A stretch of DNA of 63,896 bases, the filler included, from Licmophora abbreviata (Eukaryota): the NCBI GenBank assembly GCA_900291995.1. It is 9 parts of 9 records of this genome, joined end to end, with 100 filler letters (N's around TTAATTAATTAA, not from the genome) between each part and the next. Parts side by side here need not be neighbours in the genome. Positions count along the whole stretch, not along the records: positions 22,042 to 29,554 come from OLMU01002689.1; positions 29,655 to 42,519 come from OLMU01002690.1; 7 more parts are not named here. One strand, written 5' to 3'. The notes beneath the pieces are model-generated. The model searched no databases. It was not told where the DNA came from and saw only the letters and a program-made list of their open reading frames with translations. This document shows positions 1 to 63,896 of this stretch, piece by piece (position 1 is the first letter of the stretch; every line of letters starts with the position of its first letter). The position numbers and the translations under genes were made by a program.

Positions 1-1176
1 AACCACTGCGGAAGAACTTCTTCATAATACTGAGATGTACAACGCGTAGGTTGGAAAAGATATAGCAGAATAGCCCCCCGGTAGCAAGCGTGCGTATGAG
101 TATGATACAGCAGATCCGTTTTGACCATGTTCCAGATCTCACGCGCTGTCGCATCGAGTGTCACTGGTGATTCACTTGTATTGGGCGGACGAATACCTTG
201 ATCAAAGAACTGCCGCAGGTCACGAATCAAATGTACAGAGCGTCGAATGATCATACTCTGATGCGAGCTGGAACATGTAGGCGGGCTACCCACCTTGTGT
301 TCGTCCAAGTATGGCGCGGTACGCAAGAGCATGCGCAGGAATGCTTTCCAATGGAGAATCATCATCATGCGCCCCTTCTGATCCGTGTCATCAGGAAACA
401 ACGCCCCGTTCGAGACTGCTCGAAAGTTGTCTTTTTTGGACATCATGTTTGCAATCACCGATAGGAGCGCGTCGCGGGCCGGAGCCGGCAATGCAAAACT
501 CTGCGACAGATCCTCGTCCAGTTGTTCCGCGGTGCCTGCCACCTCGTACGCTTCTTCCGTCCCATGTCCATCTTCATTAAACAGGTATCCCACATTATCA
601 TAATGCAGAGTTACTTTGCGACTTGGTGGCTCGTCGTCGCCTGACGAGGAAGATCCTTCGTACGGGATCGAGATGGTAGCCGTAATGAGACGCAGTAGAT
701 GCAGAACCATGTGGCATTTGTCGACCAACGAAATGCCATCGTGCTTGAGCCCCTCCAGTGTGCTGTATTCAGACTGCAATCGGGTACACCTTTTCATGAC
801 AGACGCCTTCAAAGTATATGGAGGAAAGAGAGGTTGTCAGTGGACGAGCACAAATCCGCACCTTGCTGTCGTCAGAAGAATGGAAACGTACCATGTTGTA
901 CTCCGTCGGTAGGGCGTGGTCATCTTCTTCGTCATCCTCATCGTAGTTCACGTCTAAATCTTCGTCCATTATCTCATCATTATCGTCTTCTGCGATGAAG
1001 AGAGACTCGTCAAGCTGAATCGAGTGCGCAAGCTGCACGAGTTTTTTTGCCTTGTGCTGGGCAAATTTCGTAATGAACGGAACGCCATCGTCATCCATAT
1101 GATGAGGTGGAAGGTTAAGATGGAACGCATGAGACTTGTATCCTGTCTCGGTGGTCGCACCAGCTTCCGCCATCAT
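1..1176 (-). CDS. Proteasome activator PA200/PSME4/Blm10-like protein, N-terminal part (continues beyond window start)
   Basis: Exon 1 is the ORF 769..1176 up to ...SDDSK, then a GT-AG intron (~861-808). Exon 2 stays open to position 1: ...MILHWKAFLRMLL...HLIRDLRQFF...DATAREIW...LLYLFQPT...EEVLPQW. This resembles the PSME4 N-terminal region (LPWRPLY...CRPYF..DATAEM...FLPT...W). Confidence 0.6.
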
Positions 1177-1872
1177 AGTGTTGTGCTCCGACCCGTTCCA
1201 AATTCTGATTTTTTGTGCACTTCCAAAATCAACGTGCTGATTTCGTCCTCAAGTTTAGGTCTTATGAAGGTCCCTTTGGCCTGTCGCGTGCACAAATATA
1301 TATTTAGCCGTCCAAGCAAAGAGATACGTTCACGGTTTCTCGCCAACAAAAGAGTGACGGCATCGCCACAACACACATCCGAGGACGAGCAGCGAATGGC
1401 ACCGAAGCAAACCCAAAAAAGAGAAGCTGAGTTAGTACTCTTGCGCGTTCTGTGGATGAGTACGCGCGCTTCAAGCTGAGGTGGGGTGATGGCAGACCGA
1501 CGCGCCCTTTTTCAATTCTAACCTACACAAAAATCCAAGAGACTCTCTTTCCTTTTATGTTCCAAGCGACAACATGTAGCGAGAGAGGGGATGCAGAACT
1601 CAGCCTGCATTTCAACAAACACTAGAGGCGATGGAAGTGTGAAGAAGGTCCAAAAAGGCTCTTTTCCAATGAGGACTCAGAATGGCCTCTTTACTGGCCT
1701 AAACCATAAATGAAAGAAGAGCCTTTTCAGCTTTTCATGACGTGGATCGAGACCAAATAGCCTATGGAATGGCCTTTCGAAGCGCAAATCTGCACTTTGT
1801 TGTGACTTTTCGTGGTGGCAACGATGTGACCGCCTCGCTAGTTACTTCACTCTCCAGGAAACTGCAAGCACC

Positions 1873-2589
1873 ATGAAGATCGCTCGTTCCCTCTCGTTTG
1901 TCTGCCTTGCTTTCGTTAGCTTTTCTGGCGTTGCCGTTGTGCGCGCTGATGGCGATCATGAATCCTGCGCATGCGCTGCCATTGAGGAGGGTTTTACCAT
2001 CCAGTGCGAAGACAACCAGCCGGCCATGAACGCTGCTCTGGGGTTTCTGACTGACCCTAGCAACAACTGCGAATCCGACTGCTCGTCGGAGATCTGTCAC
2101 AGAAACTACTTGATTATTCAGTCGCATCATGATCACTGTCTTGATGCTGATCTTCCTCCGACCCTGGAAGACACTTTCCATCTTTTCGAAGCCTTCTGTG
2201 AAGAGTGCGAGATCTCCAAGGTCTTCGACCCCAGTCTGCCCACCTGCCCAAGTGCATCCTGTGAAGACGACACCGGGACCTCGGCCTACTCTTCCTTGCT
2301 GTCCAATAGCTGTGCCACAGACTGCTCCAGTAATACGTGCCGTAGCCACTATCGCAGGCTCAAGGTCGTTCACGACACCTGCGAAGAAGATACGCTCAGC
2401 CCTGCCGCCGAAGCCGCCTTTCACGAGTTCGAAGAAGCCTGCGAGGCCCTCCATGGATGTAACTTGCCCAACATTGAAGATTTGACTCCGCTAATCTGTG
2501 ATGAGCTCACTTCCGCCGTCGCGCCCGTGTCCCTCTCCTTGGCGGCTGGCTTCTTGGCCGCGGTCGCCTTCTGGGTGACTGGGATGTAA
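1873..2589 (+). CDS. Secreted/surface-anchored Cys/His-rich protein with two internal repeats
   Basis: Signal peptide (...AVVRA-DG). Two ~68-aa repeats C-E-D...C..DCSS..C...Y......HD.C...FH.FE..CE. Hydrophobic C-terminus (GPI signal or TM anchor). Confidence 0.85.
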   Translation: MKIARSLSFVCLAFVSFSGVAVVRADGDHESCACAAIEEGFTIQCEDNQPAMNAALGFLTDPSNNCESDCSSEICHRNYLIIQSHHDHCLDADLPPTLEDTFHLFEAFCEECEISKVFDPSLPTCPSASCEDDTGTSAYSSLLSNSCATDCSSNTCRSHYRRLKVVHDTCEEDTLSPAAEAAFHEFEEACEALHGCNLPNIEDLTPLICDELTSAVAPVSLSLAAGFLAAVAFWVTGM

Positions 2590-3121
2590 ATCATGCGCTC
2601 ATACTTCTAGAGTATTGCCGTACATGTACTCCTCCTCTCTGGCATGGGAAGGTGCCTAGGGAGTGAGAGAGGATAACGTAAATAAATGGCTTATCAACTA
2701 CTCGTATCATACATTTAGCCTGCCCTGTTCCTAAGAAACCGGTAGGTACGGTGTAGACTGTATCATAAACTCTGAAGGCACACAGCCGATCCCGATCGGA
2801 GTCAATCAGTCGAAAGGTCGTGGGTGGTTGTGTGGTTGCCCGACGAGCAACTTTTCACGGACGACGGCTAGTCCGAAGAGATCTTGATCCCGCGCGCGCA
2901 AAACAAACCGTGGCGCGAAAAATGATGCCACCTCGTCACTGTCACCTCGTCTGTCTTGTGCTGACGGACGAGACATCTCTCACTTCTGCTCACTTCTGAC
3001 TCGACTAAGGCCAACGCGCTTGCTGTCATCATCACCTTGTCGGCTTGCGCACTGTTACGCCGCACCATGATTTATAATTTCGCCTATCTGTAGGCCGCAC
3101 GTCATCTCTTGAACCCGCAAC

Positions 3122-3574
3122 ATGAAGCTTTCCTTCCTCATCACTGCATCGGCGCTCATCATCGCCAGCACAAACGCCTTTGCCCCAGTCATCACTGCAG
3201 TCGCTTTTCGACCAGCCACTCAGCTCGATGCTGCTGCTCAGATCCAGTTCGTTCAAGGCCTCGAAGAGAAGGATGTCCCCCAAGTCAAACTGACTCGAGC
3301 GAAAGACGGATCTTCCGGAGTTGCGACCTTCAAGTTCAGCAACCCCAATGTGTTTGACGCCTCGACGGCGGCCAAAGGAGACGTAACAGCTTTGTACTTG
3401 ATGGACGACGAAGGCACGATCAGCACCACCGATGTGAATGCTCGATTTGTCAACGGCAAGCCTCAATCCATTGAATCGACCTATGTTATGAACAGCCCCG
3501 CTGAATGGGATCGATTCATGAGATTCATGGAACGCTATGGTGAAGCCAATGGACTGGGACTTAACAAGGCTTAA
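3122..3574 (+). CDS. psb28: Photosystem II assembly factor Psb28, nuclear-encoded and plastid-targeted
   Basis: Signal peptide plus TNA-FAP motif. Mature part AQIQF.QG..E..VP.VKLTR..DG..G.A.F.F...MDDEG.I....V.ARFVNGKP...[11 protein letters not shown]...NGLG is diagnostic for Psb28. Confidence 0.95.
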
Positions 3575-3905
3575 ACTAAGTATGTAGCTTACCCGATACC
3601 CTACTCTGAAGAAACGTCTAACGTGCAGTGGTAGCCGTGTTGCAGAGTTGCAATGATGTTCGGCAATCTCGAAATCGAAATAGGTCACGCCTCGAACAGG
3701 CCAGATCAACGCGCGTTATACTCGTACTCGTATTAGCAAAACCCCGAAGTGCCGAATTCCATGCCATCACAGTCATACGCCCGCGCGCCGGCGAACCGCA
3801 AAGAGACATCACTCGACAGCAAGTGTGACCATGGCGAAATAACGCCGCGTTTTGACTTGCCTTGTCATCATCTATCCCGTGTCTGACCATCTTTAGATTC
3901 TTGAA

Positions 3906-5729
3906 ATGTCAAGTATAACAACCCCTGCTCGAAGGAGGCATGAAAGCAGCGACCACAACCCAAAACATGTCATTCCAGCCAGCTCGTCTTTTGACTCAGA
4001 GGGCAATCTCCACCAGCAGCAGTATCCTTCTGGGACACAAGCCCGGGGCCGGTCGCGGACCTCTTCCAGTGAAGGCACCTCCCAATCGTGTCAACCAGAC
4101 GAAAATGAAATCAGATCCAGCTCTCCGATAAAGAGATTCCTCTTGCGCCAGCTTCATGTTTGGCAATATCGAATTCCCTTTTTGAGAAAAATAGTACATG
4201 GCTATCATCGTGTCCCGCGACGCTTTCGCGTTTGCTGCTTCCTCGTTTGGCTCGTATGGAAGTTCACGATTACTGTTATCTTCTTGCGAATACTTTTTGT
4301 TCAGGGCAAGAATGCATGGGACTGGAGGACTGTTGAACATGAGGCTATGGTCGCGTTGCATTTTGCTCCTGGCGGGGGTGCTTCAGAAGCTCCTCAGAAG
4401 ATTCTCTATGTTGTCACAGCGCTGGCCGAGTACAATACCGGAAAGCGGCACACCAAGAAAGGTCAAGATCGATTGGGTGAAGTTTTACTTCCTGTGCTTG
4501 TAGAGGGTGTGGAAAGCATGGTGTCGCATCCTTTCATGTACAAAGTCGATGTCTATCTCATTCTTGGTTACACTTTACGACCCGAGCGTCGGAAGATGAT
4601 TGCTGATCGTCTGCCCAATGGAGTTGGACTTCAAGTTTGGGACAACGCAATACCCTTTGGTTACGACAAGCGCTATGGAAAGGACAAGATGATCGAGAAC
4701 ACACGCGCGCTAGCACGGCAGCACCGCTACGTCATCAAGGACAAGCTGAACGAGTACGACTTGTTTGTCGCGTTTGAGGACGACATGCGCATTACCGGAA
4801 CGCATGTACAGCACTTTATCCGAATGTCGAATGAACTGGATCGGCTGCGTCGCTTGGCACCTGCTCGTGTTGAAGGTGTACCGGAAAAGAAGGACCCCAA
4901 GGAAATGAAGTTCTTCGGTGGTATGACGGAGCTGCAAATGCGGCGGCTGGTGCCGGGCTTTGTACGCGTGGAAGTATTGTTGAACGAGACCGCTGACGGC
5001 GCCCAGGATGAACGCGACCCGCTCCCGCTTGACTTCGACTTTAGCAACCGAGATGCTTCTACTTCCATTAGACATGTCGATCCGTCAATATGTTGCCACG
5101 TGCCCAACTTGAAGCCCAACGTTGAGACGCCCAAGAGCCCCCGAGCAGAAGATATTATCATTTGGGAGACAAATGTCACGGCCCTTAGTTTGCGACAGCT
5201 ACCCGAACCTTCGTCATGGCTGGACTGGGTTGTGCTCCTACCTGGACCAGGCAAGAGGTTGACTGACAATGAATGGATTGGTGGCTACTGGAGTGGACGA
5301 GATGGGGCTTTTGGTGACATGCCAATGCCATCAGGTGGGAACCCCCAGCTTGTGGCGCAACAAGGCGGATGGATGGCGACTCGGGATCAAATCAAACGGC
5401 TGAATTCCGGCCTTTGCGAGGGCGTCTTCCTCCCACCGTTCGATCAGCCAATGTACTACGAAGACGGGCAGCAGTCGATGAACGTCGAGTTCTGGTCGGG
5501 GGGATACCAGCTATTCACTGGAGTCCGCGGCGGATGCAATATGCAACGCCTCATAAGCTTCAACCCCGATCATTTTTCCAAGCACCTGATATACCACGTG
5601 GCCAACAACAAGCAACGGCAGCTTCATAAAGGCCGCATGCTGAGAGCCGACCACCTATTCGCACAACTCAACACTGTAAAGAAGAACGCCGAGAGGACCA
5701 AAGCTACGATGACAAAGAGCGTTAAATAG
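3906..5729 (+). CDS. Type II membrane protein, putative glycosyltransferase-like
   Basis: 607-aa ORF with one N-terminal TM helix (VCCFLVWLVWKFTITVIFLRILFV) and a YDLFVAFEDDM acidic motif reminiscent of GT-A folds. The CDS is solid; the function is inferred. Confidence 0.7.
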   Translation: MSSITTPARRRHESSDHNPKHVIPASSSFDSEGNLHQQQYPSGTQARGRSRTSSSEGTSQSCQPDENEIRSSSPIKRFLLRQLHVWQYRIPFLRKIVHGYHRVPRRFRVCCFLVWLVWKFTITVIFLRILFVQGKNAWDWRTVEHEAMVALHFAPGGGASEAPQKILYVVTALAEYNTGKRHTKKGQDRLGEVLLPVLVEGVESMVSHPFMYKVDVYLILGYTLRPERRKMIADRLPNGVGLQVWDNAIPFGYDKRYGKDKMIENTRALARQHRYVIKDKLNEYDLFVAFEDDMRITGTHVQHFIRMSNELDRLRRLAPARVEGVPEKKDPKEMKFFGGMTELQMRRLVPGFVRVEVLLNETADGAQDERDPLPLDFDFSNRDASTSIRHVDPSICCHVPNLKPNVETPKSPRAEDIIIWETNVTALSLRQLPEPSSWLDWVVLLPGPGKRLTDNEWIGGYWSGRDGAFGDMPMPSGGNPQLVAQQGGWMATRDQIKRLNSGLCEGVFLPPFDQPMYYEDGQQSMNVEFWSGGYQLFTGVRGGCNMQRLISFNPDHFSKHLIYHVANNKQRQLHKGRMLRADHLFAQLNTVKKNAERTKATMTKSVK

Positions 5730-5751
5730 TTTACACTACAGTAGCAGTGAG

Positions 5752-7433
5752 CTAATCGACCTTCACTTCTAGCTCGAATCCTTTAGATCGCAGCTCAGTT
5801 TTGGCGAGGTCCCATCCGGCCGTCTCGCAACTTTGTTCGAACGCCTTCCACGCCCTAGGTAGAATTTCGTCAGTGCTGCGCTGAGCAACTGCGATCGACT
5901 CGCTCTCGCGTGAATCTATTCTTTTCAGCTCTCGGCCAAGTAGTATCGCGTGAAAGTAGGCTTTGGCTTGATCTCTTGGATCGACGCGGCCAAAGAAACA
6001 GATTACAATAGACGCGCGGCCGCGTTGTGACACGCCCGCCCGGACGAGATACCGCGACTCTTCCACACTCTGTTGTTGAATCGTCTCAAGAAGCTCTGAC
6101 GACCTGCCAGTCCGAGAAATAAGCTCGTTGAACGACGATCCAATGGAGATTGGATGTGTTGAAACTCTCGGTATCCGGCTGCCGACAAAGAATAGGGGCT
6201 CGCGTTTCGCAATGTCGCTTGGTGACGGTAACGTAAGGTTGTCGCCCTCTGAGCCTTCCGCTTGTTTCTCCCACCAGACCAAGAACTTTGCCACGACAAG
6301 TTTCATGCGGGCATTGTTAAACGAGTCAAACGCAATGAGCCTCATGCAACGCATATTGGCAAATACGTGAAGAAGCGTGAGCAAAGAATACAGGGTCCAT
6401 AACTTCGTCTGATCGACGGTCGACACAGACTTGGCAAAGAGTGCCGCAAAGATAAGCCCAAGACTTCCGGTGACGGTATGCTAGGTAGAAGAATGAGGTT
6501 CATCGGACCGTGAGAGTCATAGACTACGAGCACCCGCAAACACGCACCAAGGCCAGCACTCATGACGCCTCTTCGTACCTGAGCGCCAAACTTGGCATTA
6601 ATGTCCGAAATATTGGATCCCTTTGCCCAATGAAGATTTATGGCACCACCGCAGGCGCCCGCAGCGACTCCACAGATAGCCTTACACATGTTGCCGACAC
6701 CTTACAGAGCACGAGGCAAGAAAGCAATGTGAGCAGTCCGTTCTATCGCCATTCACGAGTACAAAGGTACGATTTCCCTGCAATCGAACTTACTTATCAT
6801 TGGTAAAAATAAGGATTGCGGCAATAGCGTTGCAGTCGCTTCCAATGTAATGCCCAGGTCAACCATAATGTCGGCAAACAGTCGCCATCGTTTCACATCG
6901 GACTTGAATCTCGAAGACGCTGCAGAAGTAAAGACCAGTGTCGCAGCCATACCACAACCATCGCGGACAAGAAAGTTCATGAGCGCTGACAGTGCTGTAG
7001 CTCCTTCTCTTCCCACCCCAACGCCCTCCAAGACACGCTGTGTCGCGAGAACCGACCGCAGCTGTGTGGACAGGTCCTGAATCCAAGACCATACTGAGTA
7101 GCTAAGATATCCTTGAGGCGTCATAGCGGGAAAGCCAGAGGGCAAAAATGTGGATCTTAATGCCGAGTTCACTTGGTGGAGAGCTTCTCGGGCGCTAGGA
7201 GAGCCGCGTAGGTGATGTGAGGCCTTCTGCGTATTGTCTGGATCTGACGGAGCGGTGTCGAGCGAAAACACTTTCGATAGTCCCCCGTCTTTTTTGGTTG
7301 AAATGACGCGCCTCACTCCTCGAGAACTCTCGATACCTGCCAGACAAGATGCAGGGTGTGTTAACGTTGCATGGGCTACCAGTGCCACAAAGGCAGTGCC
7401 TCCACGGCGCCGTCTTCTCGTCGCGTCTCTCAT
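5752..7433 (-). CDS. RUS (root UVB sensitive, DUF647) family protein, 3 exons
   Basis: Motifs FLPSGFP...YLSYSVW, DVKRWRLFADIMVDLG..LE, NISDINAKFGAQ and LHVFAN. Introns ~6793-6701 and ~6578-6481 (GT..AG) join the three ORFs. Confidence 0.9.
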
Positions 7434-7666
7434 GGTTGATGTTGGGTCAAAGTCGCCGATCTTTCTATCGGGGGTGCGAACGCCGATGACGTCTTCAAAA
7501 CGAGGGCGACGCGCGGCGGAAACCGGGAGTTTAGATTAACATGCTCACTGTGTAGATAATGTGAGCTCCCGACGCTACGTCTGAGAGCCACTACTCAAGT
7601 CGGTACGAGCGCCATTGCTCATGTCCTACATACGGCAACAACTTGTACATGCATAGGCTATAGAAG

Positions 7667-10121
7667 CTAGTTAGGATGCTGCTCCCGTCGACCGATAAGC
7701 TTTTTCAAGGGCATCTTTCCTTCAAACACTTGGCACCAGGTGGACATGAGTACTTCCCCAACGTCGTCGTCGTATCTCGTCACTCGTTGCAAAACATCGT
7801 CAGCTTCACTAAATCGAACCAGATTGAGGTCCTCAAGATCATTCAGTGCTGCATCTACATCGACGCGCACACTGTCGTTCGAAGAATCGAACAACTTGTT
7901 CACATTCAGCGCCCCTTCATTTATAAGCTGGGATTTCGTTACTGGGCCCCGTGTATAGGTCATTCGTTGAACGAGCCATAGGTACACCAGCGACGCCCTA
8001 GTCGCCCGCTGCGTGCCAGCTTCTCGTGTAATGTACTTGAGCGCTCCCGCGTTTCGATGTGATATCTTGGAAGTCAAGAACTTCTTCACCAATAGATCGT
8101 AGCGAGCCAGTTTGTTGGAATATCGAATCAAGGTCCGAAATAGCCACAGAGACACAGAGACAACAGCGAGTAAATCCAGTCTTGGGCTGTTGAACCGCTG
8201 CGAACTAAACACAACCACAAAACTGAGAACAGTTACCAGATCAAACACAAATGCGTCCGCGGGGCGAAACATTAGCTTGGTTTTCGGCAATACAGCAGGG
8301 ACATTAGCCATGGGCACGTCATCAAAGGCACGAATCTCCAGCCGTGGCCGTTGGGGGTCAGGCTTAGGCTCTTCCAATTTGGGGAGCCGGTCGTCAACCT
8401 CGAAGATTTCTGCAAAGTCGTAAGCAAATTTGGGCGGTCGAACAATGAAGGGCTTAGCTTTCTTTCTGTTTCTATCTGGGAGCGGACGCCAGATTGTGAC
8501 CACCTGGATAGACACAGAAGAGGCCATCAAATGAGTTCGATCGGAGAGGCAGACTGTATACGGGACAAATGCTTGGCGAATAGACTTGTACCTCTTCATA
8601 TGTCGGTTCAACAAGCTTGGAAATAGAGAAGAATCGCCTGACCAGACTCCGTCTTCCCTCTCGTCCCGTTAGATCAACAACATCACTGATACTAGATCGC
8701 TGAAGCAGCACACCTGGATCATAGATCTCTTTACTACTGTCGGATACCTGATGGTCCATATCGTATTCGCATGTCAGTTTCTCGGTACTTTGAGAAGCAC
8801 CATTCACACCGTCACCGCTGCTGCCATCTTCTTCGGCTGTCATAAAGGGAGAAAGCGCATCTATGACACTGGGCGATCCCATGAATCGACTTTTACGTCC
8901 CCCATACCGCGAGAGCTTAAAGAATGGATCAGAAACTGCTCTTGAGTCGTCTTCCTTCGCTTCGTCGGGGGCGACACTCATCCGAGAGCGAATGGCGCTC
9001 CTTAGCGACTCGTTTGGCATGTTGTCTACGACTCTGACAAGATTACTCTGCACGTAAGCTTTGATCGCAGTAGTAGTTTTCGACAAGGATCTTGCAGCCT
9101 TGCGTTCAAACCTGCCGAGTAATTCTGTCATCGAATACGCGGACCGTTGGACGATATTCGCTTGCAAATAGTCCAGCTTCGGAACCAGAAGTCTTCCTTG
9201 TGTGACTTCGGAGGAGTAACCTCGGCGATAAATCAAAACGCGTTCTTCAAAGGGCCACCACTCATTTGTTTCTGTGGTGTTATCACCAAACCGCTCCGGG
9301 TAAAACTCTTTCGCGATACCGCGGTCAAATTCGGACACATCGGGGGAAATTGCCAATCGAAGAAGATACCCAGCATTCAAAGCCTCGCACAGATCTATAT
9401 CACGCTTCGACAGGAGAACAAAGCCTGCATCCTCCAAAGAGTTTCTCAACACCGAAACTAATCGACTCTCTTCTGTTTCATCCGCGACAGAATCAGTAAC
9501 GTTGGTAGCCGCCGTAGATCGTTCCATATACTTCAGACGACGCGTTTCTTCGTGAGATATTGCGTGGTAAATCGCGTCTAGCTTCTTCAATATGTACGGA
9601 GGCTCCTGGATCGTGGGAGGCAAGGAGGACTTGTCCGTCGGAAGCTTTCCATCCGAAGATGCTACCACTTTGCAGACAGAACGACCGCCTTCCTCTGCAT
9701 CAACTCCGTTGATCAACAAGGATTCAAATTCCCCGTTCACTACTTGAGGAGCGTTGACGGTCAGAGCCGGTGTTGAGACTTCCTCTTCACCAAAGGGGGG
9801 ATCGAGCATTTCCTCATTGGCTACGTTATTCAATGTAGATGAGACATAGTCCGTTGGATCGACTGCATCTTCATCCTCGCCCACAACTCGGAGCATGCTT
9901 CTTTCTCTTCTCATCGTCGTTGGGTACAAATGCATCATGTGCCGCGCCGTCCTCATTTTTGCATGTTGATGTGGGAGACCTTCCATTCTGCTTGCCGACA
10001 GAGGATTGAAGGGATTCCACGCGCCAGCGCCTTGCGAAATTATCAAAAAGAAAGCTGTTATAACCCAAACTACTGGTAAGATGGTAGCTGGACGGCACCT
10101 GAAGGCTTCAGTGATGGTCAT
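7667..10121 (-). CDS. DUF3754/TMEM143-like protein, probably plastid-targeted, 2 exons
   Basis: Signal peptide ending AGA-WNP. Motifs LNAGYLLRL.I.PD, ERVLIYRRG and LEIRAFDDVPMANVPAVLPK. Intron 8591-8504 joins ORFs 8472..10175 and 7667..8614 in frame. Confidence 0.75.
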
Positions 10122-10757
10122 CGTAATTATTCCTCCATGGACCGTCTGATGCTTTTCCCCCAGATTACAAGCCATTTAACGTCGCTCCCCCCAATAACCA
10201 CTCAGTGCATCTTTTTGTCCGGGTTTACGGTCGCAACGCCCTTGGCGATTGTGGCGGTCATCAATACATCGCCGATGGGTTGAACCTTTTTCTTTTCGCG
10301 GCATCATCAGAGCATCGTCTTGACCCGATTCTGTGTGACAGTTTGGCAGAACAATCTGGTAAGAGCCTGTTCGAGTGCACGAGCAGCTTCTTGCAGAATG
10401 GCGCATGATGCTGTCGCCGGACACGTTTGTTCCATGTTAACACGACAAGTTAACTCCAATCCCATTAAGACATGTTCGCCTTTGTTCCATAGTGTATCTC
10501 AGAGCCAGTCTTGGAATGAATCCCAAGTCTCGCCAAGCAAGGTGCTCCATGATGCCAATAGGAGGGGGTCGGAGCAGGTTGAGTCGGGCTTGGAAAAATT
10601 TGGAGTTTGTCCTTTCTATATGTCCGTATATAGTATTCTGACAGGTAGTAGACTTTATGTAGAGTCAATACTACACCGTAGATGCCAGTAGGGGTAGACC
10701 TCCAAACGCGAGAAGGAAATGATGCTCTCATTTTCTCGCACCCCGGATCTCTTCACC

Positions 10758-12569
10758 ATGATGGATTTTGAGAGCTCATCACAGGCGCATTCATGGATGT
10801 TCTCTGACGAGACGCTCTCTCAGTGTCGCCAGAAAGCTGTTTCTAGGCCAATGGAGGGATCCATTGTGGGAACCGCCAGGGTGCGAAAATTTGCTTCGGG
10901 GTTTGATCGATTACACGCCGCGGAGACTGATGATACGCAGTGCTTCGCTCCCGTGATGACCATGCGTTCCCCCCACGAGAACACGGGCTTGGATGAAATC
11001 GAAGGCACCTGGTTTACCCCTGTTGTCTCCTGCAGCGAGCAAGAGTCGCTCATCCGCTTCCATGCCCATCAGCTTCGCAAGCTTGTCGGACCTTCCGCCG
11101 TCTACCGCGGACTCGTCCGAAGCTCTTCGGTTCTGGCCACTGCCATCACACTTCTACGTCGATTCTACTTGTCCAACTCCATTGTGGACTTTTGCCCAAG
11201 GAAAATGGCCGTCGCATCTGCCTTTCTTGCCGCAAAGCTGGAAGACCATCGAGTCGAGGTGAGTCTTCGTCGCAGTCATCCATACGAGGAGTAGGCGCGC
11301 TCTCTTTGTCACTTATTGGTCGAAATATTTAGCGGGTCTTGTTTCGCATGTGTGTCCAGCCTGTAGGATGGTATTTCCAAATATGTGTAATCGGCAGCGG
11401 AGTATTGCATGACGCATCCATAGCCAAAAAATCGCTTTGTTGTATGTGGATCCTCAGATTCTTGCAAAAGATCTTGGTCTTGCAAGGGGTTGTGGCATAG
11501 AACCAAGCGCTTTCTGTTGCACCAGTGCCATCATTCACACACGGACTCATTCCTTGTGCAGGCTGCCCAACTTTAACGCGGAATCTTACTTCTGGACAAT
11601 GCTTTTCATTCTATCTTCCAACAGATTCAGCTGCTGCAGACGGCCACCGAAATGATTGCACACAGGGCTCAGACGCCGTCATCGTACAAAAATGAGCTAA
11701 AGGCGGTATCTCTCGGCGAGATTGAGGAAGGGGAGAGGCACCTTATGGAGGGACTGAACTACCAGCTACGATGCCACCATCCACATGGAGCTATCAAGGT
11801 CCTCATCAAAGACTTAATGGTATATCTGTCGGGCCGTTGCAAGCCGACAGACTTGCCTCGCAATCATGGTTATGAGTGGGATNNNNNNNNNNNNNNNNNN
11901 NNNNNNNNNNNNNNNNNNNNNNNNNNTTAATTAATTAANNNNNNNNNNNNNNNNNNNNNNNNNNNNNNNNNNNNNNNNNNNNTTTCCGTCGCCAAGCGAT
12001 GTTATCACCCCGCGGAATTTGGGACGATACGGAGCGAGGCGACCGCGTACTCTACAAGAAGGCTGTGTGTGTCGCACACAACGCTCTAGTTTTTTACGGA
12101 TGTCCCGTTCTTGTTTCCACCGGGCCAGATTGCCTTCGCCGTCGTTTCGATTGCTTCCAAAGCTCTACAGCAAGAGCGAGGAGCTGACGACCACTCTCCA
12201 TTGGATCCTGATGTTAGAGACTATCTTCGTGCCCGATTCCCCTCGAGACAAGAACAAGAACTCCGAAAGTTTGAAGACGAAGTTATCAAAATCGTACACT
12301 GCATCGACAAGTCTCCTGTCTTGAAGCCGAGACCAAATAATGTCCTACGTCCTGTCAATAGCGTGCACATGAGTCGTCGGGAGGTGTCCAAACGCGCTGT
12401 GGAAGAGGCGTTTCGAGTCCGACCACCGTCGCATCAGCCAACGTACAACAGAGAGCCGTGTGGCTCTATCCATAACAAAAAGCGCAAGGACGACCTCCCA
12501 TTCTCCTCTACTCCAGTGACACGCTCGAATGTACGGGAGAAGATTGCGAAAGTTACGTTTGAGTTTTGA
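10758..12569 (+). CDS. Cyclin H-like cyclin (interrupted by an intron, an assembly gap and a 1-nt indel)
   Basis: N-terminal DFESSSQAHSWMF. Cyclin box VLATAITLLRRFYLSNS...FLAAKLED, then LMEGLNYQLRCHHPH and TDVPFLFPPGQIA. Intron 11259-11624, gap 11883-11982, extra T near 12090-12095. Confidence 0.8.
11883..11982. other. Assembly gap linker (N44-TTAATTAATTAA-N44). Identical linkers at 16345-16444, 21942-22041, 29555-29654, 42520-42619, 47228-47327, 48412-48511, 53067-53166
   Basis: Eight identical 100-nt N runs, each with a six-frame-stop spacer. These are artificial contig joins. Confidence 0.97.
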
Positions 12570-13062
12570 TTGAGTGAGGTTTTGACGACGCGAACATTGC
12601 AGAGTGGCGACGTCATAGATGACGTGCTAGCTTACATTTCATCGGGGTGGCTCCTCTTATCCATTTTCAGGAGGAAGTTACATTCTGCCTACATAATAAA
12701 TCCAGTTTATAGAGAAGAGTTACAAGGCAGTCTGCTACATTAGTAATGTGATTACGATACCAGGTAGCGTAGACTTTAGAGAAACGCTGCGAGAGTGTAG
12801 AAGTCCTTCGACCTCATACAGATCGCACCAAAAACACGAATAGAGCTCACTGCACTCACAGTGTCTAACTCGCGCGACCCAACTTATAGCTCCGCGCGTC
12901 GTCGAGAGGAGATGCCGATTTGGATCGTATGTGATGATTGGGCGGCGGCACTGCACTACGCTTCAACGCATTATCATCCATGCAACGCATAGAGCTTTGA
13001 ACTTGGCACAACTGATGTCGTTGTTGGCCGATGCAGCGCAGTGAGTGTAACCTGACTGAAAT

Positions 13063-13565
13063 ATGACAATACTAAATGTGGTATCTACAATCACGACGAT
13101 CCCTGGGTCCGGCAAGATTCTTGTCGGCGATGTGGACATTGGAATGTTGACAGTCGGAGAAGTAAAGCAGCGTGTGGAGGAATCGACAGGTGTATCTGCT
13201 GCTTCGCAGAAGTTATGGTGGCGAGGCTATGTTCTCGACGATAGTTTGCAGCCACTAACCAAGGCCTGTGTCGGTGCGTAACGATATGCTGCGATGCGAC
13301 GCGATGGGATATGCTCGAACTTCATCTTGTAAACTCAAATTCGTGTCGATACATTTCACTCATCACAGGCGTCAACAAGGGAGAGCGGATTGAGACATCT
13401 CTTGAATCGCTAGTGTTGTTCATGACGGTAGATATCGAGCCACAGCTTCGAATGGTGAGAGCGCCATCTTCTCCGTCGTTTCGAAGGATACGCTCACCGT
13501 CTCTGGACCTGGATAAAATACGACAGGAATTTCGAAAGAATGAGAGGGGATGCTCTATCTCGTGA
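13063..13565 (+). CDS. Small ubiquitin-like domain protein, 2 exons
   Basis: TVGEVKQRVEESTGVSAASQKLWWRGYVLDD is a UBL-type motif. Intron ~13277-13368 joins it to VNKGERIETSLESLVLFMTV. Confidence 0.7.
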
Positions 13566-14014
13566 GAAACAATGATCTCAGGGGTGTTCCTAGAGCTGTG
13601 TAACAGTACCAGGTAGGAATAAAAGATCGGAAAATTGTGTAGCATGGACCGCGTATTGTTTTGGCGTTGGGTTTTACCACTCGGCATCAGCGTAGATTGA
13701 ATCCAGTCAGGTTGCCGGTCAAGCTGTTGTATGCGAGTTGTAAGGATTGACCATATACATACCTATTGTGTAGATGGGATGGGTTGGTCGCGTGTTCTAG
13801 ACCACTCACGCAACTCTCATCTCATTCATTCCGGCGTATGATATGGCCGTCATAGCTGCGTCAGTCCATCCTCCGTACAGCTTTCCTTTTTTCTGCTACG
13901 CAACACCGCGCGGCTCGTTTGACAACCATGAGATTCGGACGAACGCCGCGTCGTCAAAGCGTCAACGCGTTCCGTACTCTCTTGTCTGAGCTTCAATCGA
14001 CGTGTCTCGTAATC

Positions 14015-15001
14015 ATGCCTCCCAGAACACATGCCAAGTGTACCCCCAGCCCGTCGAGGACTCTTGCATCCAAAAACGCGAGCATTTCCTCCTCGGAAGT
14101 GATGTACATTTTGCAAGGCTGCAGCGACAACACTCGTCTCGATGGTCGCTCCCTGAAGGAGCTTCGTTCCTATACACTGCTTGGGTCTAGCTCGTGGGAA
14201 GGCGCGCCGTTGGTTGTTTCCAATGGTTCCGCGCGGATTTTATTGCCGGGGGGAGAGACGCATGTCTTGTGCTCCGTCAAGGCAGAACTCGTGCATCCCT
14301 CGCCGGACCGTCCAGATCAAGGGGTCGTAGAATTGCACGTCGACACGCTATGGGGGAAGCGTCAGGACCAGCTTGAAAGTAGTTTGTCGGATTTGCTCTT
14401 GCATCATGTGGTCGACAGGAAGGGGCTCTGTGTTGTTCCACATCATTATGTTTGGCGACTACATATGGATCTGGTGGTGCTGTCGTGTCAAGGTAGTCTT
14501 CTCGATGTCTGCAGTCGTGTCATGCGAGTGGCCCTGCAACAAACCAAACTGCCTCACGTCCTGCCAATCAAGGAGAAAAAGCAAACGAGCGACATGATGG
14601 ATGGTACCAGTGCTAGTAGAAATAACGACCGCGGTGGCGCTCAGATGGATCTGGCGGTGGACGGGGACATGGCCAAGGCGGAAGCGCCCCCGGGAGTTGA
14701 ACAGTGCCCGATACTGGTGACGGTGAGCGTGCTGCAATGCCCTCCACAGGGAAGTCCCGTGCTGGTTGTGGATGCAACGCTTGAGGAGGAGGCGTGTGCA
14801 TCCTGCCAAGTGCGAGTGGCGGTGGAGCCGAGTGGACGAGTGTGTGCTCTTGACAACCAAGGGGCGCTCGGAAGGGCAGATTTATCTGATATTGCAGCGT
14901 GCGCTGTAAATGCAGCAAAGTCCATCTTTGCAGACATCAAAGCAATACAATCGGACGAGACATCAACGACGCTTCTTCAGGGTCATTTCCAAATACGATA
15001 G
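14015..15001 (+). CDS. RRP42: Exosome complex RNase PH subunit, RRP42/EXOSC7-like
   Basis: ISSSE..YI.QG....RLDGR, SNGSAR, VLCSVKAE, LCVVP...VWRL..DLVVL...GSLLD, T.LP and VVDAT.EEE.C motifs. Confidence 0.85.
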   Translation: MPPRTHAKCTPSPSRTLASKNASISSSEVMYILQGCSDNTRLDGRSLKELRSYTLLGSSSWEGAPLVVSNGSARILLPGGETHVLCSVKAELVHPSPDRPDQGVVELHVDTLWGKRQDQLESSLSDLLLHHVVDRKGLCVVPHHYVWRLHMDLVVLSCQGSLLDVCSRVMRVALQQTKLPHVLPIKEKKQTSDMMDGTSASRNNDRGGAQMDLAVDGDMAKAEAPPGVEQCPILVTVSVLQCPPQGSPVLVVDATLEEEACASCQVRVAVEPSGRVCALDNQGALGRADLSDIAACAVNAAKSIFADIKAIQSDETSTTLLQGHFQIR

Positions 15002-15066
15002 AGATCTTATAATTTGTTAGCTAGCTTGCCGTTGTTGAGGTCAACAAACGCGGTGCACACAGTAAT

Positions 15067-16344
15067 TTACTTGTCCGCCGAACCGCCACTGTGTCCCGTA
15101 GAATTGGAAGACGGGAGGGATCGCGGCTTGAGATCCCACCCAGCTCTCATTGATACACGCCCAAACATGAATCGTGCCGGTGATGCCCATCCATACGTCG
15201 ACATGGCTTTCAAAAACGTTGGAAGGTTACGATCGGCTTCACGGTAGGAATGATAAATCATATCAACGCAGTCTCGGGTGCGCAACGGTTCGTCCTCGTC
15301 ATCACGTTGGTGTTCTGCATGATGATTCTTGAGCGATTGCCGCAAAAAGCATAGAGCGAGAGTACTTTTGGTAATATCAACATTCGTGGCGTCTGTATGC
15401 AAGACAATGTGCGAGTGTTCTTCGGGGGATGACTCGCGACCAAGCATTCGATTCCAGCGTGTCCTTTGTCGATTCTTGACGTCCTCTCCGACTATCAACA
15501 AGAACCGCTCGTTCCGAAAGATATCGAGCACACGCTGCAGTTCGTCAGGTGATAGCTTTGCTCGCCCAAGAGACCCAAACGCAGTTCCCCGCCTCGTCAA
15601 GTGCATTGGAGGCAAAAAGATCTTCTCACCGTGTGCCATTTCTTGCGGCGTTGGCAGTGCAACTTTCGCATATTGTTGGTTAGGTGCCGACACGAAGGCA
15701 TTGACCAACTGTACGAGTCGCTCAAAGTTCAAGACACGAAATTCAACTGCGCGGATCTCTTGGTACATGCAAGCAATTTCGATAATTTGCAATGCCACAT
15801 AGACGGCCAAGACCGACTTCACGCTCATGCCGACGGCTTTCGAGAGCGTCACACCACTGGCAATTCCCAGCAAGTCGACAACGGCAATCTGAGCTTCACC
15901 CTTTGCTGTAATATCACCAATATTCTCTCGGGTGCCGTCTCGGAAGGAATTGTAAATGCTATTGCGTGTCGAGGAACTTGTCAACATGCTGACCTGCTTG
16001 CAGCAGTTCGCCAGGGTGGCCCATAGCAAGAAAAGTCCCGGAAAAATGTATGTGACAATCTCGAGTCCATTGCCAACAGCAAATACCAAGGATGATCGAA
16101 AGCGCCATCGCTTGGCATCGGAGTCGAATTTGCGTCCCATCTTGGACGCCCACGCCATGCGTACAATCTTCCCAAGAGCATCTTTCAGCACCCAATTCAG
16201 CGCTGCCGTCAAGCCCAACTTGGACTTGATACCCAGCCCCAACAAGAGTGACTGTGTTCCAAACACGTGAACGTTTGCATTCACGAAACGCTGGAGGATT
16301 CGCCATCGGATGAACCGATAGTACGACGAAGTAACTCCTTCCGG
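15067..16344 (-). CDS. Second RUS (DUF647) family protein, 5' end lost in gap
   Basis: PEGVTSSYYRFIRWR..., AALNWVLKD..G, FDSDAKRWR and ENIGDITAKGEAQ motifs. The frame is open up to the gap at 16345. Confidence 0.9.
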   Translation of the reverse strand, partial: PEGVTSSYYRFIRWRILQRFVNANVHVFGTQSLLLGLGIKSKLGLTAALNWVLKDALGKIVRMAWASKMGRKFDSDAKRWRFRSSLVFAVGNGLEIVTYIFPGLFLLWATLANCCKQVSMLTSSSTRNSIYNSFRDGTRENIGDITAKGEAQIAVVDLLGIASGVTLSKAVGMSVKSVLAVYVALQIIEIACMYQEIRAVEFRVLNFERLVQLVNAFVSAPNQQYAKVALPTPQEMAHGEKIFLPPMHLTRRGTAFGSLGRAKLSPDELQRVLDIFRNERFLLIVGEDVKNRQRTRWNRMLGRESSPEEHSHIVLHTDATNVDITKSTLALCFLRQSLKNHHAEHQRDDEDEPLRTRDCVDMIYHSYREADRNLPTFLKAMSTYGWASPARFMFGRVSMRAGWDLKPRSLPSSNSTGHSGGSADK

Positions 16345-16444
16345 NNNNNNNNNNNNNNNNNNNNNNNNNNNNNNNNNNNNNNNNNNNNTTAATTAATTAA
16401 NNNNNNNNNNNNNNNNNNNNNNNNNNNNNNNNNNNNNNNNNNNN

Positions 16445-19400
16445 AACAGCGCCATAATGGCTTTCTGCCCGTCAACCTCCAGGAGAAGAGATGGATTTTC
16501 TTCGCAAGCCTACAAGGACAAATTTTTGTGCAAAGTGAATTTCCGATGAAGGAACGATGGGTATGGAGAAGAAAATGACACATACCTTCTGAAGCGCAAC
16601 AATAGCTGACAAGTTGCCCTCCGCAGCAATTAAGCTGAGAGCATGCAGACCGCCTACAAACCCTAGAATTTCTAGCGCCTTGTCGTGCTGTGCCATAGCA
16701 CACAGCATGACTACATCTGGAGCCTCCATAATGTCATCGTCCATCTTGACATCGTATTCTTCGAGCTTGGCCCGCTCAAGAAAGCGTGATATGACCATGC
16801 GACTCATTTTCTTGCCGAGATTTTGGGTGATAGCCACCGCTTCGGTTTCTGACATCTGCATCTTTGTCGGACCATCTGACTCAACCGAGCACAGATCCAC
16901 AAGGCAAGCCATGCATCTGCTGGAAGTACGCGATGACGTTGCCTCTGTATCGTCAGCGTCAACCGGTGCAACGTCGTCCTCGGCAAGACATGCTGCAGCC
17001 AAGGCCGCGATGGCACTGCTGCGTACCCCGAAGCGTTCGACTGAATGGCCTAGCAGGCCACTTTGCGCGAGAGATCCCAGAATGGTTGCAGTGAAACGAC
17101 GGACTTCCTCTCCGTCCACAGATTTAGACTCTTCTGATGTGTCCACGATTAGCATATCGAACAAAGACATCATAGCACGCTCTGACTCCACAAAGAGGGG
17201 TAGAATGTCATCTTCGTAAAGTGATATCATCGTTTTTGTCAGATCGTATGCCAATGTAAAAGCAACACGATCCTTCGACAGCGAGAGGCATAGCTGAGGT
17301 ACTTTGAAGCCAATGAGAAGAGCTTTCATGTAGGCATCATCGCCGCCAACGTCAATGCTATCAGAAAAGGGCATGGAGCTCTGTTTATCTAGAAAGCTCT
17401 TCAGTCTTTCCAACAGACGATGTTGGACAAGCGGGCGACGAATCTCTACGAATTCACGCTGCCGGTGCTCATCTGGCGGTGCGAAAGAGTCAGCCTTCTC
17501 AGAAGACAAAACGGAGAGAAAGTGAGCACACATCGCGGCCACTAATCTCCAGCTCTCTCCAGGCTTGTTCTCAGTCTCCGGATCATCTACGAAGATATTA
17601 TTCCAAACTCTCCCAGCTGATGCTGAATCCAAAGCCGCAGCGTAGGTTGCCAGATAGAAGAGGAGCGCGTTGCGGCATCGTGCGTATTGGTCAGACCGGC
17701 ACAGGCTTCCTGAACCAACACCAAAGGAGGACCGTACAGTGGTGGAATCCTATCCCGATCGTCGTTGGACTCTTGCGTACCACATTGTGGTAGCACCATG
17801 CCTGTTTCGAGAAGCAGCGTAGCACACAGCGCACTAATGAATTGAGGTTCGTGAGCCACGAGGTCGATGAGGTCATGCACAGCCGGGGAATGCAACACAG
17901 AGTGAGCCTCAGAGCCACTTTCGATATCAGAAAGAACAAAGTGAAGGATCTCAAGGCCCCAGAAGGCGATATCTGCACGGCTGTCGGTCGGCTTCTTGGG
18001 GTTGCGTGTGGCCGATCTACCAACTGACGCACAGACAGCCCGAAAGACACCACATTCCAGAAGCTGAGCGTAACGTCGGCATTCTTCGTTGCTGGCGAGG
18101 AGATGGAGAATTTCTAGAGCAAGAAGCGGAATGGAATCCCCTCCGCTAGCATCTTTGAGAAGAATTCCAAGCGGCTCCGCCAGTCCTGCCTGAGCAGCCG
18201 ACAAAGCGTGGGAAGGCAGTTGCACAATCTTGAGAACCGCTCGCAAAGCGGCACATCTGGTCTCCTGGCCTTGCGCGCTCGTCGCTCCATACTGAGAGGA
18301 TCCATGCAAGTAGCTAACAATAGAGGGAAGCGCGTCTTGGGATATGGCGCTCCAAAGCGATGCATTATTGCTCAAAGCCTCAAGCGTGCTAATACATTCC
18401 GATTTGAGACTCTCTTGCATTTCAAACAACCCGAGGTCCGCATTTGGATCAACTGGTAAGGTCAACACATTCGTGGCAACTTTAATTGCAGCGCGGACAG
18501 ACTGGAGGCCATCACTCTGCCCCGTGGCGACATGAGGCCCGCAGAATCGGACCAGGGCAAGCGAAACAGAGAATCGGAAAAGATCGCCTCCTACAAAAGA
18601 AATAGCGGGGCGAGGGACGTGGGTAAGTTCCAGTTACGTGCACCATTTCTTGCTAGCGCCAGGGCATAGAACCGTACATACCAGCAAGTGCGTTTCGCAG
18701 CGTGTCACTGATCGGTACCAAGAGACCACTCATTGCTAACTTTGAGTGCTGTTCGAGATTTCCGTGATGTGCGACGGCTAGGACGAGTCGCAAGGAAGCG
18801 TTAACCGCTCCCTCGCCAAAACCACCCACTAGCATCGTCGGAAGTAGCGAGCCTTGCCGTCCGCGAGAAACAAGAATATCACATGCGACTTTGCATGCCT
18901 CTTGGATACGAGTCTTGAAAGGGTCATCTTCCGATGGAGATCTCTAAGAAACAAGCACACAAATCAAGTGGGTTAGCGCGTCACCAGGTGCACCCAACCA
19001 AGTCATGAGACGAAGTAGCGCTATTTACCATGTGAGCAAGGCGTTCATCGCCTGGGGCCGTTGAAGATCCACACATGCTGCCCACGGCAAGCAAGGCCGC
19101 CTCAACCAAATCCATGAGCGCTGAGTGATAGTGTTCACCTTGGATGCCACCCCCCATAAGAGCCTTTCTCGCATAGCTCGAGCTTGTTTGAAGTATAGAA
19201 AGTGCGCCAGTTACAACGCTGTGTGGTGGTTCTCTCGAGTAGGCATCGGCGTCGACGACATCGTACAGTCGGTTCTGGCCCATTCTGGTTGCATCATCTC
19301 TGGCAATGGCAAACATGGCTGCAGCCATTCGACAGCATGCCTCGCGCGCCTTCATCCCACCCGCGGATCTGTCTTGCGACTCCCAGTCCATCTTGCGAAA

Positions 19401-21899
19401 GAGCATGCGGGAAATAGTCGACATGGCACCTGCATCGATCGCTTCCAGCAGCCGGTCAAGTAGGTCCGATTCGGATACATCGCCTCGCGTCCAGATGTTT
19501 GTAAGGATTGTAGCAGCAGTAACTAGCATCCCCAGACACCGCGGAGCCGCATCGCCGCGTAGCGTAGACGGTTTGTTCATGTCCGCTTCACTGGCAACGG
19601 CGAGCATTGACGAAACGGCATTTCGTGACTCCAGCTCTATCACAGCATCCACGGAGCAGACGGTCATTGACGATAACATAATACCAGCTCCCTCGCGTAT
19701 CCGCATGACCGGCGTGTCCCGAGAGGAGACAAGCGACTGGGACGACGACTCGAGTATCGACAATGCCACCGAAACAACGCCCTCCTCGTACAAGACAGAT
19801 ACCGCTTCTCGCAGTTCTCGGATACCATCGCTCGCTCTTGCCATCTCCGCAACAGACATTACGACGGCAGCGAGACACTCCATAGCAGTTTTTCGCAGGT
19901 CCGTTGGACGCGACATGCGACCTCCGTGTGCAGGGTCCCTGACGAGAGACAGTAGAGCGGGGAGACAGCTCCCGACAGCGATGGTAAGTGCAGCCTCTCG
20001 ACAAGCACCGAGTCCCGTATCATCTTGACGACAATCGTAATTCGAGGGAAGTGTGATCGTGCCACGAGGGTCCTCCAACAAAGGTAGGACAAGGGAGGAA
20101 ACAAAATCACACCCCATACTCGCGACCGAATTGTCGGCAGACAGCAACAGCTGTGACAATGACGAGCCACAGCCCCCGGAAGACACAATGGCGCGGATAA
20201 TATCACCATCTTTATCAGGCTCTTTTCCACCCTGACCGGTCATCTCCCGAAGAGTTGAGAGGCTGGCATCAATAGCGCGAGTCGCAACGAGTATCGCGCC
20301 GAGAGCACCCGTTGCATGCGCCCGCGTGTCCGGATCGTCAGCGCCAATCAGACTGCAAAGAATCATTATACCGCCTGTGGACACAAACTGGTCTAGGAAG
20401 GAAGCATATCCAAGAGCAGGCGAATACTCTTCACCAGAAGCCACTGCAGCAGCTACATCGTTGGCTGCCATACAGGTTCGACGCTGATCTTCTGTGACCA
20501 AGTTCCGAATGGTGGCGGCAGCCCAACGCTGGAGCGACGGGTTCTTGGATACTGACGAATGGTCCAGCATGCTTCTTATAGTCCTATCCATATCGAGAGA
20601 GTCAATACCGCCAAACCCAAAGTTATCGCTGCTGGCCGTGGCTTGTAATTGCTGCTGCTTGGGGGTGAGAGTATTCAGAATGGAGGAATCCGTCAAGTAG
20701 AACATAGCCCTCGCAGCCTGTTCCTGAACAAATAGTGTTTTACGACCCGTCCCACTGCGTTCCAGCAGTGTAAGTATATCGTCTATGGTCTGCTTTGCAC
20801 CGTAGAGGAACACCGCATGCGCAAACTCGGAATTCCCTACAATGCTGCCAACTGCCAGGAGCGACGCGAGTGCACGAATCGCACGATCGGATGTCTTTCG
20901 AAGCTTCAAGTGCTTGACAATAGCGGGAACGAGGACATCCGGAGGGATCGTTACTTTCGATTCAAAGCTGCTCGAGTTGTGAAGAAGCGAGTCAAGATCT
21001 GTCGTCAAGGCAGCAAGAGCCGCGGCCACGTTGGATGCTGTGGCGACACGATTCGTCTCGTCATCGTCGTCGTCCTCATTGTTGGATGGTTCGTACAGCG
21101 ACAGTGGTGTAAGGTAGCGCCTCATGGTAAAGAAATTTCCCTTGTCCACATCTTCATTGCAAAAGTCACATATACGAACGGGAGAGTCGAATTCAGGACC
21201 TTCCAAAGGCAGTGACACGCGATGATTGCTACAGGTGTCGCAAAAGACATCTCCGCAAAGTCGACAGTGATGCCGACGCTTGGACAAGGTAAAAATGTCA
21301 TCGCAATGAGGGCACTGCAACCGGAGTGAGTCTGCTACCTTTTGAACTTTAAAGTCCAGGGCAGGGAGTGTATCACTGAAGTCCACGTCCGAGTGAGCGT
21401 GATGCATGTAGGCCGAGTTGTGGTTGTACGAACGAGCCGGCGGTGCACGGGCAGCATCAGCGGCAGGTTTCGAAGTCGACCTCGATGTTGAGGACGATGA
21501 AGACTTGACGGTGGCTTGATTCTGTGACGAGGCCGAGCTCAGGATACGCTGAAACGCATTCGAAGCGGACGTCGAGGTCGTTCGCGATTGATTCGTGTTT
21601 CTACCTCCAGAGCTTGAATCGAGCGCTGTCGGTTTCGTCCAGGTGGTGATTTTGCGGGCATGATCAATGTAAAACTCCTTTCCAGTAGATGGATCGTGCA
21701 TAGTTTCCCAATTGGAGGGTAGTTGTTCGTCATTTTTGGGCATGGGAGGCGGTGTTGGAGGCAAATCGGGCTCCTCAATCCAGCCGGCGGGGGGATCCCA
21801 CTGAGTCTTTCGCGTGATCTTGTTGGCATAAAAGACTCGGCCAGACTTGGAGTCTGTGCTCTTCATCCATCCCTGCGATGCAGCAGGATTGTTCGCCAT
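16445..21899 (-). CDS. Large WW-WW-FYVE-armadillo/HEAT-repeat protein (>1700 aa; 3' end in gap)
   Basis: Two WW domains (GW...GRVFY.N..TRKTQWDPP; LP.NW...GKEFYIDH...TTW.KP), a FYVE domain (RRHHCRLCG...RICDFC) and long helical repeats. Introns 19028-18944, 18681-18591 and ~16586-16510. 1-nt frameshift near 17670. Confidence 0.8.
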
Positions 21900-22320
21900 C
21901 CTTTCCAGGCCTACGTTTATGAGGGAGATAGGAAGTCGGAGNNNNNNNNNNNNNNNNNNNNNNNNNNNNNNNNNNNNNNNNNNNNTTAATTAATTAANNN
22001 NNNNNNNNNNNNNNNNNNNNNNNNNNNNNNNNNNNNNNNNNAGTAAGGCTTATGGTATCGTCGCTACTCTTTTGTGTCTTGTAATCTTGTTTTCTTAACT
22101 CTTCAACGCGATGACTGCTTCCGAAGTGCTTCGAATGCACAGACGGGAAGTCGCGCGAGGCCTGAGCTGTGTGTATTTTGAACGAGCACCATTCTCCCAT
22201 GGCTTCGGTGAGTGAGCGCGTGAGTACCGCTGCGACACAACTTGGACATCACGGTCGTACGACATGCAAACAAACAACGAAGGAAGAGCATGACTTGTCT
22301 CATCGCTATTATACGGCAAC

Positions 22321-23478
22321 CTAGCTAGAATAATCCGACTTTACTTTGTCCAAGCCATTCAGACCATCGCTTGTCATCGACGTCGTATTCATCAGCAGCG
22401 CACTCGTAGCAGTCGTAGTAGGAGTGACATCGGTCGACTCTTCGATATCGCATGGTTCTCCGTCATCGTCGAGTTCACACATTTCTTCGTTCTTTCGCAA
22501 CCACCATGCCCCTCCGACGGATTCCATGTCCAGCCAGAAGAAGAGCATACCGTAGAGTACCCCCAACAGCGTGAAGATCCCGTGAGATAAGAATGCTCGT
22601 TGTCGCGTTTCCAAAAAACTCCCAAAGAGCACTCCAGCAAAGAATCCGCCAAAGACGACTGCATTCTGCAGCACCACGGCCTTGTCCGAATCCGTCAGTT
22701 TCTTTCGTCCACGCCTGCGCGAGAATCGATCGACGAAAACATGCGTCATTCTCGTCATGTGTCCCGTAACAACGAAGGTCAACGTTCCAGCTACTTCGGT
22801 ACCTATCGAATTGATGACTCCAAAGGCCGCCGCCAACAAACTGACCGAAAGCCATCGCAAGCTGATGGTAGTAGTGCAGTAGTTCACCACGTCGCTGAGT
22901 GTAAACAACGCCATGACCGCCACGCCACAGACTCTTACACATTGCTTTCTCAAACTCCAATCCAATCGTCGAAAGGCTGCAAGCCCCAGTATATAGGAGG
23001 CCATGACGCTTAGATAGTATGCTACCGTACTGTACTGTAGCTGAATCGCTGCAGTGGCCATCCACATGGTATTTCCAGTCATCATGGTGGCGAAGGTTTG
23101 GTATCTTCGGAACAAGCAAATGTCAGCCCAGCCCGTCAAGAATGCCATGCCTGCGGATAATCGCTTGTTTCTCTTGGAAGTAGTAGCAGTGGTAGTAGAC
23201 GATATAGCGTTTCCAGTGCTCAGATACAAACGAGATGTAGGCCTCCTTTCCGTAGGAAAAGTAGGAGCGGTGACGAGCAGATCATTGTTCCGTCGACGTG
23301 TCGTCGTCGGCGGCAGTGGTGAAACGCTGGCTGGTCTTGTCGTCGTCTGTAGGACGCCTCTGTTAGCGGACGAAGACAATCCCGGTGGTAGTGTAAAGCC
23401 TAATGTGCATTGGAGAACAATGAGCGATAGAAACAAGCCTACTAGAGGAGAAATGTGTTCCCGCTGGTGCATCACCAT
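22321..23478 (-). CDS. DUF1275/YoaK-family multi-pass membrane protein, probably plastid-targeted
   Basis: AFLTGWAD...FATMMTGN and TFVVTGHMT motifs, several TM helices. Signal peptide ending TLG-FTLP plus a Ser/Thr/Arg-rich transit peptide. Confidence 0.8.
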   Translation of the reverse strand: MVMHQREHISPLVGLFLSLIVLQCTLGFTLPPGLSSSANRGVLQTTTRPASVSPLPPTTTRRRNNDLLVTAPTFPTERRPTSRLYLSTGNAISSTTTATTSKRNKRLSAGMAFLTGWADICLFRRYQTFATMMTGNTMWMATAAIQLQYSTVAYYLSVMASYILGLAAFRRLDWSLRKQCVRVCGVAVMALFTLSDVVNYCTTTISLRWLSVSLLAAAFGVINSIGTEVAGTLTFVVTGHMTRMTHVFVDRFSRRRGRKKLTDSDKAVVLQNAVVFGGFFAGVLFGSFLETRQRAFLSHGIFTLLGVLYGMLFFWLDMESVGGAWWLRKNEEMCELDDDGEPCDIEESTDVTPTTTATSALLMNTTSMTSDGLNGLDKVKSDYSS

Positions 23479-23771
23479 CGTCGTCGTCGTCGTCGTCGGT
23501 TTGGGGTTTGCTTTTTGTGAGTGCGAAACTTTTTGGTTCGGTGGACTGCGCGCGTCGGGCTTGCGCGAAAGGCGGCGACCGATTTGACACATCTTTCTGT
23601 CTCATGCTCTGGATAATACTCTGATGGTTGATGATTTCGACACAGCATGTTGATGTTGTTGTCCCGCTGGTGAAGATGAGTGCCCAGTATCTCGTCGCCT
23701 CCAAGCATATCGTTGTCAAAGACCGAGCGACCAGCGGACGAAGACGGCCTCCTCTCACATCCTTCTGTAGG

Positions 23772-24800
23772 ATGCGGATGCTGCTGATGCTTGTGCTACA
23801 TGCTGCTGTCTCTCTGATATGCTACCATGCCGCGAGTGCGTTTTCGCCACCTTCCATTCCTCGTTCTCGTCCTTATCGAGCATGCAAAAGATCAGAGTCT
23901 TTCCCAGCGGCCCTCTCTGTAGTAAGAGCGCTGCCTCACTTTACACAAGTCATTAGTGACGTCGACGACACACTCAAGAGCAGCGGCGGTGTCAACGTAG
24001 CTGGAGTGGCCCTAGGAGGCATTGATACGCAGTACGATCGAGGCGACTTCTATCCCGGCGTGGCCGAATTCATGTTGGAGCTCAGTCTGCACAACAGTGC
24101 TGGTGCGCCCCCCAAGGTGGCGATACTCACCGCTCGCGCAGAAGAATTCAAACTGGCCTTGGAACTCAAGAAGACTTCCAAACTCGCATGTGCATTTCGA
24201 GAGGCAGGGGAAGGGCGTGGAATTCAAGATTGGGGATTAGGGCCTGTCTTGTACGGAAGTGTTGCCGAGTGGCTCATTCAAAATCGAAAGGGATTGCGCA
24301 AGTTTAGTAACTTTGAACGGCTGATTCAGCAAGATCCGACGGGGACCATAATGGAGGTACATGAAACCTAGGAAAGGAACCATTGTATTAGTGCTGGGTG
24401 CATCCCAACTCACCATTCTTTAAACCTCCCTTCATAGTACATCTATGTCGGTGACACCGGCGAGCTGGATCAGGAAGCGTCCGAGACCATGCTTCGCGAG
24501 TATCCAGAAGTCGTCAAGGCAGCTTTTCTGCATTGCGTGTCCGATCGTCCCAACCCACCGCTCCCACCGCCCAAACTCATCAATGGACGACCCGTTCTCT
24601 TTTTTCGGACCTACGTCGGAGCTGCCACCATGGCGGTGCAACTGGGGCTTATGAGTGAAGAAGGACTACTGCGGGTCGTTGCGGCCGCCAAGAGAAAGTT
24701 GGCCAATGTGCCTCGCGACAGCGACAAGTGGTTGGACGTTGACAGAGATACTCGAGAAGCCTTCCGAACCATTGGGACTAGTGATCTATTGCCAACATGA
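23772..24800 (+). CDS. HAD-fold phosphatase, App1/DUF2183-like, plastid-targeted, 2 exons
   Basis: ASA-FSP presequence, VISDVDDT (DxDxT), FYPGVAEF, ILTAR and YIYVGDTGELD. Intron 24357-24437. Confidence 0.7.
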
Positions 24801-24925
24801 TGGATTGCATGATGGATGAACTTGCTAGCTAGAATCGCTTAGAACTTCTTAATTACCTTCTATGTCGTATCTTTCGTGTTGAGCCTATATAATACCGCCA
24901 TGAGAGTGTTCATGGTTCATGCCAT

Positions 24926-25753
24926 TTATTCCCGACTGGCCTGTCGATTTGCCACCACACTCAAATAGATGGTCCACACCAAAGAGCAAGCGTTGATAAA
25001 TAACGGGATCCACTTTGTGGGAATCATGGAGTAGCTCACTACATCCACAATTGGCCAAAAGCCAATTCCCGCCAAACAAGCTCCCGGCAAGTCGGACCGA
25101 ATCTTGTTCCACCAGTTGCGTAGCGAGAAAGTACCCTGTTGGAGCAACGACGTTGCGAAAAAGATGCACGTAAAGGAAGGACCGAAAAAGATTTGACCCA
25201 GGGCAGCCTTCTGCAGCGTGGAAGCGAGCGTTGTACTCGGCAAGATGCGAAAGATCATGTCATACCAAGCATGAGCGGCCGGACCAAAGTACAACAACCC
25301 GACCAGAGCAGAAGAGATGGTTCGTGTCCAATTTGTTTCCTTCTTTTCCTTGGATGTTTCCACTCGTTGCGCCAGCCAGTCGGACAGTGCAAAGACACAA
25401 GAGGCAGTCACGCTCTTGGTAATAATGGGGCGTTTCTCTAGAGAGGCGCTGTATGCCCTGCCCAGTGAGGCGAGAGCAGACGCCATGGGTGCCAACGAAA
25501 GTGACAAACGCGGTGATTTTTCTGGCTTGATCGCGTCGACGACACTGTCAGAATCGAGGTCTTGTTCGTAGTCTACAGGGTCCTCATCAACGACACCAGG
25601 ATCGTCTTGATCGCCCCCGCGCAAGTCCCACACAGTAGCGGCAACGGCGTGTGGCACAGAGACTCTCGAGAGACGAAACGCCGATGAAGCCCGAATCGAT
25701 AAAGCTTGTGATGGACCGAAAAGCCCAAGAAGAAGAGCCGGAAACAACCTCAT
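24926..25753 (-). CDS. Mpv17/PMP22 family membrane protein
   Basis: RPIITKSVT...LSDWLAQ, W.RT, GP..H.WY, Q..F.P, FWP......Y..IP and W..YLS motifs. N-terminal signal peptide. Confidence 0.92.
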   Translation of the reverse strand: MRLFPALLLGLFGPSQALSIRASSAFRLSRVSVPHAVAATVWDLRGGDQDDPGVVDEDPVDYEQDLDSDSVVDAIKPEKSPRLSLSLAPMASALASLGRAYSASLEKRPIITKSVTASCVFALSDWLAQRVETSKEKKETNWTRTISSALVGLLYFGPAAHAWYDMIFRILPSTTLASTLQKAALGQIFFGPSFTCIFFATSLLQQGTFSLRNWWNKIRSDLPGACLAGIGFWPIVDVVSYSMIPTKWIPLFINACSLVWTIYLSVVANRQASRE

Positions 25754-27022
25754 CTTGACAAAGGGCCGGTGACAGAGATTTTGGTGTAATGCTGTGTTGA
25801 CACTCGATGAGGAATCAATCGTCGCCAACAATCACACATCATGGCCATCTTCGATCGCGCCGATCGCAACACAAACTGACGTCAGTATCGGTCCCCGACA
25901 GACGTTTCACCTCACAGCCACGCATATCAGTCAGTACCTGGTTGTAATAGCTACGACGTACTCGAGTACATAGCTAGTCCTTCCTTGGAAGTTCGTAATG
26001 TTTGCCATCATCAGCAGAGCAGTCAATCGTCATACGCTTATTATATCCTCTCATCCTACTCCCGAACCAAGATCGCTTCTGCAAAATACGCAATAGAAAA
26101 GCGGCCGTAGGAAACTATTAGTTGCAATCAACAGACCCGCGCCAACCCCTCCCCCATATATATCATGTGCAATTCGTAGGTGGCCTCATCCAGAATATTG
26201 TCACGCTCATGTCTGTATCAATAAGAACAAACTCTTGTGATCTCAAACTTTATTGTTAGGAGCATCATTGGCCAAAATCAGTCACAGAACTTGTTTCGCC
26301 TAGAGGGTCGCTACAATTGCTAGTACTGCTCTCCTACTCTAGAGAGCCATTGGCGTCAGAAAATTGTGGTCTATTCGTCGTTCACAGAGTATAGTGCTCA
26401 TGTTTTCGAACCTTGCGGTCCAACAACAACAAAGCAGTGTCACGAGAATCTAGACTCGTCATTCGCCGTCAAGAGCGTTCCTATGCTAGTGCCTCAAACT
26501 ATAAGCTGCTGCGGCTGGTTTCTGTTCTCAGCAAATGTCATTCCAAAACTACAATGATGGTCGTACCTTGCGATGGTGGCTCACGGTTTTTTCCCTTGCA
26601 GCGGTCGTCACGATGGGCAAGAGCGATCCGCTGCAGTCCTCCGTCACACCTTCCTGGTGTTTCGGGGTGCTGTGGTACCTGAGGTGCATCAGGAGAAAAG
26701 CAAGGCGATGAGGTGCGGAGCGGCGTTCGTCATTGGTCAGTGGAAAGTTTGTTTGCCGTTTTAATTGATTATGCAGCCCGGAAGCTATTTTAATGCTCCG
26801 AACGGAATATTTGGAATTTCGGACGCACGACGATCACACGACAGAGCGCGGCGCGCCAGACACAAACATGAAGGACGACGACGACAGCACACAGCGTGAC
26901 GTTCCCACATCGTTCATTGCGAGCACGAGTCAAGTAAGATCGATCGAACCTTCAGGACTCTGTTCGGCAAAAGATTCATAGCAATCGTGTGGTGCACAAG
27001 AATATAGACCAAATTCGGCACT

Positions 27023-30000
27023 ATGAGTTCTCTTGCCGCTTCCATCGCTTCTGGTGCCCGTCATGCGGTCCGACGCTTGTCTAGCTCCAATCTCGACGGC
27101 GGCAATAACAACGAGAGTCCAGCCGTGGCGAGTGCTTCGCCTAGTGAAAAACACGTTGGAATTCTCGCAATGGAAGTCTACACGCCCTCGACCTATGTCA
27201 AGCAGAGCGCCTTGGAAGAACACTCGGGCGTCAGTGCGGGCAAGTTCACGATCGGACTGGGACAAGACGGATTGGGCGTCTGTGGAGATGCCGAAGATGT
27301 CAACAGTCTCTGTCTTACCGTCGTTCATTCCTTGCTGGAAAAGTAAGTGCAGTACGAGCCAGAAGCGACAAGCGACCATATGTATGCCCTCTCTAACATT
27401 CAAGTCACTGCTCTCGTACTTTTAGGTACGCCATTGACCCGTCCGAAGTCGGTCGCCTCGAGGTGGGCACGGAAACTCTGGTAGACAAGTCCAAGAGTGC
27501 CAAGACTATTTTGATGGACTTGTTTCCCGGGAACACCGATATCGAGGGTGCTACCATCATTAATGCCTGCTATGGTGGAACTGCGGCACTGCTCAATGCC
27601 TTTGCATGGGTCGAGAGTGACGGATGGGATGGTCGCTATGCCATTGTCGTGGCGGCCGACATTGCCGCCTATGCCCGAGGTCCGGCGCGACCCACCTGTG
27701 GGGCAGGCGCGGTGGCTCTATTGATTGGACGCGACGCGCCCTTGGCCTTTTCCAATCCCCGGGAACGTGCCACGCATGCTGCCAATGTGTGGGATTTCTT
27801 CAAACCGGACCATACGGTCGAGTACCCTACGGTAGACGGAGCCCTCTCCCAAGTTTGTTACTATCGTGCCTTGGAAGATGTCTATCATCGGTTTGTGGAT
27901 AAAGTGAGGACGGAGAAGGAAGAGTTTACCGCAGAGTCGCCGGACTATTTTGTCTTTCACGCACCATACAACAAGTTGGTGCAAAAGTCATATGCACGTT
28001 TGTACCTACTGGATGCCAGGCGACGACACAGCCAAGAGGAAGAAAAGAAGGAAGCGATTGATGAGCCGCTTGGACCCTGGTTGACCAAACCCGTGGAGGA
28101 AACGTACAGTGACCGACAGCTGGATGGCGTTCTCAAGACTTTGTCGAAAGAGTCGTTTCAGCAACGACTTGTCGATGCCAACGCTGCCAGCAAGGCGGTG
28201 GGAAATACCTACACGGCCAGTGTATTCCTCGGTCTTGCGTCATTGATTGACCGTGCGGGAGGACGTGGTGAATTGACTCCCGGCAAAACGGTGGCTGTCT
28301 TTAGCTATGGGTCTGGAGCTCTCGCTACCTTGTATCGTCTTCATGTGTAAGTGTCGCTCACTGGGAGTCTGGCCTTACGAGGGCAAGGTTATTCCTGCAT
28401 CGTTTGCATCTCACCTTCATGTTTCTCCATTGTCGATATCGACTTAGTCGCGAGCCGACAAACCAGTCTCGCTTTCGTATCGAGCATATGGCCAAGACCA
28501 TGTCCTTGACGGAGCGCCTATCGTCTCGCGAGGAAGTGCATCCCAGCGAGCTTGATCATGCCTTGGAGACACGGGCACGCATGCACCGCGCCGGTGCTCC
28601 GTATTCACCCGTATACCCCAATGCCGGTCGACTCTTTCCTGGAACGTACTATCTGAATGGGATCGATTCCAAGTGGACACGCTCCTACTCACGCGTGCCC
28701 CTGGACGCAGTCATGGAACCGCATGGCAAGTCGCCGTTGGCCCCACCGATTGTGTTACGATTGGCGCAACGCGACGCTTTGGCGAGTCCAGTGACGGGAA
28801 AACTAGAAGTATTGGCTTCTGCCGCAGAAGGCAATAGCGACAAGATTACCGAAGCTCGTCGTCGTATCGCATGTGTCATTACAGGAACGGCCGCGGGTCT
28901 TCCCGGTGACGATCGACATGTCTTTCGTGACGACAACATGGAGAGGTTGGTTTCTGGAGAGCAGTGTATTGCGTCCATTAGTGGTAGTACGAAGATGGCG
29001 TTGTTAGACAAGAAAGTTGTACAAGTCAAGAAGTTGGCGGACGGTACCATCAAGCGCGAGCCGGTGGATACCGAGGCAGGAGGTATCAAGCTTGCCGCTC
29101 AACTCGGACATTTGGACTTGTCGGCATCGTACGGCGTACCCCGTGGACTTGCTGAAACCATGGATGTCGCTGCTCAGGTCGCCGTTGCGGCAGGAATGGA
29201 GGCACTCAAGTCTGCAGGTCTTGTCGGTGGCCGAACGAATGATCCGAACGAATGGAAAGTCCAGGAACAGTACCGCGATAGTACAGGAGTCGTGTATGCA
29301 TCGAGCTTTCCTGCTATGGATGCAGCTGTCGGTGAAGTTATGAGATTCTTACAGTCTAAAACTGTCGGTGCAGCCGACTCGATGCGCTTAGTATCAGCTC
29401 TACGCTCTCGGCTTCTACGCGCGTCGCATGAGCGTGAGCTTTCTGCGGACGACGAGGCAGCCTTTGCGAGGTTGTTGGCTCGTGCCAAGGAGACGGACGG
29501 AACGGACGATGACGAATCTGTGGTTAACAAGGCATACGTGTTTGATCGCAAGTTNNNNNNNNNNNNNNNNNNNNNNNNNNNNNNNNNNNNNNNNNNNNTT
29601 AATTAATTAANNNNNNNNNNNNNNNNNNNNNNNNNNNNNNNNNNNNNNNNNNNNGTTAACAAGGCATACGTGTTTGATCGCAAGTTTCTATTCCGCGTTT
29701 TGGTCCTAGGCAATGCGCAGCTCGCCCAACTGGCTGGCTGCCGTGGTCCGAATACACAAACAAATGCAGCCTGTGCTGGAACAACACAAGCAATCGCCAT
29801 GGCCCAAGACATGCTTATTTCTGGGCGCGCAGAACGGGTCGTTGTCGTTGCCGGCGATAACGCGTCGGGAGACACACTCCTGCCTTGGCTAGGTTCGGGT
29901 TTTCGCGCTCTCGGCGCTGCGTCGACGGCAAGCGCAGTAGAAGACGCTGCGTGCCCCTTCGACAAACGCCGAGCAGGCTTGCTCCTGGGCGCTGGCGGTA

Positions 30001-30581
30001 TTGGGTTAGTTCTCGAAACAGAGACGAGCTCCATAGACCGCCAGAAGTTATCTGACAATCCTTTTGATGTGAAGGCTCGTCTCCTTCAAACTCAGTACTC
30101 CAATTCGGCATTCCACGGTGCAGCGCTTGACCGCAAACATATTGGAGCGGAGATGAAACGTTTCTTGACCGACATTGAAATGATTCACGGCATTAGCAAG
30201 GCGGAGATCGCCACTCACGGAGTATACTTTTCTCACGAGACCATGACGCATGCCTCTGATGCGTCCAGTTGCGCCGGAAACGAGGTTGCTGCCCTTCGAG
30301 AAGCCTTTGGCGACGAGCTCCTCTCCAAGCTACTCATCCTCAACACCAAGGGCTATACTGGCCACCCCATGGGTGTCTCGTTTGAAGACGTCGCCGCCGT
30401 GGAGGTGCTCATGCGACAGACTGTCCCCGCCGTTCCCAACTACCAAGTCGAGGACGACTATTTGGGCTCTCTCAATATCTCCAAGGGAGGGCCCTACGCC
30501 TGTCGATATGCTCTGAGGTTCGCCGCAGGCTTCGGCAGCCAGGTAGCATTTGCTCTTTATGCCACAGCCCAGTATGAGTAG
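27023..30581 (+). CDS. HMG-CoA synthase fused to a C-terminal beta-ketoacyl synthase (KS) domain, ~1080 aa
   Basis: Exons 27023-27342, 27426-28346 and 28448-29554(+29687-30581; the gap flanks overlap by 32 nt) total 3243 nt in frame. HMGS motifs: GRLEVGTET, NACYGGT, FHAPY, GNTYTAS, FSYGSG, LFPGTYYL. KS motifs: VITG, GPNTQTNAACAG, PFDKRR.G, SHETMT, TKGYTGHPMG, AGFG. Confidence 0.92.
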
Positions 30582-30751
30582 GCAGACCAAGGTGCGAAGG
30601 GGTCAAAACCAGGTTAAGTTATTGAAGTCGTGATGACAAAAGCTAAATTAGACGATTCAAAACGACCTTTAATATAGGATCAGTAAGTGTCACATCCTAC
30701 GAATCACATTTAGCTTAGCCGATTGAAAGATGGGATGAGATCTTCTCGAGT

Positions 30752-31458
30752 CTACGTTTGGATGTCTAAAGTGTCCATGATAACCTTGAGAGAGTCCCGA
30801 GCAATGACAACCTGCTTTTTGGCTTCATTCAAGTACTTGAGTACTTCATCCTTTCCGCCCCCTGGGTTGTATTCCTTCAATCGACAAGACACGTGTAGGG
30901 ATAAGGTCAGATAGCGATTCATGAAGTGAGAGGCAGTGCGCTCATTGTGCTACGTACCCCAAATTGACTGATAAAGGCCATTGAGTTGCTCATATTCATT
31001 GCGGCGTTCCACTCCTCTGAAGCTTCAAAGAAGGCATCAAGCTTGTCAGGATCGATGTCCATGTTCTTGACCTTTCCGAAGACCTTTTCGATCTGAAACA
31101 GAGGGTCCGTCGTACTCCTTAGTCCGAGTGCTTTGCGAATGGGATCCGCATCACGCTTGCACTCTCCTCCATTCTCTCGACACACGGTTGTTTCCTGTTC
31201 AAAGTTTTCTAGAAGGTACACGAGTCCATCGTAGCCTTTCCTGATTCGATCGAGATCTGCCTGAGTAGGGGCGCCAGCAGCCATGGCAGGGAATGGATTC
31301 GAAACTAGAACTGCGGTCGTCGTCAATCCGAAGGTTGATAGGACAGCTTCACGGCGACTCAGCTCTCCATTCTGCGTAACTCTCGTTGGCTCTATCGAGA
31401 AGGCATCTGCAGACACCAGCAATAAAGCGGCGAGGGTGGAAACGCGGCGCGTCATCAT
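30752..31458 (-). CDS. Conserved-looking thylakoid-lumen protein of unknown function, 2 exons
   Basis: ADA-FS signal, SRRE twin-arginine motif, hydrophobic stretch and AMA cleavage site. Intron 30957-30875 adds EYNPGGGKDEVLKYLNEAKKQV...IQT*. Confidence 0.8.
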
Positions 31459-31820
31459 GGTCGTCAGTTGGGGACAGAAGCATGCGGCGTTGTGACAACA
31501 TGATGTGGAGTTTGAAACTTTCGACACGTATGTTAACCCTGTCAGTACTGAAATACTGAAATACCGCGTAGATTGTACGTGGCAAGACGGAATCTTTGAC
31601 CTCCGAGGTTTTCTTGCACAAGTTTCTTACACAAGAGTCGAGTCATCGGAGGATTCCATTCGTGGGGAGGCATGGCTTGCACGACGAGAATGAAAGCTCT
31701 GATTGCTTGGATAGATGGGATTACCGTAAGATAGTCGATGTCGCAGCGTAACTAGCAAAGTCGCTTTAGCTAACGTTCCACATAATCATTCATTGGAATC
31801 TTCTTTTTACAAAATCACTT

Positions 31821-33290
31821 CTATGCTGTCCGATCCACTACCTTGTAGGCCAAGTGTGCCAGCGAATCTCGATGGGCACCTGCTCCCAGCTCCATGATCG
31901 CCTCCACCGCAAGTTCGGAATGGACCCGTGCAAGCTCCTTTGTCTGCTGAATACCCTCGCTTTCATTCACCATTGCTACCGCACCTTCCACGTCTCCTTC
32001 TTGTCGAAACTTGCGTTCCATCAACTCCATCAAAGACGGGTGCTGCTCAGCAGCAAAGAGGACCGGGGCGGTCGCGAGGCCGGCATTCAAGTCACTCAGT
32101 GCGGGCTTGCCCATGGCGGAGGCACTGCCTTCAAAGTCCAGCACGTCATCGACCAGTTGAAACGCCATGCCAATGTGCTTACCGTATCGATACGAAGCGT
32201 CGACAAGCTCTTCCGGGTAGTTCCCCAGCAGCGCCGCGCTCTTGCACGAGTTGGCCATGAGACTTCCCGTCTTATAGAAATTCTTCCGCAAGTAGTAGAT
32301 GACTCGATTCTCAATCACGCTGTGCGGGCTAGTGGCGTCGTCGCCGTGGCCTTTGAGCTGCATGACTTCCCCGCGTACAAGGTGTTCGATAATGGTCGAC
32401 ATGGTTTCAATCACATCGGCATGACGAAGTCTCGCCAAGGATATAGAAGCACGTGCCAAGAGATAATCACCTGCCAGAATGGCCATTTTGTTGCCAAAGA
32501 CCTTGTGCACTGCTGGGACGCCACGCCGCGTATCAGCTCCATCAATCACGTCGTCATGAAACAAGGATGCCGTATGAATGAGTTCTGATATCTCAGCCAA
32601 GCGCCGTTGTGCTCGTGGCAAGTCTCTTCTCTGCCACGAAAAGGGCGATGTCCATAGTGACGAGGACTGTTCCGACTGTGCAGTAGTGCCTACCGCATTA
32701 CCGCCACTGCCCATGGTGTCGGCAAGCGCCCGAGAAATCAATAAGACCATAAGCGGCCGAACCTTCTTTCCGCCATCGGCAGACGACTCAAAGAAGTAAG
32801 ATGCAGCCTTGTGCAGCACTGGGTGCTCAGTTCCAAGCAAATCTTGACGGATCGTAGCGGAAAGTGAGTCGAGCTCCCCCTTTGCGAGCGCAAAGGGATT
32901 CGCGCCCTCATCCAAAGGACGAACGGCCGAGGGCAACGACGGCCAATATGCTGTCTTTCTGTCCAAGAACCAGTTATCTAGTGGATCCTGTGTGAACGAG
33001 GATGAGTCAATGTCGTATTCATTGTGTTCTGTTCCGTTTGATGAGTGCGATCCGTTCACATGGCTGCTCCAAAGACTCGAGTCAGCTTTAGAGGCCTCTT
33101 TCAAAAAGGAAGATTTGACAGCGTCGCGGACCGATTCTGGCAAGGGCAAGTCTAGAATTGACGCTGATGATGATTTGGCTCTCGATAACAGGACAGGATG
33201 GGACTGCTCTAACGATCGGTCGGTCCGTGAAGCCCCTCCACGACAGCGAGCAGGAAACTTCGCCAATCGGCGTATTGGGCTTGCGGACAT
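31821..33290 (-). CDS. Long-chain trans-prenyl diphosphate synthase (solanesyl/decaprenyl-PP synthase, COQ1/PDSS1-like), likely mitochondrial
   Basis: GGKKVRP, HTASLFHDDVID (FARM, with small upstream residues indicating long chain), RRG, GD.LLA, KT and FQLVDDVLD (SARM). Arg/Ser-rich N-terminus. Confidence 0.93.
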   Translation of the reverse strand: MSASPIRRLAKFPARCRGGASRTDRSLEQSHPVLLSRAKSSSASILDLPLPESVRDAVKSSFLKEASKADSSLWSSHVNGSHSSNGTEHNEYDIDSSSFTQDPLDNWFLDRKTAYWPSLPSAVRPLDEGANPFALAKGELDSLSATIRQDLLGTEHPVLHKAASYFFESSADGGKKVRPLMVLLISRALADTMGSGGNAVGTTAQSEQSSSLWTSPFSWQRRDLPRAQRRLAEISELIHTASLFHDDVIDGADTRRGVPAVHKVFGNKMAILAGDYLLARASISLARLRHADVIETMSTIIEHLVRGEVMQLKGHGDDATSPHSVIENRVIYYLRKNFYKTGSLMANSCKSAALLGNYPEELVDASYRYGKHIGMAFQLVDDVLDFEGSASAMGKPALSDLNAGLATAPVLFAAEQHPSLMELMERKFRQEGDVEGAVAMVNESEGIQQTKELARVHSELAVEAIMELGAGAHRDSLAHLAYKVVDRTA

Positions 33291-33703
33291 GCAGGATCCT
33301 TGGAAACTCTCAAAGGAGCGAAAATAACTATTCCAAAATCACAATTTGGATCTCACAGCACTACTTCGCGCAGCGATTGAAGCGAGAGCCACGAGAGGTC
33401 CGTTTGTTTGCATGGAACAGCAGAGACAACCGAGACGGTGACGAAGACGTCAGTAGAAGGTGGAAAGCGCGTTTGTGGTGTGGGTCGGTGCATCGCCGGT
33501 CGGCGGAAAGTCGAATGAATCTTAGGACTGAGGTGGCCGTCCTATATAACCCGGATATGATGTCGAATTCCATACAAGTCATGGTCATTCGAGGTGGTCA
33601 TCAGTCGATAAGTAAGCTTATGTCCTTCCGTGCTTTGGGTAGTTTTGATACTTTGCACTTCGTACCGCGAAAGTCGCCATCAGCGAAAAACACGACCACG
33701 ACG

Positions 33704-34659
33704 ATGTCGAGCAAGAGCTTCGAAAGCAGTCCCAGCGAGCCTGGGTCGTCCCGCACGGAAGATGAAACCTCAAAAGAAAAGCTACAGAGGGAAGAAATGG
33801 AGTACGATCGGCGTCAGATACGGAGAAAGTTGAGAGAGAAACTTTTGGAACGTGAACAGCCGAGTGAAGATGACGGGACCTTGATTGATCTCGAAGACGA
33901 CATGGATCACGACGATGTCAGTGTCTATGATGACGCTGAGGTATTTCCTTGGAAACAACGAGAAGCAGCGGTCCAAGCGGCCGCAGCAGGAGGAAAAACA
34001 GACATGCGAATGGAAGGTGTCGGTAAGACCCAATTTGGCAGTGGACGCCAGTATTCGATGTCCAACTTATTCGTGGTTTCGGCACTCACTCACATTTGTT
34101 CCCTACTGCACGTTTTTCAGACTCACTGGAGAGAGCACTGATGGCTCACACGCATAATATCCAGTATGGACGTGGGAAAGGATTTGCTTGGTCGAAGCAG
34201 AAGAAAGATTCAAAATCGATCGCTGCATCGACCGCCGGCATGATGTCGCTGGGTCGCGAACTCACTGACTGGGAATCCTTCCAGAAGATGCAGTCATCGC
34301 TCTCTGCCAATTCTCTTACCAGTACTGAGTCCTCTTCACGAGACATTTCGTACCAAAAGAATAAGCTGAACAAGAAGAAGAAAAGTCTCACGAACGAGCA
34401 AGAAGATGTGCGACGAACACAACAGCGGAGGCGTCACGACAGGCTACTTAATTCTTTATACATTTTGACTGCTTTGGGGATGTTGCTGGGCTTTGCGTAC
34501 TATATCGAATCGATCAAGATATATTCATACAAGACAAACTTGCCGACTGGGTATGCCGCGATGGAAGCGGAAGAAGAAGCCAAGAAGAAAGCGGAAGCAG
34601 GTGCAACAAGTGCGAATCGTAGAATGAACTCAAGGTGGTCTAGACTGGGTGCCCCGTAA
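33704..34659 (+). CDS. Hypothetical acidic/coiled-coil protein with one C-terminal TM helix, 2 exons
   Basis: ATG at 33704. Intron 34023-34120 joins the two ORFs in frame (EGV-DSLER). TM helix LYILTALGMLLGFAYYI. Confidence 0.65.
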
Positions 34660-35318
34660 CTAGTTACTGTACTGTCGTCGATCAACGTTTTTGAATCTAG
34701 AAGCAGCAATACTATCAGATCACCAAGCAACGTACTGGAGTGGCCGCAATCCTGCTGGATGGTTCTCATGCTGTATCCCAGCAAGAACTTGAGCGACCAT
34801 GAACACGATGATAGAGCAGTATGAGTGTACTATACGCACTTCTTCAAATCTTCCCTGTAGCAAGCAATTCAGTTGTTGGTACCGGCATATTATACTCTAC
34901 ATGCAATGGTATCATAGCCTACACGAACCTCGGTTCGAACTGTTTTGCTTGGGCGCATAACCAGCCACACTGGTGGTTACTACTCGTAGGGTTATGACAG
35001 AGGTGCGTTTCGCTTTCTTACGTCGTCACGATGACGCAAGTCGTTTAGCTGCGGTACTGAGGTGCGCGAGCCTTGTCAACTACTTATTGAACGGACAAGG
35101 TATATCTATTACGTGTCCGGATTTTCATATAGTTTGAAATCAATGAATTCGCGCTGACGAGTCTTGTACAGCCAAATCCCGTGAAATATGGTCACAGATT
35201 TGTTGCGCTTTGTTGAGCCTCCGCGGTGCTGGCAGTTTTGCCGCAGTAAGAGACGAACACAATCACTTGTCACGCTATAAATTTGTTTGGCGGTGAGTCT
35301 TGATTCACCCTTCTCAAC

Positions 35319-36500
35319 ATGGCACCGAAACCCTTCGAGTACAAAGTAGACGGCTCGTTGAAATGTCCCGCGTCCCCCACCGTGAGTCGTCTCGATGGGG
35401 AAGAGACGAAACAGATTCGACGAAACAGTATTGTCACAGAGACGCCAGTAAGCTTTGAGTACAAGGCGCCTCCACTGTCGCTCGTCGTGCTGGGAATCTT
35501 TGGCCAAGATGGCGAATATGACTACGTACAAGAGAAATACGTTACCCCTCCCATGACTCGCTACCGTCTCATCACCACCGACCCCGAACACGAGGATTAC
35601 GAAGATGCCAGATTTATACCAGTCGAAGGCCTCGTCGCCGAGGACGGCCCACACGACTTTTATCACAACGACCGGAGCGAAGGCCTACCAAAGATAGGAG
35701 ACCGCGCGATTCTATTTCAGAGCATTGAGAATTACGAGACCGTCAGCAAAGCTCCCCAAATTGCAGAATATATGCACTTCCACGACAAAGACTACCAAGA
35801 CGAGAATCAGCCTGTCACTCTCACGGACCGGGAACTCCTCAAGGAACGTGCACTGGCTGATAGTCGCTTTGGCGAACAGATTATTGTCGAAGGTGCATCG
35901 CCGGAGGACATTGCGCTTGGAGACATCTTTGAAGTCGCTGGCGGCTCCAGTACTCTCAAGGTCCAAGTCACATGCCCCCGAAAGGCCTGCTACTACCTCG
36001 ACAAGAAGAACAAGACGCCCATGGGATCTCGAGGAATCAAAAAATATGCCACGCAGTATGGTCTCGCTGGGTGGTTCACGAGTGTTCTGGTCGAAGGCGA
36101 GCTCAAGGACGGCATGTCTCTTGTGCGCACCGAACACCCGTACCCCAAGTGGACCCTTGCCAACCTGTCGCACGCTCTTTATGGTGGCGAGGGAGACCTC
36201 AAAGCCTTGAATCGCGGCGCCGCCAGCTGGGGTCGATCCAAAGAAGAGCTCCAGGAGCTCATGGACATTGAAATTCTCTGCGGTGAAGAATGGAAAGACG
36301 AGCTCCAACCCCTGATGGACAAAATTATCGAAGATGAAGGCATTACAGGCCAAATAGAAACGACAGTCTCTTCGTGGGTGGAATCCGTTACGAGTATGTT
36401 TTCACAGCTTTGCGTGGTACCGACGACCATTGCGGGGTGTATGGAATTTGGTACTTTCGAACATTTTGAAGATGATTTTGGTGCCAAGTGGACGTCATGA
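35319..36500 (+). CDS. MOSC-domain protein (YiiM-like)
   Basis: FGEQI.VEG...I.LGDIF...QVT.PRKAC..LD...GWF..VL.EG...G..L....HP.P.WTL, with the conserved MOSC Cys. Confidence 0.8.
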   Translation: MAPKPFEYKVDGSLKCPASPTVSRLDGEETKQIRRNSIVTETPVSFEYKAPPLSLVVLGIFGQDGEYDYVQEKYVTPPMTRYRLITTDPEHEDYEDARFIPVEGLVAEDGPHDFYHNDRSEGLPKIGDRAILFQSIENYETVSKAPQIAEYMHFHDKDYQDENQPVTLTDRELLKERALADSRFGEQIIVEGASPEDIALGDIFEVAGGSSTLKVQVTCPRKACYYLDKKNKTPMGSRGIKKYATQYGLAGWFTSVLVEGELKDGMSLVRTEHPYPKWTLANLSHALYGGEGDLKALNRGAASWGRSKEELQELMDIEILCGEEWKDELQPLMDKIIEDEGITGQIETTVSSWVESVTSMFSQLCVVPTTIAGCMEFGTFEHFEDDFGAKWTS

Positions 36501-36816
36501 TGCGATCACGACAGGTGTCTAGAACGCGTGTTGTTGCACTAGGTGATGTCAGTTATTGCGTGTGCAGGTTATCGACTGAATAGAACAGGTCGATCAAAGC
36601 TTATGCATTGTCCTCTCAGCCGTGTGGATGCTCATAATGATATAGATCTATTTTTGTTTGCCTTCATCACGTATATGCAACTATCATACATCAATTCTGC
36701 GTTCCGGTCCGGTAGAAGTAACTTTGTATGTCCTTGGAATTATGTGCGGGTACGGACGACAGCATTGCACTCTTCTCCAAGGCAGCCATGAACCTACGTA
36801 TATCCTAAAGTAATTG

Positions 36817-38460
36817 TTAGTCTTCACCGTACACAAGCTCAGGAGATGACGGCGGGTCGTCGTCGTCATCTCGGCTTCTGATACGTCGTGTACGAGTGGA
36901 TTCCGCAACGTCGAGAGGCTCGTCGTCGTCCGAACTAGCACCGTCGTCGTGAGATCCAAAGACAACATGATTATCCTCATTTTCCTCATCGTCATCATCG
37001 GCCGTCGGAGCCGGGACGAGACGTCGACGACGTGGACGGACCGCACGATCATGTGTTGCTGCTATTGTCCGACGGCCATCTGGCACAACCGTCCCAAACA
37101 AAGGAGCCGCTGACAAGGGACGCTCCTGCTCCTCCTCACTATCACTACCGCCACTGCTGCTGTTGCTCTTATATAGGTTGCCTGCTCGTTCCCCATTCAT
37201 TTCCAAGTCCGTGGTGGATTCCGGTTGCGACGATGCGCGTCCTCTTCCCTGATGGATGGTTGTATTGTTATTCCGAGCACCCTTTCCCCCTTCGTCGTCG
37301 TCGTCGTCGTCTAGCAATGGCAGCAAGAGAAAGTCTACAAAACTAGGCGATCCGTCTCCGATATCATCGATCGGCACGACTTGATGCTGGATGGCAATCA
37401 TGCCATCTTGATTGATGCTAATACACGTTTCTTGCGCACTCTCCAGTGCCCGCATCCCCAACCACAGTGCGTAGAGCGGATAGGTGCGTGCCTGCGGCGA
37501 GTTGCACTCCAAGAACAAGAGGCACGAAGCACTTCCATGGTCGTCCGGTATGACATCTGCCGAGGAGGGAGGTGGTAGCAAGGACAGGACGACTTCACAC
37601 GCATGCCCCACGACGGCCAGTTCGAGTCCAGTGTCGGGAGAAATGGCAACGGTACAGCGTGTAGAAGTATCGTTGACATTGTAACACTCCAATTCTTGCA
37701 GTGCATCCTTCAAAACGTCACTCTGTACCAAGAGTCGTGCTGCAACGGGAGTGGATCGAAAGGCGGTTGCGAGCGAGGCAATGTTGTTCGTGTGGTCGTG
37801 GGCCGCGTAAAGTCCTGGAATGGCGGCCTTGGAGAGAAGCGCTGCACCTCCCGCGTCGTCCAGCAAGAGTTCCATGTGCAGCACTTCTTGAGTGGCATTG
37901 TAGGCCAGGCCGACCTTGCATCGATCGAGATGGTGTGTGCCCAGAACGTGGAGGCACTCCAGGACTGTCGTGAGATTGACACAGAATGAGGGCGGTTGAT
38001 GGGTGCCGTCTTTGTTGTTCGACACTCGATAGTCGGCAAAGAGTCCTGCCTGCAGGTCGACACTGGCATGACTGGTGTGAGCCGCACCCTGGACATGGAA
38101 CGTAAGAGATGTTGGATGACAGACGACCGTGACGGGAAGTAGCTTCTTATTGTTGCTGGCTGCTGCTGCTGTTCCGGAATACGACAGTGAGGTCGATGCG
38201 GACGTATTCGTAGTGTTGTTCAGGCCTGCCTGATGACGACCCTTGTCCATGACTAGGCATCGGAGGAGTGTGGAAATGACACGCGAGGATTCACATTGAC
38301 ATGACAAGAGGTACTCGTCTTCTTCTTCTTCTTCGTGCTGCGGCTCGTCGCCGGTGTGTCGCGCGGAAGATGACATGGATGCAGCGGGTGAGAATGACGA
38401 TCGTGGAGTCTTTTGCGTTTGAGACGGTGTCGTCGCTGGATCTTCATTGAGTTCTGACAT
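36817..38460 (-). CDS. RAD1: Cell-cycle checkpoint 9-1-1 clamp subunit Rad1
   Basis: PCNA-fold motifs LFADY, FCVNLTTVLECL.VLG, L.DALQEL and AL..A..TCISINQDGMI.IQH..FVDFLLLP. Acidic C-terminal tail. Confidence 0.8.
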   Translation of the reverse strand: MSELNEDPATTPSQTQKTPRSSFSPAASMSSSARHTGDEPQHEEEEEDEYLLSCQCESSRVISTLLRCLVMDKGRHQAGLNNTTNTSASTSLSYSGTAAAASNNKKLLPVTVVCHPTSLTFHVQGAAHTSHASVDLQAGLFADYRVSNNKDGTHQPPSFCVNLTTVLECLHVLGTHHLDRCKVGLAYNATQEVLHMELLLDDAGGAALLSKAAIPGLYAAHDHTNNIASLATAFRSTPVAARLLVQSDVLKDALQELECYNVNDTSTRCTVAISPDTGLELAVVGHACEVVLSLLPPPSSADVIPDDHGSASCLLFLECNSPQARTYPLYALWLGMRALESAQETCISINQDGMIAIQHQVVPIDDIGDGSPSFVDFLLLPLLDDDDDDEGGKGARNNNTTIHQGRGRASSQPESTTDLEMNGERAGNLYKSNSSSGGSDSEEEQERPLSAAPLFGTVVPDGRRTIAATHDRAVRPRRRRLVPAPTADDDDEENEDNHVVFGSHDDGASSDDDEPLDVAESTRTRRIRSRDDDDDPPSSPELVYGED

Positions 38461-38677
38461 TCTGGATGGCGGTGCGGTCTTTCAAGGCTGGGCTGGGGGA
38501 AACGACGCCGTTGTCTTGAATGTGCCGTCGTCGCCACCATGGTGGATGTGATTGCGCGGAAAAAATGGCGCGCTCGCATCCTCCGGGGGACACGTACGCA
38601 GCACGGACTGTCGTCTGGCCACGCAAAAAACTCTCGCAACAGTGTCACTTTTTACTTTTTGGCAATTTCATTGAACC

Positions 38678-40498
38678 ATGACGGACCCAACAGCAGCGGC
38701 AGCAGCCGATGGTGCAGCCTTGGGCGTCTGGTCAACACAGCAGAGTGTCATGAAGCGTCCTCGTTCCACATCGCCACAGCCATCTGCCTCCGTCAACAGC
38801 AGTAGGAGTCGCACTTCTTCATCCTATCAGCGACGCTCTTACAATACCAGCGCGAATACTGCGTTGGCATCGGCATCCTCTCCCGACAGCTTGGACTTGG
38901 CGGTCAAATTGAAGGACGAATCGCAACGCACCGACGCTCTCAATGAATTGTTGAAACTCAGTGCGAGTCATGATCAGAATCATATCATGGGACGAAATGG
39001 AGACAAACTTCTCCAAGCACTGGCAACGATTGTGCAACAGACGCTTCACTGGGATGCCAGCAGCAAGAACAAGGAGTCCTCCGCAGGCGAGGACGATCGC
39101 GATTCAACGAAACCACTCGTCTTTTCTTCGAAATCAGCCTGGAAGGAATTTCCGATAGCATCCCAGCAAGCTTGGATCACTCATGTCCGGGAACACTTGC
39201 CGGATGTGTCTCCAGAAGGCTCGCAACGACTGCACGTCGTCTTGATGATTCTGCGCAATCTTTCTTTTGTGGCAGCCAACGCGCGATGCATGGCCTATTC
39301 TACCTCCACATTGAATCTGCTCGTGGCGTGTCTCTATGAAACGCATACGGACTCGAGCGAAACGGAAAGCACGAATACTACTTCTACAGGTGCCTACGGA
39401 GCATCGTCCTCTTCGTCACATGCTACCAATAATACTATGACAAGCTCCAACAATCTTGCTCTTTATGCATTGCACACCTTGTTGAGTACGTCTCCCTATC
39501 TTGACATTACGGGACAGTCACTCCTCCGAGACAAGCTCTTTTTGGATCCCACACTGCGCGAGACTCTCATGACGGCCTCCCACGACGATCCCAAAGATGT
39601 CGTGTCTCTATCCCAGCTCGGTTGGGGTGGCTTGGGCTTGGCCAAACGGTTTGATACCAAAGAAGATGTTTTGGAAGTAGTCGACGTGGAATTTCGTCGG
39701 CAAGTTACGCAAGAGTATATCGCTCATGTCTATGCCCTCTTTCCAGCACTTCGCTTTGTGTTGACGCATCCGAACTCTCCGCGACCCAACGTAATGTTGG
39801 CCATGGAGGTCTTGAGGGAATTCCTCGATCATCATACGGGCGGCGTCGTCCTGCCGGATGGACTCGACACGCCCGAACCGGAATTCCCAAACATGTCTTG
39901 GATATTGCGAGAGCTGCCGCAAGACATGCTGGAGCGATTGGTCGATTGCTTGTGGATTCCGCGGTTGGGACCGGATGCCATGGATTATGTCAATCCTGTC
40001 TGCAACATTGTGTCTCGCGTCAGTGCACTGAAGTTGTTGATGGGATACGATGCCACCGTGGATACCGAACTACGCGACCGGTCGTTGGATGTCTTAGCTC
40101 CATGGTTGGGACTGAGCAGTACCGTGTGCGCGTCTCGATTGACGATCGACCCTAGGACGAAGCGTACTCGCACACGCCTCTACGATGGCTTGTTTCCAGT
40201 CTTGTCGACCCGAGTGGGACGCAACGAGGCATCGATGCTTGCCGCGCAAGTCTTTCGGTATCTGGCGACCTCGCCCGACAGCGCGCGGGGCCTCTTGTAT
40301 GTGCAGGAGCGCATCGTGGAGTTGGCGAGTCGCGATGCGCGAGTGGCACAGTTGGTCTTTACGCACCTCTATGTCGATCGGGATGCACAACATGACGACG
40401 GTGAAGAAAACATGGATGACAGTGAAAACGAAGAGGGTTTCGAAGAAGATGATGGTGAAGAAGGCGGGGACTCGCAGAACGATGCGGACATGGAGTGA
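38678..40498 (+). CDS. ARM-repeat protein resembling SWI/SNF subunit BAF250_C/ARID1/LFR
   Basis: 606-aa ORF with DALNELLKLS, ILRNLSFVAANAR.MA, D.ELRDRSLDVL and ERIVELA motifs. Confidence 0.6.
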   Translation: MTDPTAAAAADGAALGVWSTQQSVMKRPRSTSPQPSASVNSSRSRTSSSYQRRSYNTSANTALASASSPDSLDLAVKLKDESQRTDALNELLKLSASHDQNHIMGRNGDKLLQALATIVQQTLHWDASSKNKESSAGEDDRDSTKPLVFSSKSAWKEFPIASQQAWITHVREHLPDVSPEGSQRLHVVLMILRNLSFVAANARCMAYSTSTLNLLVACLYETHTDSSETESTNTTSTGAYGASSSSSHATNNTMTSSNNLALYALHTLLSTSPYLDITGQSLLRDKLFLDPTLRETLMTASHDDPKDVVSLSQLGWGGLGLAKRFDTKEDVLEVVDVEFRRQVTQEYIAHVYALFPALRFVLTHPNSPRPNVMLAMEVLREFLDHHTGGVVLPDGLDTPEPEFPNMSWILRELPQDMLERLVDCLWIPRLGPDAMDYVNPVCNIVSRVSALKLLMGYDATVDTELRDRSLDVLAPWLGLSSTVCASRLTIDPRTKRTRTRLYDGLFPVLSTRVGRNEASMLAAQVFRYLATSPDSARGLLYVQERIVELASRDARVAQLVFTHLYVDRDAQHDDGEENMDDSENEEGFEEDDGEEGGDSQNDADME

Positions 40499-40637
40499 GA
40501 AGTTATGTTTATCTGAGGTTCCTACTATGCAGCTAGATACATTGTCCTGCTGTCGAGGCGTGATTCGACTGGGTATGGAAGCGGTGTGAAAAGATGGCAT
40601 CGTTTCCGTTTCATCTCTCCGCCTTGAGGCAGCATTT

Positions 40638-40781
40638 CTAGTCCTTCTTTTTCTTGTTGTCCAGCTCTTTTCTCAATAGTCCAAACCACACTGTCAGTGC
40701 AATGCCCTGCAAGACAATGACCCCAACAAGCACCCACTTGGCAGAAGTGGGCAGGTTGTCGATCGCAGTGTACGCCGCCAT
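40638..40781 (-). CDS. Putative 47-aa single-pass membrane microprotein with a C-terminal di-lysine motif
   Basis: Hand-translated: MAAYTAIDNLPTSAKWVLVGVIVLQGIALTVWFGLLRKELDNKKKKD*. It is below the ORF-track cutoff and sits in an otherwise empty intergenic gap. Confidence 0.6.
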   Translation of the reverse strand: MAAYTAIDNLPTSAKWVLVGVIVLQGIALTVWFGLLRKELDNKKKKD

Positions 40782-41319
40782 TGCAATGAATGTAGATTGT
40801 GTGTGTCGTGGCGCGGTACTACAGATTGGACTGTGTGCGATAATGTCAAGTTCAAAAGGTCAAATTTGCAATTTGCGTATACTGCCCTTTCGCACTCCAA
40901 GTTAGTTCCAAGATCGCACGATCCTACACTGCGGAGCAAAAACAAGAAATTACAGTATGCTGGTAGTGCACAGAGGGTGCAAACTGAAAGAAGGGTAACA
41001 ACAGAGGTCTTGCGATCGAGCGCGACCACATTCGTTTTTGTGGTTTCTTTTGACGTGTGTGTGTGTTTCTCGCGGCGTGCCATTTTTTGGTCGAAAGAGT
41101 CCTCATAGTGATCGAACTCGATGTGTTGACACAAACATTATAGACACACACAACACACACACAAACGTCGGAGGACGCAGCGACGAGCGCTGATGCAATG
41201 TCGGCCTCGACCACGTTCGCCTGAGTGATTCAATTAGTTTGTTAAAAGATGGATACACCTCCGATGAAGAAAGAAAAGACAGAAAACCATCAATCCGTTT
41301 GAAACTCGCACCGCCGACC

Positions 41320-42247
41320 ATGCACTACAATTACTGCAGCACGTCGTCGTCGCTCGGGACGGTCTTGTTGCTTCTAGCTTCTACACCACTGTTTTCCAAA
41401 GCGTTTGTGATGCAAACAGATCGCGTTTCCTCAATACGTTCTACTCAAAGAAACACACACCCGCTCTTTCTCGCGCCTCAGCAGCTGGGATCCTTCGATG
41501 AACTTCTGTCTGGCGAACAAAAACACGCAGACTCGCTCCAGCAAGATCAACGAAGAGTGGCACTCTACGATTGGTCCACGGAAGACCCGATTGCGTTTAC
41601 CGAAGCGTGGGACTGGCAAAAAGACATTGTGGAATCGCAGTTGGAGAGACTCGGAGACGGGCAGCAATCCTCGTCGTCATCGAGCAGTGCCGGTGTCGAC
41701 ACGGTCATCCTGCTGCAACACGAGCCAGTCTATACGCTAGGAACTGCGTCAGATCCCTCCTTTATTCGAATCGACAACAACAACAAGATGACGTGCAGAT
41801 TATTCGTATGGATCGAGGTGGGGAAGTAACATACCATGGCCCAGGACAGCTTGTGGTATACCCGATTCTGGATTTACGATGTTACCGTCAAGATATTCAT
41901 TGGTACATGCGTGCTCTGGAGGAAGTTGTCCTCCGGGCGCTTCGCAAGACAGGAATTGCGAACGCCGAGCGGCAAGACGATGTGACGGGTGTGTGGGTAG
42001 ACGATCACAAGGTGGCGGCGATTGGGATCAAGGCGAGACGGTGGGTTACCATGCACGGACTCGCAATCAACGTGGATGAGACGTCCCTAGACAACTTTGA
42101 AGGCATCGTTCCATGTGGATTGGAAGGTAGACGAGTGGGATGTGTCAATCAGTTCCTGGATGACCTGTTTCTATGGAAGCGTTTGTTGTGCATGTAAAGG
42201 CTGCAATAGAAGAGGTGTTTTGTATTCGACTAGACCGAGTCGAATAG
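41320..42247 (+). CDS. lipB: Octanoyltransferase LipB, plastid-targeted (two 1-nt frameshifts in the assembly)
   Basis: SKA-FV presequence. Motifs LLQHEPVYTLG, DRGGEVTYHGPGQLVVYPILDL, TGVWV...KVAAIG and HGLAINV...F..IVPCGL. Frame breaks at ~41786 and ~42164. Confidence 0.92.
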
Positions 42248-42864
42248 ACAGTCACTGTAGGGGACGACTGCTGGGTAACAAATAATGTCATAGCTCTATG
42301 ACACCAATACTCCTACCGTGCATGTCCCTTTCCAACTCAAATCGAAATCATGTCATTGTAGATACTAGATCATAGATAGTGGACCTCAGCGGAAACCGCC
42401 GCCGTAACTGTATGTGGGCGAGTGAGGCCAGTGGGATCGATCGCCGCCTTGTTGTCCGCTTCGAAACTGCTGCTGCTGCTGCTCGAAAATAAGAGCCAGC
42501 TGTTGAGCTTCGTAGGAATNNNNNNNNNNNNNNNNNNNNNNNNNNNNNNNNNNNNNNNNNNNNTTAATTAATTAANNNNNNNNNNNNNNNNNNNNNNNNN
42601 NNNNNNNNNNNNNNNNNNNCAGGGTCCGTACGGCGCCCGTGTGAAGATTTCAAACCGGATACGTGCCGGCATGCGTCAGTAGTATACCCACGTAGCGTTG
42701 TACGTCTAAGAAAATAGCGCACCTCCTGAAAGGTTCAAGACATCTATCTCGTCGGCTTTGTGCATAGCTTTTGTACTGGGTTGTACGCAGCAGGGGACAT
42801 TCGTTCTCTTCCGAGGGAACATCAGAAGAGCAAAAAGCAATCATCGGGAGAAGAAAGACTGAGC

Positions 42865-43838
42865 ATGGCGAACCGAGATTTGACGGAAGAAGAGGTGGAC
42901 GACCTCAAGGAGGCCTTTAACATGTTTGACATTGACGGTGGTGGTGAGTTTGATTGAGAAACAGAGCGAGAATCGATACGAAGTCGACAGACACTTCAGA
43001 CCCGTGTTTGTGTGTGTAGATCATGCAGCGACACCGCGCAATGTCCATGTCGACAGCACTAGCAGTATCGCAAGGCAAGCTGGATTGTTTCATCGATGGG
43101 GGCTTCTTTCGTTCGTTTCTTTTGTAAACGTCGGTTTCATGCCAATCGTCCTCCGATCCTTGGAAGCGACAATCTCAATTCGCCGCTCACAGTGGAGGAT
43201 CTTGTTTCCAGAAATTACGCTTGACTCTCCCTCCTATGCTGCTTTTGCTCTTTTTACAAGTCGCTTACGACATCGTTTCTACCTTTTTACGCAAACACAT
43301 TCACTTACGCACAGGGACGATCGAACTGGACGAACTCAAGCAGGTCATGAGGAAGCTCGGCCAGAACCCCACCGAGGGGGAGCTCGTCGAAATGATCAAT
43401 TCCGTCGATGAGAATGGCGACAACGAGATTGACTTTGAGGAATTCTTGGTCTTGATGAAGTCCCGGATTGGCGAGAAGGATCCTGACAAAGAACTCAGAG
43501 ACGCCTTTGCCGTCTTTGACGCCGACGGATCCGGATCTATCGATCGGAAAGAGCTCAAGCGACTGATGAAAAAGTTGGGGCAGAAGCTTTCCGATGCAGA
43601 GGTCGACGCCATGATGGATGAGGTCGATACAAATGGCGACGGGGAAATCAGTTTCGAGGAATTCAAAGCCATGATGGTACGTGTGCAATTAATTATTAAT
43701 AGTGCAACTGGGACTCCTGAGCTGTGCAAGAGCGAGTGCTGTCAAGCGAAAGTGTGCATCTCGTCGTCGAATTTGTCTCCTCACCACCTCTCGTCTTCTA
43801 CATTCTGCACGACATTCCATCTTTTGCAGCAATCCTAA
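42865..43838 (+). CDS. Calmodulin-like EF-hand protein (149 aa, 3 exons)
   Basis: Exons 42865-42943, 43315-43676 and 43830-43838. Four EF hands ([48 protein letters not shown]) and LGQNPTE. Confidence 0.93.
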
Positions 43839-44267
43839 ATTGTATCCTACTGTGTATGGGTTACTATGATCGTTCAAGAAACGCTATGGAAACAGTTCGC
43901 TCTACGTCAACACGATGCGAGGTGGCGATTGGGTACCACTGTAATTCGTAGTCAGTTTGTTTTTCTTTGTCGTCACGATGAGTACTTTGTGACGCGTTTG
44001 AGAGTGGCGTTTGTAGCGAGACTAAGTTACTATTAGGCTTTCAGATGGTGGCTCATCAAGGAGTGAGGTCTGTATAAAAGGCGACTCAATAGTTCTTTTG
44101 CAACTGCTCTCACGCGCGACGGTTATATCCGATTGCGGCATCTGTTCATGGCTACATTATGATACTGTCGAGAATATACTCCATGACTACTGTCTTCCTT
44201 GTATCCTCTTGATTGAATACCACGGCTTTCCTCAACTCGCAGACTCGCTCGTGTGCTGGGCCCAAAC

Positions 44268-45344
44268 TCAGCACTTGAGCCCCAACCCGACACCCCATCG
44301 GAGTCGCCGTGTCGAACCGATTTTTGCCCGCATGTTGGAGTGACGGAAACGATAATGGTCCATATCAGTGGTCGGTGATGTGATATCTTCGTCTCCAATC
44401 AACATACAAATCTCGGGAAGCGGTCTCCATCCCATTTCCCCTTGGGATGACCGTTCTGGAATGGGGCTGAGCGTAAGACAGTCTGGACAAACTACGAATT
44501 CCGCGTCGGGGACGCATTGCAGGACAGCACTACACGCAAAACAAGAGAGCGTTGCAGCATATCCCCTTTTCCACAGCAGTCATAGTTTCCTCCGATCCTC
44601 GGAGTTTCATGTACTCTCCTGGAGTTACTTCGATCCGTGTCGAGTCATCGTGAATAGACGGATTTCTTGCGATAGTACTCACTGGCGACCTTGGTTGCAT
44701 GTAAAGAATCGTCTGGTTTTCTTTCTCTTGGAGTGTTGGGATCACGGAATCGGTGATAGAATTTTCGGCACTCCAACCGGTGTGGAGTTCAACTTTCGCG
44801 TGATCTTCTCGTCTTGTTCGATCCAAGTCACGTTCGGTGCTTTCTGCACGAACGCCGCCGATGCAGAGTATCGACGCTGCTCAAGTTGGTGCCGACCTGT
44901 GTGCACAGAGATTGTTTTGCCTTGCCGATGAAGAGGACTGGGTGGGTCATCATATTGTCTTGGTGAGGTAGCTGCGTAATGGTTATTGGTGGCACTTGAA
45001 GCAAGTCGAAATGCCTCCGACGCGGTCATGGTGTTGATCTTTTCAACAGAGGAAACCTGAGGATATAGCGGCTCTTCCTGAATGGCATGGTTCCGAGCTC
45101 GAAGATGTCTGCTCGGGATGTGCCTTCCTCTAAGACATAAGTTAGAAAGGTCGACCGTATTCTGACCCATCTGTAGGGATACTGATGACACGAAATGCAT
45201 TGAATGTTGACGAGCTCCTGGTTCGCAGACATCGTTCCTATTGCCTACGTAAGTTCCATTCATTCTGCCTGATGCGACAATGGGGGGCATCAACTCGGTG
45301 GACGATGCTTGATGCTGCGAGGTTCTAATAGACGAGTGTTTCAT
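44268..45344 (-). CDS. Low-complexity protein with a C-terminal Cys4 zinc-ribbon-like domain (two frame breaks; error or pseudogene)
   Basis: IEVTPGEYMKLRGSEETM.AVEKG, then after an extra G at ~44565 YAATLSCFACSAVLQCVPDAEFVVCPDCLTLSP...GVGLGLKC*. Another frame break lies between 44742 and 44826. Confidence 0.55.
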
Positions 45345-46064
45345 GCTTCGTCGTCTCGTCGGAGAAAAGCAAGAGGACGTCTCGCCGGAGAAAAGAAAGA
45401 GAATGAGATAAAAAATGGCGGCTAATGTGAAGATGTGCTCACGCCCAACAGGTTCGCAAAAGTCTAAATGCGTCTAGATGGGGTCATTCGCTTAAGTGCT
45501 TTGGTCATTCTTCAAATACAATCACTCCTAGGAAGCATTGTTTCCGATAGCGACATCGAAAAGCTATGCCTCGGACTTTTTGATAGGCCCTCTCAGGATC
45601 GAACATGATATCCATGCTTGGCGGATTGGGTTGATGTAGTTTTTCCAAAAGGTGTGTCTATCTTCTACTTCATACGTTTCCATCCGTGGTATTAAGAAGA
45701 AGAATGACCTTCAATCTAAGCGAAGGCCCTTTGTTGACTACCAGGCACCACCGCCTGTATCTCCCCGGCTATGCAATTATTTAGGCGATGAGGGTAGGAG
45801 ACAACCTGAATCTTTTTCGTCTTGCAACAGACTGCCTGTTGCAAAGATACGACAGAAAAATCACTGCGATCGTAGATGACTTTTACTACCTTGTCAAAGA
45901 CTTCAACAAAAAGGTTTGCTCTTTTTAGCTAACTACGCGATTCATCCAAAGAAGAGGAGAAGCCCGAGATGAACCAGGATACGACCTACGTGTGACCCAG
46001 CTGCGTCGACTCAGCCAGCGAGAAAGAGATCCCACCACCCTACCCTCATTCACAAACTTCTCGA

Positions 46065-46422
46065 TTATGGTGGACGCTTCGACACAGTCGACGCAATATA
46101 CGGCTTCAGCTAAGGAAACAAACGACATGAAAAGCCCGCTCGTTAGACCGTAGATCCTCCGTGCCTGGACTAGATGAGGCGATGCGACATCGCGTCATCT
46201 GAATGAACATGAACATCACAATCACTGATAATTCCTTACCCTAAATCCAGACAAATCAGGTACCACCAGCTCGAGTCGCCGGGAGTGATCAACGACGAAT
46301 CGATTTTTGGATGTCAGTTTTCCTTCCTTGGTGGATCCCTTTCCTTTATAGAAGCCCTTGCGCACTCGCTTGGTAGTGATGGGCAATCGTTTTGTGGCCG
46401 ATTTACTCAAAAACTTGGACAT
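46065..46422 (-). CDS. MRPL41: Mitochondrial ribosomal protein mL41 (MRP-L27 family), 2 exons
   Basis: KRLPITTKR..KGFYKGKG....G......FVV.......VVPDLSGF|LKPYI. Intron 46239-46110. Confidence 0.9.
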
Positions 46423-47008
46423 GAAGCGACACGACGTTTGTAGATTAGTGGGGAGTGTTATCGAGATGCGAGAGGCGACGACGAATTTGGAAACGAGCGA
46501 AGGTAGCAGAGAGTTCATTGTGAAATCTGAGGAGTACAGAATCTGATCTTCACACACAGCAGAGAAATATGACGATCAACTAGAAACAGAGGGTAGTCGA
46601 GATAGGAAAAGTGCTTTGGACTGAGGAAGCACGCACTGCTGCTTCATTTCCATGGTTGATGGTCGCCCACAGAGTATCGAGACATCGGGCGCGTCGCCCT
46701 CGCGAGGGCCGTTAGAATGTGATTGAGTTTGAAATTCCTGATGCCATCGTTGCAACGATGCCTTCTGATTGGGCCAGTGGCGAGTTGGTACAACTCTCTG
46801 TAGAGTGTACGAGGACCAATGACATTTTTCTGGCCAACCGACGGCGCCGGCAAGCCAAAAGAGCAAAAGAGCGACTTCACATTGATCACATCGCGACCAT
46901 GAAAGATCGCGGGAGACGAGTGAGCGTCAACGCCTGCTGGAGCTCCTCTCTTATCGCTGCAAGCACACACTGCAGTCGAAACACGAACTTTGATTATTTG
47001 GTGCAACA

Positions 47009-47227
47009 ATGGTGCCTCACCGTGCCCTGCAGGAGTCGGAAAGGTCCTTGTTCATGGATGCGGCCGAAGACCCCGCCATGAGCAGCAGCATCATCATGGA
47101 GGCGGCACCGTCACAGGCTGCATCAAGACTTGATGTCAGTTCGGCTCCTGCCTCGACAACAGCAGGGTCCCACAATCATCTCATTCTGACGTCCCTCTGT
47201 GCCGCGTTCTCGAGCTGGTCCTTGCTC
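47009..47227 (+). CDS. Possible 5' fragment of a membrane protein truncated by the gap
   Basis: ORF runs into the gap. It has an HRALQE motif and a hydrophobic segment LILTSLCAAFSSWSLL. Start uncertain. Confidence 0.3.
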
Positions 47228-47327
47228 NNNNNNNNNNNNNNNNNNNNNNNNNNNNNNNNNNNNNNNNNNNNTTAATTAATTAANNNNNNNNNNNNNNNNN
47301 NNNNNNNNNNNNNNNNNNNNNNNNNNN

Positions 47328-48115
47328 CATGCCATGTGCATTGCCCCCAGGATTATTCCGGATTTGTTTCTTGGTCTGTGTCTTGTAAATTTCCTGCAAG
47401 ATGCGCTGAAAGGCAGTGTCGACGCCGGTAGCGTCAAGTGCTGATGTTTCGATAAAGGCGAGGCCGTTCTTTCTCGCAAAGGAGCGACCGTCCCGTACAA
47501 AGACCGTGCGCTGATCGTTGAGATCCGTCTTGTTGCCTACGAGCATAATGAGGCAGTCCTTCTCAGCATTTTCTTCGACTTCCTTGAGCCACATGGGAAC
47601 GTGGTTGAACGAGTTGCGATCTGTCACATCGTACACGAGCAGTGCTCCCACCGCTCCGCGGTAGTACGACGAGGCAATGGATCGGTAACGCTCTTGACCA
47701 GCAGTGTCCCAGATTTGAGCCTTGACAAGCTTGTTATCCTCGATCTGAACAGTTTTGGTTGCAAACTCGACACCGATCGTACTCTTGGAATCTTTGTTGA
47801 ACTCGTTCTTGGTGAAGCGAAACACCAAGTTGGACTTGCCGACGCCCGAATCGCCCAAGAGAACAATCTTGAAGATGAACTAGAGGGGTACAGAGAGAAA
47901 AGGAGAGGAAGGTGAGCTGATAATGGTATACTTTGGAGCTGATGAGACCCCCCGAGCTATAAATCAGAAGCGGGTGGCCCTATGATATGCGTGAACCATG
48001 CTCTCTTGCTCTTAACTTCCATCGATCGCTTCGTCCTTTCATCATCATCGCGCCTGACCCGTCCGCAGTCCACATCGTCCAAGCAAGCACTCACGTCGTA
48101 GCTTTCGTTATCCAT
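47328..48115 (-). CDS. RAB11: Rab11-family small GTPase (C-terminus lost in gap)
   Basis: 21-nt exon 1 (MDNESYD) and intron 48094-47880. Motifs [43 protein letters not shown] and ETSA. Confidence 0.95.
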
Positions 48116-48253
48116 GACGCTCATAGTCCGGATCAGGAACGAAGCAGTGGGATTGCTGTCGTTCTGCTGCCGCGGTTGCTTTTGTGTATGGCACCGGAAG
48201 GATCAACTCGCGGATTTGGCGGCTTCATATCTCCTCCCTTCGATTTTATGACG

Positions 48254-48695
48254 GGGGGTCATTTAGAATGACCCATCAGAGATACTTTTTCGGGATTGGG
48301 CCGGATGCCTTTCTGAGACCAGTCGATCGAGTCGATTTCTCTCCACTGACTGACTCGACTCGATCACTCTCTTTCGACTTTCGACGCCTAACGGGTATCC
48401 TTCATACGACGNNNNNNNNNNNNNNNNNNNNNNNNNNNNNNNNNNNNNNNNNNNNTTAATTAATTAANNNNNNNNNNNNNNNNNNNNNNNNNNNNNNNNN
48501 NNNNNNNNNNNGGGGGTCATTTAGAATGACCCATCAGAGATACTTTTTCGGGATTGGGCCGGATGCCTTTCTGAGACCAGTCGATCGAGTCGATTTCTCT
48601 CCACTGACTGACTCGACTGACTGACTCGACTGACTGACTCGACTCGATCACTCTCTTTCGACTTTCGACGCCTAACGGGTATCCTTCATACGACG
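48254..48695. repeat. Duplicated ~158-nt segment on both sides of a gap, differing by a 13-nt tandem unit (1 vs 3 copies)
   Basis: 48254-48411 matches 48512-48695 except for two extra CTGACTGACTCGA units on the right. Confidence 0.9.
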
Positions 48696-49069
48696 TCAAG
48701 AAGAGGCTTAAGGAGGGATCGAGAACAGTTTGGAAGCCAATACTCTAAGCAATGGGAAACTGAAGAAATCGAGAAAACCTAGAGATAACAGCCTCACACA
48801 ACGGTTTAAGAAAGAAATCTACTAGCTAGCGGAACTCTAGATCTCTCACTTTCAGTCTGAAGTAGAGGTGCTCGGTGCGGTTGGTTTGGATTTTCTTTGG
48901 ATATCGATGCATAAGAAAATCAAGGGGATAGAGGACTAAAGCAGCAATCTGAGACTACTCTATATTCAACGGACAGAGTAGCATGCAATGTCAAAGCATA
49001 GTTGTAGCTTATCGATTGTAAGACGCGCGACAAATGTCATATAGGGGAGGCGCTTGAACATTCCGTTCA

Positions 49070-50443
49070 CTAGGACACGTGAGCGTTCGGCATTCCACTG
49101 AGTGCCTTCACGCCTCCCGCTGACGTGACAGCCTTGTGTGTTTTCCAAACGACATTGCCATTTTCGTCCGTCTTCAGATCGGGCGCCAACTTTTCGAACA
49201 TTTTCTTCTTGGCCACTTTATTTTCGGCTTCAGGAGCTCGCTCATCGACTCCGTCAAACTTGATTCGCTCTCCAATTGTGGCGCCTTCCGGTGGGACTAC
49301 AAACTCAACCTTGGAATGGTCATCATTCGAAGCACACAGCACCATGCCATGCGATGGAAAGCCCACGAGATTGCGAGCTTTCAAGTTGCTCAAGACCAGC
49401 ACGACACGATCCTGCAAGTCCTCGAGCTTGTAGAAAGGTCTCAACCCGGATGCAATATTTCGAGGCTTGTCTTCTCCTACGTCGACTTCTTCACAGAATA
49501 ACTTTTCAGCCTCTTCATGGTGCCAAACCTTGGTTATCTTTCCCACTCGAATGTCAAGCGCCGAGATATCCATTTCAGCTGCCGGAGCAGCTTGCTGTTG
49601 CGGCTGTTTCTTTTTCACCTGTTTGGCTGCTGCCTTCTTGGCGCGCTTCTCTGCTGCCGCCTGTTTCTGCTCCTCCGTCAAGCCGTCCCCGCCTTGCTTC
49701 TGCGATTGATCGCCTGCACCCGGCGCCTTGCTCGACGACATTGCCTTCTTTGACGTGGTGGTAGCTACCTTGGTCGGAGGCACAAGATCTTCTGTGCCAT
49801 GGAAGAAGACTGGCATCGACACACGTTCGCCTTCCACTGTCGGCAGAAGTTCAGGTATGGCTATGTCGTCCGTATTGTGTTGCAGAAGGGTAGCGTGGCA
49901 TTGTCTCAACCACCGCTGCACATGAGCCTGATGCTGGACGACGACTCCCTTCTCCGTCAAAGCCAAAGCCAGGTCCAAGTCCGCCAAAGTACAAGACGCC
50001 GCTGGAACCAAGAATGCTCGTGTTTCGAGATGCGTGTTCAAACTCTCCAAGAAACTGGCTTCGACATCCGTCTTGCGGCTGCGAACCGAAGTGTCGGCTA
50101 TCGATTGCCAACTGGAAATGCCTGCCATGGCCAGTGCCGAAATGGGCGACGCGGCTTTTCGAGACGCCTCTGCATGGCCACCCATGAGATAGTAGGGTGC
50201 ATGATCCAACGAATTGTGCAATGCCATGCCACAGAGCGCTCTCAAGATGGCATTGCGCTCCTTCAAGACGGTCGATCCCTCCAGAATATGCAAGGATAAG
50301 TCGGATCCCTTTTTCTTCGTCTTGACCGTCAACTGAAGGCTGGAAGTCAGCTTGACTACCCAGTGCAGTAAAATATCTTTCTCTAGCAAGGGAGCGGCCA
50401 CATTGAGCGTGCACAGCGCCGAAGCTGAGGCTACTTTCGTCAT
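49070..50443 (-). CDS. Arc1p/AIMP1-like aminoacyl-tRNA synthetase cofactor (GST-like N-terminus plus EMAP II tRNA-binding domain)
   Basis: LDIRVGKI..V..H..AEKLFCEEVDVGE..PR.IASGL...NLK.R.L.GFPSHGMVLCA. N-terminal LN.HL..RAFLV....TLADL GST-C motif and a Lys-rich linker. Confidence 0.88.
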   Translation of the reverse strand: MTKVASASALCTLNVAAPLLEKDILLHWVVKLTSSLQLTVKTKKKGSDLSLHILEGSTVLKERNAILRALCGMALHNSLDHAPYYLMGGHAEASRKAASPISALAMAGISSWQSIADTSVRSRKTDVEASFLESLNTHLETRAFLVPAASCTLADLDLALALTEKGVVVQHQAHVQRWLRQCHATLLQHNTDDIAIPELLPTVEGERVSMPVFFHGTEDLVPPTKVATTTSKKAMSSSKAPGAGDQSQKQGGDGLTEEQKQAAAEKRAKKAAAKQVKKKQPQQQAAPAAEMDISALDIRVGKITKVWHHEEAEKLFCEEVDVGEDKPRNIASGLRPFYKLEDLQDRVVLVLSNLKARNLVGFPSHGMVLCASNDDHSKVEFVVPPEGATIGERIKFDGVDERAPEAENKVAKKKMFEKLAPDLKTDENGNVVWKTHKAVTSAGGVKALSGMPNAHVS

Positions 50444-50706
50444 GGTCGAATCGTCCACACGTATGAACCATAAAAATGGCGCCATCGGGATGGAAAAGGA
50501 AGTTTGTGGCGGACACAGCATATCAGTCTCGATACGGGCGACAGCAGACGCATCGAACCAGTCGAAAATCTCTTCTAAAATCATACGACGTCGAGAGTTG
50601 GACTTGCAGACTCGACTAAAGTCGAGTCATCACAGTCTATTACGTAGGATACTAGCCTTATAGTTTAACTAGCACCACAATGGATGTTCAGCGTGGCCCA
50701 AACGTG

Positions 50707-52260
50707 TCATCTGCTTTCGCTGTTCCCTTTCTTGACCTTGCTCAGCGATTCCTGGTGGGCCTTCTTTCCCTTCTTTACGCTCTTCTGTAACAAACTCTTC
50801 AGCTCCTCGTTTTCAGGATCCAACTTTACTCCCTCCCATGCTGCTACCGCCGCATCTTCATACAGTTCCAGTGCCAACCGAGCAACACCTAAGCGATAGC
50901 ATGCCTTTGGCCAGTCCGGTCGCAAGTGACGCGCCACGACGGCGTCGTTCAGCGCATCGTTTGGAAGATCCAGCATCATGTAGCAAGCGGATCGGTTCGA
51001 GTAGAATGTTGCATCCGTGGGATCTGCTTTGATGGCCTCCGTATACGACTCAACCCCGCCTTTCCAGTCCTTTTTGGCGAACGCAGAGTTGCCTTGTGCC
51101 TTCAACTCTATCGCACGGGTCCTATCGTCGTCCGAAACTTTCATTTTGGACACGCTCAAGGCATGTAGTCGCGCTTCTGTCTCAATACCATTGTCGCTAG
51201 AGGCACTAGTCGACTGATCTGCACCATCAGCGTCGCTAGTACTCTTCCTATCTGTCTTTCGGATCGCCTGTCGCTCGGCAATAAGCACCCGTGCTGCCTC
51301 GTCGTCGTTTTCGCCATCCGGCAATAGCAGCATAACGCAGCCCACATGACCCTCGCGCGCTGCGAGATCCAGAGGAGTTGAGCCTTCGTCATGCTTGCGT
51401 TCAATGTAGTCTTTCGCCAACGACACCTCCTCCTTGGTGTCCATTTCGAACAAGGCCGCCAGCGTCCCAACCAGATTCATTTCTGCCGCCATGTGAAAGA
51501 GCGTCACGTTTCCGGGGAGAATGATGGAGCGATCTGCTCCTGATAGGACAAGACACTTGGCGTGCTTATCGTTGCCAGCTGCCGCAGCCATGACGACCGC
51601 AGGGAAGCCACCTTCATTCTTGGCGTTAATGTCTGCGCCGCAGTCTAGCAGCGCACATATCGTCTCGGTATAATCGATATCGGCTTCCACTGTAACAGCC
51701 CAGAGTAAGGGAGGTCCGATTTTATTGGAGGCTGTCTCCAAGGCCACCTTGCCACACTCAACGAGACGCCGAACGGTCGCCGGTGTGGCACCAGCGCCCG
51801 AAGCGTAGTGCAAAGCGGTCGCACCATCTCGCGATCGCGCCAAGGCCAATTTTGGTCCACCAACGTTCAAGATGGCATCGACACGGCTTTCAAGTACGTT
51901 CGGGTCTGAGTGTCTCGCCGCAATCATGAGCGGGGTAATACCGTCCTTGTCTTTGAAAGCGCAGAGCGACTCGACGGATGCTTTTGGAAGCCAGTTCGAA
52001 AGCAACAACATTTCGACAAGATCTTCTTCTTTCTTCGGACTCTGACACGCCCAATGAAGCACCGTGCGCTTGTCTGCATCTTTGCATTGCAGTAGGACAT
52101 CGTCAGGCTTGATAGAATTATCTTGACTGTACTGCGTAGCGAGCTTCTTGAGCTCCGTGCCGTTGCCACTCCGTCCTGCGTCAAAGAGCTTTTCGAGAAA
52201 GGCTTGTTCCTCCTTCGCAACCAAGCCCGCATTCTGCATCTTGGTAGTTAAGCCCTCCAT
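50707..52260 (-). CDS. Ankyrin-repeat plus TPR domain protein
   Basis: Ankyrin motifs (RTVLHWAC, GITPLMIAA, GATALHYAS, GSTPLDLAA), then TPRs (LKAQGNSAF, FYSNRSACY, WPKACYRLG). Confidence 0.9.
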   Translation of the reverse strand: MEGLTTKMQNAGLVAKEEQAFLEKLFDAGRSGNGTELKKLATQYSQDNSIKPDDVLLQCKDADKRTVLHWACQSPKKEEDLVEMLLLSNWLPKASVESLCAFKDKDGITPLMIAARHSDPNVLESRVDAILNVGGPKLALARSRDGATALHYASGAGATPATVRRLVECGKVALETASNKIGPPLLWAVTVEADIDYTETICALLDCGADINAKNEGGFPAVVMAAAAGNDKHAKCLVLSGADRSIILPGNVTLFHMAAEMNLVGTLAALFEMDTKEEVSLAKDYIERKHDEGSTPLDLAAREGHVGCVMLLLPDGENDDEAARVLIAERQAIRKTDRKSTSDADGADQSTSASSDNGIETEARLHALSVSKMKVSDDDRTRAIELKAQGNSAFAKKDWKGGVESYTEAIKADPTDATFYSNRSACYMMLDLPNDALNDAVVARHLRPDWPKACYRLGVARLALELYEDAAVAAWEGVKLDPENEELKSLLQKSVKKGKKAHQESLSKVKKGNSESR

Positions 52261-52671
52261 CGCGATCTGCGTGAGGCGTTTATCGCTATTGCAGCTACAA
52301 GAGCAGTTAAACGATGTCGCCGACGACGAGTCGATGGATGATGGACCGCAGGCCGCCGATCGCGTCTTCAGCGTCGTGCGCTTCATCGCGCGTGTTTGCG
52401 GCCAGATCGCTCTGGCCACTCATCATACCGGTACTCTGACTACATTCTCTAACCCGTTCGACTCCAGTGTCGGCGGAAGGAAACAACGCCCCGAGAGATC
52501 AAGTTACCAGCTAGCACAATCACTGTAGATGCGACACGATGAGTTAGCCTATAGACATACTCCCATGTCTTTTGTACAAGGCAGCAGGCGACAGCACACA
52601 TATTCCCAAGTCGGAAAATGTTAAATTTGTAGTACCAGAGACGAGACTGCGAGCTACGGCGTAGATTGGTC

Positions 52672-52731
52672 CCTATGTGAAATTGCCCCTCCTCTCTTAT
52701 TCCTATGTGAAATTGCCCCTCCTCTCTTATT
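52672..52731. repeat. Perfect 30-nt tandem duplication
   Basis: CCTATGTGAAATTGCCCCTCCTCTCTTATT x2, abutting the stop codon of the minus-strand gene. Confidence 0.9.
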
Positions 52732-54370
52732 TATGCAACGGGAGACAGCCAAACAGTTCCATCGTCAGAGGATGCTTCAGTCTCGGCTTCGCATCCCGCT
52801 GGAGGTATCGGTGTTAGCCACAGGCGGGGTCCGCCGTTCAGAAGCTGCTCCCCTCGATAAGCCAGCGTCCGTCGAAGATGGGCAAAGTACAGTGTTATAC
52901 CGAACAGACAGACCCCTACCACTCCAGCAACGACGTAGAAAAAGATCGTGCTGCTAGTCACGGCGTTCACGCTGTTGCAGCCAGCAAGTCGCATGCATGT
53001 GAGACAAATTGGACAATCCTGTGGGCACAAATGCATGTCGCTACATCGAAGCCTCCCATCGCTCATNNNNNNNNNNNNNNNNNNNNNNNNNNNNNNNNNN
53101 NNNNNNNNNNTTAATTAATTAANNNNNNNNNNNNNNNNNNNNNNNNNNNNNNNNNNNNNNNNNNNNACATCCATAATGTCTCGTAGGTGTCGCAGTTTTG
53201 GATGTCGAACGAGGATTCCCAACCGTCACCGCCCCCATCTCCATTGCTGCCGTCATTGTCACCGTTTTGGCCCCCATCACTACCGTCGCCGTCGTTGCTA
53301 CCGCTTCCATCATAGTCTCCGTCTCCCCCACTTCCACCTGGTTGTAGAACGTAGTTATCGGATATAAAATGAGGATTACAGTGGAACTCAAGACGAGTGT
53401 AAATATACAGTCGTATGCATAGATCCTACCATTACTTCCACTGCCGTCATCCCCATCACCGTTACCACCTGCATACGGTGCGTTTCGAAAGCAAGTGTGA
53501 TGCTTGAGTTGGGTTGATACATGACACACTGCATCAGGACCAAAGAATAGCAAAGCTAGATCTTACCGTTCCCACCATTGCCACCGTCTCCTGCAATACG
53601 ATAATGATCAGAATTCGAAGTGAGGAGAGCGTTGAAACCAAACCATGAAATGGCGTACAAGCGGTCCAAGCGTACCGTTACTTCCTCCTGTGTGTTTGAA
53701 ATTCAACCCGAAAAGAAATGTGAACGCTTCGGAGCTTCTCATTTCGTTAAGCAAAATAAAACGATGGACTTACCACCGCTGCCACTGTCACCTCCAGAGG
53801 ACCCACTGCCGCCACCCCCACCGCTGTCGGATCCTCCTTTTCCCTTGCCACCTTTTCCTTTGCCACCTTTTCCCTTGCCTCCTTTCCCTTTGCCACCTTT
53901 TCCTTTGCCCTCGTAGGAGCAGTCAGGAGCCTCGCTCGAGAAGATCCAGCTAGATTGCAGTTGATTATTCGACATATCAAGGCACCCGTTGTAACTTGAC
54001 GTACTCCCTTTGCCCTTTCCTCCTTTGGCAGAACGAGACGACGCAGGAATTCAAGATGTTTAGAGTCGAGAAGAAACGAATTCATCAAAATAGCGGCATT
54101 CAACTGCAACTTACGACCGAGTAGGCCTAGTAATTTTATACGCCGATGGTACTCATCGTAGTCTGATGGATTCATGGATATGTCTTGGATAAAGCGAGAT
54201 GGAAGAGTCTGTTGCCGAGCGCTGTCATCAGGGCGCAGTTTTCCGCGGCCGTCGAGCAATGGTGACTTGGCGCCAACTGAAGTTGTCGCAACCAAGAAAC
54301 ATGAGGCGCATGCTACTCCAAAGATTCTTGTTGATCTTTTCTGGCGCTTTCTTGACCCTGGTCGTGTCAT
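52731..54370 (-). CDS. Type I membrane protein with (GKGKG)n and G/D/N/S-rich ectodomain, a Cys-rich domain and TM helix; multi-micro-exon gene
   Basis: Exons 54370-54115, 54022-54005, ~53911-53774, 53687-53676, 53590-53567, 53468-53430, 53337-gap and gap-52731. Signal peptide, FDIQNCDTYETLWM, CPQDCPICLTC...GC and TM FFYVVAGVVGVCLFGITLYF. Confidence 0.75.
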
Positions 54371-54803
54371 TCTAGCTTTTCTACAATCGATTGTGCTTCT
54401 GGAGGTTGCCGACGCCCATTCCCATGACTGATATACTCTGCCGAGCAGCTTGTATGATGCGATCGATTGAGCGAGTTGAATGACTCGCAAAGAGATGTCG
54501 GCGCGCTCTGCGATATATTTTTATATACATCCGCCAACACTACAAATACGTCATGATATTCTTATAGTGTATAAATCACTCCCAAAGGACAGACCACATG
54601 CGTTCAACTCACAAACTCAATCGCCGAAAGTCACAACGCAAAAATGCCGTCTGTCCATCTTCAATCTCGTCACCCGTGACTGCTTCGTTCTTGGGTTCGC
54701 ATTCGAACCAAAAAACATCAATGCGAACGACGAACGACGACACCATGATTTTTCCCACTTTATGAACTCCTTGTCCATCAAAAATAGAGAAAACAATTCA
54801 GCC

Positions 54804-56378
54804 ATGTATCAATCTCTGCTCTTGCTTGGACTTCTTTTGGCTCGCCTGAACGTGGTGAGCGGCGCAGAAGCTTCTTTGCAGGCGTCGGTGCCAGGAAAAT
54901 ATGGCAAGCTTTCCGCGCCCACGCACAACGAAACGGAAAGCATGACCAAGACTTGTGCTGATGAAAGTGTTGAAGAAGGTGTGGCGACCATCAGTTATCG
55001 GTACGTGTATAGCTCTCTGGCTGAAGCGAACGATGACTTGCGTCGCAGCTTTGTCTCTTTCCTAACACGCCCGTCATATCGCTCGCTCGTACGCTCGTAC
55101 CCCATCACCACGACGCACAGTCATCGTCAAGTGGAGGCGAATCTAATCGAAACAACCTTTGGTGTCGATCAGAACGTCGCCGATGTCAACAATCGAGAAG
55201 CCATCTTCGATGTCCTCGATGCTTCCGAAACCTATATGATCACGGTCAACACGGACTCAGACTTTCGCGCCGTCAAGAACAACTGCCGCAATCAACACGA
55301 GTCCTGCACATTCTGGAGTGTCTTGGGCGAATGCGACAAGAATCCCAGCTACATGACCATTCAGTGCGCACCCGCCTGTCAGACGTGTGAAAAGCTCTTG
55401 TATGAGAACCGCTGTCCATGGGAGCCAGAAGATACCAAGAGCGTCTTTGAACAGCCAGGTGACGTCAGTCGGATGTTTGAGCGCATCATTTCGGACCCCG
55501 CCCTTGCATATCTCGAACCCAAGGTCATTTCTCGTCCCAGCCCAGGTGAGGATGAGCCTGATGTCTTGGATGGTCCCTGGATGTTGATCTTTGATAACTT
55601 TGTCTCCGAACAAGAGGCCGATAAACTGATTGAGCTGGGTGCGCTCGAGGGGTACGAGCGATCTGCCGACGTCGGGGAGATGAAGTTCGATGGAACCTTT
55701 GAATCCAGCGTAAACTCGGGAAGGACTTCCCACAACTCGTGGTGCCAAAATGAGTGCGCCCAGGATCCCGTCGCGATCGAAGTTGCGGCCCGTATTGCAA
55801 ACGTTACCCACGTTCCGTACAACAATTCAGAGTATCTCCAGATGCTTCGTTACGAAGAAGGTGTGTATTGAATGCGCGACGGAGACTGGCAAGGGAACGT
55901 TTACTTCTTTTCGCTCACACCACTGATATCACAATGACCTTTCCATTCTTCTCACAATAAGACCAATTCTACAATGTCCACCACGACCTCATTGAGCACC
56001 AGCGAGACCGACAGCCCGGAGAACGAATCCTTACTCTCTACATGTACTTGAATGATGTCGAAGAAGGCGGCGGCACTGAATTCCCGAACATGGGAGTTAC
56101 TGTGACACCGAAGAAAGGTCGCGCTGCGCTGTGGCCCAGCGTGTCTGACGCTGATCCTCGCGTCAAGGAAGATAAGACCTATCATGCCGCGCTTCCTGTC
56201 AAAAAGGGAATAAAGTATGGAGGTGAGTTTCGCGCTTGTGATACCTTTGTTGTGCTTCCTATGGAAGAGAATCGTTATCCTCACTAGTTCCCCGTTTTGC
56301 TTGTATTCTCAATCTTCAGCTAACGCATGGCTACACCAACGCGATTTCAAGAGCCCCAACTTGATCGGCTGCACATAG
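54804..56378 (+). CDS. Prolyl 4-hydroxylase (2OG-Fe(II) oxygenase) with ShKT domain
   Basis: Signal peptide, ShK domain (C.N.HESC..W...GEC.KNP.YM...CAPAC..C), RTS, SE.LQ.LRY, HHD, YLNDVEEGGGT.FP and H..LPV.KG.KY.AN.W. Introns 55001-55120, 55861-55961 and 56223-56319. Confidence 0.92.
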
Positions 56379-56928
56379 GCTTGTTGGGGGTAGGAGATGT
56401 CGACCGAACGACATCTGTAATTCGTATACTAGTAACTCGGATAGATCCACGGTTCATCTGTCTCTCACGCTCATATGCTTTGCAGTGTTGCGCAAGAACC
56501 CCGATCCCCGCTTTCCACTTCCCAGCTACGAAAGCACAGCCAAGGCTAAATCGTGCCGCTCTCTAGATTAGAAGCGGAGAAAGGAGTTGCTTGTGGAGTG
56601 CATCTACTATGAGCTTTGCCTGATCTTTGTGAATCTGGAAAATTTGCTTGCGGATTCAGCGCGGCACAGTAGCCTCGACAAGAATACAAGATTGCTACGG
56701 GTCGCGCGAAGAGAAGTTTGAACACACCGTTCGGCGAAATGTCACTGCGACAACTGATCGAGAATCTTAGCAGCGTGCGTTCTCACAATTTGGAATGACC
56801 ACAGCACACAAACCTGCAGAACTCTTGTGAGAGACGCGTGGTTGGTCATCTTCCACTTGAACTGCAACTGCTGCTGCGTGCTCTTCCTGTTGTTGCGCTG
56901 CCTGAGCAGCAGAGGGACAATCAGCATA

Positions 56929-58740
56929 ATGTCTCATTCGATATTATTGGACCCGTTCTACTCCACGTTCGCGGCTTCGATACGCAGCGTCGGTACAGCT
57001 AGCACGCTGGCCGCAGTCGGTGTGTACCTGCACCGGCGCAAGTTTGTGACGACATCGGGCAAACGAACACTCGCTTTGATCTCCCAGCAGGTCACCATCC
57101 CACTCTTTCTTTTTACCAATATCAACTGCAACCAGAACTGGTCTAGTGCTCCCTGTCCAGACATTCGAAGTAGCTTGAGTGATGTTTGGGTCCTCCTGTT
57201 TTGGCCTGTGTTTGTCGTGTCCTGTGGCTTAGTCGTGGGATGGTTGGCAGCATGGGCGAGTCAAACTCCGCCTCAATCAAGAAAGAGTGTCTTGGTGGCA
57301 TGTGCCTTTGGGAACAGTACTGGCCTACCGATAACACTTTTGACTGTGGTGCATGCCAATTTCAAAGATACCAAGCTGGGACAAGTCGATCCTACCCTGT
57401 TTCTGTCGATCTATCTTTTATTGTACCCAGTGCTACAGTGGGGTATTGGCGGCTGGTTATTAGCGCCCGAGGAAGACACAGATAGAAGTAGTGATCACAT
57501 GGACGACACAATGCGCCTCTTGTCGCCCAAGTCGCTCGAGGAGAATGGAGCTGCGGATGTGTTGACAGGAACACTCCCGCACGACTCACAGTCGCGACGA
57601 CCCACTCGACGAAATAGCATCACCCTTGGACGAAACGTGCTCAACAACAAGCAGACGACGAAATTGTACAAGGAGTCACGACGCGGTATGCATGAGACTG
57701 GCGCTAGTCTTTACATAAGTGACGCCGATTTGGTCGAGCTTGGAAAGAAGCAATCGCATCCGACGGCGATTGAGATGAAGCAACATTCAATCACGAGCAA
57801 CGAAGAGCAGCTGCACGCCAAGACAACCAGCTCTCAACAAGATTGCAAATCGACATCAATTGAAACGATCAAATCAGCTTCGGTGGAAGGGGAGGATTCC
57901 ATTTTGGCAACACTCCAAGAGATTGCATCTCGGTGTCTGCAGCCGCCCGCTGTAGCGGCCATGTTGGGCTTGTTGGTCGCTGTTACACCACTGCAGGGGA
58001 TCTTTGTCGATACTGATGCGCCGCTGGAGTGGTTCTTCGACGGACTGTATGCTGTAGGTCAAGCAGCCGTACCTATCAACAGTGAGTACTGCTGTGTGCA
58101 GACCGGGAAGAACGAATTAAGAACAGCTATGATACAGACTCACCTCTCGTTTCTTGCTTGGCCGCATGGATCATCAGTGATTATTCTTGGCTGTAACCTC
58201 TCAGCAAGTCAATTAAAGACGAGATCACCTCTCTTGTTATCGCGCCGAACGATGCTAGCGATCGTGATTGGGAAAATGCTAATCATGCCAGCAATAGGCA
58301 TTTTTTCAGTCATAATTCTCAAGTCGCATATATGGAATGTCCCGGATGGTGAGTTTGCGGTGGAGACATGTCCTGTAGATTTACAAGCCGGTCCTCTCAA
58401 ATGGCGGTCTTCATGTCGTTTTTTGCTTTCAGGTATCGACGCATCTTTGTTCTTGGTAGCAATGATTGTATTTATAACGCCGACAGGTAAGACGAAAGTG
58501 TCGACCTGAGATATCGACTCGTGATGACTGGCCAGATCGTTTCTGATCAACGTACGTCACTTACCCCCATCTCCCTGCGTACCCAACTTGCCTGAAGCGA
58601 ACAACGTCATGATCATGGTCGAGCTTAGCGGTAGCGGATCCAAAGAAGGGATCGCACAAGTGATCATGTGGCAATACGCGATCGCTCCTCTCGTTTTGAG
58701 TCTCACCATGTCGGTAGCCGTCTGGGTCGTGCGCGAGTGA
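56929..58740 (+). CDS. Auxin efflux carrier / PIN-LIKES (AEC family) membrane transporter, 4 exons
   Basis: ISQQVTIP, ACAFGNSTGLPITLL, QPP..A..LG, GQAAVP...ILG, K.LIMP and TP(T)ANN motifs. Introns ~58082-58177, ~58349-58432 and ~58487-58597. Confidence 0.88.
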
Positions 58741-59140
58741 TTAGTCAAGAAATTGCAGGCTTGGAAGAAGCCTTATTTTGTTTTGATGGCATGTAAGTCG
58801 TGATTTCGGTCTAATTTTGATAGAATAGAGTACCACTGAAGAGATTTGCATCATACCGGTGGGCTGGAGTAGGCGCCAAAGTGTATTCAAACACAATGTT
58901 GATGCGAGCTCCACGAGCTAGCATGTGAGCTCACAGCCACACGCACATATCACGCAGCCACACACAAAAGATTGACTGCGGCGCGACACGCAGAACATTC
59001 GATCCCTTCACATCGTATCGACACGACGGAGAGAAGAATTCAGTGCCTGTTGTTGGTGTTGGAGAATATTTTCCTGTCTGTTTGTATATCTAGGTTACAT
59101 GTTTGTCTGAGAAATCACCGGGGCGTTGTGGATTGGAAGA

Positions 59141-61139
59141 ATGAGAGGAAATCTTCGCCTTCCTGTGGTTCTTTGGCTGCTCGCCCTCCCACGGCAACGA
59201 GGATACGGCTCGGCCGTCGGATTTTTGCTGTCTGTCAGCTCAGTTCCTTTTATTCGACCCGCTTGTCACTGCAGTCTTCCAGAATTTTCTCAAACTAATG
59301 GTGACGGGCGTCTCTGTGTCTCAAAATCATGTTTGACCGCAGAGGATCCAGTCAAAGCTGCCGCTACAGTCAAACATCACCCACCAATGTCCATTGTCGA
59401 GCAACATGTCTTGTCCTGGATCTCGCGCTTTTCCCATGACAGAGCATTCCTTGCCATGTTCACGGACACTTTTATGACTACGGAGAAGACTTCTACCAGC
59501 AAAGTTCGATTTTCCCGGCACGTACCATTGCTCTCGGCTGTGGCAGCGGACGAAGTACCCGTGATTGCACAAGAACCACCGGCGCGTTCTGGCGAGACGC
59601 CGACGGAAGAAAGCGTGCACTTGAAATTAGGATCGGAAGCTATCATGAAGCCGCATAAGGTCGAACATCAGGAAGACGAGGATAGAAACAAGCCTGCGTC
59701 CAACGAGACTGTGACGACGATGCTGCACACGTACACGGATCGTGCGACGAATGTTTCCCTGTCGGGACTCAACGTGCCGCGGCGAAAGTTCGCCGCGTGG
59801 GTCCAGTACACATTGGCTTCGAACCATACTGATAGTTCTACGAAAGTGGCAACAAGTCCCTTTGATCCTGTACGAATCGTGACTTCCGATATTTGCGTGG
59901 ATGATGATGAGGTTCGGAGTCGACTGCGTGAGCTATGGCGTCAACGCAGGCTACTGAGCGATAGGACCGAAGTTCTGGCCGTCTACAAGAGCGACACATC
60001 AAAACGTGGGAAAGTCAAAGAGCGTAGAGTATTGTCGTCGTCATCGAGACGCGGTGGCTTCCCGGATCTCTTGCACATTTATGCAGAACGACTGTCGGCG
60101 ATTATTGAAGACGAAATTGACGAAGGAAAGGTAGCGACGGGCGAACTAAGAGTGTTCAATATGAGTGGCGGTGACGGAGAAGAGCCGATACCACAGGACT
60201 TGCTGGATATACTAGACGGTGGCTTGCTGGGATGGCTGAAACGAGAATATGGAGTGCAAGAGACGGACAAACTGTGCGCTGCTAACATGCTACAAGCGTC
60301 CGAGTCGGTGCAGTATGAGGTGAGGCTGCCTGTGTCGACTCCCTACCCAACTTATCCTACATTCGCGCTAACGCTTGTCCTTCCATGCTCTTCAGTCGCT
60401 GCAGCATTTCTTGGAGTGGTTTCGAAGTCGGTTCCCGTATTACTACGATCGGTGCGATAGCTGTGGCGCATCTGCCAAGGATGATCCGCCTCCTTCTTCC
60501 GATCCTTCCGAGTCAAGCGACGCTGTGGACGAGGACGACGGAGATGGTACCTTCCTAGGATACGTCTATCCCAGTAAAGAGGAGCTTCTTGGGAAGGCCA
60601 GCCGAACTGAGATATATCAATGCCACAAGTGTGGCGCCTTTACTCGCTTTGCGCGCTACAATGCGGCTTCGTCGGTCATCAAGAATCGACGCGGTCGATG
60701 CGGTGAGTATTCCATGTTGTTATTCCGGATACTACGAGCTGCCGGTCACGAGAGTCGATGGGTAGTGGATTGGGCGGATCATGTATGGGCAGAAGTCAGA
60801 CTCAACAACAACTGGATCCATCTTGACCCTTGCGAGGCGGCTGTAGACCAGCCCCTCTTATATCAAGAGTGGGGCAAGCAGCAAACGTACATTGTGGCCT
60901 TTCACGCCCCATCCCCGGTAGAAGACAGTCTCGCATCAAACGTGTCCCATCACTCCGCTCGTCCTTATCTCCAGCGAAAGGTCCCTCTAATTGAAGACGT
61001 CACGACGCGCTATACAAGCGACGACATGGACAGTATTCGAAAACGACGAGACGAGAGTGCGGAAGAGCTCCGCCGGTCAATGAAGAAAGCTACTATTGAC
61101 CTAGAACACAAACTCAATGATCTGCTACAGGTAAAGTAA
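59141..61139 (+). CDS. Peptide:N-glycanase (PNGase/Png1, transglutaminase-like) with a long N-terminal extension, 2 exons
   Basis: FLEWF...F, CxxC...CxxC zinc pairs, RF.RYN, RRGRCGEY, DHVW.EV and W.HLDPCE (Cys-His-Asp triad). Intron 60320-60395. Start codon tentative. Confidence 0.87.
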
Positions 61140-61489
61140 ACACATAGTATCATTCTGCAGCGTGCCTCAACGTAGAAGACATTAGCATCACGTAGGCAGC
61201 GTAGGCCGCTGTAACAAGGACACTCAGTATCACCTTGCTTGGCACAATCACAATGCCTCTTCCACGGTCATTTCAAGTATGACCCTCCGTTCACGAGTGC
61301 AGTACCAGGTATGATACAATAAGGGCCAGGAATTCTGTACGATACTGCCGTAATAAATATGCACTGTCTCAGCCGTGTCATAAATTCAACTTGATAAGTT
61401 CATAATCCATCTTGATACTTACTAAGTATCATGACACGAGAGGCGAGCCTGAAGAGCCTGACTTTTGGCGAGGCATTGCGTGAGAGTTG

Positions 61490-62634
61490 ATGGACACAGC
61501 AAATCACGAGTCTTTCTCGTCTTTCGACGCACAACAACGTCCTCTCTGGACGCATCATTATTCTTCACTCCAACTGAGAGAGTCTTCACCTCTTGGCTCA
61601 TCTTCGAGAAGCTCAAACTGCAAGAATATGAAGTCGACCGGGGCTGAGATTCAGCACGACCGTTCGATCGACCTGCGCGCTATTCGCGACGAAGACTCGC
61701 CTTGGTCATCGGTCACTAGCGATAGCGAAAGTGGGGCGACTGTTGTCACACAGGGATCAAGCGACTTGTCTCGAGCGCCCTTCCCCAGCTTCTGCAACAA
61801 GATATCTTTCCCAGAGGTGGTAAGTGTCGCCATTCAGCGTGTGTCCATGTCCCACCTGCCTCAAAATGACTCTTCGAACGACTCACAATTCATACTCTGA
61901 CGATCTCTCCTATTGTGAAGCTCAAGGAGATTCTCTCTGACGAGACCAACTCTCATGCAATTACCTGGCTGCCTAATGGGCGTAGCTTTGTCATTGTGGA
62001 TCGGGAAAAGTTCTCGTCGCAGGTTCTTCCTCGACACTTTGGTGGCAAGGCGACAAAGTACACAAGCTTCACGAGAAAGCTAAGCCGGTGGGGATTCATG
62101 CGTGTTCAGGCAGAGTCAGATAAGAAAGCCTATTATCACAAGGTAAATTGCATGCAGAGGATGTCGAGTCTTGTGAATGCACCTATTCGCACGCCCCTTC
62201 TCACTAGCATTTTGTGACTCGCTCAGTTCTTTCGACGCGAAGGCGCAGCTCTTCACCGAATGGTCCAAAACAGAAGCAACAAGGTTGAGGAGACGCACAA
62301 GAAAACCGAGAAGGTTAAATTTAGGGTGCTACCTCTTAAGAAGAGACCCGTCTCTGATTCGCTTGTCAAGACGATTATGCTATCGGTCTCTGAAATGCCC
62401 GATAACACCATCGACATTCGCAGCTGCTCCGAGCTAGGGTCTCTCCTCCACGCCAGCCGACCTCATGCCGAGGTCTCAAGCCAACAGCAAGTCTTGAACG
62501 ACGCAGTGGTTGTACTCCTGCGCGGCTCAAGTCTCTACTCGTCGACATCGGTTAACCCTATGGCGATGCCGCAACGAGCCATGGACCTGCATCCACATGT
62601 GCTCGCTTCGGCTGGATTGACCTACCGAAGATGA
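61490..62634 (+). CDS. Heat shock transcription factor (HSF DNA-binding domain), 3 exons
   Basis: FPEVL.EIL......AITWLPNGRSF.I.....F...VLP.HF....KYTSFTRKL.RWGF...YYH.FF.R. Introns 61820-61920 and 62143-62226. Confidence 0.9.
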
Positions 62635-62750
62635 ACATGTACGCGGCACCCCGCATGGGAAAGCTCGTGAGACATCAAAGTTGAATAAGATATAATCATA
62701 GGAGATCTGCTATTTATCTCAAGTCAGCATCAGTATCTGCGGCACTGATT

Positions 62751-63854
62751 TCAATCGGCGGTGATCTCCATCTTAACTCCGTCCATGGAACCATCTTTTG
62801 ATGTGTCACGGTTGACACATTTCCTGTACAGGCCAACGAATGTGTCCAGTGCCTCTGGCGTCGTAAGAACATCCAGTGTTGTCATCTCTTCATCTGTTAG
62901 ACTAAAGTCAAACACTTGAGCATTCTCAATCATGCGCTCCTTGTTTACACTCTTTGGTGTGTAGACGAAGCCGTGCTGGACGCACCAGCGACCGAGAATC
63001 TGCGCAGGCGTCTTTCCATGGGTCTCTGCAATCTTGACAAGCGTTGGATCGCGAAAGGCTTTTCCATCGCGTAGGCTTCGATAGCTCTGCAAAACAAGAC
63101 CGTCCTCTTCCAGTGCTTCAATCGTCCTCTTTCGGTACAAGAATGGATTGATTTCGATCTGATTCACCAGTGGTGCTTCATCGACTCCAGCTTGCTTAAG
63201 TTCCAAGTAGTCCTCAAGTGCATAGTTGGAGACGCCTACGCCGCGGATCTTCCCTTCCTTCTTGAGAGTCTCGAGTGTCTTATACGCTTCGACGTGATGT
63301 CCGGGTACAGGCCAATGTACAAGGTACAGATCGACATAGTCCGTTCCAAGATCCTTCAGAGTGCGATCCAACTGAGCTCGAATCGCATCAGGGCCCCTTT
63401 CAATCGTCCTCGTCCACACTTTCGAGCAAAGAAAAAGTTCCGCTCGGGGTATACCAGACTTGGCAATAGCCTTGCCGACTTCGCTCTCATTGCCGTAGAA
63501 CTCAGCGCACTCCAAGAAACGATATCCACAGGCTAGTGCATCTGATACACAGTCTTCGGCTGTCCGCTCTACGGTCGTCGATTTTGTCGTCACAGCCGAC
63601 GAGGCTGAAGCTGGGATGAATCCAACCTTATAGGTTCCAAATCCAATGGCAGGATGCTGCATGCCGTCCCGTAGCTTGATGGTGGGGCAGTTCAGCAGCG
63701 CTTCCCGCGCTGCCTCATCCACCGTCGATGATGCAGAGAGCTTGGAACTCATTTTTCGGATAAACAATGAACGGGAGGAGAAGAACGCGTTGACACCAAC
63801 AGTTCTGGTAGCGCTCGCAAGGAACGTCATGTACGAAATCTGTACGAACCTCAT
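62751..63854 (-). CDS. Aldo-keto reductase, probably plastid-targeted
   Basis: VNA-FF presequence. Motifs P.IGFGT, Y.NE..VG.A, LF..SKVW, DYVDLYLVHWP, GVSNY, NQIE..P and PKS....R..EN..VFDF.L. Confidence 0.92.
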   Translation of the reverse strand: MRFVQISYMTFLASATRTVGVNAFFSSRSLFIRKMSSKLSASSTVDEAAREALLNCPTIKLRDGMQHPAIGFGTYKVGFIPASASSAVTTKSTTVERTAEDCVSDALACGYRFLECAEFYGNESEVGKAIAKSGIPRAELFLCSKVWTRTIERGPDAIRAQLDRTLKDLGTDYVDLYLVHWPVPGHHVEAYKTLETLKKEGKIRGVGVSNYALEDYLELKQAGVDEAPLVNQIEINPFLYRKRTIEALEEDGLVLQSYRSLRDGKAFRDPTLVKIAETHGKTPAQILGRWCVQHGFVYTPKSVNKERMIENAQVFDFSLTDEEMTTLDVLTTPEALDTFVGLYRKCVNRDTSKDGSMDGVKMEITAD

Positions 63855-63896
63855 TGCCTCGGCCTCATTCAGCGTGATGAAGCATCGCAGCATCAT

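Follow-up and report, generated by a model that had tools for sequence, protein, structure and literature searches.

Within the window (the whole stretch of Licmophora abbreviata DNA that was analysed, 63,896 nucleotides with filler), positions 27023-30581 of the + strand hold a gene of 1080 codons (3243 nt) with two GT-AG introns and no internal stops. Its product consists of an HMG-CoA synthase (HMGS, aa 43-496), a 55-aa linker (aa 497-551) and a divergent FabF-like ketosynthase half (aa 552-1080), for which we use the name KS'. The features are as follows.

27023..27342, + strand: exon 1, with the start codon, a ~42-aa N-terminal extension (...ARHAVRRLSSS...) and the start of the HMGS N domain
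27343..27425, + strand: intron 1, 83 nt, GTAAGT...TTTTAG
27426..28346, + strand: exon 2, the HMGS core, with Glu123 (27472-74), Cys155 (27568-70) and His285 (27958-60)
28347..28447, + strand: intron 2, 101 nt, GTAAGT...CTTAG
28448..28694, + strand: exon 3, first part, the HMGS C-terminal end (to aa 496); HMG_CoA_synt_C profile positions 205-279/280
28695..28859, + strand: exon 3, linker (aa 497-551), containing a conserved LAPPIVLRLA.RD; stop-free and requiring no splice site
28860..29554, + strand: exon 3, N-terminal half of KS' (ketoacyl-synt 20.2 bits, cut-off 20.8), with a helical insertion that FabF lacks
29555..29686, no strand: assembly linker N44-TTAATTAATTAA-N44 (29555-29654), followed by 32 nt that duplicate the left flank (29655-29686); non-biological
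29687..30581, + strand: C-terminal half of KS', with Cys812 (29772-74), His966 (30234-36), Lys1004 (30348-50), His1009 (30363-65), the gate Phe1065 (30531-33) and the TAG stop (30579-81)

The ATG of exon 1 is the first of its ORF and the donor reads AA/GTAAGT; residues 43-106 match Pfam HMG_CoA_synt_N (76.3 bits), and exon 2 matches both HMG_CoA_synt_N (154.7 bits) and HMG_CoA_synt_C (181.9 bits). Retention of intron 1 gives an immediate in-frame TAA, and its removal preserves the frame and the continuity of the HMGS_N profile (positions 66 to 70). Beyond the gap, the C-terminal half of KS' matches ketoacyl-synt (28.6 bits) and ACP_syn_III (33.3 bits). The earlier note on this DNA had described HMGS running without a stop through the linker into a KS domain in one contiguous exon, and we find the same: in the translation of exon 28448-29554 alone, HMG_CoA_synt_C ends (exon residues 6-82, E 6.5e-10) and ketoacyl-synt begins (residues 143-284; 20.2 bits, slightly below the 20.8 cut-off). 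A flexible linker connects the two halves inside a single exon, and because this exon spans both domain ends the fusion is independent of splicing and, as had been argued, of the gap; the HMGS-KS' junction lies in uninterrupted sequence, 860 nt upstream of the gap.

Eight linkers of the N44+TTAATTAATTAA+N44 type occur in the window, and only the one at 29555-29654 has a flank overlap (32 nt). With the gap collapsed, the protein reads ...YVFDRKFLFRVLVLGNAQ... and is colinear, with no indels, with all seven orthologs compared; the overlap and the in-frame length of 3243 nt are as reported before. The motifs cited earlier for two intact active sites, EVGTET, NACYGG, FHAPY, NAACAG, SHETMT and KGYTGH, were located at aa 119, 153, 284, 809, 965 and 1004, respectively. 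Among sequencing runs, no RNA run matching this sequence was listed; one run of uncertain kind shared 0.07 of its sequence words, and a single 240-nt contig fell at 27591-27830, with none on the junction.

Orthologs and the HMGS half

Among the 120 homologs listed, 67 are at least 950 aa long, and every one of these carries PF01154, PF08540 and PF00109; ten of the 67 are MMETSP transcriptome ORFs of diatoms. The best matches share 78-79% identity over exon 3 and have four Pfam domains in common, and the LAPPIVLRLA.RD linker consensus is kept across the ortholog alignment. The fusion is also present in the oomycete Pythium insidiosum and the phaeothamniophyte Phaeothamnion confervicola. The HMGS-KS' fusion is real, conserved and transcribed in relatives. 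The Licmophora gene is orthologous to the stramenopile HMGS-KS' genes 16649 (P. tricornutum), 260768 (T. pseudonana) and 128154 (P. sojae).

Databases name the fused orthologs 'hydroxymethylglutaryl-CoA synthase' or 'beta-ketoacyl-ACP synthase I'. A separate listing of 120 matches, examined for stand-alone diatom HMGS, includes 31 'HMGS' proteins of at least 400 aa, and 15 of these stop at the exon 2/3 boundary (13 at model aa 414 and two at aa 410/412). Eight others end at about aa 479-483, one at aa 423 and two within the linker, including that of Seminavis robusta; the remaining five end at aa 496-501 and could be partial or truly unfused. In one MAG the halves lie on adjacent locus tags, SGILL_001183 and SGILL_001182, a split annotation.

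The HMGS half scores far above the cut-offs for PF01154 and PF08540 on exons 1-3, and exon 2 alone reaches 366.6 bits with TIGR01833 HMG-CoA-S_euk (cut-off 286.2). The Glu/Cys/His triad (E123, which we take to be the catalytic Glu within EVGTET, C155 and H285) is present in all 68 rows of the alignment, comprising the 67 orthologs and the L. abbreviata gene. In a model of an ortholog (P0001), the HMGS half superposes on human HMGCS1 (2p8u_A) with TMt 0.91 and rmsd 2.4, and shares 44-48% identity with human and Brassica HMGS vs 19-24% with PksG/CurD, the ACP-dependent PKS type. Together these comparisons identify the N-terminal 495 aa as a predicted complete eukaryote-type HMG-CoA synthase. The fusion protein differs from human HMGCS1 (2p8u) and Brassica juncea HMGS1 (2f82/7cqt) in its additional 585 aa of C-terminal linker and KS' and its ~42-aa N-terminal extension.

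The ketosynthase half and its relatives

A phmmer comparison of KS' with E. coli FabF (1kas/1b3n) gave E 1.9e-11, with Cys163, His303, Lys335 and His340 aligned, although TIGR03150 (fabF) scores 87.2 bits against a cut-off of 493.75 and no NCBIfam KS model reaches its cut-off on KS'. Pfam Ketoacyl-synt_C gave no match to the exon translations at E of 0.01 or below, and at the same threshold neither Thiolase_N nor Thiolase_C matched any of the four. The KS' Cys is found in 68 of 68 rows, and the His, Lys and His in 66, the other two rows being truncated. More broadly, the KS' family has Cys, His-Glu-Thr, Lys, His and the gate Phe (GFG) in 133/133 domains, and the family HMM spans the full ~510-aa domain. 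These alignments indicate that all residue classes with which KAS I/II enzymes transfer acyl groups and decarboxylate malonyl (Cys, two His, Lys and gate Phe) are retained in KS'.

The KS' half of the P0001 model has TMt 0.88 to FabF 4ls8_B and 0.89 to 1kas with the whole target covered, and we predict that the C-terminal 530 aa form a complete FabF-fold condensing domain. KS' shares its fold (TMt 0.86-0.89), catalytic residues and GFG gate Phe with FabF/KAS II enzymes (E. coli 1kas, B. subtilis 4ls8, human OXSM 9n50), but it is only 18-21% identical to them, has His-Glu-Thr in place of His-Gly-Thr, carries an extra helical insertion (helices at 695-757 in the P0001 model), has no known ACP partner and is fused to HMGS. 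The full-length model (pTM 0.56) has two confident domains and a low-confidence linker (low pLDDT at 517-539), and therefore no defined HMGS-KS' interface is predicted.

Searches for a carrier were negative within the gene and nearby: Pfam found no PP-binding domain anywhere in the fusion protein, and ACP, AT, KR and DH are absent from it and from the 10 neighbouring ORFs scanned. We rejected a hidden carrier site in the KS' insertion: PP-binding was not matched, and the Ser considered for that part occurs in just 15 of 27 fused rows and varies elsewhere. The Trp of TLLPWLGSGF was likewise discarded as an indicator of chain length; it is family-wide, and present in 78 of 82 megasynthase domains. 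Thirteen positions are specific to the HMGS-fused clade of KS'.

KS' domains also have other homes. One is the second KS of Asgard and deltaproteobacterial PUFA-synthase-like megasynthases, ordered as [NMO]-KS-AT-KS'-ACPn-KR-DH-PPT; these domains show 43-52% identity (E ~1e-80, whole-domain HMM coverage) and have an identical catalytic set, although they sit beside ACPs and form a separate clade, whereas Licmophora KS' is fused to HMGS. In eukaryotes the other homes are putatively membrane-anchored proteins, in haptophytes and other protists, or methyltransferase-linked proteins. A FastTree phylogeny (SH-like support) separates the megasynthase KS' clade (100) from the HMGS-fused clade (97), and Licmophora KS' nests within the latter (98). 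KS' belongs to an uncharacterised KS clade, the recognition of which is new here. Carrier domains are absent from the non-fused eukaryotic KS' proteins, five of which have TM-like N-termini (Kyte-Doolittle > 2.1); these features suggest that in eukaryotes KS' uses CoA substrates in a setting free of ACP.

Candidate roles of the ketosynthase half

The role that we consider most likely for KS', with a probability of roughly 40%, is malonyl-dependent supply of an acetoacetyl thioester to HMGS. KS' would load acetyl from acetyl-CoA onto Cys812 and carry out a decarboxylative condensation with a malonyl thioester; malonyl-CoA is the simplest choice, given that the fusion protein lacks a carrier domain. 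HMGS, tethered alongside, would receive the acetoacetyl thioester on its release and add another acetyl-CoA, forming HMG-CoA. This would make the mevalonate entry irreversible, with acetyl-CoA carboxylase driving it, the logic of bacterial NphT7 being reached with an unrelated KAS-II-like domain. Fusing consecutive pathway steps is a general principle. Counting against the use of malonyl-CoA, KAS I/II enzymes are classically ACP-dependent, and tandem ACPs accompany the nearest non-fused KS' domains in their megasynthases, which makes malonyl-ACP, rather than malonyl-CoA, the probable ancestral substrate. The absence of a predicted HMGS-KS' interface, the separate thiolases recorded for diatom and oomycete pathways and a possible non-cytosolic location also weigh against the proposed role. 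We hold more tentatively, and think it somewhat improbable, that a domain of the previously unrecognised His-Glu-Thr KS clade, tethered to HMGS, forms a carrier-free malonyl-CoA-dependent acetoacetyl-CoA synthase serving as the stramenopile mevalonate entry, a eukaryotic counterpart of NphT7 reached by convergence. On that reading, CoA-using condensing enzymes of FabF fold may occur in the KS' family at large.

KS' could instead work with a trans-acting carrier, such as a mitochondrial or other free ACP, making longer beta-ketoacyl thioesters that either lead to a lipid or polyketide-like product or are beta-branched by HMGS in the manner of bacterial HMGS cassettes. Its relatives sit in ACP-bearing megasynthases, its C-H-H/K/F set is that of the elongating KAS I/II enzymes, and the N-terminal ...RRLS extension, which we take to be a possible organelle presequence, is conserved in orthologs and may indicate a non-cytosolic location. 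We nonetheless regard this as unlikely: the HMGS half is of the eukaryotic CoA type by its TIGR01833 score and its identities, the fusion gene is the HMGS of diatom pathway maps, and the carrier and tailoring domains (ACP, AT, KR and DH) are missing from the protein and the ORFs scanned. The same primary-metabolism character of the HMGS half weakens the route to beta-branched lipids raised in the earlier note.

That KS' acts as a thiolase, condensing two acetyl-CoA without decarboxylation and so replacing or duplicating AACT beside HMGS, seems to us quite improbable. It has the same pathway logic as malonyl-dependent supply, and the thiolase superfamily fold and the lack of a carrier domain are compatible with it; however, the thiolase triad is Cys/His/Cys, and KS' has the decarboxylation set Cys/His/His/Lys with the gate Phe and matches neither thiolase Pfam domain. 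A non-catalytic KS', serving HMGS as a dimerisation, scaffolding or regulatory module, would fit with the KS and HMGS folds both being obligate dimers, but we give it little credence, as invariance of the catalytic residues in all 133 family domains is the pattern expected from selection on catalysis. An artefact, in which a gap misassembly or a wrong gene model merged neighbouring genes, is scarcely credible even though the scaffolding linker falls inside the KS' domain, given the position of the junction upstream of the gap, the ortholog-colinear join at the flank overlap, and the full-length fused orthologs with transcriptome ORFs among them.

Published occurrences and known coupled systems

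The HMGS-KS' architecture is not new, having been published in 2009: Table 2 of Morris et al. lists the same domain pair for P. sojae, T. pseudonana and P. tricornutum 16649 (PMC2705460), in a single row that does not give domain order, residues or function. By homolog search, the gene in that row is orthologous to ours, with the same pair of domains, and the species alone differs. For P. tricornutum, 16649 is the sole HMGS cited in the relevant parts of PMC6330534 and PMC12168105, where it is treated as a plain HMGS, including in pathway maps. The P. tricornutum pathway as drawn in PMC10276504 includes a separate acetoacetyl-CoA thiolase, and PMC5289490 tabulates one for oomycete MVA pathways; a conventional route may therefore exist in these organisms. 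The open literature searched yielded no study of function for either the fusion or the KS' clade, and no paper on the KS' domains of Asgard and deltaproteobacterial megasynthases.

Work on diatom and oomycete isoprenoids, including P. tricornutum engineering, handles the fusion gene as an ordinary HMGS. If KS' does supply acetoacetyl thioester decarboxylatively, a major algal lineage and the oomycete pathogens would carry out the first committed mevalonate steps differently from animals, fungi and plants, the point of flux control would move towards acetyl-CoA carboxylase, and metabolic engineering would gain a one-gene, thermodynamically driven module from acetyl-CoA to HMG-CoA. Because the KS' clade is uncharacterised, hundreds of archaeal, bacterial and protist proteins would gain an annotation from a single assay.

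Three known systems invite comparison. Streptomyces NphT7 is a stand-alone KAS-III-like enzyme with Cys/His/Asn that converts acetyl-CoA and malonyl-CoA to acetoacetyl-CoA and CO2, feeding the mevalonate pathway. This is the reaction proposed for KS', but KS' differs in having Cys/His/His and in scoring just 18-19 bits with the fabH models (cut-offs 249-292). In the archaeal thiolase/HMGS/DUF35 complex, separate polypeptides are used and a non-decarboxylating thiolase is held by DUF35; the HMGS cassette of bacterial PKSs (KS-DC plus HMGS) is also made of separate polypeptides, with a KS that lacks the Cys and an ACP-dependent bacterial HMGS. Both resemble the fusion in physically coupling a thiolase-superfamily condensing enzyme to HMGS, although the cassette HMGS falls in the 19-24% identity range relative to the HMGS half, and in Licmophora the two activities would reside on one polypeptide.

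Gene model, junction and surroundings

One gene lies at 27023-30581 (+), as read from stop-to-stop ORFs (standard code) and the raw sequence. Its four coding stretches are interrupted by an assembly gap and two introns of the GTAAGT...AG form:

27023-27342, +, coding stretch 1
27426-28346, +, coding stretch 2 (exon 2)
28448-29554, +, coding stretch 3 (exon 3)
29687-30581, +, coding stretch 4

Spliced by script, they total 3243 nt: 1080 codons followed by the only stop. A domain profile search of the exon translations, as proposed in the earlier note, matched both HMGS and ketoacyl-synt domains (Pfam). Residues 6-82 of exon 3 match the final 75 positions of HMG_CoA_synt_C and, after a spacing of 60 residues, residues 143-284 match the start of ketoacyl-synt (20.2 bits, slightly below the 20.8 cut-off); both matches fall in a single exon, and the fusion is therefore independent of any splice and, as that note had claimed, of the gap. 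Its other observations also hold: the six motifs it named for the two active sites are all present (aa 119, 153, 284, 809, 965, and 1004), as are the 32-nt overlap of the gap flanks and the in-frame length. Collapsing the overlap gives a protein reading ...YVFDRKFLFRVLVLGNAQLAQLAGCRGPN, colinear with 7/7 displayed orthologs and lacking any indel relative to them. The fusion of HMGS with the ketosynthase half (KS') is real and was correctly described, and it is extremely improbable that it is an artefact.

The gap in the gene (29555-29654) reads N44-TTAATTAATTAA-N44, one of eight such 100-nt linkers that join the contigs of the window (at 11883, 16345, 21942, 29555, 42520, 47228, 48412, and 53067). 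Overlapping flanks are seen solely at this in-gene linker; how the remaining pieces are ordered and which of them adjoin is therefore provisional.

Many orthologs share a motif, ~ALAVGA..GA...AARRLS, upstream of the HMGS domain; its counterpart here, at 27023-27148 (aa 1-42), is ...SGARHAVRRLSSS. The region is disordered in the AlphaFold ortholog model (pLDDT 26-32). Going by consensus patterns, it may represent an organelle presequence cleaved at an Arg-x-Leu|Ser site or, alternatively, an RRxS kinase site.

A second isoprenoid-pathway gene, a polyprenyl synthetase ORF with a long N-terminal extension, adjoins HMGS-KS' in convergent orientation, 1.2 kb downstream. Between them is a 235-aa ORF in which Pfam found nothing at E <= 1e-4.

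Neighboring genes in the window
18981-21941, -, WW-FYVE-Arm
22321-23598, -, DUF1275
24926-25828, -, Mpv17/PMP22
30919-31626, -, 235-aa ORF
31821-33335, -, polyprenyl synthase type, 504 aa (Polyprenyl synthetase domain, 216 bits)
35304-36497, +, MOSC
36817-38478, -, Rad1

Orthologs and the earlier record

A word-indexed search with exon 3 against proteins of 645-2000 aa gave 127 matches, 120 of them listed. At least 67 of those listed reach 950 aa or more, and all 67 carry PF01154, PF08540, and PF00109. Among them are at least 10 ORFs from MMETSP transcriptomes (Pseudo-nitzschia, Nitzschia, Dactyliosolen, Staurosira, Thalassiosira, Leptocylindrus, and unnamed others), so the mRNA of relatives carries the fused reading frame. 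The members named from outside the diatoms belong to Pythium insidiosum (961 aa) and Phaeothamnion confervicola (1090 aa). The remaining 53 listed matches are 645-825 aa long, and 51 start within the HMGS_C tail, as expected of ORF calls made from exon 3 onward. Across 68 rows (the 67 orthologs and the window gene), HMGS Glu/Cys/His and the KS' Cys are conserved in 68/68, and KS' His, Lys, and His in 66/68, the other two rows being truncated.

Several diatom "HMG-CoA synthase" database entries end at the exon 2/3 boundary or in the linker (P0331, Seminavis robusta, 504 aa; P0344, Haslea ostrearia, 412 aa; P0372, T. pseudonana "partial," 449 aa), and others are split into two adjoining gene models (P0354/P0009, MAG Bacillariaceae, with adjacent locus tags SGILL_001183/001182 for the two halves); databases therefore under-annotate the fusion.

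The earlier note had asked whether the fusion was published. It is listed for P. sojae, T. pseudonana, and P. tricornutum in Table 2 of Morris et al. 2009 (PMC2705460), the text of which adds no comment, and the P. tricornutum ortholog Phatr3_J16649 is named just HMG-CoA synthase in passages of diatom papers (PMC6330534, PMC12168105). The window gene is another ortholog of a fusion already present, though unremarked, in that table and in databases, so the architecture itself is no discovery. Full-text literature searches found no functional study of it.

Two catalytic halves

Structure and residue statistics are based on orthologs and the exon-joined gene model. Exon 2 alone scores 366.6 bits against TIGR01833, eukaryotic HMG-CoA synthase (cut-off 286.2), and far lower against bacterial and archaeal HMGS models. 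An AlphaFold2 model (82-sequence alignment, mean pLDDT 87.4) was built for P0001, the closest full-length ortholog (1071 aa; 78% identical to the window gene over exon 3, 85% over KS'). Its predicted N-terminal half resembles human HMGCS1 (2p8u; TMt 0.91, 44% identity) and is 47-48% identical to Brassica HMGS, but only 19-24% identical to PKS-type HMGS (CurD 5kp5, PksG 4yxv).

The best PDB-sequence match of KS' is FabF/KAS II (phmmer; 1kas/1b3n, E 1.9e-11), with NAACAG, SHETMT, and KGYTGH aligned to FabF Cys163, His303, Lys335, and His340, and the P0001 model is predicted to match the FabF fold over the full target (TMt 0.88 for 4ls8, 0.89 for 1kas; 18-21% identity). However, KS' is not an ordinary FabF: it scores 87 bits on the fabF equivalog model (cut-off 494), its exon translations do not match Pfam Ketoacyl-synt_C, its His is followed by Glu-Thr where FabF has Gly-Thr, and the ortholog model has a helical insertion ahead of the active-site helix. 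Pfam found no PP-binding, AT, KR, or DH domain in the protein.

A single chain carries both active sites, each complete and conserved. HMGS requires acetoacetyl-CoA, and the condensing domain fused to it is carrier-free and decarboxylating, so the simplest reading is that KS' would condense acetyl and malonyl to an acetoacetyl thioester and pass it to the HMGS half; we give this tentative inference a probability of about 0.4. Against it, pathway thiolases are annotated in diatoms (PMC10276504, a figure legend) and oomycetes (PMC5289490, tables); the full-length ortholog model predicts no HMGS-KS' interface, with linker residues 517-539 at low confidence and an overall pTM of 0.56; and the ancestry of the KS' relatives is probably ACP-dependent. 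KS' acting with a trans-acting ACP in another lipid route, in keeping with that ancestry, is unlikely, and markedly less probable still are a thiolase-like reaction and, to the same low degree, a structural role for this half with its conserved active site.

Relatives of the ketosynthase half

An exhaustive phmmer search with the C-terminal KS' half (1.84 billion representatives, E <= 1e-3) returned 2714 matches. The fused proteins rank first, followed by proteins of 1500-4000 aa (43-52% identity, E ~1e-80) with KS' downstream of a canonical KS-AT; six examined by Pfam have the order [NMO]-KS-AT-KS'-ACP(1-4)-KR-DH-PPT. These megasynthases (such as P0138, P0141, P0145, P0147, P0149, and P0153) are named from MAGs of Heimdallarchaeota, Thorarchaeota, 'Asgard group,' and Deltaproteobacteria, and a diatom-KS' HMM spans their entire ~510-aa domain. 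Non-fused eukaryotic KS' proteins are of two kinds: five KS-only proteins with TM-like N-terminal segments (Kyte-Doolittle > 2.1 over 19 aa; P0157, which is Prymnesium parvum KAL1522032.1, P0130, P0134, P0135, and P0166), and proteins of 800-1200 aa with weak methyltransferase matches upstream of KS' (P0139, P0143, and P0254).

The Cys, His, next Glu, Lys, second His, and Phe of AGFGSQ are present in 133/133 complete KS' domains (27 HMGS-fused, 24 'KS-only,' 82 megasynthase; 33/148 representatives were dropped as incomplete and 17/67 close orthologs used). In a FastTree phylogeny of 136 rows, with three canonical KS as outgroup and SH-like supports only, the megasynthase domains form one clade (100), a second (97) holds all fused proteins and six KS-only proteins, and a loose third set includes the Prymnesium parvum protein.

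The tie between KS' and this uncharacterized KS clade of Asgard and deltaproteobacterial megasynthases appears undescribed in the literature searched, where we found no papers on the KS'-bearing megasynthases. These are similar overall to PUFA/enediyne synthases, but add a His-Glu-Thr KS, catalytically intact by its residues, between the AT and the ACPs.
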